Shown here: positions 1 to 64,000 of the stretch, piece after piece
Position numbering within the stretch: the first letter of the stretch is position 1
How the letters are laid out: the number at the start of each line of letters is the position of its first letter
Source of the DNA: Eledone cirrhosa
Lineage: Eukaryota
NCBI GenBank assembly: GCA_964016885.1
Contig: OZ024740.1
Location: 88,784,001-88,848,000, forward strand
Direction of reading: 5' to 3'
DNA: 64,000 bases
Made by a program: the position numbers and the translations under genes
Notes under the pieces: generated by a model
Told to the model about the DNA's origin: nothing
Seen by the model: only the letters and a program-made list of their open reading frames with translations
The model's database searches: none

Positions 1-2496
1 GTTGATGACATTGTAACTATAGGTTACTACTGGTATGGCAAGCGTGTTTATGGCATCGATCCTATTCCTTGCATTCAATTCCGTTCTTAAGATTGCTCTG
101 ACTCTGCGGTAACATTCCTTCCTTATCCTTTCCCTCATTGTCGAGTGCTTGATTCCGTCTCCTTCACAAACACCTAGATATTTTTAAGTTTGTTCTTGAT
201 CAAGCTCTCTTATCACGTTCCCCCGATCAAGATTAATGTCTGAACTCTTCAGCAGCTTTCCTCTGGTGAACGTTGCTTTGGCGCATTTATCCAGTCCAAA
301 CTCCATTTTAATGTCATCACTGAACTGCTTCACAGTGGATAATAGCCCTTGCAATTGTTCATCATTTTTTGCGAATAGTTTCAGGTCATCCATGTAGAAC
401 AGGTGATTAATGGTTTTGTCATAGACTCTATATCCATGTTTTGTTTCATTGAGCATTTTACTTAATGGTATAAGTGCGATGCAGAATAAAAGCAGTGATA
501 AAGAGTCACCCTGAAAAATTCCACAATTAATGTTAACTTCTCCAGCTTCCAGTGATTTTGTTTCACTATTCAAAAGGAGTGTCGTTCTCCATGTCCTCAT
601 ACTGAATGACAAAAACCTCCTGACAACGGGGGATATTTTGAAAATCTCTAAACATTTTTCAATCCAACTGTGTGGCAAACTATCAAATGCTTTTTTATAA
701 TCTATCCAAGCAATCGATAGATTTTTGTGTCTATTATGACAATCTTCCAGTATCATTTTGTTAACCAGAAGCTGATCCTTACAGCCATATGAGCCTCGTT
801 TACACCCTTTCTGCTCAATGGGAAATAGGTCATTTGTTATCAGGTGGTCATATGTGTATTCAGTTAGGACTGATGTTAAAATTTTATACATTGTGGTCAA
901 GCAGGTTATCGGTCTGTAATTTTTGGGATTGTTTGTCTCATCATTCTTCGGTAGCAGGAATGTAATGCCGTTAACTAGCCATGATGGTATATTTTCTGGC
1001 TCCTTAACTATTTCATTGTAAAGTTGGGCTAACAGCTCATGAGACTCTGTGAAGGCATTTATCCAAAAGTTTTGTATTTTGTCTTTTCCTGGGGATTTCC
1101 ATTTGCTGGTTTTTCTTAGAGCCAAGCGCAGCTGTTCAACTGTTATATTTTCCCATGTTTGTTCTTCAAGGTGAGCTGTTTCTTTCATTTGTCTGTCTAT
1201 CCATGGGGCATGTATGTTATGAACTCTTTCTTCGGCCCAGATCTTTTCCCAGAATTCTTGCACTTCCTCCATGGGTGGTATTGATTTAGCAGTTATTGTT
1301 GACTTACCAATTTTTCTGTAGAAGTTTCTTTGGTTGTTTTTGAACATATTATTGTCCTTATAGTATCTAGATCGTTTTTCAAAGCGCCTTATACGAGCAG
1401 CTTTGGCCGACACTTTTTGCTTGATTGTTTCTATCAGCATGTCTATGTCACATGTTGATTTTATACTGTACTTTTTTTTCAATTTTCTAAGTTTAGTTTG
1501 TTTAACATGTTCACCTACTTTATAGTTTGTTAAAATTTCTATGTCAGATCGGAGAAGGTTTATTTGGCGATTGATGTTATCTTGCCAAGTAGATTTCTTG
1601 TGGGAATTCCTTTGTTTTTTCATCTTCACTCCACATAAGTGAGTGGTGACTTTAGCCGATGCATAATAGAGATGATTTAAGTCAGTAATGTTTATTTTGT
1701 TTGTGATGATAATGTTTTTGAGAATTATGTTAGTCTTGTGTATTATCTTTTGGTTCTGTTTGGAGTTCTAGATCTTAGGGAGGGTGTCTCGTTCCCCCAT
1801 GTCAGATTCTTTCATTTTCATCCATTCGATCATAATTTCATCCTTCAAGTTGGCAAGTTCATTCTCATTCATTTCTTTATCATTTACGATCTCATTATTT
1901 TCATTTGGAGTTTCATCCTGAGCATGCACTCCCTCCACTTTTTCGCTCCTTTCTTTAATTTGTTCTGTTGCCAGTGATTCCGCCCCAACTCTGGGATTCG
2001 AAGTGTTACAGTTTACCTCGTTTTCACTGACACATGCTTCATTTTCCCTTCGCTGACTTTGTGCTACTAGCTTGATCTGATCAATTTCTATATCAGTTAG
2101 TAACTTTTTTCTTACAATATTTCTTCGTATATTGGCTAGTTTGTTACTGTCAATATAGCCTCTGTTTTCGGGATGTTTCTTTTTCCAGTTGATATATGTT
2201 TGCTCTGTATTCGATGTATTTGACGGGTAGTACATGGCAGTGTAGAAAGCCTCAAGGACTTCTTTATTATCTTCCCTTGACCATTTTTCTCTCTTTTTCT
2301 TTGGATTTCTTGGTGGTGAGCATGGAGGGCCAACAGTTGGAGTATTCCGGTTATGGGAGGTCTCCAGCTCCGAAGTGATGGGAAGGTTTGAACCATTAGC
2401 TGATTTTTCGACCCCAGTCTGGTTCCTCTCTGAGGGACGCGGCCCTTTTTTACCCGGGTGACGGCCGATCCGGTATGAGATTTCATCATTAGACAT
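1..2496 (-). pseudogene. Dong/R4-type reverse transcriptase ORF with two nonsense codons
   Basis: ORFs 1768..2496 and 184..1629 are in the same frame. YMDD catalytic motif is intact. Confidence 0.88.
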
Positions 2497-2660
2497 CCAC
2501 TTTATTTTGTCGCGTTTTATCCTTATCCGCCAAGGGGTAATCTTTTCGTGTTACCACTTCTAGAACGAGTGTCAACCAAGACTAGAGGGGTCGTTCTCCC
2601 CTAGAGACATGGCTATTCCCCGCCGGCCGCCATCCCGGTATTTCTTGGTCACGGGGTTTT
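1..2660 (-). mobile_element. R4/Dong-like non-LTR retrotransposon, family A, copy 1 (5' end present, runs off the window start)
   Basis: One reading frame from ATG 2496, broken by in-frame stops at 1768 and 184; copy 2 has CAA and TAC at those positions. RT motifs WKSPGKDKI, NYRPITCL, WIDYKKAFDS, GIFQGDSLS, HLFYMDDLKLF. Structured 5' leader at 2497-2660. Near-identical to part of 8426-11497. Confidence 0.9.
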
Positions 2661-2744
2661 CTTTTTGTTGTTTTTTTTAAATTGTTATTATCATGAGTGG
2701 TTCCTTAATGTGATCATTGCGTGGCTTAAGAATGAAATTATTAA

Positions 2745-2792
2745 TAATTGTCTCCACTCCAGGGACAAGGCCAGCAATCACCCAGTGCATTA
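2745..2792 (-). mobile_element. 3' tail fragment of the tRNA-derived SINE
   Basis: ttgtctccactccagggacaaggccagcaatcacccagtgcattac matches the reverse complement of the SINE tail at 60520-60566 and abuts AATAAT. Confidence 0.7.
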
Positions 2793-2998
2793 CAATAATA
2801 TAATATACTTTTTGTTGTAGTTGGCTGTTATTGCTGCTGGCTATGTCGGTGGTGGTGCCGGGGCTTTTTATATTGTTGGTGAGGAAGGGGTGAGCCAGCA
2901 GTCCCATAATTGTTGATGTAGACGTTTGTCCGTGGCAAGGTCACCAAGTCAATCTATTTATATCTTTTGCTAGCCTCTCTCTTGTCTAGTGCTACCAC

Positions 2999-5900
2999 CA
3001 ATGTGAGCCACAGTCTCCTCTCTCTCTCCACAGATCCTGCACAGTGGGCTAGCCTCCTCCTTGTAAATATGGTGCTTCAACCACTTCGTTTTGAGGGTCT
3101 GCTTCTGCGCAGCCATTAGCATTCCTTCTGTAGCCTTTTTGAGGTCTCCTCTTCTCAACCAGTTCCATGTCTATGGATCTCTAAATTCAGTTTTCTCAAA
3201 GAAGTTACTATGAAGGGATTTCCCTTAAGGCTGCTCTTCCTTCTTGATGTTATTTCCTCCTTGGATATCCCCTGGCCTACTGTCCCCTCCTTCAGTACAG
3301 TTCTGAGCATTGGCTCCTTACTATAGGTCACGTATTTGTATAGGTTGTTTTTCTCCATCTGAACACAGTCCTCTATGCTGATAAGACCTCTTCCACCCTC
3401 AGATCTCCTTAGGTAGAGTCTATCGACATCACTCCTCTTGTGGAACATGTTGTAGATAGTCAATAGCTTCCTAGTCTTCCTATCCATTTCTTTTTGTTCA
3501 GCAACATTCCATCTCAGAATTCCCGCACTGTACCTAATAATAGACACAGCTCGGGAATTTACTGCGCTTATGGCATTTCTGCTGTTCAGATGTGACTTCA
3601 ATACGCTCCTTATTCTCCGAATGTATTCAGTTCTTAACAATTCCTTCATTTTTTTGTTCTTTATGCCATCAGTCTCCAGAACGCCCAAATACTTGTATCC
3701 TTCCTCAGAGTCAATTTCCTTTATCATCTCACCTGTTGGTATCTGGATCCCGTTACTTCTGCTCAACCTACCCCTCCTCATCACAATGACTCCACATTTA
3801 CTAATACCAAACTGCATACATATATCACTGCTGAAGATACGGACAGTGTCAACAAGCACATCCAACTCCTTCTCACTTTTCCCGAAGAGCTTAAGATCGT
3901 CCATGAAGAGAAGGTGATTGATGGTAAGCTCTCCCTTTCCCAACTTGTATCCTGCTCTCACTTTTCGCAGCATAATGGTCAAGGGCATCAGGGCAAGGAC
4001 AAACAACAGAGGGGACAGGCTATCTCCCTGGAAGATACCTCTCTTGATCTTCACGCTTCCCAAGGATACTCCAGTTGATGTCAACTCTGTCTCCCAGGAC
4101 CCCATACTCCTGCCCAGCAACTGTCTGATGTTATCTGCCACCCTGAAGATCTCCAGGCTTTTGGTGATCCAAGAATGAGGCACAATGTCAAATGCCTTTC
4201 TGTAGTCTATCCATCCCATGGCAAGATCAGTGTGTCTCCTCCTGCAATTCCCCATTACCATCTTATCAATAAGTAACTGGTCCTTTGTACCACGTGACTT
4301 CTTTCGGCATCCTTTCTGTTCGTCCGGTAACAAGTTGTTTGTGTGGAGGTGATGGTAGATTTCCTCAGACACAATGCTCGTCAACAGTTTCCACATTACG
4401 GACAGACATGTGATAGGTCTATAGTTGGTAACATCATTACCCTTGATTCGGTCTTTCATTATCAGAACTGTGGTACCTTTTGTCAACCACTCTGGCACCT
4501 CACCCGACACCAAGCAGTCATTGAACATGGCCGTCAGCTTCGGGTGGAGGGATGTTAAATTTTTAATCCAATACCCCTGCACACCATCTGGGCCTGGTGA
4601 TTTCCAGTTGGTTAGTTGTTTGGCCTGCCCCTTAAGAGTTTCAACTGTGATACTCAAATCAGTTTGTTGGTGTGCCTGCTCACCGATCTCCCTCTGTACT
4701 GTCTCAATCCACCCTGCCTGGACATTATGTCTAACATCCTGCTCCCATATTCCTCTCCAGAATGTTTTAGTTTGCTCCGCCCCAGGGATCAAGTCGTTGC
4801 CTCTTTCTTTCCCCTCAAGCTGTCCAAACAGCATCTTCTGGTTGTTGTCGAACATGCGGTTCTGTTTATACTGACTGACTCTGTTCTCGTATCGCCTGAT
4901 TTTTGCACTCTTTGCTACAATGCGTTGCTTCAGTTCCTCTATGATAATATTTAGCTTTTTCCTCCTAGTTTTGTACTTTATTTCCAGTCTATTTTTAGTG
5001 CCTATGTTTTTTAGTGTCCCATTCAGTAGTGACTCAAGCTTTCCTATGTCATTTCTCATTTCCCCGATTTGACCACTCAGTCGTTTCTTCCACCACGGCT
5101 CTGCTCTTTCTTGTCTGTTGTTTCCTCTCGCTTTTATACCAAGTAGTTTCCTCACCGTATTTGCTGTTGCTTTGAGGATATTGTTGCACTGGTGAAGACT
5201 CCTCGCCTCAAGGTATGGGATGACTTTGTTTACCTTAGCTGTTGTTTCTTTTAACTTTTTCCTGTCTACAAATCTTAGGTTCATAGGTCTCCCACTATCA
5301 TTGTTCAATTCATCTACCACTAAATTTAGGATGTGAACCGAATCTTGTCCTAGCCCGTCAGCATTCATCTCCTCAGTGGCCGTATCTCTGTTCCAGGTAT
5401 TATTTATCTCAGTATTCAGATCATTGTCTGCTTCGGGTGGTTCCTCCGTTCTCAGGACCTCTTCACCTTCATTTCCAACTGGCTCGCTTGTCTGGCATAC
5501 TACACCCGCCATCTCCAAGCCATTCTCTCTGCTCAGTTCCTCCAGTTCCAGCTCGCTTATCCACCCATTAGTTCTTATTACCCGAGCCTGCCCGGCCAAT
5601 TTTTGTTCATCTAATTTAAATAGACCAATCTCGTTCCAGATGTTATGCATCCGTCTCCTGTAGCCCCTCTCCTTGAGGTTACTTTTCAGGTAACATTGCA
5701 TAACAGTTCTATTCAATTCTCTCGTCCAGTTGGTTCTGGCCCCTTTCCTTCTTCTTCTTTCTCCAACATCAGCAGTATTTGGTTGACAGTCAGGTTCCTG
5801 CTGCTGAGCCAGGGGGCACCTGTTGGGTGAGAGTCTGTCACATGACGTTCTAGTCTCCATTTCACCGTTATTCGAACTGTTTATGTTCGATATTTAAACA

Positions 5901-6318
5901 CTCTTATCGAGGATTGGCGAATGTATGGTTACATAGCCATCTGTGGATTCGCCGTTCCACTTGGCCTTTGTGTGGCATTATCACCACGCTGTATACGAAC
6001 ACACATAAACAAACAAACACACAGGCAGAGGGCCCCAAAAATGAATAAGCATAAGTTTCATTGTAATGTAGTGTTCGAATGTCTGACTTAGTTTTTGTTT
6101 TTTTAGTTTTAGTTTTTCCCCCCTCTTCTCTGTCCGTCCGCCTGCTTCTCTCTTCATTCTTATTTTCTTTACGTTTTTTGTTTTTTTTTGTTTTTGTTTT
6201 TCCCTGTTTGTTTTTCTCGTTTTTTGCTGTTGCTGCTTTGGTTTTGTTGTTTGTTTTTCCTTTTTTCTTTTGAGTCTATCTATATATTTTGATGCCTTCC
6301 TCTTTTTTAGTAGTAGGA
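2999..6318 (-). mobile_element. R4/Dong-like non-LTR retrotransposon, family B, copy 1 (5' complete, 3' end deleted)
   Basis: 901-aa ORF with RT motifs (WKSPGPDGV, NYRPITCL, WIDYRKAFD, GIFQGDSLSP, HLLFMDDLKLF). Frameshift near 3225, then the CRICGEREETVAH zinc knuckle. Homology to copy 2 stops at about 2999. The 5' side abuts (ATT)n at 6319. Confidence 0.88.
3155..5860 (-). pseudogene. Dong/R4-type RT ORF (901 aa), frameshifted before the zinc knuckle; RLE domain missing
   Basis: Supplied ORF 3155..5860 plus continuation in 2970..3158, compared with ORF 6979..8073. Confidence 0.87.

Positions 6319-6357
<39 letters not shown>
6319..6357 (+). repeat. (ATT)n microsatellite separating Dong-B copy 1 and the Tx1 fragment
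   Basis: Direct reading. Confidence 0.97.
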
Positions 6358-6359
<2 letters not shown>

Positions 6360-6686
6360 ACAAAATGTTGAAAGATGGGTGAGAGAAGCAAGAATGGCCC
6401 GAGTGAATGGGCCTACTCTCAGTATGTATCTGTAAATTAAAGGTGGAAAACTGGGAGAGGGCACTTGCCTTGGTGGTCAGGGTCACTATGGCCTTTTACT
6501 GGACTTTCTCCACAAATGTCCCTCCGAAGTCTCCCCCTTATTGGGGAATTTTTCATTGTCATTTTTTTGTTACATCCTCTGTTTTTGTTTTTTACACGCA
6601 TAAATGCCAAATTGTTACGTCCTGTATTGTCCTGCACTGTCCTTAATGTCTACTTTATGTAAACCCTTGTGGTTAATAAAGAAATC
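6358..6686 (+). mobile_element. 5'-truncated copy of the Tx1-like element (end of ORF2 + 3' UTR)
   Basis: Highly similar to 17095-17423 with the same terminus (cccttgtggttaataaagaaatc). Flanked by (ATT)n on both sides. Confidence 0.93.
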
Positions 6687-6701
6687 ATTATTATTATTAT
6701 T

Positions 6702-8363
6702 GTTCTTTGAGTCTCAGAACTGGAAAGTTTGTTGAAATGAATATCAAGCCACTACCTGCAGCCTCAGATATTCAGGACGTATCGGAGGGTTCTTGCTGTT
6801 CCCAGCAAGTATGCATTTTGAAGCGTTCCAAAAAGCGTGGCGGGGCCACATTTCTTTAACCATCCCTGTAAATTTTTGAGCTTGTACCTAGTGCGCCTTT
6901 GACTTCATGGCAGTTCCAAATCCTTTTTACCTCCCACTTTAAGTCCTGGTATCGGTTAATATTCTCCCTCTCCTTCTCTTACACTCTCGTGTCGAATGGG
7001 CAGGCCACATCTACAATCAGGCACGATCTTTTTTCCTTGTCCACAACCACCAGGTCAGGTCTATTGTGTTCCAGTTTCTTGTCCGTCTGTATCCTAAAAT
7101 CCCACAGCACCTTCAACTGATCGTTTTCTATCACCGACTCTGGCTTATGCTCATACCACTTCTCAGAATGTGGTAAATTGTTTACTTTGCATAGGTGCCA
7201 GTGGATCACCCTGTCCATCACATCATGTCTCCAGCCCTTATAGTGAGTCTGGGCTAGGTGTTTATACTCGGATACAATGTGAGCCACAGTCCCCTCTCTC
7301 TCTCCACAGATCCTGCACAGTGGGCTAGCCTCCTCCTTGTAAATATGGTGTTTCAACCACTTCGTTTTGAGGGCCTGCTCCTGCGCAGCCATTAACATTC
7401 CTTCTGTAGCCTTTTTAAGGTCTCCTCTTTTCAACCAGTTCCATGTTTGTGGATCTCTAAATTCAGCTTTCTGAAAGAAGGTACTATGAAGGGATTTTTC
7501 CTGAAGGATGCTCTTTCTCCTTGATGCTATTTCCTCCTTGGACATCCCCTGGCCTATTGTCCCCTCCTTCAGTACAGTTCTGAGCATTGGCTCCTTACTA
7601 TCGGTCACGTATTTGTGTAGGTTGTTTTTCTCCATCTGAACACAGTCCTCTATGCTGATAAGACCTCTTCCACCTTCAGATCTCCTTAAGTAGAGTCTAT
7701 CGACATCACTCCTCTTGTGGAACATGTTGTAGATAGTCAATAGCTTCCTAGTCTTCCTATCCATTTCTTTTTGTTCAGCAACATTCCATCTCAGAATTCC
7801 CGCACTGTACCTAATAATAGACACATCTCGGGAATTTACTGCACTTATGGCATTCCTACTGTTCAGATGTGACTTTAATACGCTCCTTACTCTCCGAATG
7901 TATTCAGTTCTTATCAATTCCTTTATTTTTTTGTTCTTGATGTCATCAGCCTCCAGAATACCCAAATACTTGTATCCTTCTTCAGAGTCAATTTCCTTTA
8001 TCATCTCACTTGTTGGAACCTGGATTCCGTTACTTCTGCTCAATTTGCCTTCTTCATCACAATGACTCCACACTTACTAATACCAAATTGCATACATATA
8101 TCATTGCTGAAAATACGGACAGTGTCAACAAGCACATCCAACTCCTTCTCACTCTTCCCGAAGAGCTTAAGATCGTCCATGAAGAGGAGGTGATTGATGG
8201 TAAGCCCTCCCTTTTCCAACCTGTATCCTGCTCACACTTTTCGCAGTACACTGGTCAGGGGCATCAGGGCAAGGACAAACAACAGAGGGGCCAGACTATC
8301 TCCCTGGAAGATACCTCTCTTGATCTTCACGCTTTCCAAGGATTCTCCAGTTGATGTTAACTC

Positions 8364-8364
<1 letters not shown>
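6702..8364 (-). mobile_element. Dong-like family B, copy 2 (5'-truncated; RT C-terminus, zinc knuckle, RLE endonuclease, 3' UTR)
   Basis: CRICGEREGTVAH, RHD, NRPDLVVVD..DVACPFD (PD-(D/E)xK-type RLE). C-terminus LLGTARTLRYVLNI* ends at 6764. Flanked by (ATT)n at 6687-6701 and 8365-8424. Confidence 0.92.

Positions 8365-8424
<60 letters not shown>
8365..8424 (+). repeat. (ATT)n microsatellite
   Basis: Direct reading. Confidence 0.98.
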
Positions 8425-8425
<1 letters not shown>

Positions 8426-8426
<1 letters not shown>

Positions 8427-11400
8427 AGTTGCATTTATTTTGCTTTATATTCATACGAGTTATCACCAAGTCACAACCAGTGACCTCAAGAGACAACAAG
8501 GTCCGCCATGTTCAAGAAATAACGTACATACTCACACATGCATCTTTAGTGTTTAGACTTGTGATGTACTTATATTGACAGAATCTTCCTTAGTATATGG
8601 GGAGTTCCCATTAGTACTATCTTTTATATTTCTCCTATACGCGGGTTTCCTGGGATTTGCGATAAGTAATCATTAGACCCCTTAGGTATCATTCCCAGAG
8701 CGCCTACAACCACTGGTATTGTTTTAGTTCTCAATTTCCACATTTTTCCAATTTCTATCTCCAGGTCCTTATACTTGCTCAATTTTTCAAATGTTTTTAT
8801 AGATACATTCTTGTCTATTGGAACAGACATATCAATTAGCAGGCATATCCTCTTTTTGAAGTCCTTCAATATTATATCAGGTCTTTTTGCATCTATTTTT
8901 CGGTCTGTTTGGATGCTAAAGTTCCACAAGATTGAGATGTGATCTTTTTCAAGTATGAGAGCTGGTTGATGCTCCCACCAATTCTTTTGATGGGGCAGGT
9001 CAAAATGCTTACACATTATCCAATGTATGTATTGTGCAGCTCTGTCATGCCTGTTTAGGTATTCGGTTGGATCTATAGGACTGCACATTGAAATTATATG
9101 GTCAATGGTCTCTTGTTGTTTTTTGCGTACACGGCATAATGGGCTGCACCCATTTTTTATTATGTTGGCTTGGTAATTTTTTGTTGGCAAACACTGATCT
9201 TGTGCCGATATGATCAGTCCTTCAGTCTCCGATTTCAGTCCAGAGGATGCCAACCACTGATGGGTTAAAGTTTCGTCAACATCAGGATTGTTAGCTCGCT
9301 CTGGGTATTTTCCATACAAAGGCTTTTCTTGCCATTTCTTAGCCAGTTTCTGTAGCAGTTCTTTCTTTGCAGTTACATTTACCTGCTTTGCTTTTTCTGT
9401 GTTTTCCATTTCAGCAGTAAATGGGACTTCTGAAATTTGTAGTCTATTACTGTATCTTTGTGCATCTTTTGTAATGGAATATGATCTTTTGATGCTTTCG
9501 TGTTTCAAAACGAGTTTGATCATCCAATCATGTGATTCCCTTAGATATTTAGATAATCCAATTGTTGCAGTTTTCAACGCAATGTCTAACTGGATTAACC
9601 CACGTCCTCCTTCTTTCCTAGGGAGATATATTCTATCTATATCTGCTCTAGGGTGATGCATTCTGCGCATGGTTAAGAATTTTCGAATTTTTGTATCGAG
9701 CCTACGGATCTCTGTGCTTGACCAGTTGATGACATTGTAACTGTAGGTTACTACTGGTATGGCAACCGTGTTTATGGCATCGATCCTATTCCTTGCATTC
9801 AATTCCGTTCTTAAGATTGCTCTTACTCTGCGGTAACATTCCTTCCTTATCCTTTCCCTCATTTTCGAGTGCTTGATTCCGTCTCCTTCACAAACACCTA
9901 GATATTTGTAAGTTTTTTCTTGATCAAGTTCTCTTATCACGTTCCCCCGATCAAGATTAATGTCTGAACTTTTCAGCAGCCTTCCTCTGGTGAACGTTCC
10001 TTTGGCGCATTTTTCTAGTCGAAACTCCATTTTAATGTCATCACTGAACTGCTTCACAGTGGATAATAGCCCTTGCAATTGTTCATCATTTTTTGCAAAT
10101 AGTTTCAGGTCATCCGTGTAGAACAAATGATTAATGGTTTTGTCATAGACTTTATATCCATGTTTTGTTTCATTGAGCATTTTACTTAATGGTATAAGTG
10201 CGATGCAGAATAAAAGCGGTGATAATGAGTCACCCTGAAAAATTCCACAATTAATATTAACTTCTCCAGCTTCCAGTGATTTTGTTTCACTATTCAAAAG
10301 GAGTCTCGTTTTTCATGTCTTCATACTGAATGACAAAAACCTCCTGACAACGGGGGATATTTTGAAAATCTCTAAACATTTTTCAATCCAACTGTGTGGC
10401 AAACTATCAAATGCTTTTTTATAATCTATCCAAGCAATCGATAGATTTTTGTGTCTATTATGACAATCTTCCAGTATCATTTTGTTAACCAGAAGCTGAT
10501 CCTTACAGCCATATGTGCCTCGTTTACACCCTTTCTGCTCAATGGGAAATAGGTAATTTGTTATCAGGTGGTCATATGTGTATTCAGTTAGGACTGATGT
10601 TAAAATTTGATACATTGTGGTCAAGCAAGTTATCGGTCTGTAATTTTGGGGATTGTTTGTCTCATCATTCTTCGGAAGTAGGAATGTAATGCTGTTAACT
10701 AGCCATGAAGGTATCTTTTCTGGCTCCTTAACTATTTCATTGTAAAGTTGGGCTAACAGCTCATGAGACTCTGTGAAGGCATTTATCCAAAAGTTTTGTA
10801 TTTTGTCTTTTCCTGGGGATTTCCATTTGCTGGTTTTTCTTAGAGCCAAGCGCAACTTTTCAACTGTTATATTTTCCCATGTTTGTTCCTCAAGGTGAGC
10901 TGTATCTTTCATTTGTCTGTCTATCCATAGGTTATGTATGTTATGAACTTTTTCTTCGGCCCAGATCTTTTCCCAGAATTCTTGCACTTCCTCCTTGGGT
11001 GGTATTGATTTAGCAGTTATTGTACACTTACCAATTTTTCTGTAGAAGTTTCTTTGGTTGTTTTTGAACATATTATTGTCCTTATAGAATCTAGATCGTT
11101 TTTCAAAGCGCCTTATACGAGCAGCTTTGGCCGACACTTTTTGCTTGATTATTTCTATCATCTTGTCTATGTCACATGTTGATTTTATACTTTACCTTTT
11201 TTTCAATTTTCTAAGTTTAGTTTGTTTAACACGTTCACCTACTTTATAGTTTGTTAACATTTCTATGTCAGATCGGAGAAGGTTTATTTGGCGATTGATG
11301 TTCTCTTGCCAAGTAGATTTCTTGTGGGAATTCCTTTGTTTTTTCATCTTCACTCCACATAAGTGAGTGGTGACTTTAGCCGATGCATAATAGAGATGAT

Positions 11401-11496
11401 TTAAATCAGTAATGTTTAGTGTGTTTGTGATGATAATGTTTTTGAGAATTATGTTAGTCTTGTGTATTATCTTTTGGTTCTGTTTGGAGTTTTGGA

Positions 11497-11497
<1 letters not shown>
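8426..11497 (-). mobile_element. Dong-like family A, copy 2 (5'-truncated, 3' complete)
   Basis: ORFs 10313..11161 and 8624..10297. RT has YTDD where copy 1 has YMDD. CRVRKKQQETIDHIISMC knuckle, RHD, KRPDIILKD..IDMSVP..EKLSKY RLE. Premature stop at 8624, natural stop at 8570. Flanked by (ATT)n. Confidence 0.93.

Positions 11498-11560
<63 letters not shown>
11498..11560 (+). repeat. (ATT)n microsatellite, left flank of the full-length Tx1
   Basis: Direct reading. Confidence 0.98.
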
Positions 11561-11941
11561 GGCGACCTACGTAGTAAATCGTATCATCGTGAGCTCCGCA
11601 AAGGTTTGTTATTTCCGTTTGTTAAAAATTGTCATTTATGGAAAATTTTATTGTTAACTGTTTATAAGCGCTCATACATTGTTTTCCGAAAAGGACACCC
11701 AAAAAGATTGTGGCCTTGTGCCCAAAATTTAAACTTTTATTATTATCAACAAATTTCTTTGAAAAAAAATGGTTAATTCACCTCTGCACCAAACAGCTGA
11801 AAGCCTTCCTCACAAATTAACACCTCACACCGACACCACCATTGTAAATGTTACTACGTTTGCCAACACAAAAAAAAAAATATAAGCAGTAGCAATATTT
11901 TAAATTTGTCTCAGGCAGACATTCATTTCCCGCCATTACCA

Positions 11942-13723
11942 ATGACTGCAGATGTTAAAGCCTCCACCACCACCACCACCGCGACAACCACGACCCCCAC
12001 CACCACCGCGACAACAGAAACAAAAGAAGAAAAAAATAAATTAACTCGTGATGTCGAAATGAAATCTGACGTCACCACCACCACAACTGAAACTAAAATT
12101 AATATTAACGATAGCAACAACAACAACAATGACATTATAAAACCGACCCTCAGTTTCGCCATCGTAGCAAAACAATTCGAAGCGTTCACGGTAACTCAAG
12201 AAGATTTAGAAAATGCCAAACAAATGGTAAAGAAAGATGGGTACAGGGTCAGCCTCACCCCCCGCCTAATAAAATGGAGCATCGGCGCCTGTGCACCGTG
12301 TCGTATAGAACAATAAATGTAAAATCGCGCCGAGTGGAACGGGCATCCGAGTCCCAAATCCAAAAAGCTTTGGGACATATGTGGGCAAGAAAAACCCACA
12401 TCAGACGTGAGCAAAAGTATGGAACCGTGGATGTGTTCTTTGAAACACCACAGGAGGCTAGAGAACACTCCATGGCCCCATTAAGAAGTGACGACTTCAC
12501 ACTCGTTCCAAGCTATTGTGGCCAGAGACTCGTAAAGATCAGGGTGACCCACGTTCCACCGGCCATCGAAATTCCCTGGCTAATAGCGGCTGTCCTCACC
12601 GGCATCGAAGCCAACACGAAAATAATAGCAGTAGCAAAAGAAAAGCAGGAAAACTGGTCCGGATCTGGGATGGAGCTCCTGATCCAAGCGGACCAAAAAA
12701 GCATTGAGGAGATCCCAGAGGTAATAGACCTCACTGACGGCAGCCACCTCACGGTAATTGTCGAGGGCAGAAGACCTAGGTGTGTCGTTTGTGGTGAAGG
12801 AACCCACCTAAGGGCTTTCTGCCCTCAGGCTAAAAGGTTGAGGCCACCTCTCCTACCCACCCCAGTGACACAACCATCAACACCACCAGTAGCAGAGATG
12901 GCAGCAACAACTGTAGCAGCAACAACAGAAGCAACTATAACAGCAACAACCCCAGCAACAGTAGCAAAACCAACACCACTACCACCACCAGCAAAACCAA
13001 CACCACCACCACCCAACGCTTCAGAACTAGCACCAGCGCCTACACCATCCACCACACCACAACCAAAACTAACGGCTGTGGAGGATTTTCCACTCCCCGG
13101 CCTATCACAACTGGAGACAGATTGTGACGACGAGGAGTGGGAAACGATATCCGGAAAAAAAAAAAGAAACCAAAAAAGAAAAAAATTCTCTTCCTTCCCC
13201 CTCCAAAAACAAAATACAGAGGGAAACAAATAAACTAAGAAACAAAAAAGTTAGGACAGATATGCCACCATCCACACCAGCATCACCAACCCCATCAACC
13301 CAAACACCAACACCATCACCATCATTAACTCCAACACCACCATCACCTACACCACAAAAGTCACCAAAATGCGAAACAGAAACAAACCCACAACAAACGC
13401 AGACAAAACAAAACAACCAAAACGATACACACTACACAGCATTAAATTTGAACAACAAGCAATTATTACACTACATCCAACACAACACCAGCATCACAGA
13501 AAAAGACTACACAACAACCCCAAAATTCACACCACCTCCACACATACAAATCACTCGCATCACACAGAAAACGTACATGACACTAAAACAAAAATTCCCC
13601 AAAGACATCGGAGACTTCCGACAAGCACTCTCCAGGAGGATTTATAAGGACATCCTTCCTGAGGAGGCCACAAGCAGTGAAAAGGATGGAAAAGCCGTCC
13701 TTCCCCTACGAGAAGTAAGGTAA
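11942..13723 (+). pseudogene. Tx1-like ORF1 (nucleic-acid-binding protein), two frameshifts
   Basis: Pieces 11906..12316, 12274..13233 and 13124..13723. CVVCGEGTHLRAFC = C-x2-C-x4-H-x4-C. Thr/Pro-rich low-complexity segments. One shift lies in or near the poly-A run at about 13155. Confidence 0.82.
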
Positions 13724-13757
13724 GTGGTCTTTCCCATCTTTTCCACTCCTTTTCAAC

Positions 13758-16700
13758 ATGACCTCACTCAGAATAGGCAGCATAAATGCGCGTGGCTTGG
13801 GGTCGTCATGGAAGCAGGGCCACCTGCTCAACGACCTCAGGTCACTAAACATAGATGTAGTGGCCATCAGCGAGACCAGAATCTCCGAAGCACAGGCTTT
13901 CGCACCGATCTTCGGCGGCTACGATGTGTACGCATCTCCCAGCCGTCCGGGATCGGGGGGAGGAGTTGCTGTGCTTTTTCGGAGAGGTTTGGATCTTGCC
14001 ATACGGGCCATCTTCCTGGACCCAGAAGGTAAGTTGGTGGTGCTGGACGTGACCAGCGGAGACGGGCAAGCTTTCAGGTTAGTGGCCGTCTATGCCCCGA
14101 CAGGAGCAGGGCGGCCTAATTTCTTCCGGCGTCTGGAGACCTTTCTTGGAACGTCCCGCTCTTTAGTGTTAGTGGGCGACTGGAACGGGATCTTAGATGC
14201 ACGCTGGGATTGTGTGGGATTAGTGGATAGGGAAGGAGGGTGCAAGAGTCTCACCAACCCGCTCAGACGTTTTGAACTGTCTGACAGGTACCGAATGGAT
14301 TTCCCGAATGTACCAATGTGGACTTGGACAAATCGCATAGGGTCATCCAGATCATATCTAGATAGAGTATTTTGTAGGGAAATAGATAGATCTAGCATAG
14401 GCTGTCCACAATTCAAGATAGTCAGCTACACGGACCACAAATTCGTGATCTGTGTGCTTGACTTAGGCTTCATAGACGAGGACCCGGCTACTGGAAGCTA
14501 AACGCGTCCTTACCAGCGCGCAAGGCCTACAGAGACCGGATTAGCGAGCTAGTTAAGCGGGCGTTGACGGGGGCCATCGTCAACAACAAGTGGTGGTTTG
14601 CTCTGAAAAGAGCAATTAGAATAGAGTCCATTAGGTTTAGTAAGACTTTAGCAATAGAGAAAAATAGAGCAGAGGGAGAATTAGTTAGAAAATTAGATGA
14701 GGCGCTTAGCAAAGGCATCGCGACCGACGTACTTGCGGCGAAATGACCCTTGACCAATTCTTCAATGCAAAGCACGAAGGCTGCGTTGTCAGAGCTAGGG
14801 TGCGTCCTCTCAGACACGAGGGGACGAAAGCCGTTCAATGGGCCCGAGTGGCGGAGGCGCGTCGTGGCAACAAAGCCACGATCCGGTCTTTGGTGGACCA
14901 CGACGGGCGCATGCTACTCGATCCTGGGCAAATGTGTGAAGCTTTTCAGCGACACTTCGCTCAACTGTTCGGGGGCAGTGGCGGGCCGGATCGAGGGATG
15001 GACTTTAGTGTCTACCTCGACGGACTGCCGCGGCTTTCGGCCACTGAGGCGGAGTGTTGCGAAAAGCCGATAACAACCGCTGAAGTACGGGATGCAATGA
15101 CTAGTTGCACAAGGGCTAAATCGCCTGGTTTGGATGGTCTGCCCTATGAACTTTACGTACAAATGCCAAACTTGTTCGGAGCCCTCTTGGCGGACGTCTA
15201 CTGCAACTGGCAACAGAACGGGAGAATTCCCAGCTCTGTGAGCCGAGGAGCGGTGGCGCTGCTGAGAAAGGATCCGAACAAGGGGGATAACATAGATAAT
15301 TTTAGGCCCATAACTCTGCTAAACACAGAGTTCAAGATTTTGGCCAAGGTGCTAGCAAAGAGGTTGGCGCTTGTCGTTGGTGGTCTGGTGGGAGAGGCAC
15401 AGACATGCGCCATTCCCGACAGATCCATCCACGACAACCTCCACCTCATGCGATACATCGTAGAGAGGGTAGCTAGGGAACCTGGCACGGGTGGGTCTTT
15501 GATCAATTTAGATCAGTCGAAAGCCTTCGATAGGGTCGACCATCGTTACCTAGCGGCAGTCCTGAGGGCGGCTGGCTTTGGGCCCGTCTTCAGAGGCTGG
15601 ATCGCTGCCATGCACAGCGACATCTGCTCTGTAGTGAGAGTGAACGGTCATCTTTCGGAACCGTTCAACATCATGCGCTCGGTCCGCCAAGGATGTCCCC
15701 TCTAGTCCCTATTGTACGTATTGTCTCTCGAGCCATTACTGCACAAACTGGAGACGTTGAGGGGGGTCCCGCGCGAACTAGGATGCGGAAGATCCGTGTC
15801 AGCATATGCCGACGATGTCACCGTAGTGGTGTCGAACGCCAAACACATCGAGGCGATCGGCACTACACTAAGAGAATACGAAGCGGTGACAGGAGCAATG
15901 ATCAACCAAGAAAAGTCAGTGGGCCTGCAGCTTGGCACCTGGAGAGGCAGGTCCATGCCGTCCAACAGCGTCGTCGGACGCTGGACAGACGGACCGGTTA
16001 AATTGCTAGGGGTCTGGTTGGGTCCGGACCTCCAGACGGACAAAAACTGGGACGAGGTGACGAGCAGGGTGGCTTCTCTCACCCAGAAATGGGCGGAGAG
16101 GAAGCTATCCCTGAAATGTCGAGCGGAGGTGGCTAACGCGTACATCGCGTCTGTCATCTGCTACCGCCTGACCGTCGTACCTTGTCCTAATCCTCGCCTG
16201 ACTGCGCTGGAGCGTTTAATCTTTCGGTTTTTGTGGAAGGGACGCGCTCCGATGGTCAGGCGGTCCATCTGTTGTCAACACCCGCTACGTGGAGGGCTGG
16301 GCATGCCGTGGCTGATAATGCGCAGGCACGCGCTCAGGCTACAACATCTCCACCTTTTCCTCGACGGTGATCAGGTGTGGTCGCCGTTTGCTAGACACGT
16401 ATTTCCCCAGCTCGTTTCCTTGACGGAGCTGCAGTCCTGGGTCAAGCGAAGACCGAGAGGGAGCGCCTGGAGACTGGAATGTCTTCAGGCGCTCACAGCC
16501 CTTGACCAATCGGGCAATGTGATCGGTGGAAACTCCACCTCGGCGTTCTATAGAGGATTAGTGGAGGGGAAGAGCGACGACGTACTTGGAGAAACTCTAG
16601 GCGTCGACGAAAATCAACTAGCCAATCTCTTCGGAAGAACTTTCGGGCCAGGGCCTATGTACAACTTCCAGAAATCTCTGGCCTGGCAGTGCTACCGAGG

Positions 16701-17172
16701 AATCTTGCCAGTTCGGGATAAACTCTACAGGCATGGAGGTGCCGTCAGCCGGGCATGTCCGAGATGCGCGCAGGGCGACGAAACCGTCCTGCACGCACTC
16801 GTCCAGTGTCCGAAAATTGCTGACTTGTGCGTTTATGTCGAACACCTGCTGTCGCGTGTAGGACGGATCCGGCTATCATCTGAGTCCATCGTGAGGATTG
16901 CCCCGCCCTCCTCATTTAGCTGGGAAGGGCAGGCAGTTTTTATCTGTCTGGTGGCCATGGCGAAAGAGATAGTATGGTGGACACGTTTGAAAGGTTTGAA
17001 GACGAGCACTTACCTCTTCGGTGATGCCCTGATTGACTTTTTCAAATTTCATTTGAAAAGGAAAATCAGAGTAGAGAGGGAAGTACTCTCTTCCCAGCAT
17101 TTTGTTGAAAGATGGGTGAAAGAAGCAAGAATGGCCCGATTGAATGGGCCTACTCTGAGTATATATCTGTAA
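13758..17172 (+). pseudogene. Tx1-like ORF2: AP endonuclease, reverse transcriptase, zinc finger (two frameshifts, one stop)
   Basis: APE motifs SINARGL, DVVAISET, VYAP, GDWN, LDRVF, TDH, then GPGYWKLN in the shifted frame. RT motifs SPGLDGLP, FRPITLLN, LDQSKAFDRVDH, VRQGCPL*P, YADD. CPRCAQGDETVLHALVQC. Confidence 0.93.
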
Positions 17173-17421
17173 ATTAAAGGTGGAAAATTGGGAGAGGGCA
17201 CTTGCCTTGGTGGTCAAGGTCACTGTGGCCTTTTACTGGGCTTTCTCCACAAATGTCCCTCCAAAGTCTCCCCCCTATTGGGGAATATTTCATTGTTATT
17301 TTTTTGTTACATCCTCTGTTTTTGTTTTTTACACGCAGAAATGCCCATTTGTACCGTACTGTATTGTCCTGCACTGTCCTTAATGTTTACTTCATGTAAA
17401 CCCTTGTGGTTAATAAAGAAA

Positions 17422-17423
<2 letters not shown>

Positions 17424-17480
<57 letters not shown>

Positions 17481-17500
17481 GTTATTATTATTATCATTAT
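17424..17500 (+). repeat. (ATT)n microsatellite, right flank of the Tx1
   Basis: Direct reading. Confidence 0.97.
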
Positions 17501-18124
17501 GATATTGATATTACTTAAAATAATGATGACAACGTGGTGATTGTCGATAACAATCGCCAAAACGATAATGACAACGATAAGGATTTCGACTAAAAGAAAA
17601 TAGGAAAAATAAACAAATTGGCAATATATACATAAAGGAAAAACAAATCAAAATCTTACTTGAAAGAAAAATATTTTTCTGTATCGCAGCCATGTTTGTT
17701 CCATCTGTAAATAATTTTCAGTGTTTAGCAAAAATCTACGTTAAAATAACTAGATGCGAAAGTAAAATATATTAGCTAACCCTCAAGCAATGATAGTAAC
17801 ATGTTGAGACATGATTCGCCTCGTAAGTCACATCGTATTTGATCACTGTGGAGAGACATGAAATTCAATTATCTTGCTAGAACAGTACGTCGGCTGATTC
17901 ATGAGAGAACAGTAGTTTTTCTTCATCAAAGATTTCTAAGTTTTGCCCAAAGCTCTCTCCCTGATTTTCACATTATATATAGAATAATATCTAAGAGATA
18001 CTCTACAACTGGAAACTACGGGCAGCATGCCAAACACATTTTTTCAATAAGGAAGTATTACAATTTATCATCATTTTAGCTAATCTATAACGATAGCCAA
18101 GAAAACATAATTGAAGTCACAGTT

Positions 18125-18250
18125 TTCTTCTTCTTCTTCTTCTTCTTCTTCTTCTTCTTCTTCTTCTTCTTCTTCTTCTTCTTCTTCTTCTTCTTCTTCT
18201 TCTTCTTCTTCTTCTTCTTCTTCTTCTTCTTCTTCTTCTTCTTCTTCTTC
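18125..18250 (+). repeat. (TTC)n microsatellite
   Basis: Direct reading. Confidence 0.98.
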
Positions 18251-18325
18251 GTTGTCGTCGTAGTATTTCTTATAGTTGTAGTAGGCATCAGCATCAGCAG
18301 CATTGATAGTAATAATAATAATAAT

Positions 18326-18490
18326 GTTTCTACATTTGGCACAAGGCCAGCAATTACCCAGTGATTTACTGTGCTTTATTTATCGACCGCGTAAGGATGA
18401 AAGGCAAAGCTAATCTCGGCGATATTTGAACTCAGAACGTAAAGGAGCATAACTCTATACCGCAAAGCACAGTGTCTGACGCTCTACAGA
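18326..18490 (-). mobile_element. tRNA-derived SINE (MetaSINE-like), diverged copy
   Basis: Aligns by eye to the reverse complement of 60382-60566. 3' end abuts (AAT)5. Confidence 0.8.
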
Positions 18491-18504
18491 TAATAACAAT
18501 ATTC

Positions 18505-18629
18505 GTAGTATCAGTAGGCGTAGTAGCCGTATTCATAGTAGTAGTAGTGGTACTACTAGTAGTAGTAGGAGTAGCAGCAGCAGCAGTAGAAGTAGTAGTA
18601 GTAGTAGTAGTAGTACTAGTAGTAGTAGT
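18505..18629 (+). repeat. Imperfect (GTA)n microsatellite
   Basis: Direct reading. Confidence 0.9.
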
Positions 18630-18890
18630 CAATAGACTCTCCGATGGTGTATTTAACCTGCTCAACCAAGCGAACATCTATGTACCTTGGATACATACGA
18701 TACGTTGGCTCATTTTATGCTTAAAGTATCGACTGTACTACTTTCCCAACAGTATACATATATATATATATTAGTTGACTAAAGTTATTTCATCTAAGGA
18801 ATGTAAGTTTTAAAAACAATGTATTTCTAGCTGAATTGATAAAACTATTCAGATATTTATATCAGTATGAAACATAAACACCAATGATAA

Positions 18891-19071
18891 TTGTTTCTAC
18901 TTTAGGCACAAATCCAGCAAATTAACCAGTGCATTACTGGTACTTTATTTTATCGACCCCGTAAGGAGGAAAGGCAAAGTCAACCTCGGCGGGATTTGAA
19001 CTCAGATCGTAAAGGGACGTAACTATGCTGGAAAGCATGGCGTCTGACCCTCTACCGATACTGCCAATCCA
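18891..19071 (-). mobile_element. tRNA-derived SINE (MetaSINE-like), near full length
   Basis: Near-identical to the reverse complement of 60382-60566. Confidence 0.9.
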
Positions 19072-19140
19072 GCAATAATAATAGTTACATTGAGAATGCT
19101 TTTGAAAAATTCAGACAAATACGTAAACATAATGCTAACA

Positions 19141-19245
<105 letters not shown>

Positions 19246-19289
19246 ATTTTTCATACAGATACATATATCTGAATAGCTTTCTCAATTCA

Positions 19290-20350
19290 GTTAGAAATGC
19301 ATTGTTTTTAGGGCTTACATTCCATAGATGAAATAACTTTCCTTGATACCCTTAATTCAGTTTTCTAGATGTTTGTACAAGAGACGTGATGGGAATTGAA
19401 CACTACACAGACCTACGTAAAGCTCGGTAATTCTCAAGGATATTCAGCATGACATGTTGTTTAAATTGGTTCGCTCTTAGATTCACAAATATTTCTTACT
19501 ACCAGCTTCCAAACTGCTTCCTTCTACCATGTTTATGAAGAAAACTGCCAACCCATTCAGGAATACTTCATTCATGTCCTTTAGCGAAATATATGACCAA
19601 TTGGCAACCGTTTCATTGCTTGTAGTCTGTGTAGAGATTGGTTGGCGTCAAATAAGAGCTGTGGTGGTGAAAACCTAGGTATGGCTTAAGCTTTATCTTT
19701 AATGTTCTACTTTCATATACCTTGTTCCCGATCTCTGCATACTCAAGAAATGTCACCGTCGTAGGCATATCAGATATTGAGCTGTTTTTTTTGTGTCTGA
19801 TTTTGATACGCCCTTACCTTCTCATTGATTCCTGTTTTGAGTTCTGTACTATTTTCATTGTTTCATTTACTGCATGTGTTTTCGTACCTGTTATATGATT
19901 TGTTAGTAATGCTCTCATGTTTTGTGGGAGGTTGTCCTTTGTATGTATAATCAGTTGTTTTGTTTTATTTTCAATGTTTATTACTTCTATTCTCTTGCAT
20001 GAGTTTCTCAATTTTAAGCTTCTGGAAATCTTTATTGTTTATTATAAATCTTGTAAACTTATAATTGTGTTAGTGTTTACATTTTTCACTACCACTACGC
20101 AGTTCATAGTCAGATGCAATGTTCTCGTGTGTTACATAGAGTGCTTTAAGTGTTCCAGAATTCTACCGCATCACTGTAATGTTCACTTCCCCGACTATGA
20201 TTATTAATTATGTTTTTAATGCCAAGTTGGGGATTTGAAAATTTCATTTTGGAGTAAGTCTTATGCGAGGGAATCCCGTGATTGTTTATATTCTGGGGCT
20301 TGTAAATTAATTCTTGGCTTGATTTCTTATTTTCTTATAGATTGATTTAA
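19290..20350. mobile_element. Possible highly degraded Penelope-like RT remnants
   Basis: Plus strand reads ..SFLDV..TYVKLGNSQGY (about 19345-19440). Minus strand reads ..FPRIRLTPK.. (about 20270) and a frameshifted FDA/TNLY (about 19640). Many stops, and motif spacing is imperfect. Confidence 0.3.
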
Positions 20351-20535
20351 ATATGCCCGTGGTTGATTTCTTGCTTTATATATAACATTGCTTTGTTTGA
20401 AGTTCGAATCCCATTGTTTTGTTTGACGTAAGTCTTTACGTGCTTCTTTCATTCGGTCGCCTACGTGTTAGCTTGTGTGGACATGTGCTTGTCTGGACGT
20501 TTACTTGTGTCGATGGGTTATTGTGTGCGAGTGTG

Positions 20536-20646
20536 CTTGTGTGCTTATATGGATGTGTCCTTGTGTGGATGTGAGCTTGTGTGGATGTCTGCTTGTGTGG
20601 ATGTGTCCTTGTGTGGATGTGTGCTTGTGTGGATGTCTCCTTGTGT
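20536..20646 (+). repeat. 16-bp minisatellite (CTTGTGTGGATGTGTC-like)
   Basis: About six tandem units, with degenerate units upstream. Confidence 0.88.
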
Positions 20647-20880
20647 ATCTAATTATATGTAGTTCGCTAAATATGATAAGTATCAGTAGTTCTTGCTGTG
20701 GATGTTCCGTTTTGTTTTGATCGTATTCTGCTCAGACTTGTTTGTACCCCATGGTGACTCCATCTACTTACATATTGGATATTATTTCAACAATATATTT
20801 TACGTGTAATTAAATCACATTTCTTAACGGTCCTTTCTAGAGGATCCCTTTATGACCCAATTTACAACTTATCCGGATAA

Positions 20881-20946
20881 TAGAGAGAGAGAGAAATATG
20901 CAAGATATAGCGAGAGAGAGAGGGAGATGGTGCAAGGAAGAGAGAG

Positions 20947-21038
<92 letters not shown>
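20881..21038 (+). repeat. (AG)n microsatellite region
   Basis: Direct reading. Confidence 0.95.
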
Positions 21039-21039
<1 letters not shown>

Positions 21040-23641
21040 ATGTGGAAAAGAGAGAACGAGTTGCAGAGAATTACATGACTGCCACTATGTTTATTGAGCT
21101 CTGAATGGCAATAAAGAAGTCGATGGCGATGGAATCAGATCACATATAACAAGGAGCTTAACAAATTAACGGAAACATTAAATACACTTTGCAGAGTAAA
21201 ATATTCTCTCAATGTTCTACAATGGTTTGTCTCTTCCCTTGCAACTTCAGTGTGCCATTTTCCCATAAATTGCTAGATGTTCACCACTATTTCTATGTAA
21301 CACTACTTCGTGTACTACAGTTTTGCTAAGTACTGCTTTTCAATAACTCAATATTTTTCGAAACTATTCTTTCCTTTATCATTATATTGCAATGTCGAAT
21401 ATTAATCGAAATAAAATCTTTCCGCTCCATAATCTATGAGCATCTGGGCGCAATGCCTATTATTTTCAGACTAACAATAATAAAATACATTGCATTAAAA
21501 TCTCTGTCATTTTGATGAGAAAATCTTATTGTACATGTAATCTCTTATTCACGTTCATGTTTTATAGTATTTTGCAGTTTCAATAAAAAAAAAAGTTCTC
21601 ATAAAATTATCTAGCACTAATTAATTTCACATCATTATTATAGTGACTGAAATGAATTTTTAATGCTTGCAAATCCCGATTTTTTGCAAATTGGGATTTC
21701 TTGTTTATACAGAAATTTCATAAAACCTAAAATATATTTGGCAGCAGAATACACCGAACTGTCAATATCTTGCTATATTTTTTATTACGGCGCTTCTCTA
21801 ATAAACAGTTATTTAATATCCGTTTGCGAGATATATAATATGATACAATCCTCCTAATATATATCAACAATATTTATGTAACTCAAATAGATAAGTCGTG
21901 GTTTCTCTTTCCGAACGCGATAAACTAATATGTACAGTTCAATATTGAAACAAATTGTAAAGCAATAAATTATCTCCAATAACTGTTATCTTGTCACGCT
22001 GTAGTCGAGTACAAAAATAAAAGGTTTAAACTATATATTTACCTGCACTATTTGTAACTTCATATAAGTGCGGGACAAACATCCGTGAAAAAATGTTGTA
22101 CTAGAAACATTGAATAAATTATCCAGAATATACGCATGAACATGTATAATAAAGATGTTTCTCCCGATGAGACACAACTACTTTGACATGAAGTGGAACA
22201 CAAAATGATTCAACAATTTAAACATTATTTGAAAGTTCAATACATAACTATGCAATCATTTCAAAATAGATATCTGGTGACTAATTTGAGGCAACATAAA
22301 ACTCCTAAGCTGTTGAACGAGCATGTATTTGAAAGAGCAGTGATTGGTAAATATAGTTGACACTAGAAAATGTATCAGTAATAGTCACAAACATTATCAT
22401 CGATGTCTTCCTTTCATAATATTATGTAGCGTTGAGTTTTATATTTAGAACAAATACTATAGTAGCTGACGTCTCTTCGGGTAGCAATTAGCAATTTTAT
22501 ACTTAAAAACAAATTTGCAGAAACTGACATTAAGATAGTGAAACGGAAATTAAACGAGACTGAAAATAGAGCAGAGGAGAGGAAGAAAAGGAAACACAGA
22601 AACAAAACAACACAATAAACAAGGAAATGTTTCAATTACTATTTGAATACTTTTACTATCATCAACATGACAATTGAATGAAAATAGATTTGGTTATCGC
22701 TCTTCGAAGCTTCCTAAATGGGCTTAATCGCACAATTAAACGCATGAAGATTTCTAAATTGCGCATCAAAATCGCGTCTCAAAATGAATATTAAAGAATA
22801 ATTGAATTCAAATAAGGATTTTCTTCTAAATCCTCTAATAACTAATGAATCTTAATTGTTCTGTTTAATGAATGTTGCAAGGAGTTTCTAAATTAATCTA
22901 TACAATAAATATTCATTGTTGAGTAATTTGAGCAACAAATTGCTTTTGGTTAGAAATATAAATTTAAATACACGAATGGTATATAATTTTCCAAAATTGT
23001 TAAATTCAAACGGAGATTAATTCAAACGTAGTTTTAAGAGTTATAAATTTCGTTCATAAATTTAGAAAGCTTGCTTCAATTAAAACCAACCTTTCATTTT
23101 CATTGTTCTATAAACGTAACTAGGCTCATTAAACATATCCTTTTGTTTCATTCGAAATATTTAATAATCATTCATCGTTTATGTATTGTGTTGAAGAAGT
23201 CTCAACCGCATTCAAGCAAAGTCTTAAACTGGGATAATCATCATTCCAATCTCCCCACAACTGGTCTAATGAATGACGACGCAATACCTGGAATACATTA
23301 AAATCATTACACATGTGGAATGTTGTTCAAATAAATTCAGAATTATTCTCCCTTATTAGTCAATTGTAATATTAATATAGCATGATTGAGTAGTACAATT
23401 GTTTTAACAAAATTAATAGTTATTATATTATATGAGATATTCAGTAAGCAATCTCTTAATAAGCTGACAGGGGCCTAATTCTTCAACTAATAACACCATA
23501 GTTTGAGTCAAATTGCAAGTGCACAAGAGAAATTGTAGGTCCAGATATATTTCGATTGGAAATGAAGATGAAGGGTCGGTAGATGAAGGTTTGCCCTAAG
23601 ATTCAAAGTAACAAATTAAAAAACTATTAATATTTATGTAT

Positions 23642-23736
<95 letters not shown>

Positions 23737-23739
<3 letters not shown>

Positions 23740-26390
23740 ATAATAATAAATTTGAAGACTAAAATCCAATGAGGGCTCGATAAGGATAAATATATATCAA
23801 ATATATAAGAACCGTAGAGCAAATATTTATTAAAATAACAGATTAAAGTTTAAGCAAAGAATCGCTGCTTTCACCCTTTATCCAATTCGACATCAATAAT
23901 TACTACTCCTCCATCACTTTACCACTTATACTTAGAGCTATCAATTTCGCTAAAACACTCACAGTGTTTAAGGATTTCGAAATTGAGGTCATCCTCAATG
24001 CCCGTAAGTCGGTGATTAATTTCGACGACTCTATATGGATTAAAAAATCTAATGGTACCCCATTCGACGTGAGTATGGGCGCCAGCGATTCTGCGGAGGT
24101 TGCTGATCTTATCGGCCTTTTCCTTCTTTTCTCTATCAAGGACGAATTCCCCAACGCGGGCGGTAGTTTGTACCGTGATGATGGTCTTTTGACCATGACT
24201 AAGTGCGGCCCACGTGCTTGCGACAGGTTCAGAAAAGAACTCACAGCCTTCTTTAAAGGCTTCAACCTCTCGGTCGTTAATTACCTCGACGTTACCCTCA
24301 ATTTATCGAATGGCTTGTATTATCCGTATAGAAAGCCGAATGATACGCTTAATTACATAATTAAGCATTCTAACCATCCTGCCATCTTAACCAAGAACCT
24401 GATAAGAAACGTTTCTTTGAGGCTTTCCCGTCTATCTACTAACGAGCTTATTTTCAACGACCACTACACATATTACAATGAAGCTCTTGCTCGGAGTGGA
24501 TTTGTCGATAAGGTAGCATATACAGAGTATGAGAATAGACTTAGAATAAATAGATCCCGACGCATTATATGGTATACCCACCATATAATTTGGAGGTGGC
24601 CATATTTCTCCCTTATTATGAAGCATTTTCTTTCCCATATTATGAAAAATTTTCCCCTACACATAAATATAGTAACATTTTTAATAGAAATACTATTAAC
24701 ATTTCTTACTCTACGACTCCTAACCTTGATCATAACATCAGAGCTTCAAATTTAGCTAAAATACCTATCTGTAGGAACACGTGCAACCCTGTAGTTAGTA
24801 CTAACTGTAATTGTATGAATCGGATTGACTACCCCCTATCCGGGAAATGCCTCTCTAGTAACATTGTCTACAAATGTAAGGTTGAAACACCCACGTCCCG
24901 TAGGGCCTACATAGGGTTAATCGCCAATAGTTTCAAGCAGCGTCTTTACATGCATACCCATTATTTTCGTTACCCTTTAAGAAGGAATTTGACGTCACTT
25001 TCAGCTTATATCTGGAGTCTAAAAGACAACCATACCCAATATAAGTTACACTGGGATATCCTAGCTAGGGCTAGGACGTATAACGGAAATAAATGACCAT
25101 GTGACCTCTGCGCCGCTGAGGCCCTGGAAATACTCTACGCTAAAGACCACATCTTAAACAAAAGATCTGAGGCAATTTCGGCTTGTAAACATAAATTGCA
25201 CAAAACTTTCCTGTATTACAGCCCCACATTATACCCTAACGGATAGTACGAACTATACGCGGAAATTTTACGTCTTGATATGGTAGCTAAGTATATGTTA
25301 TGTTTATACCATTACTTATTTGTATAGGTAAGTATATATTACCTGCATGTTTTGTGAAGATACGTATACTTCCTCGTATTATATTTGATTGTATATGTTA
25401 TGTCGTATATATTATATATTCTGGTACATATGCTTTTGGTTACGTGTATACGTGAGATTTGTGTCTGTGTGAGTATGCGGATTGATACGTATGTAGGGTG
25501 TGTGTATATGTGTACTTCGTGTTTTGGTGGACGTACGTCTCCGAACATATGTGTATTTACATGTAGATATGTGTGTGCGCTTGTTATATACGTATTTATT
25601 TATTTATATACATTTATTTAATTATTTGTATACACGCACACACACACACATACTCTTTTACTCTTTTACCTGTTTCAGCCATCCGGCTGAGGCCATATAT
25701 ATATATATAATTTCTTATATATATTTTTATGTGTAATTGGTGTATACATTCGTATGCGTGCGAGTACAGGCGTTGCGTGGGTTCTGTATGTGCGTGCGGG
25801 ATTTTATTTTGTGTGTACGTGCGTGTATTTGTATACCTATGGCGAGTATTTTTGCGTATGCTTGTGTTTGTACGTATATGGATGCGTGTATGTATTTATT
25901 TAATTTCAATTAGTTCTGTGTTGTATTTACTTTATTCTTAACTCTGAAGCCGAGAATCATTCGGTTTCCTAGCTAGAATTTTAGTCTACGACTTCAGTTA
26001 TGCCACTTACGTGGTTTTGTCTTTGCGTGCAATTGTTCTCCCCGCTCCACATATGATGTATTATCTTCGTTTTTTTCCGTTCATTGCCAGAGAACGTCTC
26101 TATGAACCACCTAATAGAATATTAGTCTACGACTTCTTTTATACCATAAACGTGGTTTTGTCTTTGCGTGTAATTGTTTTCCACCGCTCCAAATAATGAC
26201 GTATTATATTCGTATTTTTCCCGTTCTATGCCAGGGAACGTTTCCACGAACCAAAGTATCGTCTTCCTCCGGTTGCAACTTTTGAAATATTCACTTCTAC
26301 GTTCACAGATTAATTTTGTTTGTTTCAAAAGATCCCGTTAAGGGTGAAAGCAGCGATTTTGTGCTTAAACTTTAATCTGTTAATTTAATA
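23737..26390 (+). mobile_element. Penelope-like element family A, copy 1, with inverted 5' pseudo-LTR fragment, in (TA)n
   Basis: RT motifs IQFDINNYYSSI, FDVSMGASDSAEVADLIG, YRDDG, VNYLDVTLNL, SNHP. Linker CNCx5(C/Y)PLSGKC. GIY-YIG NIVYKC..AYIGL..FKQR. C-terminal CDLC and CKH. Part of 23737-23878 is the reverse complement of 26339-26390. Confidence 0.9.
25970..26255 (+). repeat. Tandem duplication (about 140-bp unit) in the 3' region of PLE-A
   Basis: tagaat..tagtctacgacttc..cgtggttttgtctttgcgt..gaacca occurs twice. Confidence 0.85.
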
Positions 26391-27510
26391 TATATGTATA
26401 TATATATATATTTTAATATTTATCAAATAGGGTTTTCGAGTCATTTACCGGGGTTGTTTTCTAAGTTTTTACTTAACTGCATGTGAGACCTAAGTATTTA
26501 TTTTTGTTTTTGGTTTTTAATTTCCGGTTGATTCTATTTTTTTATTTATTAATACTACTGTGCATTCTATTTACTGTCTGGCTCTTACTCACTCATCCAC
26601 ATATATGTCTGTTTACCAACCTTGTAATTATAAGTAATTATATATTATATTATGTTAATTATTTTATATTGTATTTGTTATTGTACTATCGATCCTTATT
26701 ACTTACCGTTGATTATATGTACCATTGTGATATGTTAAACTTTATATATCATGTAAGATGTTTATATTTTTGTACCATCATAATTTTGGGTATTGTACAA
26801 TTTATATATTTGTTTCTCACCTACTCTGTAACTCTATATGAATTGATTTGTTAACTTGCATGCCATTATATATTATATATTATATATGTTATTATATTAT
26901 TATTATAGTATTATTGTGACACCTATATTGTTTGTGTAAATTAACCGGAGATTATCTATTATATTATATTATATGGTATATAATTGTATAGTTTATTATA
27001 TATTAAATGTGCTACTTATACTTATAATCATATCATATTATTACCTCATGTATATTAGATATACGTATTATTATTATTATATTTTTATTCCTATCATGCT
27101 TATTTATATTTAAACTCTTAATAAGGTTTAATTTGTGATGTTGAAGATGGATATGTGTATTGATGTATGTGTATGTGTGCGTACGTGTGCGTACATATAT
27201 ACATATGTATATTGTACCTTTTAATTTTTATTGTAATTTTAATATTGTTACAAGTATATTATATTATATTATATAGTATTATATATAATTCCCGCTCTAT
27301 ATAACCACCTTTGTTTAGCTCTAGGTATTTTTTACTTTGGACTATATTTGTAATATGGTTCTAAATGTTATACACCTCCTTAGTGATTTTTATTATATAT
27401 TTTTATTATATATTTTTACCCATAATCTTGCAATACTTTAGTGTATGGACACTCCATATTCTTCAGAGTTTTCGGGTTGTATTGGCCGATAATACTTCTT
27501 GTTGTTTTAA

Positions 27511-27553
27511 TTGCCCTGATGAGTCTTTAATAGGACGAAACATTGTTGGCTAA
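27511..27553 (+). ncRNA. Minimal type I hammerhead ribozyme motif
   Basis: gcc-CTGATGA-gtctt(taat)aggac-GAAA-c(att)gtt-ggc. Followed by AATAAA and (TA)n at the end of an AT-rich tract (26420-27600) that is probably a PLE 3' region. Confidence 0.72.
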
Positions 27554-27599
27554 TAAAGACTTTTGATGTATTGAAGGCTTCTTTGTTTTACTTTCATGA

Positions 27600-27653
<54 letters not shown>

Positions 27654-27777
27654 ACAATAAAAACAAATAACTTAATTATATATATATACATATACATATA
27701 TATACATGCATATATATATATTTCGTTTCTGAATTTGTTTAGCTAGATTCTTTATCTGAAAACGTGTGTTGAAACCG

Positions 27778-28492
27778 ATATTGTTATACTTTGGAAGGTT
27801 CATGCTGCCAATAAGAAACACACGCACGAGTTGCTTTCATTTCAATTTATTATGAATTTTATGAATTTTATAAATATAAATTTTATAAATTTTATAAATT
27901 TCCGGTTCGTTGGTTCCACAACCGGATGGTTGTTCATATATTGTCAAAGTTCTTTCGTCACATATTCTGTGACCTCTTCAGTGACTGGGGAATCTTTTCT
28001 TTGTTTTGTGCCTCTCCTTTGTTCTGTCCTATGCCATTTGTTGAGATAATAATTAAGTCAAATACGTAAAATTTGGCATCGTTTATTATAAATTAGAGAT
28101 ATACTGCTATATATATTTCGGTGACAGCCATCAGGTAGTCCGAAATGGTGTGGGAAAGACATGAAGACAGGTACACATGTTGTTGAAGTGAGTCTAACTC
28201 CGTCAATACATCGATATGTCCAGGCACCCGGATGTAACACATGGGCAAACTAAGCACACAACACACACAAAAGCAAAATGGCGTAAGACAGAACAAAGAA
28301 GAGGCACAAAACAAAGAAAAGAATCCCCAGTCACATAATGTGTGACGAAATAACTTTGACAATATATAAACAACCTTCCAGTTGTGGAACCAACCAACCA
28401 GCCAAGCGAAAATTTATAATAAATTGAAGAAAAAGCCAATGGTGCGTGTGTCTCTTATTGGCAACATGACCCTCCCAAAGTATAACAATATA
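27778..28492. repeat. Diverged long inverted repeat (arms about 27778-28040 and 28275-28492) between TA arrays
   Basis: For example ttgttatactttggaaggttcatgctgccaataag versus cttattggcaacatgaccctcccaaagtataacaa. Confidence 0.85.
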
Positions 28493-28682
28493 TATATATA
28501 TATATATATAAGTATGTACCAACAGCCGTACTGAGGGTGAGAAATGACATTTCGTTTCATTTTTTCCATTTATATATATATAGAGGAACGATCGACTTTC
28601 GTCAAATCGGACCGAGGGAACAATGTTTCCGTTGGTCTTTCCAATTGCTAATACTATCTATCGGTCGCAACTCGAGGTAGAA

Positions 28683-28802
28683 GGAGCAACGTGAAATAAA
28701 GTGTCTTGCTCAAGGACATAACGCATCGCCTGGTCCAGGAATCGAACTCACAACCGTACGATTGCGAATCCAATTCTCTAACCACTCAGCCACACGCCTT
28801 CA

Positions 28803-28803
<1 letters not shown>
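28683..28803 (-). mobile_element. tRNA-derived CORE-type SINE, 5' part
   Basis: Minus strand shows A box TGGCTGAGTGG, B box GAGTTCGATTCC, then CORE-like GTCCTTGAGCAAGACACTT. Confidence 0.8.
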
Positions 28804-29031
<228 letters not shown>

Positions 29032-29055
29032 AAAATTAAATGTCCAATCTTGAGT

Positions 29056-29138
29056 TTGTCTCCTGATGAGTCTGTTACTCTGGGTACATCCTAACAAAAG
29101 GATATCTAAAAAATACGGACGAAACCATGGTAGTGATG
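29056..29138 (+). ncRNA. Type I hammerhead motif with extended stem II and palindromic stem III
   Basis: CTGATGA at 29063, stem II gtctgt/acggac enclosing an inner atcc/ggat hairpin, GAAA at 29121, palindrome ACCATGGT, GUA triplet. Stem I is imperfect. Confidence 0.72.
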
Positions 29139-29516
29139 TAATTACGGTATGTACACGTTCCTTCTAAGTTTAAATTTACACCTAATTGTGTATGGTTGAT
29201 GGTAATTTAGTCAGTTTCTACATGCTGTTAAAATGTTGGATAAATACGCTATTGGGGTCACTGTGAAGAGGCCGCTTTCGGTTATTTGTCGAAAATGTCT
29301 TCATAGGAACCTTTATTCTTATAGCCTGGTCTAATTGATTTTTTATATGGTTAATTATGCTAATTGGGAGAGGAAATGGTATATATTTTATCTAATTATT
29401 CTAAGGACATGATTTATGATATATTGCTCTGATTATTTAATTTATTAATTCTTCATTGAGACACAACGTGACCGGTTGCCACATATATATCTCTGACTTT
29501 ATGTATATGTAAATCT

Positions 29517-29592
<76 letters not shown>

Positions 29593-29876
29593 AGTTATGC
29601 GCTAGAAGCCGAAATGTATGATAATGTTACATCTGTATGAATAGAAAGTGTGTTACCTAGACTGCACCAACGTGTATAAACATATACACATATCTACTAT
29701 GTAGACATATAAACATGTCAGAAGATGTGATTTTCCCTTTTTTTGATTGCCATCTTTAATCGTCACATCGTTATGCTAGTAAACGGATAGAAGTGAGATC
29801 GAATCTTTTGTTAAATTGTTCAAAGATGTTTCATATTTCCGCAAAATACATATGTATGAAATAAAAAGTAAATATA

Positions 29877-29922
<46 letters not shown>

Positions 29923-30150
29923 TATATATATATATATATTAATATATATATACATATAAACATATATATATATATACATATATATATGTATATATATACA
30001 CATATTTGTGTATATATTATGTATGTTAAATTTATACATATATATATATATATACATATATATACATACATACATATATATATATATATGGATATAATTA
30101 TACACACACACACATATATATATATATATGTATATATACTTATACAACTG

Positions 30151-30200
<50 letters not shown>

Positions 30201-30247
30201 AATATATATATATATGTAAACATTAGAATTGGAGCTCTGAAATAGCA

Positions 30248-30607
30248 ATATATATATGGATGTATATATAATGTATTTTGCAATACACTTTATGCTTAAT
30301 TAAAAGCATTTTGAAGACCGTAAGCTATTGTTTTAAAGTAGTGACAAATTCACTTACTTTGATCTCAGCAAACAGGGGAGATAAGCCGACAAGTCTTGTT
30401 TCGCTTTGGTTGAAGCTTATGTAGGCCAACTACCCCTCCTGTCAAACAAAGCGAAACAAGACTTGTCGGCTTATCTCCCCTGTTTGCTGAGATCAAAGTA
30501 AGTGAATTCGTCATTACTTTAAAACAATAGCTTACGGTCTTCAAAATGCTTTTAATTAAGCATAAAGTGTATTGCAAAATACATTATATATACATCTATA
30601 TATATAT
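30248..30607. repeat. Near-perfect fold-back (about 160-bp arms, 38-bp spacer)
   Basis: 30248-30408 is the reverse complement of 30447-30607 with few mismatches. Confidence 0.95.
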
Positions 30608-30651
30608 GTATATAATATAAGATCAAAAGATGGTTAAAGGAGTTCCATATA

Positions 30652-30718
30652 TTTTATTATGCGCATTTCAAAAACAAACATCATCAAGCAATAATATTTG
30701 TGTTTTCATCAGATAAAA
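30652..30718 (-). ncRNA. Type I hammerhead motif in the PLE-B pseudo-LTR
   Basis: Minus strand: ttttat-CTGATGA-long stem II-GAAA-tgcgca-TA-ataaaa. Perfect 6-bp stem I, palindrome ATGCGCAT, AUA triplet. Confidence 0.78.
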
Positions 30719-31700
30719 CAGGAGAACATGATATGAAGGCTAAAAAAACACTTGTTGATAGTGCAGTTTTAAATCAACATATGAAAAGTGGTTTTAGATT
30801 GATGTGTGATATTGGGAAAAATATTTTATTTAGAGAGGGGGAGGGGGAGGATGAAAAGGGAAGGAGATGAGAGGGAGAGATGGGTGATAGAGAGAAAGAG
30901 ATAGTTTTTATAACTGAGAGGAGATATATTTTTTACATAGAGGGGTTGAAAACCGTTGGAAGATACTGTATAAATTAAAAATTTTGAAAATTAACGAAGG
31001 GAGGATATGTGCGAGGAAAAAATATTTTATTTAGGGAGGGGTGGTGGAAAGGATGAAAAAAAGGGGAGAGGAGATGAGAGTGAAGGTGGAGAGGGAGAGA
31101 TGGGTGATAGAGAGAAAGAGATAGTTTTTATAACTGAGAAAAAGATATATTGTTTTAATATAGAGAGGTTGGGAACCGTTGGAAGATAATGTATAAATTA
31201 AAGGAATTTGAAAATTAACGAAGGGAAATTATGTATGAAGATAGAGAGAAAAAAATAATAATTGTGGGTGAATATTCTAACGTCAAAAGAAGAAATGTAT
31301 GTATTGTGGCAATTTCAAAATTAGCGAAGAGAAAAGTTGTTAAGGTTTGTGTGTAGAAGGATTTGAGAAAAATAATGTGAAGTTAAAGTTTGTATATTGA
31401 ATTGATATGTATTAATAATGAGTTCGTTGATGGGGAGAAAAAAATAATAATAAATTAAGGATGAAATTGAGATTAAAAAGATTTATGATAGAGAGAAAAA
31501 ATAATAATGATTGCGGATGAATATTCAAAATGTCAAAAACAAATATTATTATTTTACGAGAAGATAGAATGAGAGTAATGAGTAAACGAGTATTATAGAG
31601 TGTATAATGCCCTTTAAAGTAAGGTAGATGGGTATATTTTAAAGAGGTGTATGTATATGTGCCTTTGAGAAAAGATTCTAAATTGATAAAGAATTGAATA

Positions 31701-32858
31701 TTAACTGTATACTTTGTGAAAAGTTCTATGGAATTTATGCAGGCAGATAGAAAACAAATCTGAGCGTCTATTTATTATAGATTCTAGGTTAGAGATAATG
31801 GTAAATTTTTCATTTAGGCAGAGATTACAGATTTTAGATAGAGAGCTGTTCAAGTATGAGGATGCAGAAGAAATCTTTTTCCAAAAGATGTTATATTTAA
31901 TGTTTTTGTCTTTTAAGGACCATATGAGTTCTGAGAGAGCAGTGTTAGTTCTTTTAAGTTTGTATTTGAAAGATGAATGATGATTATAGAGACGAGCTTT
32001 AAAAGAGGTGGAAGTGGAGCCAAAATAGGTGAAGGAATTGGTGCTAGTTATAATTTTACATTCATAAATTAAGTTTTTATCGAGGCAATGGTTGTTGAGA
32101 GGACATTTATTTTTAATGCGGCAGTTGCAATTAGAGAGATTATTAATGAGTGATCTAGTGTTATCTATAGAAGGAATTGGATTGGAGAAGTTGTTTGCGA
32201 TAGGAATAACAGGAATAATAGTTTCTTGATTTAGAGTTGGATTATGAACATTTAGTGAAGTTGTGTTTGACGTTGTATTTGGGTTTACAGAAGTTAGCCT
32301 AGGGTTTACAATGACGTCGGGAATACTATTACTGTTATTATGAAATTCAATATTGGAAGGAAGAGATTTAGTATTTAATATTTTGTTGTTGTGTTTAGAG
32401 ATGATGTTGGAAATATTGGAGGATGTAGAATACGAAAATTTGATGGTGTGTTTGTTAAATATTTTACTATAGATATGTGAGGGAGGGAAGCATTTATTTA
32501 AGGCACTAAAAAATAATTTAGGAATATTGTTATTAATAGAGATGGAGAAAGGAGCATTATACCAGATTATGTTTTTGTATCTAGGTCTTTTATTAAAATT
32601 ATTGGAATGGTCATGATTAATTATTCTACTGTAAGTTTTCCTAGAATTTGTTTCTTTATTATATTTGATTTTATCTGGATAGCCGGCTTTAGAAAGTGCG
32701 TTATTATAGTAATTGGCGTTAGCATCAAAGATGTTTTTATTAGAAGATATGTTAGATATTCTATTTCCAATATTATTAACTATAGCATTCTTGATATTGG
32801 TAGGATGGTTAGATTTAAAGTTAACATAATTAAGATTCTCATTGTTTTTATGGTAAGG
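31701..32858 (-). CDS. Start-less but stop-free 385-codon frame: PLE RT C-terminus + GIY-YIG endonuclease (not in the supplied ORF track)
   Basis: Manual translation: [110 protein letters not shown]. Confidence 0.85.
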
Positions 32859-32955
32859 GTATATATGTATATATATATATACATATATATATATTTACAT
32901 ATTATATACGTATATATATATATTATATACATATATATATTTACATATATATATT

Positions 32956-33025
<70 letters not shown>

Positions 33026-33028
<3 letters not shown>

Positions 33029-35240
33029 ATAATAATAAATTTGAAGACTAAAATCCAAAGGGGGCTCGAGAACGATAAATATATATCAAATATATAAGAA
33101 CCGTAGAACACATATTTATTAAAATAACAGATTAAAGTTTAAGCAAATAATCGGTGCTTTCACCCTTAAAGGGATATTCTGAAACTAACAAAGTCAATCT
33201 GTAAACGCAGAAGTAGATATTTCAAAAAACGTTGGAACCGGAGGAATACAGGAATACGATACTTTGGTTCGTGGAAACGTTCCCTGGCAAAGAACGGGTA
33301 AAAACGAATATAATACGTCATTAATAGGAACGGTGAAAAACAATTACGCGCAAAGACAGAACCACGTTTAACCAAGGATTACCGTAAAACTAATCGGTGC
33401 GTCATCAATGACATCAACGATGCTGGGTTTAAAATCACCTCTCATCTCAACTTCCTCGACCGGACCGAGCCTCTGGACCCTATTTCTCCCCACTTTACCG
33501 TGAAGGATCACAAATCCAATTTTCCGAACAACGCCTCTATTCGGCTTATTAACCCTACGAAGTGCGATTTAGGTAGACTTAGTAAAAGGATTCTTGATAG
33601 AATTATACCTGAAATTAGAAGCTTGGCTCCTCTTGCACTGTGGAACAATTCTTTCGCGGTGATTGATTGGTTCAACGGCATATGCAACAAGGAACATTGC
33701 CGTTTTATCCAATTCCACATCAACAATTACTACTCCTCCATCACTTTCCCACTTCTCCTTAGAGCTATCAATTTCGCTGAAACACTCACAGTGGTTAAGG
33801 ATTTCGAAGTTGATGTCATCCTCAATGCCCGTATGTCGGTGATTAATTTCAACGACTCTATTTGGATTAAAAAATCCAATAGTACCCCATTTGACGTGAG
33901 TATGGGCGCCAGCGATTCTGCGGTGGTTACTGATCTTATCGGCCTTTTCCTTCTTTTCTCTATCAAGGACGAGGTTTGTACCGTGATGATGGTCTTTTGA
34001 CCATGACTAAGTGCGGACCTTGTGCTTGCAACAGGTTCAGAAAAAAACTCACAGCCTTCTTTAAAGGCTTCAATCTCTCTATAAAGGTTGATGCCAATCT
34101 CTCGGTCGTTAATTACCTCGACGTTACCCTCAATTTATCGAATGGATTGTATTACCCGTATAGAAAGCCGAATGATACGCTTAATTACATAAGTAAGCAT
34201 TCCAACCATCCTGCCACCATAACCAAGAACCTGGTAAGAAATGTTTCGTTGAGGCTTTCCCGTCTATCTACTAACAAGCATATTTTCAACGACCATTCCA
34301 CTTATTACAATGAAGCTCTTGCTCTGAGTGGATTTGTCAATAAGGTAGCATATACAGATTACGAAAATTGACCTAGAAGAAATAGATCCCGTCGCATTTG
34401 TTGGTATAACCCACCATATATTATGGAGGTGGCCAGACCATTAGCTAAGATCTTTCTTTCCTTTATTACGAAGCATTTTCCCCCTACACATAAATATAGT
34501 AAACATTTTAATAGAAATACTATTAAAAGTTCTTACTCTACGGCTCCTAACCTTGCATATAACATCACAGCTTCAAATTTAGCTAAACTACTTAGCCGTA
34601 GGAACAGGTGCAACCCAGTAGTTAGTACTAACTGTAATTGTAGGAATCGGGTTGATTGCCCCCTATCCGGGAAATGTCTCTCTAGTAACATTGTCTACAA
34701 ATGTAAGGTTGAAAGACACACGTCCCGTAGGACCATCATAGGGTTAATCGCCAATAGATTCAAGCAGCATCTTTACATGCATACCCATTCTTTTCGTTAC
34801 CCTCTAAGAAGGAATATGATGTCATTTTCAGCTTAAATCTGGAGTCTAAAAGACAACCACACCCAACATAAGTTACACTGGGAGATCCTAGCTAGGGCTA
34901 GATCGTATAACGGAAATAAAAGACCATGTGACCTCTGCGCCGCTGATGCTCTGGAAATACTATACGCCACAGACCACTATCTTAAACAAAAAGTCTGAGG
35001 CAATTTCGGCTTGTAAACATAAATTGCACAAAACTTTCCTGTATTACAGCCCCACGTTATACCCTAACGGATAGTACGATCTATACGTGGATATTTTACG
35101 TCTTGATGTGGTAGCTAAGTATATGTTTTGTTTATATCATTACTTATTTGCATAGGTAAGTATATATTACCTGTATGTTTTGTGAAGGTACGTATACTTT
35201 CTCGTACGTATATTTGATTGTATATGTTATGGCGTATATA
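33026..35240 (+). mobile_element. Penelope-like element family A, copy 2, with longer inverted 5' pseudo-LTR fragment
   Basis: 33026-33372 matches the inverted piece of copy 1 and the reverse complement of 26145-26390. ORF pieces contain VKDHKSNF..IRLINPTK, YRDDG, CNCRNRVDCPLSGKC, NIVYKC..IIG and RPCDLC, with frameshifts and stops. Confidence 0.9.
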
Positions 35241-35697
35241 AAAGGTTTTAGTATATACATAACCATAAATAGTATCCTTAATACTATATATATATATATA
35301 TTTGTGTGTGTGTGTGTGTATGTGTGTGTGCGTAGAAATACATGTCTCTCTGTATGCGTGTGTATATAAATGATTGTCTTTCCTTGTGCATGTTTTATAA
35401 GTATATATTCAAAACAATAACAGTCATACAATGTTTAGAACGTATCTTAAAATATCGATGTGTTGACAAATATGAAGCAGATGTGAGAAAACTATACACA
35501 TATTTTATCTGTCTTTTGTTTGTTTATTTAATTCTGCTACCTCATCACCTCTAGGTTCAACAAAGTGTCTGTCGAGTGTCCATCGTGTGCATTAACACTT
35601 AGTTTGCTTGGGGCGCCATCCATTCTGGAAACATGTCTGAAAACCAATGTACAATCCCAAGTTCATAATCAAGTTTCAATATAGGGGATCTTATCGT

Positions 35698-35747
35698 ATT
35701 GTCAGTACCACAATACTCAGTCGACTGAATATTGTGGTACTGACAAT
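35698..35747. repeat. 50-bp palindrome centred on GTCGAC
   Basis: attgtcagtaccacaatactcagtc|gactgaatattgtggtactgacaat, one mismatch. Confidence 0.92.
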
Positions 35748-38700
35748 TGCCACTGAGAGCGGCATTGAATTAATATGTAGTTCCTAAGATCAATGGAAAT
35801 ATGTTTTAGGAATTTTGTAAGTTATTGCACAATTCGATTCATTTCTGATGAAACATAAGAAAGGATTTAGCAACCTTGGAAATGGTAAGCTGTCATATTT
35901 ATCACCAATAATCTGTGAAGTAGAAATTGTTTAGTTGACGGCAACTAACATATTTCAGAGCATATGACACCCTTCCACACAATAATGGCCCGGAAAATAA
36001 AATGGGTCTTATATGCAGAGTTTAGGTATCTGGTAATCTAATGATTTTTCTAAATAGTCTCTGCTAAAACGAGAAGGGGGTTCGTATATGGCATCAAACA
36101 TGATACTTCTCAGTTTCAGTCGATTTGACAGCTGACTGATATTGATCAGGTTATAGGTATCGTGCGATATGTTTTTTCTAGAAATCCGGTTGAAAAGTAT
36201 TTTACTTTCCTGCAGGCTGGTACTCAGAAGGCTACTTCTCTGCTATACATTTTAAAAGATGATTGAAAGGATTTTGAAATGATTTTGAAATGATTTTGAG
36301 GGCAGTGCTATGATTTTGCCAGTAATATGTCTGATCATTACTCAGAAATACAATTGAAACTTACAGATGTGAATCGGGCAGCTATTTTCGTCCCTTGTAC
36401 TGCTAACTCATTGAATCTAGATGACCAGGTTACTGCTTCATGCTGTAATAAGACTGTGACTTATTCATGCATTGGTTACACATCTTTTTACCATCAACAT
36501 ACAGATAGGAAAATAAAATGAAGGTTTTGGAAGGTATGAAAAGAGCACTAATTGTGAATTTAATGTCAAACACGCACTGGTGAGCAAGAGCTAAAGCCCC
36601 ATAGATGAATGGGTCTACATTTAAAATATACTCCAAAACATTGAAAGTGACATGGAACAAACTACTAAAGCAAGTCAAATAACACAGATATTGGAAAACA
36701 AAGTGGACTGTTTGGAAATTGCTCTGATGAACAAGATCTGGAATTTAATTTGTGTATAATTCAACAACATAAGCAAAGATTTCCCAAGATTTAAATTTGA
36801 CTTGAATAGAGTAATTGATGTAACTGATTGACTAGGAAAGTGTCTGACTCCCTTTCAGGGTAGATATTAAATGTTATAACTGAAGACCAATAACTTCTGA
36901 GCCACCACAAACTACAATGCAACAACAGGTAGACCAACATGGCAATTCACATCCATCATCAGTCTGAGAGAAAATTGTTCGTTTCCCAGGAGACAAACTA
37001 AAATTCAAGACATTTAATGCATCAATATCAGTTGTGTGTTGTCTCACTGAAATGCAGATTAGCTCATGAATTAGTGCATAAGTTCACAGACATAGAGAAA
37101 GTATGTAGTTTGTCTGATGCAGAGTTACAAACTGAAGGTAAGAAACTTAACACTACCCCGTGAGTTGAATTATGTGGTGATGGAATAAATTATTCATGTT
37201 GCTGCCTTTCCCAAACTCACGTCATGTCTCAGGCCATAAAGACGGACGGTGGACAATTTGTTCATGAGAAAGGGGGCAATGACGCAAAAACGGTTAGAAA
37301 CTCCTGTTTGAAGTGTTATTGCCTTAGCATTTTGGTGTTTTTAAGAGATTTAGTGTAGTCGTTGTTGGTGAGAACTCTCTGAAATTCCACAGTGCTGGTA
37401 TGTTTGTAGTTAACCTCACTGCAACTGTTGTGCTTCCGGGAGATCTCCTACACTGTATAAGCAATTTTGACTCTATTATGAATGGTAGAATCATGGCACA
37501 CAAATATATTTCTGTAGGCATCCTTCTAGTAAAATCTGGTGTATATAGTCTCCTCCTCTGTGACTTTTATCTAAATTCGAGTAGAGAGAAATATCTAGTG
37601 TTGTCTCGGTGATGAACCCCACAATCCTCGCAGTCGAAACATCGACGACTCCATAGATGTGCCGGAAATAAGTAAGGAAATTTAAGAATTAAAGAAACTA
37701 TTTTTATCAACAAGAATATCCACAGATATATGATAGATTGGAAATGTATGAAGCAGGTTGTCTACTATAACGATTTCACGCATGCATATTTCAGACACGT
37801 AGACCAGGTCGGGAAGATAACGTCAATTATTCGTTTATGTTTTGAAAAGATAGTAATATATCTGAAATATCATGTTTAAATATACTGGGTAAAACTTTCC
37901 TTGTTACTTTGTTATCTCTCATCCTTTGATTTTTATATATTTCAACCGCATTGTACCGGGTTTTTTTAAAACTTTTCAGTCATTCATTACATATACTGCA
38001 AAATATCACAAAACATTTATTAGAATGTTTTTTCTACTGAAGTTCATTGAATCTGATTCGTGTTTACTCAGCAAAACATTTTATTTTAAAAGGTTACGTG
38101 CTCCCACCTAACTAATAAATAGGTTGATATAAGGACGAATGCCATGATATGTTTATTTATTAATTAAAAGTGATATCTCCATCTTTTCTTTTCCCTTAGT
38201 ATAGTTATCTTTTGTATAAATTACATAATATGTTCTTTCTTGTTCACATCTAGCAGAATAATTTATTATTGTTTTGTTTGTCGATTAAGAAAGTATTTCT
38301 TGTTCAAGGTAACGTATAATGAGACATTTCGAAACTTGTTAAAGTCCACAATATTCTCTTGTGTTTATAGAAATATTTTTTTCTCATCATCCATAGTGAA
38401 AAGATTTATATGTAGTGTAACGTAAACATTCACTACTGGTCTTCAGATTTGCCATCATATGTAGACAGACACTTTGATATCGATATATCATTTTGGTTCA
38501 GCTATATATTTGTATATTATATAGTTGGATAATCAGCAATTATATGTTATATAATTACTAAGTATAAATCAAAGTTAATTATTTATAAATTATATATAAT
38601 CCCTTAATGCTACAAAATTAATATATTAATATTATTTGAAGGATAGATATATAATTGAATCAATAATTAGATTTACGAAAACAGTCGTCGTTATTCCTGA

Positions 38701-40761
38701 CAATTAATATATTTTCGCTGTTATTCAACAACCGAACTTGACTAGGTTGTACAATAATTCTAGTGCACTGTGGGTGCTGCTTTTAATCAAAATGCCACTA
38801 GTTTGATGAAACCTTCCAGGAAAAATATATATATAGGTTGCGTAGAATATTCGGAATATCTTCAATACGTTTCACTATTTCAGTTAAAATTCCGCCTTTT
38901 ACATATTTTCACCCAAATTCATAAATATTATGAATAGAATTGTCTTTAAATTGAACTAATGATATATAAAATTAATGAAATATGTATCTCGAGATGAAGA
39001 AAAAACAAGTGGAACAATATAGAGCACGCAACTTAAACTAAATTTGAACAGTTACGTTATACTTTACATTGAAGATATACATGACTATAAAATATATCAT
39101 TTTCATAAATTTAAAACAAACTAATACATTGCAATTAAATCTTAATATTCATGCTTTGTTCTACATTGAACAATATTTAATTAATTCTATACCTAAGAAT
39201 AAAACAATAAACTGTTTCTTTAGATAACACACTAGATGGAACGTGACATTCCGTATGAATGTTACAAAAATACAACTATAGCATTTATCATTAGATATTA
39301 AATAAAATGTTTCTCGACATGGAGCATGATGTTTCGTTTCACATTAAGCTCATTGGTAGTGGGAAAAGGGTAAGTAACTACATACTCTCGGGACAGCTGG
39401 ACAGCAGAAGGTCAGCAAAGAAGAATCCCACGTTATGAAGTGATTCGATTTTTAAATCCTTACACTAAGAGGGCCACATACATATCATGATGCTTGGATT
39501 CCCTTCTAGTGACACTTTCTAACCACTTAGATATCGAAGACCTGTGAACCTAAACCGTATGGAAATCAATTTTATGTCTCCTCGACGAGAGCTAGCTGGA
39601 ACTTTAATAATCTCTGAAGTTGTAGAATGGAAGTATTCATGAATTTCATGAATTTGATAAGTAGTAAATAAATAATATACAAAGAGCAAGTAAACTTTAC
39701 AGTTCAGTTCACACTTGATCCATCATTGTGCCCCCTCTTTCCTTCAAATATATCATGAAACATACTAACATTATTTACTTAATTTTCCACAGACCATCAG
39801 CTCGCCGAATACGCTCCCAGCTCATCTTTTTTAAGCAGCTATAAACTTGCAGATGTTCAACAAGAACATTAACCATGCTGATCTCAATCTCGGAGGGCCC
39901 GGAAAAGTGATGCACACAGCTCCTTCCACCATTAAAAACGAATTTTGCACTATGCTTATTTACCCCCGACAAAAGTCTTATAAGAAAATAGCAGCTAGTT
40001 TAAAAGATAAACTTAAATCATATATTTTTAGAAAAATATTTGCTTGAAGATAACCACAAAAATATCGATTAATATCAATAAAACTGAAAATGATTTTGAA
40101 CTTTGTTTAACTTGGTTTATTTTAGTCGTCAATATTATCCTAAGTTTAAGAATTTTCTTTTTGTATTTGAAAACAAATCCCAATTGTATTAGCACTCTCA
40201 CAAAAATGTGTGAATATACGTAGATGCTGTTTAAGTGGATTGCCGGATTAAATGATATCTATTTTCCAGCGTCCAATATTTTCGACTATAAACTAATTCA
40301 AATAATGGAAATGTATGACAACTAGTTTGATCTTAACCTTCGGTTGAAATATATGCAATATTTTACTTTGGTGAAATCAGCAGACTTTCCATTGCCGTTC
40401 CTCTGGGATCTTTGACTTCAATTCCTGATCTCTCTAGCAAGGTTAATTATTCAAATGATATTCATATCAGCAGTGTCAAGCAAGCAGGCAAGCTACTTTG
40501 TTCGACCTACGATTTCTTAAATATATTCCCAAAGTATGTTTAGGAATTTCAGATCTTGAAGATTTTCTTATTGAAGTATACTTTTATTATTTCCAAAGTA
40601 CTAGTGATAGACACGCTCATAGACAAGCATATGTACACACACACACACACACACACCCACACACACACACAACACACACACACACATATATATATATATT
40701 TGCATGCATAACTTTATAAATGCATACACATAAATATAAGTACATACTCACACTCAAATAT

Positions 40762-41100
<339 letters not shown>

Positions 41101-41143
41101 GATAATATTGTTCCATTATATATTCAAAGTTCATTGTAAATAT

Positions 41144-41236
<93 letters not shown>

Positions 41237-41414
41237 GAACGGATGAAGAACCCAAAAACACACACTTCATCCGTTCCCATGTCGATTCAATTTGGATTGC
41301 CTCGGAAACATAACCTTATTATGTAACAAGCTGTCTGATGATGTCACGACACTCGCACACAGAACAGTGTGGCCAGTGTCGTCTTTGAAATATATATCAC
41401 AGCATTATTATAAA

Positions 41415-41466
41415 GCACCAGTTATGTACTGGGTAATTGCTGGCCTTGTGCCAAAAATAGAAACAA
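41415..41466 (+). mobile_element. SINE 3' tail fragment
   Basis: accagttatgtactgggtaattgctggccttgtgccaaaaatagaaaca followed by ATTATTATT. Confidence 0.8.
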
Positions 41467-41591
41467 TTATTATTAAAGGACTCGAACATCTGAAACTACT
41501 TCGCTTTTCCTTATTCGATATTTAATTCGTCACTCTTATGTGGAAAAGTACGTTGAGTGCTTGAATTGAATTGCATCAATGTTTACCCTAA

Positions 41592-41626
<35 letters not shown>

Positions 41627-42989
41627 CGGATAATATTGTTCCATTATATATTCAAAGTTCATTCTAAATATAATAATCGTGTTCTTTACAACACAGATAA
41701 AATCAGCAGTGTTTGCAATAAAATAATTCTGATGTATCTTTTATATGACAATTATTGATATACAGCAATTAATACTTTTGGTCTTATAGCAATATAAAAT
41801 TTAGAACACGCTTGTGTGAGCTAACAATTACCTTTACCCTGCATCGTGATAATATTGTCAAACAAACTCTTATGCGACTGAAATAATTTGAAAAGCATAG
41901 TATATTCGTTATTTGTAGTATAATATCTTATGCGTTGGTTGCAATGTATTTTCCAGTACATATATACTTGTTTTAAGCATGTATTTTATACACTATAGTG
42001 AGTAGGGTTATATTCACACATTCAACAATAGGTTATTTTAAATCAATACTGCTATTTAACTCATTATAAACATAATATATATGTTAAAATTTTCTCATGA
42101 ATTATTCATGTTATATACTTGCTTATTGTGTAAGGAAGATTATAATATATTTAATATGGGGAAATGTCGAAACATTTCCATTGAAGGATGCCACAATTTC
42201 GTCAACCTCTTACAATATGACATGAAATGTCTACTTCTGATTAGTGATTAATTAATCTCAATTTCTATCTTGCTAATCATTAAATCAATGATATTACACA
42301 CCAGTAGATTTGTTCATTCTCAAATCAAATATGTCATGCATTGCCTAATTACTTAATTCCTTATTTAAAGACAGTCACACATCAATCACATAATTACTCT
42401 GAAAATTAGGGACGCCTCACATCAACGAAATAACTAATCTCTAAAACGATAATTAAGGCTGCCACGTTTCAGTTGAATTCTTATCCCTGAAATTGAAGCT
42501 GCTATTATCCAGCCATGCACTTAATCTCTAATTATGGCTGAAATTGTACCGGCCACAAATTAATGTCATAAAAACAAAATACAATCCACAAATTTCCGAA
42601 ACATATTTATGTATCAATTGCAATAATGATGTACTTTTTCCAAAAGATCGGAAATGGTTTTAGTAATGGGGCCATGAAATCAATGAGATTAATTTCATTT
42701 TCTCTTCGTATTTGAAAATAGGTCATGTCAAATTAAATATTTTTCATTAGAAATATTTTTGTTTTTATTTTTGTTTTTTGTTTTGTTTTTTTGCAGACTA
42801 GGAAAATGATAATAACAGACGATGAAATTCAAATTCAAATAAACACATATACAAAGGAAAGAAAAAACCCCCAAACAATCCATGACTTTAATTTCCATCC
42901 TCACACCATAATCACAGAATTATGTTAAATATTATTAGTAAGGATTAATTAAAATATGTTATTATTTTCGTATGTTGTACACGATAGCG

Positions 42990-44280
42990 GACTAAAGGAC
43001 CGTCGATATAGCTAGCTGAACTGGTAGAGATTTAGGCCAACTAATCTAGTGTTATAGAGTAAACTCTTTAACACTAAGGATGTTAAACTGAAAGAATATG
43101 TTGACTAAGGGCAGTAGGTGAAAGGATCTCTTGAACTAAGGATGGTACGGAGTAGGATCTATTAAACAGAGGAGGGCAATGGGGGAACTGAGAATATTAG
43201 ATGGTACTCTATGCTGAACAGAGTGTGGTACAATGTAGACTATGGTGAAAGAAGGCTGGTGGATGGTAGAAATAGTGGACGTAATGATAATAGATGGTAG
43301 AACATTTTGTTGTAAGGAGAGAAGTTGGTAGAATCTGTTGATATAAGACCGGTTGATGAAAGTTTCTGTTTCTGTATAGCCGGTTGATGGTACAGTCTGT
43401 GGAGCTAAAGTTGATAGATGATAGAATGTGTTGAACGAATTTCGGTAGGTGGAAGAATCTGTTCAAATAAGGTCTTCAGATGGCGTCAGATCATTGCAAT
43501 ACCGACACCAGGTGTCTGAGACATTTCTCTGACACTTTGGCGTGGGTTTTGTTCAACAATTGCTTTCAATTGTTCATTGTCAAGACTGCATGACCGTCCT
43601 CTACCATCTTCATCTTCAAGGCTCTCATCACCACTACGGAATTTCTTAAACCACCTTCGTACTGTGCGATCACTTGTGGACCCCTCCACCCATGCTCTGT
43701 TGATATTGGCAGCTGTTTGGGAGGCATTTTGCCCAAGCTTGAACTCATGCAAGAAAAGTAAGCGAAGGTCCTTTTTTGTCATGTTCATAATTAAGGGCGC
43801 CTATGCTTCAAGCATGTTTTCTGTCTGAAATAAGAAGAACATTATTAAAGAGCATACATCAATTATTAAGTATGTCGAAATTAACCTAAAATATAATTAA
43901 AATACTATGATAAAATTGCGTTTCAAAATACAACACCTAGAGCGGCCATTTATTTTCGGAACAGCCTAATAGAATATGTTGATATAAGGACGTTAGATGG
44001 TAGAAGCTGTTGAACAAATGCTAGAAGATGGTAAAATCTATTGAACTATAAATCTTCATTTGTAGAGTTTGTTCATGAAAATATGAGAAATAGTAGCATC
44101 TCTTGAATTAAGGACGGCCAATGATAGGTTGCGGTGAACTAAGGATGGTTATCTGTAGGATCTCTTACACTAAATACACTATGGTCTATTGAACTGACGG
44201 TAATAAATTGTAGGATCCATTGATATGTGTAGAATTAAATGCACTACATGAAAAATCTATTGAAGATAGAAATGGAATCT
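42990..44280 (+). repeat. Degenerate tandem repeat of about 30 bp (GATGGTAGAATCTGTTGAACTAAGG-like), interrupted by the mariner fragment
   Basis: Recurring ggtagaatctgttgaa and aactaagga words on both sides of 43466-43971. Confidence 0.6.
43466..43969 (-). mobile_element. Mariner transposon 5' fragment (TIR + N-terminal HTH of the transposase)
   Basis: ORF 43486..43788 LFLHEFKLGQNASQTAANIN..RTVRRWFKKFRSGDESLED..GR is typical of mariner/Hsmar1-like transposases. TIR ttaggctgttccgaaaataaatggccgc follows TA at 43970-43971. Confidence 0.9.
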
Positions 44281-44993
44281 GTGTAGTGTCACACAGAATA
44301 ATGTGCTTTTTTCAATCCTGTTAATCTATGCTGTGAGTGTATATTCTGCAGTAGTTCACTGACGTTCCTGCCTCCAGCTTCAATAATCATTAGTCATGTG
44401 TAGTAGACGATGTATTTAGGGATGCAACTTTCTAGATATAGACTTTAGTGAAAACAATTTGGCCCTGCGTAAGTAAAGTATGAGGAAGCATATTCTATTA
44501 TTTTCATTCAAATATATAAGTATACATAATTAACTGAAATGCAATGTGTTATCATATATAAAAAGGTAGCATGTGATTTAATGGGAACTAGGGTGCAAAT
44601 ACTATCGGATCAGTCAACTGCATATACATTGCATTGTTGTCTTAATCCCACCTAGATTATGTGGTATTTTGCGAATGTGATAAGTGGTTAATGTGAATTG
44701 CCAAATACGGTAGAGTGTCTTACGTTATTTAGTTATGTTTCTTTAAGTTCCGATTTCTAATAACACTGGTCATCCCAGAGACAAATATAATATAAGTAAA
44801 ATATAGCTACATTCAAATTGTTTCGTTTTGTTCAAAATCGAAAATCCATGTTAAAGTACATTAAAAGAATTAGTTAATATTTCAACAGTTTGCATTGCAC
44901 ATCACAGGATCAAAGAAAAATGATAGGATGATCAAAAATAAAAGGAAGAAGTATTAAGATTACTGAATTATTTGTATCTAATATCTATAATAA

Positions 44994-45110
44994 TTGTTTC
45001 TACTTGTGGCACAAGGCCAGCAATCACCCCAGTGTATTACTCGTACTTTATTTTATCGACCCGTAAGGATGAAAGGCAATGTTAACCTTGGCAGGATTTG
45101 AACTCAGGCC
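44994..45110 (-). mobile_element. SINE, 5'-truncated
   Basis: Matches the central domain and tail. 3' end abuts AATAAT. Confidence 0.82.
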
Positions 45111-45834
45111 GTATATACTGATACTGAATGAAACAGAACCTTACAGAACAGACACATTAACACATTACCTGTCCACAGAAGGTTTAATGCAATCATAATC
45201 TATATAACTCGAGTTACTACATGCAAAAAACAAAACAAAAACATATTAATATAGATAGTTAATTGCTATCTTACAATAGTTTTTAAAAGTTGCTGAACGC
45301 CAGCAGCATGTATAAAGAGGGGATAAATATTTTAAAAAGAAAAGCAGACGGTAGCGGAATATGGTTAATAGGATGAGTTTCAGCAGTTCTCTGTCACTGC
45401 GTGGATTGAGAGGGGGTATATTCTTTCTTTCTGAGTCCGAAGGATAAAAATAACAGGTTTGTGTGTATCGTGTAAGAACGGTGTGATTACTTGCATTATT
45501 TTTTGTTACGAAAAATTAATACTTTTAATGTACATTAAACTTATTAATGTAGGAATTAAGGGAAACAATCTTGGCGATGAGGTTAAACATTAAAACGGGA
45601 TCTAGTTTGTTGTTACACTTCATGTATATAACAAATTCATGGTGAATAAAAATTTGATAAAAGGTAAATAAAATCAAATAATTGCTTACTGAGTTCAGAC
45701 ATATTTAAGGTTATCGACAGACATATTAACAAAAATAATGCAAGTTACATAGAAAAGCTGGGATTGATAATAAAATCGAGAAATATATATGAAAAAGAGG
45801 CTGTGGGATTATGAAGTGAATGTATTTAAAAAAA

Positions 45835-45990
45835 GCGGCGAAATGGCAGAATCGTTAAAACGTCGGATAGAATAGTTTGTGGTATTCTTTCAGATTCTCT
45901 GCTCTCTGAGTTCAAATCAGACCGAGGTCAACTTTGTTTTTCTTCCTTTTGAGGTTGAATAAAGTGTACCAGTCAAGTACTGCGGTCGAT
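45835..45990 (+). mobile_element. Older diverged SINE of the same superfamily
   Basis: A box TGGCAGAATCG, B box GAGTTCAAATC, then gaggtcaactttg..taccagtcaagtactg. Confidence 0.72.
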
Positions 45991-46646
45991 TCATCCTCCA
46001 TATCACTTTATCACCTCCTCTCTCTCACTTTCTATCCTTCTCTCGAAGAAATCTGCTGTACTCAGGCTTGGAGAGTGACGGGCTTCGCTAGGCTTAACAT
46101 GCCCAAGAAACGCCGTACGAGTTTGTCAATACTGCGTCCCTACGAATCCCTCAGGATTTACGGGACCATACCATAGCATACCATATTTATATAACTGTGT
46201 TTTTTCTAAACATTTCACTGGCATTCAGAATAAACGTATTAGGTATACATCCATAACACAGAAACACACACGCATTCACACATACACCACTATATATATA
46301 GTTTTATTATTATTATTAGAAGAAGACATTTATTATATGATGTGTTTTCTTATGAAGTACAAATAACGTCATATTTTCAATTACATTCGTTCGGTTAGAT
46401 ATGGAGATTTCAAAACAGGCATCTGATCTTTAAAATAGTAAATATTCTTTTAGCCATAATGCAAAAGAACATCAAATTGTAAAATATGATAAATAAAATA
46501 AAAAAGCCGTTCAGCTGAAAAGGCTCCTAGGTAGAATATTCCCCCCGAATCCTATACATTTTTTACAGAGAATTAGAACTGAGAAATGATTGATGATTAT
46601 GTAATCATGAAGTCAGCATACGACGCCGAGAATGAATTTTGTAATA

Positions 46647-46690
<44 letters not shown>

Positions 46691-46734
46691 GTATATATGT
46701 ATATCTTTTTCTCTCTATATTTATATATATATAT

Positions 46735-46830
<96 letters not shown>

Positions 46831-46873
46831 GTTAACATATACATTAAGTTATCGATATATACATGTTGCAAGT

Positions 46874-46939
<66 letters not shown>

Positions 46940-47414
46940 CATATATATATTGCTTTATTAGTCGAAATATTATATATTATGAGATTTAGCATGAAGTCGA
47001 AAAAAAGAGATATTTTCAATTATATCCGAATGGTTACCTATGAAGATTTGAAAATAGTCATCTTATCTTCTAAAAGGTAAATATTCTTTTGCTGATCATG
47101 AAAGTTAGCGCAAGATATAATAATGCTTTCTTTAGCGCAACATATAATAATGAAAACGAAATAACAATACTGTACAACTGAAAAAGTATCTAAGTAATTT
47201 TTCAGCGAAAAACAAACAAACAAACAAACAAACACATTTTTACCGCCTACTCCGTCCTACAAAGATTGATGGTTATATAATCATAGATTCCATAAAGGAC
47301 ATCGGGAAAGGAATGCACTTTTCACACCTTTGTAAAACACATGCATACACACACACACAAACTCACATATATATGTATATATATATGTGTATATATGTAT
47401 ATATATATATGTAT

Positions 47415-47453
<39 letters not shown>

Positions 47454-47550
47454 TGGATGCATACTTCAACAGGCACTAAGTACTTGTAGAAATATGCAAG
47501 GTGTTTATAATATTTGTGGTTCGATGGTACTAATTTGAGATACCAGAACA

Positions 47551-48008
47551 ATATAAAAAGAGCGGAGCAAGCGGTTATCAAACAATTTTCTAAATAAATT
47601 AAAAAACGATTTAAATAATCACCTGTTCTATTGCTGTTACCGACGGTTTCACCATTCCAAATATTGTAAATCCAGAGAATTTCCAATGAAAAGAAATGGA
47701 TCTTCAGACAGCTTATTTCCATACTATAAGGTTGCCAGCCTTACAGAAAGTAAATATTTCGCTTCCTGCCCAAAGCATGCGGTCAAGCCGTTAAAATGAC
47801 ACACACACAAAATCAGGTCGCAGATAATAGCTGTTTATTATAAACGTGTTGATACTGCCACTAAAATTAGTAGCATTATTCAACGTTTATTCTCTGGATT
47901 TACAATATTTGGAATGGTGAAACCGTCGGTAACAGCAATAGAACAGGTGATTATTTAAATCGCTTTTTAATTTATTTAGAAAATTGTTTGATAACCGCTT
48001 GCTCCGCT

Positions 48009-48016
<8 letters not shown>
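47551..48016. repeat. Inverted repeat (about 130-bp arms, about 208-bp spacer) ending in (TA)n
   Basis: 47551-47680 is the reverse complement of 47889-48016. Confidence 0.93.
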
Positions 48017-48078
<62 letters not shown>

Positions 48079-48080
<2 letters not shown>

Positions 48081-48257
48081 CGAACGAGGTGTGGTAGGGA
48101 ACCGGATGGACCATAACGCACCAAAGTACTCAATACTTAGGGTAGTAGAGTGGGTAATAGGAAAAAAGTTTATCCCCGACGGCAGAGCTCAAGCCATTTC
48201 GACGACTATTTCTGTCGTCGAAACGGATTGAGCTCTGCCGTCGGGGTTAAACCTTTT

Positions 48258-48261
<4 letters not shown>
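48079..48261. mobile_element. Small TA-embedded element: conserved segment plus hairpin of about 105 bp
   Basis: Segment shared with 40877-40960. Hairpin taggaaaa..cccgacggcagagctcaa..tttcgacgac(tatttct)gtcgtcgaaa..ttgagctctgccgtcgggg..ttttccta. Confidence 0.8.
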
Positions 48262-48320
<59 letters not shown>

Positions 48321-48322
<2 letters not shown>

Positions 48323-48917
48323 TAACAGTGGTACCCAACCCAGCGTTGCACAGGATAAGGTATTGTGAAATATATAACCGCCTTAGCTAAGATTAGTATT
48401 GCCACAACCTCGCTGGCAAAGAAGTAAGGTTCTGCTTGTACGTAAGTAAGCAACACTGGCTTAAAACATGGGGATGATGTTGTGTGCACTTGCCAACTGT
48501 TTGGGGAATACGTGTGAGATTTGTCTTGAGCAAGGGGGGCAGAATAACAGGAGGCATACATACAGACAGACATAGATACAGATATTATAAGGGCGCGTTC
48601 TGGACGCAGAGCGAATTCTAGGAAGTGACGTAATGCAGATAGCCAGACATACAGATAGATATTATAAGGCCGCGACGTTATATGTATGTATCTATCTAAA
48701 AAGAGAAATACTAAGATTTATTGAGAGAGATCGCTAAATCGCCTAATGCTAGGGCTTTGAACATTTGAAATGTTTTTTTTTGCTTAGAACACTCCCTGAA
48801 ACATAAGTATTACATGTGTAACGTTTGAAAACAGTCGGTTGGATGCTTCTCTAGTTTTAGGGATTCAAACTCACACACACACAGACAGACATCCTCAGTT
48901 TTATATATATATATAGA
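48321..48917 (-). mobile_element. Non-autonomous Helitron-like element (possibly compound)
   Basis: Minus strand begins TCTATATATAT..AAAA..GTCTGTCTGTGTG and ends with a GC-rich stretch plus TTAG|T (CTAG-like). Internal duplication of agacatacagatagatattataagg. Confidence 0.5.
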
Positions 48918-48936
48918 TATATATAGATATTCGTGT

Positions 48937-48977
<41 letters not shown>

Positions 48978-49456
48978 TGTGGGGGGGGGGGGGGGGTGAC
49001 TGTGCGTATTAAATATGGAAACAAGGCATACAACATCAATAAACAACATAAAACAAGAATAGATAACATAGTCCGAATGAGAAAAAAGTATTTTATATAA
49101 TTTATTTTTTATGAAAAAACGAAAAAGAACAACAAAAAGGAATTCGAAATGTGTATGCTTCAAGATAAGAAACACCCGTAGAAAATTTTGTATGTGAAGC
49201 TAAACATGAAATACATGATATATTATTGATTGCAAGGTTTGAGATTTGAGTAAACGGATGTGGAAAATAGTCTTTGAATGTAGTTTACTGCTCCGATGCA
49301 TTCCGATGTTAACATGAAACAAAACAAAGTAAACCACGACATATATATATATATATATAGACACACGTGAGCGTGCGTGTGCACAGACACAACACAACCC
49401 CATGCATTCACAGACACATACAATGGCTTACGCGCATGCACACACACATGTATGTA

Positions 49457-49495
<39 letters not shown>

Positions 49496-49643
49496 TACAC
49501 ACACACATACATATATTTATATATATATATTTATATATATATAGAGAGAAACAGGAAAGAGTTATTGAAGTTTTCTATGATGCACTATATTGGTAGTAGT
49601 AGACATAGGCAAGTACACTGATGTATATATATGTGTAAATATA

Positions 49644-49746
<103 letters not shown>

Positions 49747-49898
49747 GTATATATACTCAGACACACATAAGCATATAGGTGCAAAGTTGTAAACATAAGT
49801 AGATGCACCCAAATATGAAAATAGATAAACATAAAAGAGAATGTAGACTATAGACGGTTAGAATACGTAAATAAATGGACAGTCAGGTATATAATATG

Positions 49899-49937
<39 letters not shown>

Positions 49938-50769
49938 CACTATTTGAGGCTGATGGTATAGTCATAGAGTGTGTGCGAGGAAAAAGAGAAAGAAGAATAG
50001 AGAGACAGATAAATGAAAGAGACACGAATGGAGAAAAAGCATAATGAAATGCGTAGACAGACAAAAATGAGATAATGTCAGATTAGACAGACATACACAG
50101 ATAAAAAAAATACATAGAGAGTGTAAAAATATTTTATTGTGATGCAGAAAAAGTTAATAGTCGTAACTCTCCAAAGAGAAGAACAAAGCATTTAATATTT
50201 CAAGTTAGCAAGTTAGCTTTTAGCCTGGTTGTTGACTTCGTGTAACCTTTAGGTTACGTACTTTAGTAACTTCAAAGTGATATCTAAAGCTATATATTGT
50301 ACAATTGCAGTTCATAAAAAATACTGGAATGTGATATTGAAGCCATTGGTAAGTTTGAAGAATTTATTTAAAGCATAAACGATGAATGTTTATGAGGGAA
50401 ATATATTTTTAACAAAATAATAACGCTAGGTGTGTTCATTACACAATTTATTGAGTTTTTCATTTCAAACGGCATGAAAGCCTTTATTTCTAGAGTCGTG
50501 GTTAAAGTGAATTACCTCAAATGCAATATACTACCACTAGTTGTATTTTGTTAACATTTGAAGTACGGAAGGTTATATGACCGGAACTACAAGGCCTTGT
50601 ATTATCTAGCGGGAGAAAAGTGAGAATTGAATTAATTCTGTACGACTTAGACTTACTTACTAATCAGAAAATAGTCATTAAATTGTAATAAGCTATATTG
50701 ACCTAATAATCTGTGAGTGTTCATAAAGAAAGAAATTGTATTAGAGGGTTGCACAGAAGCATGTCCGAG

Positions 50770-50915
50770 CATCATGGAGGAATTCAATTTAAATTTGCAA
50801 ATTATAATGTTCACGATGGCCGAATGTGTTTCGCTATAGAGAATATATCTACAGATGGAGACTGGGGCAATAAAATTATATTTGATGATGATAGTTTCTC
50901 TGTCGGTTTCGAAAT
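50770..50915 (+). pseudogene. Possible Tc1/Tc3-type transposase remnant
   Basis: HDGRMCFAIENISTDGDWGNKIIFDDDSF resembles the Tc1-family H..RL.FA......W.KVIFSDE.F segment. No TIR or further catalytic residues seen. Confidence 0.33.
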
Positions 50916-51239
50916 GGATATTCAATCTTCCAATCAGCCGAACGTCCAGTTAGTGAAGCAACATAAACGAATGAGTATTTCACAGACACGCGTATCCTTA
51001 ACGTAACACCCGAGCCAAATGAGCGTCTACGCAATTTCATTTTCATATCAAAGTTGTTGATCCATTACAATTGATATACCACGGACATACATACATCAAG
51101 AGAGAGAGAGAGAGAGAAAAGCCTGTGATAGGTGGCAGCTAGATTGATATAAGTATACACGAAATATATATTTCAAATATTTACTCCAATGAATTGCAGC
51201 TATCTTTTGATGTGCTGAAGTAATACTACAAATAATAAT

Positions 51240-51455
51240 GGTTTCTTATATAGGCACAAGGCCAGCAATTTGGGAGAAATGGAAAGTCAATTAAATCGAC
51301 CCCAGTGCGTGACTAGTACTTGATCTTATCGACCCCGTAAGGATGAAAGGCAAAGTTAACCTCCAAGGGATTTGAACACAGAACGGGAAGGCCCGTAACT
51401 CTATGTCGCGAAGCATGTAGTCCGGCGCTCTACCAATATTGCCAATCCACCGCCC
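51240..51455 (-). mobile_element. Full-length SINE, longer-tail subfamily
   Basis: tRNA head, central domain and tail. Degenerate duplication tactacaaataataat / tattacaattaataat. Confidence 0.85.
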
Positions 51456-53362
51456 TTATATATATTACAATTAATAATGATATGTATCATTATAGATTAT
51501 AACTAAGTTTGGTAATATCCATGAGATATAGTTCCGTTTTTATTTAGCATTTATAAAGCCATGAATTAAACTTCCCACGTTACCACCACGTAATCTCACT
51601 TGACTCAACAATAACCCATCACACATCGTTGATGTACTCTAATTCAAACAGAAATTTTCGTTGTATATCAAAGTATGTGAAATAAATATTTACCAAAAAA
51701 AACCTTTGTATACATTATTTTAGAAACTGGGATTATCAGTGAATTTATTTATATGTGATCATTAACCTTTGAATTTTATTTGAACACAATAGTTTTTTGC
51801 TTTAAACAATACATTACATGTTTAAGAAGAAAATTACCCGAGGAGAATATGAGAAAACTGAAGCTTTGAATATGATTGAAAGTGGCATATTTAAAATATA
51901 ACTGTTCTGAACTGACTTCACACGCACTATTCTTTTGTTAGCTCATATGCAACTGCAGACATGAATAGTTTTTGAGGTATCATATTTTGAAATAGATATC
52001 AACTTCTCAATATTGAATGCTTTCGGCAGGGAAACCTGTAAACAACTATATTAAGATATTTAAAGAACAAAAACACAAAGAAACTAAGGAAGATTCAATG
52101 TATAATGCAATATTCAAAATTAAAAAAAAAATATATATATATTGGAGAGTGGATGTTCGGGAAATATAATTTAATACTTTAAACTGTCATGTACACGCAC
52201 CTGCACATGGTAGCCCCCATTGGTTTACACTAGCATGCACTAAACCAATTTCACACCAATATTACATACTGATAAAAAACAAAACAAAGTATGTTTAAAA
52301 AATAAACAATTTCACAAACTGGAATTTATTACTGAATCAAATATTTCTCAATTCCCGTTCGACAAATACATTAGTAGCTCTACTATTTAACGTACGCATG
52401 ATTCCCGAATAGAAATATCAAAGAGACGAAATATCTTATCACATATTGAATCTTGTATTCACAGATACCATTTAAAAATATTCGTTTTTCTTCCATTAAC
52501 AGGAGGATCATGTTGCTTATGAAATCGATTTTTCTGGATTGTATTTAGGCCCGGGGTCTTGTATTGGACATTAGAGATACGCTCACTATCCATTCCAGGA
52601 AATTTGATGCAATTTGTATTAGCTCGTATGAACATCAAATAATTTATTTTTTTTGTGTGTTTAAATTTACGTACAGATTTTAGTAGTTTGAATAAAATCT
52701 TCCTATCTTTTCATGTGAGCTAAATTCAGGTAATAGAAGATGAGAACGCAGCGTGATTAATTTCCATATATAGAAATATTTAACGAAATCGCTGAGAACC
52801 AGAATCAAATTTTACCAATCAAAAAGTCTGTGAGATTGAGATTTTGATGAAGAGTCCTAAATGGTAATTTACTTTCCCTGTTATATATTTACGTTTCGTT
52901 TGACGCTAGTTTAAATTACATTTGTTAAATAGCTTTGATAATACTTCTATTTCTTCTCGATATTGGTTTACTCACATACAATTTTATATGGGTCCAAAAT
53001 TTACGTGCACAACAATTTGAGGTAAAATAAAATTATGTCAATGATAATTAGGAATTATTTGTTAATCTATATATCTCATGAGATACATATATTCTACTGA
53101 AACAGTAAAATAACGTGTAAAATTAAATCGACTCGTATAAATTATTAGGATCGAACTCGCACCTGCCGCATGACGGACAACTGTGCTAGCATTGTACCAT
53201 AGTGAAATAAGGTCCTTTACATAGAAAGTCACGTATATATATATATCACCTTGTTCAACTTGACCGACCAGTCTGTCGGGCGCCAATCGGCGCCGCTGGT
53301 CACTGCACGTCGTGATGTTTTAGCCATAAGATAACGCCAGCCCACTATGTGTGTGTGTGTGT

Positions 53363-53457
<95 letters not shown>

Positions 53458-53703
53458 TAAATGTGTATATATATATATATATATATTGGTAAATATATAT
53501 ATATATATTGATCAATATGGTGTGTCCGTCAACCCTTATTATATATATATATATAAATATATATATATATATTGTAACTAACCTTACATAGATCGATAAC
53601 GAAGTATGGTTACGATGTTTTATCATCACCTAGAAACAATCGTAAACCAGTGAGGTATATTTCTAATGACTTGAATTTTTATATCATTATTTTAACTTAT
53701 ATA

Positions 53704-53888
53704 GGGCGGTGAATTGGCAGTATCGGTAGAGGGTTGGACGCCATGCTTTCTAGCATAGTTACGTCCCTTTACAGTCTGAGTTCAAATCCCGCCGAGGTTA
53801 ACTTTGCCTTTCATCCTTACGGGGTCGATAAAATAAAGTACCAGTAATGTACTGGGTAGTTGCTGGCCTTGTGCCTAAAGTAGAAACA
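53704..53888 (+). mobile_element. Full-length SINE with 18-bp TSD
   Basis: A box TGGCAGTATCGG, B box GAGTTCAAATCC. TSD attattttaacttatata at 53686-53703 and 53889-53906. Confidence 0.93.
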
Positions 53889-53898
53889 ATTATTTTAA

Positions 53899-53941
<43 letters not shown>

Positions 53942-53987
53942 CACTGATGATTTCTCAAGAATGAAACAGTTCTAGTCTTGTAGAATC

Positions 53988-53990
<3 letters not shown>

Positions 53991-54066
<76 letters not shown>

Positions 54067-54079
54067 CCTCTCTCTCTCT
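53991..54079 (+). repeat. (TC)n microsatellite
   Basis: Direct reading. Confidence 0.97.
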
Positions 54080-54085
54080 ATATAT

Positions 54086-54720
54086 ATATGGAAAAGAATG
54101 AAACGAAATTTCTCACTGTTAGTACGGCTGATACCTAAATATAAGTATGTATATGTACATACATATATGTGTAATAAATGTTCGGTAAACCCATACGTAC
54201 ATATATATATATATGTGTGCATGTATGTATATACATACATACTACTCTACATCTGTACACATATATGTATGAACGTATACATACTTATATTTAGGTATCA
54301 GCCGTACTAAGAGTGAGAAATGAAATTTCGTTTCATTCTTTTCCATTTATCGTTTTCGGTATGCCCGGCCGACTAACTCACTCGATATGCAAATTAGGCT
54401 GTTCAGCCGTTAATATGCATAAGGAAAGTATATACTTTCAAACGTTCAATCATATGACAGAAAGGTATACGATGCTGATGATAGCTAATAAGCTTGAGAC
54501 TAGTACATCGTTCCTGTGTCAGTGTTGAACAAAAAGGCGACGATGGTTGCCGAGCACAGTACGGCGTAATTCGGGCTGTTTGTTTACAAACAAACCGACA
54601 TTATAATAAATGTTCGGTAAACCCATACGTACATATATATATATATGTGCATGTATGTATATATATACATACCACAATATGTCTGTACACATATATGTAT
54701 GTACGTATACATACTTATAT
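54086..54720 (+). mobile_element. Non-coding hammerhead-bearing element (retrozyme or PLE pseudo-LTR-like): inverted 5' piece plus partial tandem repeat
   Basis: 54086-54172 is inverted relative to 54256-54347. 54173-54290 repeats at 54605-54720. Hammerhead at 54470-54510. Related terminus at 28513-28572. Confidence 0.72.
54470..54510 (+). ncRNA. Minimal type I hammerhead with one core change (GAAA to GAGA)
   Basis: cgatg-CTGATGA-t agct(aata)agct t-GAGA-ctag-TA-catcg. Perfect 5-bp stem I, palindrome ACTAGT, GUA triplet. Confidence 0.72.
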
Positions 54721-54740
54721 ATATATATATATATATACAT

Positions 54741-54830
<90 letters not shown>

Positions 54831-54853
54831 GTGTGTGTGTGTGTGTGTGTGTA

Positions 54854-54884
<31 letters not shown>

Positions 54885-57800
54885 CTGTGTGCACATGAAC
54901 AAGTGGTTATCTCGTCAAAATACTAAAGGAAGGAGAGAAATGACAACAAAGGAATGTTGCCATATTGATGAGGAGCCAATATCCAGAGAAAGTATTGAAG
55001 CGGAAGAAATGTAAATTACGTAGAATAGACTATGGGAAACGGAGCCTATCAGGTGGCAATTCCCCACCAAGAAGACGTTAGTATTTGGTCCCATTCTCAG
55101 CCAATGTTAATCGGTTGACATAGAGTGACTGCTAGGTGACATCGGTGTGGGTGTTATGCATTATTAGTCCATCAGTTGGCTGCATGCATGCCATACCTGA
55201 GTAATCCTGGCTGCTTAATATAGTCCTCCTTGCCTTCGTTACTGCATTACAAAAGCAATGCTATTCTGCTAAATAAAATAGTTTCATGTAAATGTTTTCA
55301 TCTCCAAGGAGGTTGAGATAAGACAATACTGGAGGGGGAATAGAAATGTTGAAACCCTGTCTCTTACATGGCATCAGTGATTCGAAATTATAGTCTGAAC
55401 TAAAAGATGCACTAGAATTTCAAGACAATATTCCTATAAAATCGGTTCGCCACGATTTTGTGGTATGGTTAGTCTCGACAAAAACATCCTGGTTGCTGCG
55501 CTGACTCCCACGGAAAGGCATTATTAGATGGGTTTATGAAAGAAAGTACATGGAATATGAAGATCTAAGCGAGTTAAGTTGTGTTCACGTCCAGCAGAGT
55601 ATGTTGCTTCGAGTTGAGATTGGATATAATGCATTGGTAGCTAATCCTCAAATACCTTACACGGCAGACATCAAACTTGCGAAGGAGAGTAGACAGATCA
55701 TTCAATAATAGGAGTGGGTGGTAGAAAAAAGATTCATTATGGTTATAACAAAATCTTTCGATTGAGGGTCTAGCATCGAGAGAAGACAGCAACCCCTCTG
55801 CCAAGCGGAAACCTCATAAGATTTGAATGATGTAAAAACATTTTCCCGTTATACTTCGGTATAAAATCCATTTATCAAAAGAATAAATAAAAACAATATT
55901 TTGGAATAATCATTCTTGAATGGATTTTATTCTGAAATATCAGAACTACTATGAAACGTATCCAATGAAATATCTCAACATCTTTTTCATCGTTATATCT
56001 TTATTATTTGCATTATTGTAGCCTTCTGAATGCAATATTTCTACACTGTTCCACATGCTTCATTCAAATTTAAATTATCGAAACACACACACACACACGC
56101 ATACACACACACATACACACACACATACACACACACATACATACACACACACACATATATACACATACGTACACACATACACATCAACAACCGTCGGTTG
56201 GGCGCTAAGAAGGAGATTGGAGGGAAATCTATAGCTCTCAGTAATGAAATGATGATGGAAAAAATATCTTAGAGGTTGAGCTAGTAAGAAAATCATTTGC
56301 AAATGAATTGGAGCGAGATTGACCCCCAACCATTTCTTCAATGCGATACATAAAATTTGCGTTTTGAGACGAAAGTTATGTGGTCTTTTCTAAAAAAACA
56401 TGGGAACGAAAGCCATTCAACATGCCATGGCTAGCAGCAGAGGCGCAGCTTTGAACTATACTACTAATAACACTACCAATATATCTGTTCAGACGTCATA
56501 TATTTGCAGCAAGTAGTCAACCGTTCATATATTGTTATTCTTCGTTAATTTATCTCTCATTAAGATTTACTGGTCACATGATGACTTAAATTAATATAAT
56601 ATTATGATAGATAACGAGACAATGTTGACAATTATATGTCATTTATTGCACACTAGTTTGATTTATGAGAGAATTAAGCCGTTTAATATTAAAACAAGCG
56701 AGATGGAATAATTCATTAACTGTTGCATTAATAATTATAAACACGCCAATATATATCGGTGAAACTAGATAGGCAAGAAACCAATCAAGTAAATATCGCT
56801 GTATTTGCTTGACCTTTTGGAAGAAGTCTTCCAATATCCTGAAATTCCGCATTCTTTCAAATTTGTATTTCACCGTTTCGGATCTTGTTAATATCGTCCA
56901 AAGCATGCGATTGCCAAGATTCTTAGAGCCTCATACGAGACGACGTCCAGTATATTTTCTGTCTCTTCTCAGCTTAAGAATTAATGTTCAAAATGGAAGA
57001 ATTCTGCAGTGGCGTAATTGGGTAGCAGACCCAGTCTACCATCTAGTTTAGCGTCTTTATTTGGAATTTCAGTGCTATTGGTGGACTTTGATATCTCCTG
57101 TAAGCCTATGAACTGAGCCTCCGTGTGGATGATACCTTTCTAATAAATTCCTACTCGGAGGGACTAGAAAGTTGTCATTGGCGCGACCTTTCTTTTCCAG
57201 ATAAATCAGGAAAAAAAAGGTCTCATCCATAATTGATGCAGGATTTTAAAATCCCTTTGAACCATGTAGTTGCAAAGTGAACCTATTAACCAAAACAACA
57301 CACTCGCTGTTAGCTAGAAGATAGACCCAAACACATTAGTTACATTTCGTTTCATTTCCTCGATGAACTAATTATCAATGTGAACTGATTTACTCGGACC
57401 AGCACATTATAATCAAACGTGTTGTATTCAACTCCTCGTATGTGGTAATCTTTTAGCGCGTGGAAACGAACATTTTATCCAGAAAATAGGCATGTATATT
57501 TTCATTTTATGCTCACGATATTCACATAATATTTAGTTACTTGTTATGTTTTATGACTATTCTACGTACATTTCTTAATATGGATAAAATAACCCAAAGA
57601 TTGAACTTTTAGCCATGAGGTAGATTAATGAATTTATCATTTATTTAATGATCATAATGTCTATTATATATCTACTTTAACATTTTTACTGTGGTAAAGT
57701 AGTGATTTTTATATACGTCCACAACTCACTATTAAAATCAAAATAAACAGTAAAATAACTTACCTTCTACCGTCTGATATTTATGATCGAAACGAACAAA

Positions 57801-59289
57801 CAGTGATTTAACATTAAAGAAATTCGTGAGATCGATAGTTATGAAATAAAAAAAATAACTTTCATGGAACATATTTTCCAGTCATTGATATCTGCTCGGA
57901 AAATCTGAAAGTGTGAAGTCGCTCTAGAAATAGAAGACAAATCTATATGGGCAAATAGAAAGAATCATGTCTTTTAGCAATCCCGCTAACTTACATATTT
58001 CCAGGAAGGATGTATGAAGATAAATTAGAGACGCAGCAGGTATCCTGGAGGGCACGCATAATTTTCTGTCTCTCCAATGAATGATATCAATTGCAAGAAT
58101 TCCATCTTAATAACAAACTACGAGAGACACTATTGTTATAATGATTATAATTTTAATTAAAGAAATTATCTTCTTGTATTTAGTCAACGCGCGAACATCG
58201 TCAGGTGATAAAACTCGGTAAATCAAATCGATGTTGGGTTATGGAAAAGGAACACCGATGCGAAAACTTCACCCAAATATATGTGAAATATTAGTAGAGC
58301 TCATATGGCAGAGCAATAATGGTAATTTCAGAGCTGATTGTTATTTGTGAAATTAGCGAAATTTTTGCATGATTATACAGGTTTAATGCAATTTCAGCTA
58401 ATTGTTTTCTTTATATGGCTTAGTAAAGTCAAGTAATACTAGATGAAGGAATGTCTTGGCTATATTTCTACGGACATTCATGTTTAAAATCGGATTATAA
58501 GAATAATAGGTTTTAAATCTATTCCTACGTTTGGAAGCTGAGAATCTCGTTATATACGTTACTTCATTTCTCTATCCACTGCGCTAACCTCTTTAAAATA
58601 GAAGTATGAAGCTGAAACTAAAGCTAAATGAAACTAAAGCCCAATAACTTTGGAATCTAACGTATGGACAACATTCTGCCGGTGATTAGAACCTACGTTA
58701 ATATAAAATCATTTCTCATTTAGCCTATCATAAGGTTGTTATTAGTTACAAATCTCAGCGGCAAACATGATTAGGTAAAGCTCATAAAAATATTCAGTTC
58801 CAATTAAGGTATTCGGACGTATTGTTTAGGGAAGAATATAGTTGATTTCTGCCTAATGTCTTCGAACGGAGAGGAAAATTTGAACTCAAAATATGAACTC
58901 AAAACATAGATAGGCGTATTTAAATACTACAAGGCATTAAATCCATCACTATATCAACCCTGCTAATCCAAAATGATAAATACTAATATGATATCTAGAA
59001 GACTTTCTGTCAAATAAAGACAAGAATGGACTTTGTAAATGTTGAGACAATGTATTGTAGTATATAGTATATACGGTACTGTGATTTGATTCCATCTTAA
59101 AATATGAAATATATACAAATTAATGGACTTCACATCTCAATTTTTATAAAATTTGTTATCGTATGTAAAATATTCTTTTTAGATCCTGGAGCAGTCATAT
59201 GTTTTTTAAACCTGGTGCATTCCATCTCGTACTATTTCTTCTATAGAAAGAGAAATAGATAGAGAGAAAGTGAGAAATATACCAAGTGT

Positions 59290-59412
59290 AAGAATCGACC
59301 TCTTTTAGAACTCGAAAGGACGAGAGGCAAATTCGACCACATCATGATTTGAACTGGAATTAATACCGCCAATATTTCTATCCAACGTACTATCGCCTCC
59401 GCCAATTCGCTG
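59290..59412 (-). mobile_element. Highly degraded SINE remnant
   Basis: gaaggacgagaggcaaattcgacc..gatttgaact..ccgccaattcgc. Confidence 0.5.
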
Positions 59413-60381
59413 TTTTTTGTAAAATATTATAAATCATTAAAAATGTGCTGACAGCACGCCTTCGAGGTAACATTGGTTTTGTTATTTTCACTTTGTCTAT
59501 GATTTCAAATGTTGTCTGCAAGTTGATTAGTAACAGTGCTTTGCTGCTTGGAATCCTGCTGCCTATTGTTTGAGGGGAGATAATCGAAGGAATCCACCGA
59601 TGGTTGTAAATATAGACTAGATAAATTGTTTAGTATGGATTTCGCGAAAATTAGTAACGTAACCGGAAAAAGGGCTTGGCAGGTGTAGGAGACAACTTTT
59701 ACTTTCCAAGGAGTACGTATTAATATAATAGTTACATAAACAATATGGCCAGAACAAATGGTGCATGTGAATTAATACATATACAGTGTATATGTATGCC
59801 ATCAGTCAGATATATGTTCCTTTAAATTAATCTAGAATATATGACTGCGCCTTAGCTACACTGTTAAAATATACATTAAACAATCTAAAGTGAGATCCTA
59901 ACTGGACCATTTTCTCTTCCTTTAGCACACGTCTGCTAACAAATTCTGCGTAACCTGATTTCCAGGATAGTATGCATTCATCTTAGTGAGATCATATAAG
60001 TAACAACAATATATTACTCATATTAATATAGAAGCGTAGAGTTTTCATATCGAATTGAATATTATCGTGTGAGTTTAAATGTAATGTATAACAAAATTGT
60101 CACTCTACCAAATAGTTGTTAGGTGATCCACGAATTCTAGAATATCTTCTCATAGGGGAAATTACCTCGTTATTTATTTCTAGAGACACTAGAATTAATT
60201 GATAACTTATGTAATAAAATATATATCACACAACTAATAATCCGTTACCGTTTATAAATTGTGTATCTTTAATTGTTTACATTAACGTCTATAAAAAATT
60301 AAAGGATGTTTCAATTGTCATAGGAACAATGAATGGAACTAGTTGTTTCATAAATGCTGCAGATTAATGTATCTATGAACA

Positions 60382-60566
60382 GGCGGTGGATTGGCAGTAT
60401 CGGTAGAGGGTCAGACGCCATGCTTTCCAGCATAGTTACGTCCCTTTACGGTCTGAGTTCAAATCCCGCCGAGGTTAACTTTGCCTTTCATCCTTACGGG
60501 GTCGATAAAATAAAGTACCAGTAATGCACTGGGATAATTGCTGGCCTTGTGCCAAAAGTAGAAACA
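60382..60566 (+). mobile_element. Full-length tRNA-derived SINE (MetaSINE-like central domain) with 17-bp TSD
   Basis: A and B boxes, central actttgcctttcatccttacggggtcgataaaataaagtaccagt. TSD attaatgtatctatgaa at 60363-60379 and 60567-60583. Confidence 0.94.
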
Positions 60567-61928
60567 ATTAATGTATCTATGAAAGAATGATTCGCAATAA
60601 CAGACTTAGTCCAAAGTGATCGATGACCTATTTGCTAGAGACTCTAATAAAGAATCTTATGTAGTTATTAAACTACTCAGCCAAAAGATGACATTATATG
60701 AATTGATGCGTTTATATAATAACACCCCTATCATTTCCTTATTGAAGACGCCAAAACGATTGGCTAAAGCAAACGTCTACTTACTTGACCGAGATATGTT
60801 AAAAACACTAATGAAATATAAATGTCTGTTCTCTTTCGTCTTGAAATTGCTGGTTTTTATGACATGATCTTTTAAAGAGTAGCATATAAAATGATGGAGC
60901 ACTGAATTAAATCTTAGTTTTGAGTTTGTGCCCAGAAGTACGGAAATATAAATTTTACTACCCTACATTGTTCCTTTCATTGTAATATTGACGATGTCCA
61001 CCACCAACCAAGACTAAATAGTAATTTCACATCAATCTCAATTTTTGATATTTCAATGAATAATCGAACAGAAAGGAAATATTTATGTTATTGATTTATT
61101 TATATATTTATTTTTTTATTCCTAAGAACATGTCCTGACTACAACAGTTTTGCAAATGTATTCCAATAGGTTAGAGAAGGAGAATATGGTAAGAATACGC
61201 AGAACAATGATAAGATTTTATTCAAGCATGAGATTTTCAGATAATATAAATAGTATTGGTGATCACAAGTATTTTCAAGAAATATATGCCATTGTTTTTC
61301 CTATAATCCATTTCAAGACGAGATTGGCCTGAAACCAAAATGCGCTGTTGCCAGAAAGTGATTATATAACAGTAAAAAATGTAAACGTATGTGGTAAAAT
61401 ATAAAATACGGTAGCAACAACAATAATCAATTAGCTCTTAGATGTGTCTGGAAAATATTTGAATTACTAATTGTCGTTATTGCAAAATTGTATTTTTTTT
61501 AGACAAATAATGCAACGAACGTGTAGAATCGATTTTTAGTAGGATTACACAATGTTAGTGGTACGCAATATTTTCTTTACTTCAAAAGAGATGTTTCTTT
61601 ATCAATATTTTGATATTTGTCGAAAAAAAATGTATATTTACTGCTGTAAACATAATGAAATAAACAGACACAATTTATTTTTGATTAATTTAAAAATGGA
61701 AATAGAATAAACTGTCTAGTTCTTTGAATAGAAAACAGTACATTCAGTAGTGTGTAATGGAGGGGTGGTAATGAATAAACCTTTATTTAAAATATTAGTT
61801 CTACGTATTTTGATTATAATGAACACTTTATATTTTAGCATTCTAAAATAAGCAGCCCTCGAATGTTTTGCAAGAAAACAAAAAATATATTATAAATATA
61901 TATATATATTATATATATATATATATAT

Positions 61929-62129
61929 AAATGAGCAGCAGCATAAATAATTATCAGAGACAGCAAACAATAGAATCCACTCACAGCTATATATACATAT
62001 ATAATATATATATATGTGTGTGTGTGTGTGTGTATATATACACACACACACAGGCACATGTGTATATATAGTTGTGAGTGGATTCTATTGTTGGCTGTCT
62101 CTGTTAATTGTTTATATTGCTGCTCATTT
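61929..62129. repeat. Inverted repeat (about 70-bp arms) around a (TG)n/(CA)n core
   Basis: aaatgagcagca..caatagaatccactcacagctatatataca versus tgtatatatagttgtgagtggattctattg..tgctgctcattt. Confidence 0.87.
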
Positions 62130-62147
62130 TTTCTGTTGTTTAATTAT

Positions 62148-62326
<179 letters not shown>

Positions 62327-62870
62327 AAATTAATCCCCTGTGATTGTTTCATATGTTTATTTATATGTTAATCAATTTCTAGATGTTATATATATATGTT
62401 GGGGAAACATTAACACAAATAAAGGCAATATCAACAAATTGATTCAGTCAACAAACAATAGTTTCTGCTCATAACAAAATAAGCACTTTAATAGAAGACA
62501 GAATAATGGCTAACAAGAAAATAGGACATCAGATCAAATATGGAATTATGTCAATTGCAATGTAATAACCAGGAAAGAGATTGCTAGCACCAATAAAACG
62601 CTAGTAATTAACGGACGGGTTTTTGCAGTAATTTATTTGAGCTACATTTTGAAGACTGTGAAGTACGTTTCGATAGTAGTCATTAAGGTTATAATACAAC
62701 ACATTAAGGCATGCTTTAGTTCAAACAGTGCGAATTGTAGTTGTTTTAGAGAATCGTCTAAAGTGTGATTAAGATTGGAAAAACGCAAAATTGTTATGTA
62801 TGAAGCCTTCCGTTGGTTATTAACAATTGTTGAAATCGATTAACGCCTGAGGATACAGATGATAATAATA

Positions 62871-62979
<109 letters not shown>

Positions 62980-63137
62980 TAATAATAATAATAAAGTATA
63001 TATCCCTTCACGCAAAATTTGCACACGGCACTGGACAGAGTTGCTTCTACATCATTCGTCCTCATCTCGGGAACAATTTTGAATACCGCCAGTTCGTAAT
63101 TCGAACTCCGGAATTTTATATTCTCCGAGTGAAAAGA

Positions 63138-63221
63138 ACCTTCTGACGAGTCTTTCTTTTCAATGGAGGCCCGTAAGGACTATCCATTTATTTCTGAGAC
63201 TCGAAACCGTACGGTAAAGGT
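63138..63221 (+). ncRNA. Type I hammerhead variant in a TA-flanked element of about 300 bp (62978-63278)
   Basis: acctt-CTGAC(GA)-gagtct..agactc-GAAA-ccgtacgg-TA-aaggt. Perfect stem I, palindrome ACCGTACGGT, GUA triplet. Confidence 0.75.
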
Positions 63222-63277
63222 ACAGTGAATATTTAAAAATTTATTTTAAAACTTTTTTTTATTTGCTAAACCTTGTT

Positions 63278-63308
<31 letters not shown>

Positions 63309-63540
63309 TAAAACAATGAAATTAAATAAAAAACGGTTAATTCACAGTAAAACTCATTATTTTACGATCGTTTCTGGGGGGTAGTTCCCCGTATGTCCAT
63401 TCTATTATTGATATACGTAAATTATATTACAAAATATCATAGTAAGAGAATATACATACGTCTTCACTACCCGCCGTCATCAGAAATAATGAGTTTCGTT
63501 TATTGAAGAATACAAAAAAAATATACATATGAATAAGTAA

Positions 63541-63725
63541 CTGTTTTTATTTAGGCACAAGGCCAGCAATTACCCAGTGCATTACTGGTACTTTATTTTA
63601 TCGACACCGTAAGGATGAAAGGCAAAGTCAACCTCGGCGGGATTTGAACTCATATCGTAAAGGGACGTAACTATGCTGGAAAGCATGGCGTCCGACCCTC
63701 TACCGATACTGCCAATCCACCGGGC
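63541..63725 (-). mobile_element. Full-length SINE with 16-bp TSD
   Basis: Reverse complement of the 60382 copy. TSD tacatatgaataagta at 63524-63539 and 63727-63742. Confidence 0.92.
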
Positions 63726-64000
63726 TTACATATGAATAAGTACATATGAATAATTAACTTGTTATAACCAGGTTGAGGTTGACCAATAGTAAAGAAAAGC
63801 AAGGGGCAGTATAGATCCTTAAGTTGGTAGTAGTAGATTAATAAAAAAGCCGTCAGGGAATGAGGTATCAATTGACTTTTAAGAAAAAAAGAAATGAAAG
63901 TTGCTAGTGTAAATGAATTTAGACATATTGTATATAAAAGTGTTGAAGGTCAAAGAAGATTAAGGTTGGAGGTAAAGGGGTATTGAGATTAGCGTGTTAC

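Follow-up and report, generated by a model that had tools for sequence, protein, structure and literature searches.

What does the RNA predicted just ahead of the open reading frame (ORF) of a Dong-like retrotransposon in Eledone cirrhosa do? The stretch in question occupies positions 2660 to 2497 on the minus strand of the window, i.e., the whole 64,000 nucleotides (nt) of DNA that were analyzed. A first-pass annotation, made from the letters alone, had read it as one double-pseudoknot fold at the element's 5' end, either self-cleaving or IRES-like. Comparison with homologues indicates that the stretch is a real, covarying pseudoknotted RNA structure, and the pairings and their recurrence in distant leaders show, at the level of predicted folds, a chain of three modules ahead of a single ORF. 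As to function, a role in self-cleavage or translation is our best guess, backed by a pile-up of 5' insertion junctions.

The element and its relatives

The window copy of the element, here termed family A, lies on the minus strand at positions 1 to 3000, where it runs off the window at one side and is truncated at its 5' side at 3000. It sits within a copy of a second family, B, whose protein is 36% identical to that of family A, and its ORF carries two in-frame stops (1770-1768 and 186-184). The family A ORF of 1216 amino acids, intact in seven of the eight copies retrieved, starts 154 nt past G2650, with its ATG at 2496. The protein contains a reverse transcriptase domain (RVT_1), a CCHC finger, and a C-terminal restriction-like endonuclease with a PD-D-K..KY motif. 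TAA runs flank all eight copies at both ends, which indicates insertion into (TAA)n. Family A therefore fits the R4/Dong type, a label taken from its anatomy and (TAA)n target, and it is a multicopy family, with 1134 candidates in the E. cirrhosa genome, 40 of which were scored.

Copies of family A often lie inside TAA tails of family A, family B, and other repeats, forming nested clusters (L046 to L053 and the flanks of L225 to L239), and positions 1 to 11,560 of the window form a nested cluster of the same sort. Subfamily A2 also occurs as a tandem array of seven head-to-tail copies with a spacing of ∼4.9 kb (G000:C2:353612557-353642045). Another reverse transcriptase-bearing element, with several long frames, lies on the plus strand of the window at 12133 to 17169; its reverse transcriptase is 22 to 28% identical to those of families A and B.

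Homologues were fetched by protein alignment (80 metagenomic loci, 1 viral locus, and 15 genome-bin loci), and upstream sequence was compared for 36 of the first 81. Parts of the leader are common to eight loci (L084, L088, L089, L091, L098, L102, L108, and L127, part of which is duplicated by L129). Protein identity to family A is 35 to 51% in the seven of these eight that were measured, with L127 at 35%. The homologues divide the stretch into three modules, present in differing combinations. L088 and L108 are each represented by one contig of low coverage and may be truncated copies. A protein search with the N-terminal region gave no matches, and viral contigs gave only one distant element and two unrelated coding matches. 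A tRNA-like leader head replaces modules 1 to 3 in four further R4/Dong relatives (L100, L105, L107, and L116); that of L100 is the sole Rfam match above gathering score, and the rest were recognized by eye. Animal-type retrotransposon and SINE-like sequences in prokaryotic genome-bin contigs (L165 to L179) are probably host contamination.

Folding of the stretch

The strands named by the first-pass annotation lie where it placed them, and all of them pair: the 8-bp P1 (8/8 pairs), ATGGC/GCCAT (5/5), CCCCG/CGGGG (5/5), AGAACGA/TCGTTCT (7/7), GGTAA/TTACC (5/5), and CCTT/AAGG (4/4). CTAG/CTAG, an extension of its second hairpin, is complete in the window copy (4/4) and half complete in L127 (2/4), the single homologue scored. 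As a single sequence, the stretch does not fold beyond chance. Its minimum free energy has a z score of −0.28, with 73 of 200 shuffles folding as well, helices of at least 8 bp (G-U allowed) were equaled in 116 of 300 shuffles, and Watson-Crick helices of at least 7 bp were equaled in 21 of 300. All support for structure derives from the homologues.

The stems of the earlier reading are all there, and CCGG/CCGG (2638-2623), GTC/GAC (2582-2571), and a GCG/CGC pseudoknot had been overlooked. The arrangement of these parts as a single three-way junction is not supported, as its closing helix P1 (2650-2643/2581-2574 within 2574 to 2650, minus strand) overlaps the covarying GTC/GAC hairpin, with which its outer pairs compete, and CCGG/CCGG was missed. 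P1 has the stronger stacking (−13.8 kcal/mol, versus −4.6 for GTC/GAC), and six of its eight pairs are found in L127. Its core, GACCAA/TTGGTT, keeps five of six pairs in L127 and at best four of six in L108 among the four registers tried; the loop of L108 that matches the core also pairs 6/6 with the 3' tail. P1 bridges the linker of module 1 and the second loop of module 2, and its core may be an extra loop pairing.

Module 1 (2609 to 2656, minus strand) consists of CCCCG/CGGGG (2656-2652/2622-2618) enclosing CCGG/CCGG (2638-2635/2626-2623), the hairpin loop of which pairs with GCCAT (2633-2629/2613-2609); two of these three helices had been caught by the earlier reading. L108, L127, and L088 retain every pair of both stems, with two-sided letter changes in L108 and L088, and CCGG/CCGG is kept in all four leaders that have the module. 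The loop pairing is present at four of five pairs in L108 and L127, and none is evident by eye in L088. A descriptor tuned on these leaders found the same four places only in 855 kb and one match in shuffled sequence, while a consensus pattern found family A variants only; the evidence base for module 1 is four lineages. The module stands at the 5' end of the leader in L088 and L108, which start 1 to 2 nt past (TAA)n, and ∼120 nt inside the leader in L127.

Module 3 (2512 to 2535, minus strand) is an H-type pseudoknot in which the loop of CCTT/AAGG provides a GCG that pairs with CGC past an A-rich linker. All 35 cells are paired in five sequences, but covariation is thin, with two pairs changed on both sides, and 11 of 500 shuffles scored as high. 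It is kept in four homologues and not present in L098, L102, and L127; the L084-type sequence of the module was not found in the E. cirrhosa genome. The distance to the start codon varies little: the spacer and ATG occupy 2494 to 2511 (minus strand), with a spacer of 15 nt in family A and 16, 13, and 13 nt in L084, L088, and L108, respectively. In most copies of family A, an in-frame stop immediately precedes the ATG (TAG in subfamily A1 and TAA in A2; the window copy has TGG). In L084, L088, and L108, an out-of-frame AUG lies within module 3, so that a scanning ribosome would be trapped.

Beyond the stretch, module 4 (2412 to 2467, minus strand) comprises two hairpins over ORF codons 10 to 29. 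In 11 R4/Dong elements, 3 of them without modules 1 to 3, 96% of its 132 cells are paired and 9 of 12 pairs are changed on both sides, and the conserved N-terminal peptide may reflect the RNA structure of this module.

Module 2 and the RTE/Ceph conserved domain

Module 2 (2536 to 2601, minus strand) begins with a GGGG/CCCC hairpin whose 7-nt loop pairs with TCGTTCT (2568-2562) and continues with the GTC/GAC hairpin, a degenerate third hairpin, and the GGTAA/TTACC pairing. Its parts follow in the order 7-nt-loop hairpin, linker ending in UAG, 3-bp hairpin, two bases, loop-pairing strand, AG, third hairpin, and tail ending in ACC. A covariance model built from seven sequences without family A matches the window at 42.3 bits (E value of 3.9e-11), the next match being at 7.3 bits. 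These seven sequences carry the published RTE/Ceph motif, and the sequences of that publication itself were compared by eye. On these matches, we identify module 2 with the published RTE/Ceph domain.

The RTE 5'-untranslated-region (UTR) conserved domain was described by Kojima in 2018 as the Ceph-SINE domain's 3' half (PMC5786205). According to that paper, the domain lies mid-UTR in RTE and also in R4-1_ADi and Ingi-3_AC, is occasionally doubled, and may act as a transcriptional regulator. Its main text reports the domain as sequence alone, with no mention of “pseudoknot” or “stem,” and the alignments of its supplement show, by eye, the same 7-nt loop pairing in many letter sets. The literature searched, coverage of which left out most subscription journals, patents, and Repbase reports, gave no structure or function for the domain. 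The term “uncharacterised” in the first-pass annotation is accordingly not supported for the middle part of the stretch, as its sequence conservation among leaders of RTE, R4, and Ingi and in Ceph-SINEs was published in 2018, with no structure given (PMC5786205). Module 2 shares the spacing and motif of the domain as presented there, including duplication, seen here in L089; family A differs in its degenerate third hairpin and in having modules 1 and 3 at the flanks.

In an alignment of 10 sequences, 90% of 170 cells are paired, 10 of 17 pairs are changed on both sides, and slid partners pair at 29 to 51%; the covariation score was reached by 0 of 500 shuffles. Because the sequences are kin, these figures are not probabilities. 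The best helix is the second pseudoknot of the earlier reading, with six of seven pairs changed on both sides. In GTC/GAC, two of three pairs are changed on both sides and 87% are paired. The model scored weakly on L108 (E value of 0.06) and L088 (0.015) and missed L084; L108 was excluded from the pair count because of its weak score. As a partner of the 3' ACC, either loop would fit in L108, the second loop in L098, and the third in family A and L127.

Within the E. cirrhosa genome, the sister subfamily has G in place of the A of A1 at 2595 (168 matches, 7 in one tandem array). Among the 100 of these matches listed, 2564 carries a compensating C in 90, U in 9, and a mismatch in 1; this A-U to G-C change between subfamilies is one evolutionary event. 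In related organisms, represented by low-depth contigs from 8 of 23 runs (3 of which cover 2544 to 2654), three motif substitutions turn U-A into U-G, one falls in a loop, and two preserve the stop before the ATG. Identity between A1 and A2 is 95% over the unstructured 90 nt upstream and 94 to 96% in the motif, so conservation does not mark the motif out, and family A has a broken third hairpin in module 2.

The motif is abundant. A loose descriptor was unspecific, with 43 matches in 393 kb of shuffled sequence, and a strict one, the design of which drew on family A, had no match in 60 Mb of random sequence; exact 20-mer matches number 23,142 in the E. cirrhosa genome, against 0 for the control. 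In the 25 motif loci that were read (L180 to L204), the motif lies within a 608-nt repeat without a long ORF, which is likely a bipartite non-autonomous RTE derivative. This repeat (L195:1262-1869) lies in (TA)n tracts, with a short C2H2-like reading frame at its end. In L179, module 2 stands behind a tRNA-like head, recognized by eye (ARAGORN called none). Retention behind such Pol III heads leads us to infer that module 2 is not self-cutting; a similar argument has been made for HDV ribozymes (PMC5786205). In the Dong leaders, module 2 is internal to the 5' UTR, 21 to 221 nt from the ATG. It does not place the start codon alone, since it is kept in noncoding SINE-like repeats, its distance to the ATG varies, and it lies mid-UTR in RTE, R4-1_ADi, and Ingi-3_AC.

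5' termini of genomic copies

The position given to the fold by the first-pass annotation, at the element's 5' end, is not that of the full-length form, in which the stretch lies ∼945 nt inside the leader. The full leader measures 1076 to 1152 nt and contains 14 to 15 ATGs in six copies. In a sample of 30 copies taken at the ORF start, 15 extend 895 to 935 nt upstream of G2650 (−935 being where the reference itself started, with the terminus near −945) and 15 are truncated at scattered places. None of the 30 begins at G2650, the G of the opening G-U pair that had been likened to HDV-like ribozymes, so that likeness is not supported. Families A and B have the same 5' terminus and first bases and share ∼320 nt there, with 76% identity over 347 aligned nt (L054 and L081; L035 and L038), which suggests that a promoter module was swapped between them. 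A GTAAG donor-like site 40 nt into the leader gave no spliced copy beside 115 unspliced A1 termini, in a search that a second exon starting with GT would escape. The leader of family B (5987 to 5916, minus strand) has a possible double pseudoknot of its own before the ATG, a 5-bp hairpin whose loop pairs 6/6 with 5921-5916 with a second hairpin between; the order of helices is as in module 2, without a sequence match.

The A4 run ahead of module 1 (2657 to 2660, minus strand) is a hot spot of 5' insertion junctions and a candidate RNA 5' end, the exact base of which is not resolved within the run. Copies in the E. cirrhosa genome whose junction with the TAA target falls no more than 7 nt from module 1 gave 33 matches, representing 21 distinct copies. 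Their junctions are TAATAA-AA-CCCCG in 13, TAATAA-CCCCG in 4, and other in 4, starting 0 to 6 nt before module 1, and 17 of the 21 fit one RNA end at AA-CCCCG, TAA microhomology masking the exact base. Six A-rich control sites searched with the same pattern gave 6, 3, 2, 0, 4, and 5 copies; the adjacent upstream control window shares one copy with the test, and the control at −227 covers A1 only. Assuming independent copies, the Poisson P value for the pile-up is 5e-6 against the highest control. The 10 junction sites that were read involve both subfamilies and differing flanks, five of them being family B tails. The junction geometry of L088 and L108 matches this pile-up. Exact full-length A1 termini number 115, versus the 21 module-1-edge copies of both subfamilies, and no module-1-edge copy occurs in the ORF-start sample (0/30).

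Proposed mechanism and alternative explanations

Our preferred explanation, which we hold tentatively, is that the stretch is a set of three covarying pseudoknotted modules, the first of which may cut the RNA at its edge while the other two may load ribosomes on the uncapped product. Module 1 would be an ancestral 5'-terminal processing unit, standing where Bombyx mori Dong has an HDV-like ribozyme, and family A would later have added the upstream promoter-like leader that it has in common with family B. Uncut RNA would then give rise to full-length copies and cut RNA to copies starting at AA-CCCCG. After a cut at 2660 to 2657, the remaining leader would be ∼160 nt long and hold 2 of the 14 upstream AUGs, 12 being removed; splicing, a different means of avoiding these AUGs, gave no example in the search described above. 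The task of module 3 would be to set the ribosome 13 to 16 nt ahead of the start codon; that of module 2 would be to bind a host component, probably the ribosome. A host partner is favored over the protein of the element because module 2 spans RTE, R4, and Ingi endonucleases and because modules 1 and 2 also occur in L127, with its protein identity of 35%. R4 and B. mori Dong are known to cut themselves at the 5' junction by means of HDV-like ribozymes (PMC3774820), and in R2 and L1Tc, HDV-like 5' structures reportedly behave like IRESs (reviewed in PMC6765202).

Several observations count against cleavage. Most leader-bearing family A copies ignore the site, module 1 is internal in L127, and the module is without a known catalytic core; in addition, a few short master copies might inflate the pile-up. 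A nuclease block, a second promoter, and protein-triggered joining make the same prediction of an identical pile-up. Joining of this kind would follow if the stretch served the element's own protein as a platform for binding, with reverse transcription past module 1 triggering the second-strand cut and no RNA cleavage. In R2, integration involves binding of the protein to a 5' pseudoknot (PMC6765202), module 4 covaries within the ORF start of 11 R4/Dong elements, and non-autonomous repeats that need protein in trans keep module 2, all of which would suit such a platform. We nevertheless regard it as rather unlikely, since RTE, Ingi, and R4 have different proteins yet a common module 2, family B (36% identical) is without a match to the module 2 model, and the fixed spacing between module 3 and the ATG is left unexplained. 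Less probable again is an exoribonuclease-resistant module 1, before which 5'-to-3' decay of long or read-through transcripts would stall to leave short-leader RNA. No Rfam xrRNA family matches, and the literature searched, at the level of titles and listings, holds no case of an xrRNA in a retrotransposon; on the other hand, the compact nested pseudoknot, with a putative RNA end 0 to 4 nt before the first stem, would suit a block, and a block needs no catalytic motif.

To a similarly low probability we assign a second transcription start at 2657 to 2660, which would make the short copies without any cut and reduce the modules to translation elements. The sharp promoter-like terminus common to families A and B makes internal promoters plausible in this lineage, and the evidence for translation would apply unchanged. 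Paired changes in module 1 of L108 and L088, however, fit an RNA structure rather than a DNA motif. An added G at a junction is a sign of a copied cap, and the junctions are without one directly before the A run, except for 1 of the 21, where the G is the element's own. The single ribozyme of the earlier reading, a three-way junction with P1, two hairpins, and two pseudoknots that would cut at G2650, can draw on the stacking energy of P1 and its 6/8 pairs in L127. It is very unlikely in view of the covariation of GTC/GAC, the incompatibility of CCGG/CCGG with ATGGC/GCCAT as a plain hairpin stem of the junction, the many elements in which module 2 stands alone, and the absence of starts at G2650 among 30 copies. 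The equal identity of A1 and A2 upstream and in the motif, together with the broken third hairpin, would be expected of a relic that was inherited and no longer has a function in family A. The compensatory A-U to G-C change between subfamilies (90 of 100 listed copies) and the substitutions in related organisms, with three U-A to U-G changes and one in a loop, make a relic extremely improbable.

Module 1 is a fair candidate for a new ribozyme. A further-reaching reading, which we put forward as a doubtful possibility, is that module 1 represents a new class of small self-cleaving ribozymes (∼50 nt, nested double pseudoknot) replacing the HDV-like one in part of R4/Dong, and that module 2 is a pseudoknot that binds ribosomes, has been exchanged between RTE, R4, and Ingi LINEs, and is retained by SINEs as a means of capturing nascent reverse transcriptase. 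To our knowledge, small self-cleaving RNAs fall into few classes, and a new one could be tested for cheaply with module 1, where the cut is predicted to within 4 bases. Whatever module 1 proves to be, the pseudoknot fold of module 2 gives a testable shape to the 2018 sequence domain of RTE LINEs and Ceph-type SINEs in many animals. Gene-writing templates use RTE UTRs (reviewed in PMC13708176), and the fold could guide their design if the UTRs used carry the domain.

Comparison with known RNA classes

Structured 5' RNAs that process or translate non-LTR transcripts are known already; folds such as the present ones are not described in the literature searched, within the coverage given above. 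The Rfam scan proposed in the first-pass annotation, run over 8 kb of the window, 4 E. cirrhosa loci, and 16 loci of homologues, found none of its ribozyme, IRES, or xrRNA families, and the stretch itself gave no match at E values up to 10. The annotation had also found no match to HDV, twister, pistol, or hammerhead cores, and we agree, the defining features tested being absent and the Rfam models silent. The hammerhead core is CUGANGA, which occurs 0 times in the 1426 nt of leader and ORF start, and hammerhead was rejected, with no Rfam match either. In pistol, the core has GCG after the pseudoknot strand. Module 2 is like pistol in that the entire loop of a hairpin pairs downstream and another hairpin comes next, and unlike it in having AGA after the pseudoknot strand in family A (AG in the aligned homologues), in being kept behind tRNA-like SINE heads, and in giving no Rfam match. 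For xrRNA, the pile-up is compatible with a stop of Xrn1 just before the fold, and there is no Rfam match.

Module 3 resembles HCV-like IRESs in that a pseudoknot precedes the AUG by a short and fixed distance, as outlined in PMC2760816. The stretch differs from the type outlined there in having no domains II and III and no Rfam IRES match, module 3 being a 24-nt H-type fold. The order of AA, stem, CCGG hairpin with an 8-nt loop, stem, and loop partner in module 1 is like that of twister and the T-variant of Schistosoma Perere-3 (PMC8501958). The 5' end of module 1 may fit the N/AA of twister, in that 17 of 21 junctions are compatible with AA-CCCCG, TAA microhomology hiding the exact base. In the terms of Table 1 of PMC8501958, however, it has no GC/GC second pseudoknot, no GUAAA junction (0 nt), no GAGGG strand, and no P1. 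Twister membership was rejected, as the T2 GC/GC, the L2 junction, and GAGGG with its catalytic G, as tabulated there, are missing and the likeness is one of strand order only.

Module 1 was also compared with the HDV-like ribozymes of R4 and Dong. An HDV-like P1 has 6 to 7 bp from the cleavage site, whereas the stem of module 1 has 5 bp in family A and L108 and starts with C. Its loop pairing, of 5 bp, follows a linker of 4 nt, the P4 and J4/2 context in which a catalytic C would sit is missing, as is the conserved P3/L3/P1.1 core, and a loose pattern of the HDV-type P3/L3 was found 0 times in the 1426 nt of leader and ORF start. Module 1 belongs to the same clade of elements, has the (TAA)n target of Dong, and in L088 and L108 stands in the same place as those ribozymes; the strand order of the nested double pseudoknot is alike, as is the proposed link to cap-independent translation.

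What the first reader, a model, noticed from the sequence alone, without database searches (positions are those of the whole stretch)
6319..17500. Chain of retrotransposons in one (ATT)n microsatellite: two unrelated endonuclease classes share the target on opposite strands
Seen: DongB(-)|(ATT)n|Tx1 fragment(+)|(ATT)n|DongB(-)|(ATT)n|DongA(-)|(ATT)n|Tx1(+)|(ATT)n. Every junction is an ATT array, and no element is inserted inside another's body. All RLE elements read AAT on their sense strand, and both APE elements read ATT. Known: Dong targets TAA repeats, and some Tx1-clade families (Kibi, Koshi) target TC or TTC repeats. I do not recall an ATT-specific Tx1 family. Inference: convergent targeting, with each insertion regenerating target for all three families and so producing a self-extending array.
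Basis: partly seen in the sequence, partly recalled or inferred. Interest (0 to 1): 0.76.

Follow-up and report, generated by a model that had tools for sequence, protein, structure and literature searches.

The report
Rival retrotransposons chaining in ATT repeats
Throughout this octopod-like genome, two unrelated kinds of jumping gene sit in the same ATT repeat facing opposite ways and build long chains, likely because their different cutting enzymes both recognise the repeat and each insertion leaves fresh repeat for the next.

Summary
Observation confirmed, and it holds genome-wide. The window has five (ATT)n arrays joining DongB(-), a Tx1 fragment(+), DongB(-), DongA(-) and a full-length Tx1(+). 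The chain runs about 7.6 kb further left, through one junction without ATT.

ATT is a target, not just a tail. Runs of 3 or more units abut 5'-truncated ends in 11/12 DongA, 18/23 DongB and 9/23 Tx1 copies (background 0.3%). An ATT-tailed CR1-like control has 2 or more units in 0/11. Polarity holds at 568/576 element ends. 37 arrays lie head-to-head and are the tail of neither neighbour. In 390 kb of unselected DNA, 17/24 long AAT runs touch these LINEs, against 0/324 AT runs.

Refinement: the ATT-strand target is a short ATTATT motif with 9-20 bp target-site duplications, seen in truncated Tx1 copies and a co-oriented SINE. Dong needs longer arrays.

Precedents exist for each ingredient: Dong/TAA, Kibi/Koshi, Keno/Utopia, TRAS1/SART1. 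Ten searches found no ATT-targeting Tx1 and no such mixed chain, but Repbase could not be checked. Verdict: new variant of a known kind. Enzyme specificity is inferred, not assayed.

The parts
1..2998 (-). DongA (R4/Dong-like RLE LINE), left extension of the chain; its 3' end and an (ATT)8 lie about 1.3 kb left of the window; 5' leader cut at reference position ~399
   Evidence: (L160)
2999..6318 (-). DongB copy lacking its 3' ~590 nt (fused to DongA without ATT) and ~1.1 kb of 5' leader; 912-aa open frame 3155-5893 with RT
6319..6357 (.). (ATT)13, head-to-head array between the 5' ends of DongB and the Tx1 fragment: tail of neither
6358..6686 (+). 5'-truncated Tx1 3' fragment (match 6366-6686; 93.6% to the full copy, so a separate insertion)
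6687..6701 (.). (ATT)5, tail-to-tail array between Tx1 and DongB
6702..8364 (-). 5'-truncated DongB (C-terminal RT, CCHC, PD motif, 3' UTR); 93.8% to the other DongB copy
8365..8424 (.). (ATT)20 between the DongB 5' truncation and the DongA 3' end
8425..11497 (-). 5'-truncated DongA (RT, CCHC, RLE PD motif; one in-frame stop); 96.6% to the other DongA copy
11498..11560 (.). (ATT)21, head-to-head array between the DongA 5' truncation and the Tx1 5' end: tail of neither
11561..17423 (+). Full-length Tx1-clade APE LINE (subfamily a): 5' UTR, ORF1 with a CX2CX4HX4C knuckle (~11800-13233, frameshifted), ORF2 APE-RT-zf (13758-17172, broken by stops and a frameshift), 3' UTR
17424..17500 (.). (ATT)19 plus degenerate units; right end of the chain

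Best explanation
The locus is a chain of separate insertions by two RLE (Dong/R4-like) families lying on the AAT-reading strand and an APE (Tx1) family lying on the ATT-reading strand, likely because the two unrelated endonucleases nick opposite strands of the same repeat during target-primed reverse transcription. Shown: fixed polarity; ATT/AAT at truncated 5' junctions; head-to-head arrays; target-site duplications (TSDs) of 9-20 bp that start at ATTATT for truncated Tx1 and a co-oriented SINE; insertion of later SINEs into the tails of earlier elements. Inferred: the Tx1 APE nicks the AAT strand opposite a two-unit ATTATT motif, the RNA's short AUU end primes there, and the second nick falls 9-20 nt downstream. 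The Dong RLE nicks the ATT strand and needs a longer array, with both cuts inside it. Each event splits one array into two and copies a few units, and slippage would lengthen them, so occupied sites stay good targets and chains grow. Also inferred: an ATT-tailed CR1-like LINE that inserts without ATT preference seeds new arrays, and the SINE borrows the Tx1 machinery.
For: Truncated 5' junctions with 3 or more units within 20 nt: DongA 11/12, DongB 18/23, Tx1 9/23 (2 or more: 12/23); antisense unit 0/58. Background 0.29% and 1.8%. CR1-like tail-only control 0/11, Fisher p=0.0026 vs Tx1. 5' ends on the expected strand: Dong 133/134, Tx1 87/89, SINE 42/42; all ends 568/576; 37 of 390 arrays are Dong-5'|Tx1-5'. 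The upstream truncated Dong never resumes after the Tx1: 0/10. Tx1 TSDs reaching into unique DNA: 3/19 by a strict test, null maximum 1 in 1000 re-pairings. SINE TSDs: 17/32 in unselected DNA, 11-20 bp, 15/17 starting at ATT, sites with only 2-3 units in 16/17; null mean 1.1, maximum 5. SINEs inserted into Tx1 tails (L034, L037) and SINE tails (L193, L205, L216). Repeat specificity: 17/24 AAT runs of 18 nt or more touch a Dong/Tx1 end vs 0/324 AT, 1/60 AC, 0/30 AG, 0/12 AGT, 0/14 ATC, 2/9 AAC, 0/3 AAG. Window copies of one family differ by 3-6%, so they are not tandem duplicates.
Against: No enzyme assay: sequence cannot tell endonuclease specificity from selection by RNA-primer pairing. 11 of 23 truncated Tx1 junctions have fewer than 2 units: 3 unresolved mosaics, 1 inversion, 2 SINE fusions, 1 DongB fusion, 4 plain misses. 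Full-length Tx1 abut ATT far more often than truncated ones (45/47 vs 11/19, p=0.0004), which suggests part of the 5' array may ride in on the RNA. No Dong TSD could be shown (2/34, null reached it 70/1000). The SINE-Tx1 3' likeness is weak (116/2000 shuffles for Tx1a, 12/2000 for a third Tx1 tail). At least one Dong array arose by tandem duplication. Loci are the best 20-30 BLAST matches of 48-1,966 candidates per search, so samples lean to young copies.
Confidence: 0.75

Rival explanations
1. Targeting on the Tx1 side comes from RNA rather than from the enzyme. A loosely specific APE nicks A/T-rich DNA, only nicks that pair with the AUU-ended RNA get extended, and full-length transcripts read through from the upstream array carry an (AUU)n leader that anneals at the 5' junction.
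For: Full-length 45/47 vs truncated 11/19 abutting ATT. A SINE in L158 has ATT-like bases between its TSD and its head. The target needs only two units. R2 elements with upstream-cleaving ribozymes carry target RNA at the 5' end (PMC3774820, passages).
Against: The CR1-like LINE also ends in ATT yet shows no ATT at truncated 5' junctions (0/11), so an AUU tail alone does not give targeting here. In the literature the endonuclease mainly sets target choice (PMC4494074; PMC7265360).
Confidence: 0.25
2. ATT/AAT is only a 3' tail. Chains form because tails and elements pile up in permissive regions.
For: All families, including a CR1-like LINE, end in the repeat. Elements are clumped in the unselected sample.
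Against: 37 head-to-head arrays are the tail of neither neighbour. TSD upstream copies start at ATTATT. The CR1 control is 0/11. Other microsatellites are not touched.
Confidence: 0.03
3. Chains are built by recombination between arrays, tandem duplication, or RT template jumping from one RNA to the next, not by serial insertion.
For: C2:353.61-353.64 Mb holds seven head-to-tail DongA starts; the six units between them are 99.8-99.96% identical and share a frameshift. SINE/Tx1 fusions at short homology (L050, L052). The ATT-less junction at window 2999. 38 same-strand Dong-Dong junctions could include jumps.
Against: In the window, same-family copies differ by 3-6% and have different truncation points. 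Template jumping cannot join opposite-strand elements. TSDs show ordered insertions into earlier tails.
Confidence: 0.1
4. One machine moves everything: Tx1 RNA is mobilised by the Dong protein, or the reverse, so there is no convergence.
For: Shared repeat; Dong and Tx1 copies are of similar age (96-98% to their queries).
Against: Opposite polarity. Different stringency (p=0.0015). Tx1 makes TSDs into unique DNA while Dong junctions stay in the array. Tx1 encodes its own APE, and near-complete ORF2 copies exist.
Confidence: 0.03

Closest known systems
Dong (B. mori Dong, DongAg, DongBg; R4 lineage, RLE)
   Same: TAA-repeat target (PMC3812793, passages); single ORF with RT, CCHC and a PD-type RLE; Dong-R4 is abundant and recently active in octopus (PMC13282606).
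   Different: Two lineages only 37% identical in protein share the target and a ~325-nt 5' leader. No HDV-like ribozyme was found by Rfam or my descriptor, whereas B. mori Dong has one (PMC3774820).
Kibi (TC)n, Koshi (TTC)n and crocodilian Tx1 (TTCC/TTTC)n (Tx1 clade, APE)
   Same: Tx1-type two-ORF APE elements with a microsatellite target (PMC4494074, passages and section 15). (TTA)n differs from Koshi's (TTC)n by one base.
   Different: Target is ATT/TTA, in a mollusc, with a short two-unit core. Relationship to Kibi/Koshi is untested: no reference sequence was available. The family forms an octopod clade (98/99 support) sister to unnamed proteins of 42-45% identity.
Keno (APE) and Utopia (RLE) at U2 snRNA
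   Same: [quoted passage not shown]
   Different: There the 3' flanks are identical (same strand) and the target is a low-copy gene. Here the two classes use opposite strands of a dispersed repeat in one genome and interleave in chains.
TRAS1 and SART1 in (TTAGG)n telomeric repeats
   Same: Two families insert into one repeat in opposite directions and recognise only 2-3 units (PMC7265360, passages).
   Different: Both are APE elements and confined to telomeres. Here one is RLE and one APE, and the sites are genome-wide.
SINEU-3 / Tx1-Mar
   Same: A SINE shares the target of a Tx1 family and inserts serially in tandem around a TSD (PMC4494074).
   Different: That target is a Mariner transposon, not a repeat shared with an RLE family.

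Membership tests
Tx1 clade (L1 group, APE) | ORF2 with N-terminal APE, RT and C-terminal zinc finger | tested here: met
   PF03372, PF00078, PF13966; end-to-end match to L1 ORF2p structures, E 6e-52
Tx1 clade (L1 group, APE) | Separate ORF1 with a CCHC zinc knuckle | tested here: met
   CX2CX4HX4C motif read directly in ORF1; that it typifies Tx1 is recalled
Tx1 clade (L1 group, APE) | RT phylogeny groups with named Tx1 families (Tx1L, Keno, Kibi, Koshi) | tested here: inconclusive
   Best named non-octopod hits are a tilapia RT protein (30%) and a coral 'Transposon TX1' protein (31%); tree has no reference of known target
Tx1 clade (L1 group, APE) | Target preference (sequence in more than 20% of flanks, criterion of PMC4494074) | tested here: met
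   29/29 and 20/20 full-length; 12/23 truncated
Kibi/Koshi subgroup | (TC)n or (TTC)n-type target | tested here: not met
   Flanks and TSDs are ATT; TTC runs appear only occasionally next to the ATT
Dong (R4 clade, RLE) | Single ORF with RT, C-terminal CCHC finger and PD-(D/E)xK-type endonuclease, no APE | tested here: met
   Alignment to R2 proteins runs through the finger to the PD motif; no APE Pfam hit
Dong (R4 clade, RLE) | Insertion in TAA repeats | tested here: met
   Truncated 29/35 with 3 or more AAT units; all 30 full-length loci have an AAT run upstream, 10 with an AAG run between
Dong (R4 clade, RLE) | RT phylogeny with B. mori Dong and R4 | not testable with these tools
   Homologue search returned no named Dong or R4 protein among the 120 listed of 1,432 hits
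Dong (R4 clade, RLE) | 5' HDV-like ribozyme (shown for B. mori Dong) | tested here: inconclusive
   No Rfam match on L295 and L296; own descriptor found none but had no positive control
SINE partner of this Tx1 | Shared 3' tail and shared insertion geometry | tested here: inconclusive
   Geometry matches (ATT start, 9-20 bp TSD); tail likeness is weak

The most novel reading that the evidence does not exclude
One trinucleotide organises a genome-scale retroelement community in octopods. A CR1-like LINE seeds ATT arrays, RLE and APE lineages convergently colonise opposite strands, most long AAT microsatellites are retrotransposon junctions, about 7% of the genome sits in these LINEs, and the chains act as exchange platforms where lineages only 37% identical in protein swap 5' leaders.
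Probability: 0.3. Interest if true: 0.78.

Novelty: new variant of a known kind. Interest (0 to 1): 0.58.

Why it matters
It would add a new target (ATT) to the Tx1 clade and a case where RLE and APE enzymes share one dispersed repeat on opposite strands within a genome. Dong-R4 and L1-Tx1 are among the most active LINEs in octopus (PMC13282606), yet the octopus papers read say nothing about where they insert. A self-renewing target could help explain LINE clumping and the origin of long AAT microsatellites in cephalopods, and it warns that AAT markers there often sit at element junctions. The ATTATT core with 9-20 bp TSDs makes the open question of how APE elements recognise microsatellites directly testable with a small purified domain.

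Tried and rejected
Nesting of Tx1 inside Dong bodies: rejected, 0/10 resume.

First automated TSD test: counted pure-repeat strings, so it was discarded and redone. A Fisher test printed used wrong counts and was redone. One genome search used the wrong strand of L100 and sampled DongB 3' regions instead of 5' leaders; it was repeated correctly, and L230-259 were used only in the polarity tally and the non-random SINE set.

Ribozyme: Rfam, folding (z 0.3-1.0) and a descriptor found nothing.

Targets of the closest non-octopod relatives: the metagenome scans gave nothing or only relatives of 35% identity or less, 2 of 80 with any run of 4 or more ATT/AAT units. Cluster look-up gave one name only. 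No RNA holder was listed. Contigs of three other organisms cover the Tx1 3' region but showed no usable flanks; for the 5' region only one of the three had a contig.

Literature searches found no ATT-targeting Tx1. Two papers were not held, supplements of PMC4494074 were unavailable, and its Fig. 3 target list is not visible. Four look-ups of earlier findings returned nothing.

Full report
SETTING. The window is G000:C1:88,784,001-88,848,000 of a 3.0-Gb assembly. The closest named homologue of the Tx1 protein is from Argonauta hians at 74% identity, so the host is taken to be octopod-like; nothing further was sought.

OBSERVATION. The plus-strand elements are an APE-RT-zinc-finger LINE with an ORF1 zinc knuckle. 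The minus-strand elements are single-ORF RT elements whose C-terminus aligns with R2 proteins through the CCHC finger to the PD motif. DongA and DongB are only 37% identical in protein. The chain is longer than reported: a DongB at 2999-6318 and a DongA that ends in (ATT)8 about 1.3 kb left of the window, making six elements over about 18.8 kb. The junction at 2999 has no ATT. Same-family copies differ by 3-6%, and all are broken or truncated.

SAMPLING. Each own-genome search scored 40 of 48-1,966 candidates and returned the best 30 loci (20), so samples lean to young copies. Queries stopped at the element boundary and do not select on the flank. For background I fetched 39 of 40 requested 10-kb stretches at round coordinates.

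TARGET OR TAIL. All 29 non-self full-length Tx1a loci have an ATT run at the 5' junction, as do 20 of 20 starts of a second subfamily, Tx1b, which shares ORF2 but has a different 5' region. All 30 full-length Dong loci have an AAT run upstream; 10 have an AAG run in between and 7 belong to one tandem array. Full-length ends could carry the repeat on their RNA, so truncated copies are the real test. Among copies sampled by the 3' end whose 5' junction lay inside the locus, 3 or more units end within 20 nt in 11 of 12 DongA, 18 of 23 DongB and 9 of 23 Tx1 (2 or more units: 11, 20, 12). The opposite-strand unit reached 3 in 0 of 58. Background is 0.29% and 1.8%. The 23 Tx1 rows include 3 unresolved mosaics and 1 inversion; dropping them leaves the 19 used for TSD tests. 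A natural control turned up: a LINE with CR1-like motifs (clade label recalled, not from a call) ends in ATT but has 2 or more units at 0 of 11 truncated 5' junctions (p=0.0026 vs Tx1, 1e-7 vs Dong). Seven of its 18 oriented copies were left out because the junction was internal or near the locus edge.

POLARITY. Over 390 distinct arrays of 4 or more units in element-selected loci (own-window search loci and the C2 tandem removed), 568 of 576 element ends follow the rule Dong=AAT, Tx1 and SINE=ATT. For 5' ends alone the counts are 133/134, 87/89 and 42/42. Thirty-seven arrays sit between a Dong 5' end and a Tx1 5' end and are the tail of neither; two such arrays are in the window. In 10 of 10 testable cases the truncated Dong does not resume beyond the Tx1, so Tx1 is not nested in Dong.

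WHAT THE APE SIDE RECOGNISES. Three of 19 truncated Tx1 copies have TSDs of 9, 12 and 17 bp that begin in ATT and run into unique DNA; 1000 re-pairings never gave more than 1. L041 and L176 look the same by eye but miss the strict rule. A co-oriented ~180-bp SINE gives more cases: 17 of 32 full-length copies in unselected DNA have TSDs of 11-20 bp (null mean 1.1, maximum 5), 15 start at ATT, and 16 of the 17 sites have only 2-3 units. So the ATT-strand target is a short ATTATT motif, and long arrays are dense runs of it. Tx1 adds little tail of its own: 16 of 58 copies have 2 or fewer uninterrupted units at the 3' end, some because of point changes. Dong is stricter (29/35 vs 9/23, p=0.0015), and no Dong TSD could be separated from the repeat. 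That the SINE uses Tx1 proteins is inferred from geometry; 3' sequence likeness is weak.

SELF-RENEWAL. SINEs at L034 and L037 inserted exactly at the ATT tail of a Tx1 and duplicated it, and others inserted in tails of earlier SINEs. This shows order and reuse directly. In the unselected 390 kb, 17 of 24 AAT/ATT runs of 18 nt or more touch a Dong or Tx1 end, against 0/324 AT, 1/60 AC, 0/30 AG, 0/12 AGT, 0/14 ATC, 2/9 AAC and 0/3 AAG. Multi-element chains occur in 4-5 of the 39 stretches. Tx1 covers 3.3%, Dong 3.8% and the SINE 2.1% of the sample; these are rough figures because the elements are clumped. One CR1-like copy with its own (ATT)6 and no colonist lies in L199, as seeding predicts.

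RESULTS AGAINST. Eleven of 23 truncated Tx1 junctions lack 2 units. Full-length Tx1 abut ATT more often than truncated copies (45/47 vs 11/19, p=0.0004; one of the 2 misses is a spurious internal motif match), so part of the 5' array may come in on a read-through RNA. One Dong array is a tandem duplication: six units at 99.8-99.96% identity with a shared frameshift. Insertions into element bodies do occur, such as a SINE in Tx1 ORF1 at a single ATT with a 17-bp TSD. No enzyme or expression data were available.

MECHANISM. By established target-primed reverse transcription, an element's sense strand is the one not nicked first. Tx1 would therefore nick the AAT strand and Dong the ATT strand (inferred). 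Each insertion splits an array and copies a few units; slippage would extend them (inferred).

COMPARISON. Dong targets TAA, Kibi TC and Koshi TTC (PMC3812793, passages). Crocodilian Tx1 target TTCC/TTTC (PMC4494074, passages and section 15; Fig. 3 and supplements not seen). Keno (APE) and Utopia (RLE) converged on U2 (PMC4640811, passages). TRAS1 and SART1 enter (TTAGG)n in opposite directions using 2-3 units (PMC7265360, passages). B. mori Dong self-cleaves at its TAA junction (PMC3774820, passages). Octopus papers list Dong-R4 and L1-Tx1 as abundant or active, and what I read gives no targets (PMC13282606, parts 1-2 of 3; PMC8967140, passages; PMC9115989, passages). Ten searches found no ATT-targeting Tx1 and no mixed RLE/APE chain. 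Kojima and Fujiwara 2004 and Repbase were not readable, so I put the chance that such a family is already catalogued at about 30%. The RT tree puts the family in an octopod clade (98/99) sister to unnamed proteins and contains no reference of known target.

VERDICT. Real, genome-wide and well supported as shared, strand-opposed targeting. Each ingredient has a precedent; the ATT-targeting Tx1 and the combination appear new. New variant of a known kind; interest 0.58.

Noticed in passing
L260-L289; L309 vs L295: DongA and DongB (37% protein identity) share a ~325-nt 5' leader at 94-98%: 22 DongA, 6 DongB and 2 unassigned loci. This points to a recent leader swap between distant lineages.
   Followed up: partly
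L121-L147: Tx1 subfamilies a and b share ORF2 and 3' UTR (94-97%) but show no direct blastn match over 5' UTR/ORF1; both start right after ATT. Most 3'-sampled copies are near full length, unusual for a LINE.
   Followed up: partly
G000:C2:353,611,522-353,644,000 (L290-L294): Seven head-to-tail DongA starts 4,911-4,915 bp apart; the six units between them are 99.8-99.96% identical with a shared frameshift: tandem duplication inside a mixed chain.
   Followed up: yes
L390-L409: CR1-like LINE with an ATT tail but no ATT at truncated 5' junctions; candidate seeder of new ATT arrays.
   Followed up: partly
L191 (G000:C1:20,000,001-20,010,000): Tandem satellite with ~27-bp spacing whose unit matches a 34-nt piece of the CR1-like element at 97-100%.
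   Followed up: no
L050, L052: SINE fused directly to a truncated Tx1 at short homology, like a template-switch chimera.
   Followed up: no
L268, L269, L274, L276, L277, L282, L284, L285, L287, L289: (AAG)n runs replace AAT just upstream of 10 of 30 full-length Dong 5' ends.
   Followed up: no
window 23847-25411 and 31701-35240: Two related degraded elements (88.5% identical) with RT-like and C-terminal endonuclease-like motifs resembling Penelope elements (label recalled; no Pfam hit).
   Followed up: no
window 18325-18500 and 18883-19071 (-), further copies to 63,733: Copies of the ~180-bp ATT-tailed SINE; ARAGORN finds no tRNA in the window.
   Followed up: partly
window 2998-2999: DongA leader joined to the DongB 3' region without ATT; probable deletion inside the chain.
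   Followed up: partly
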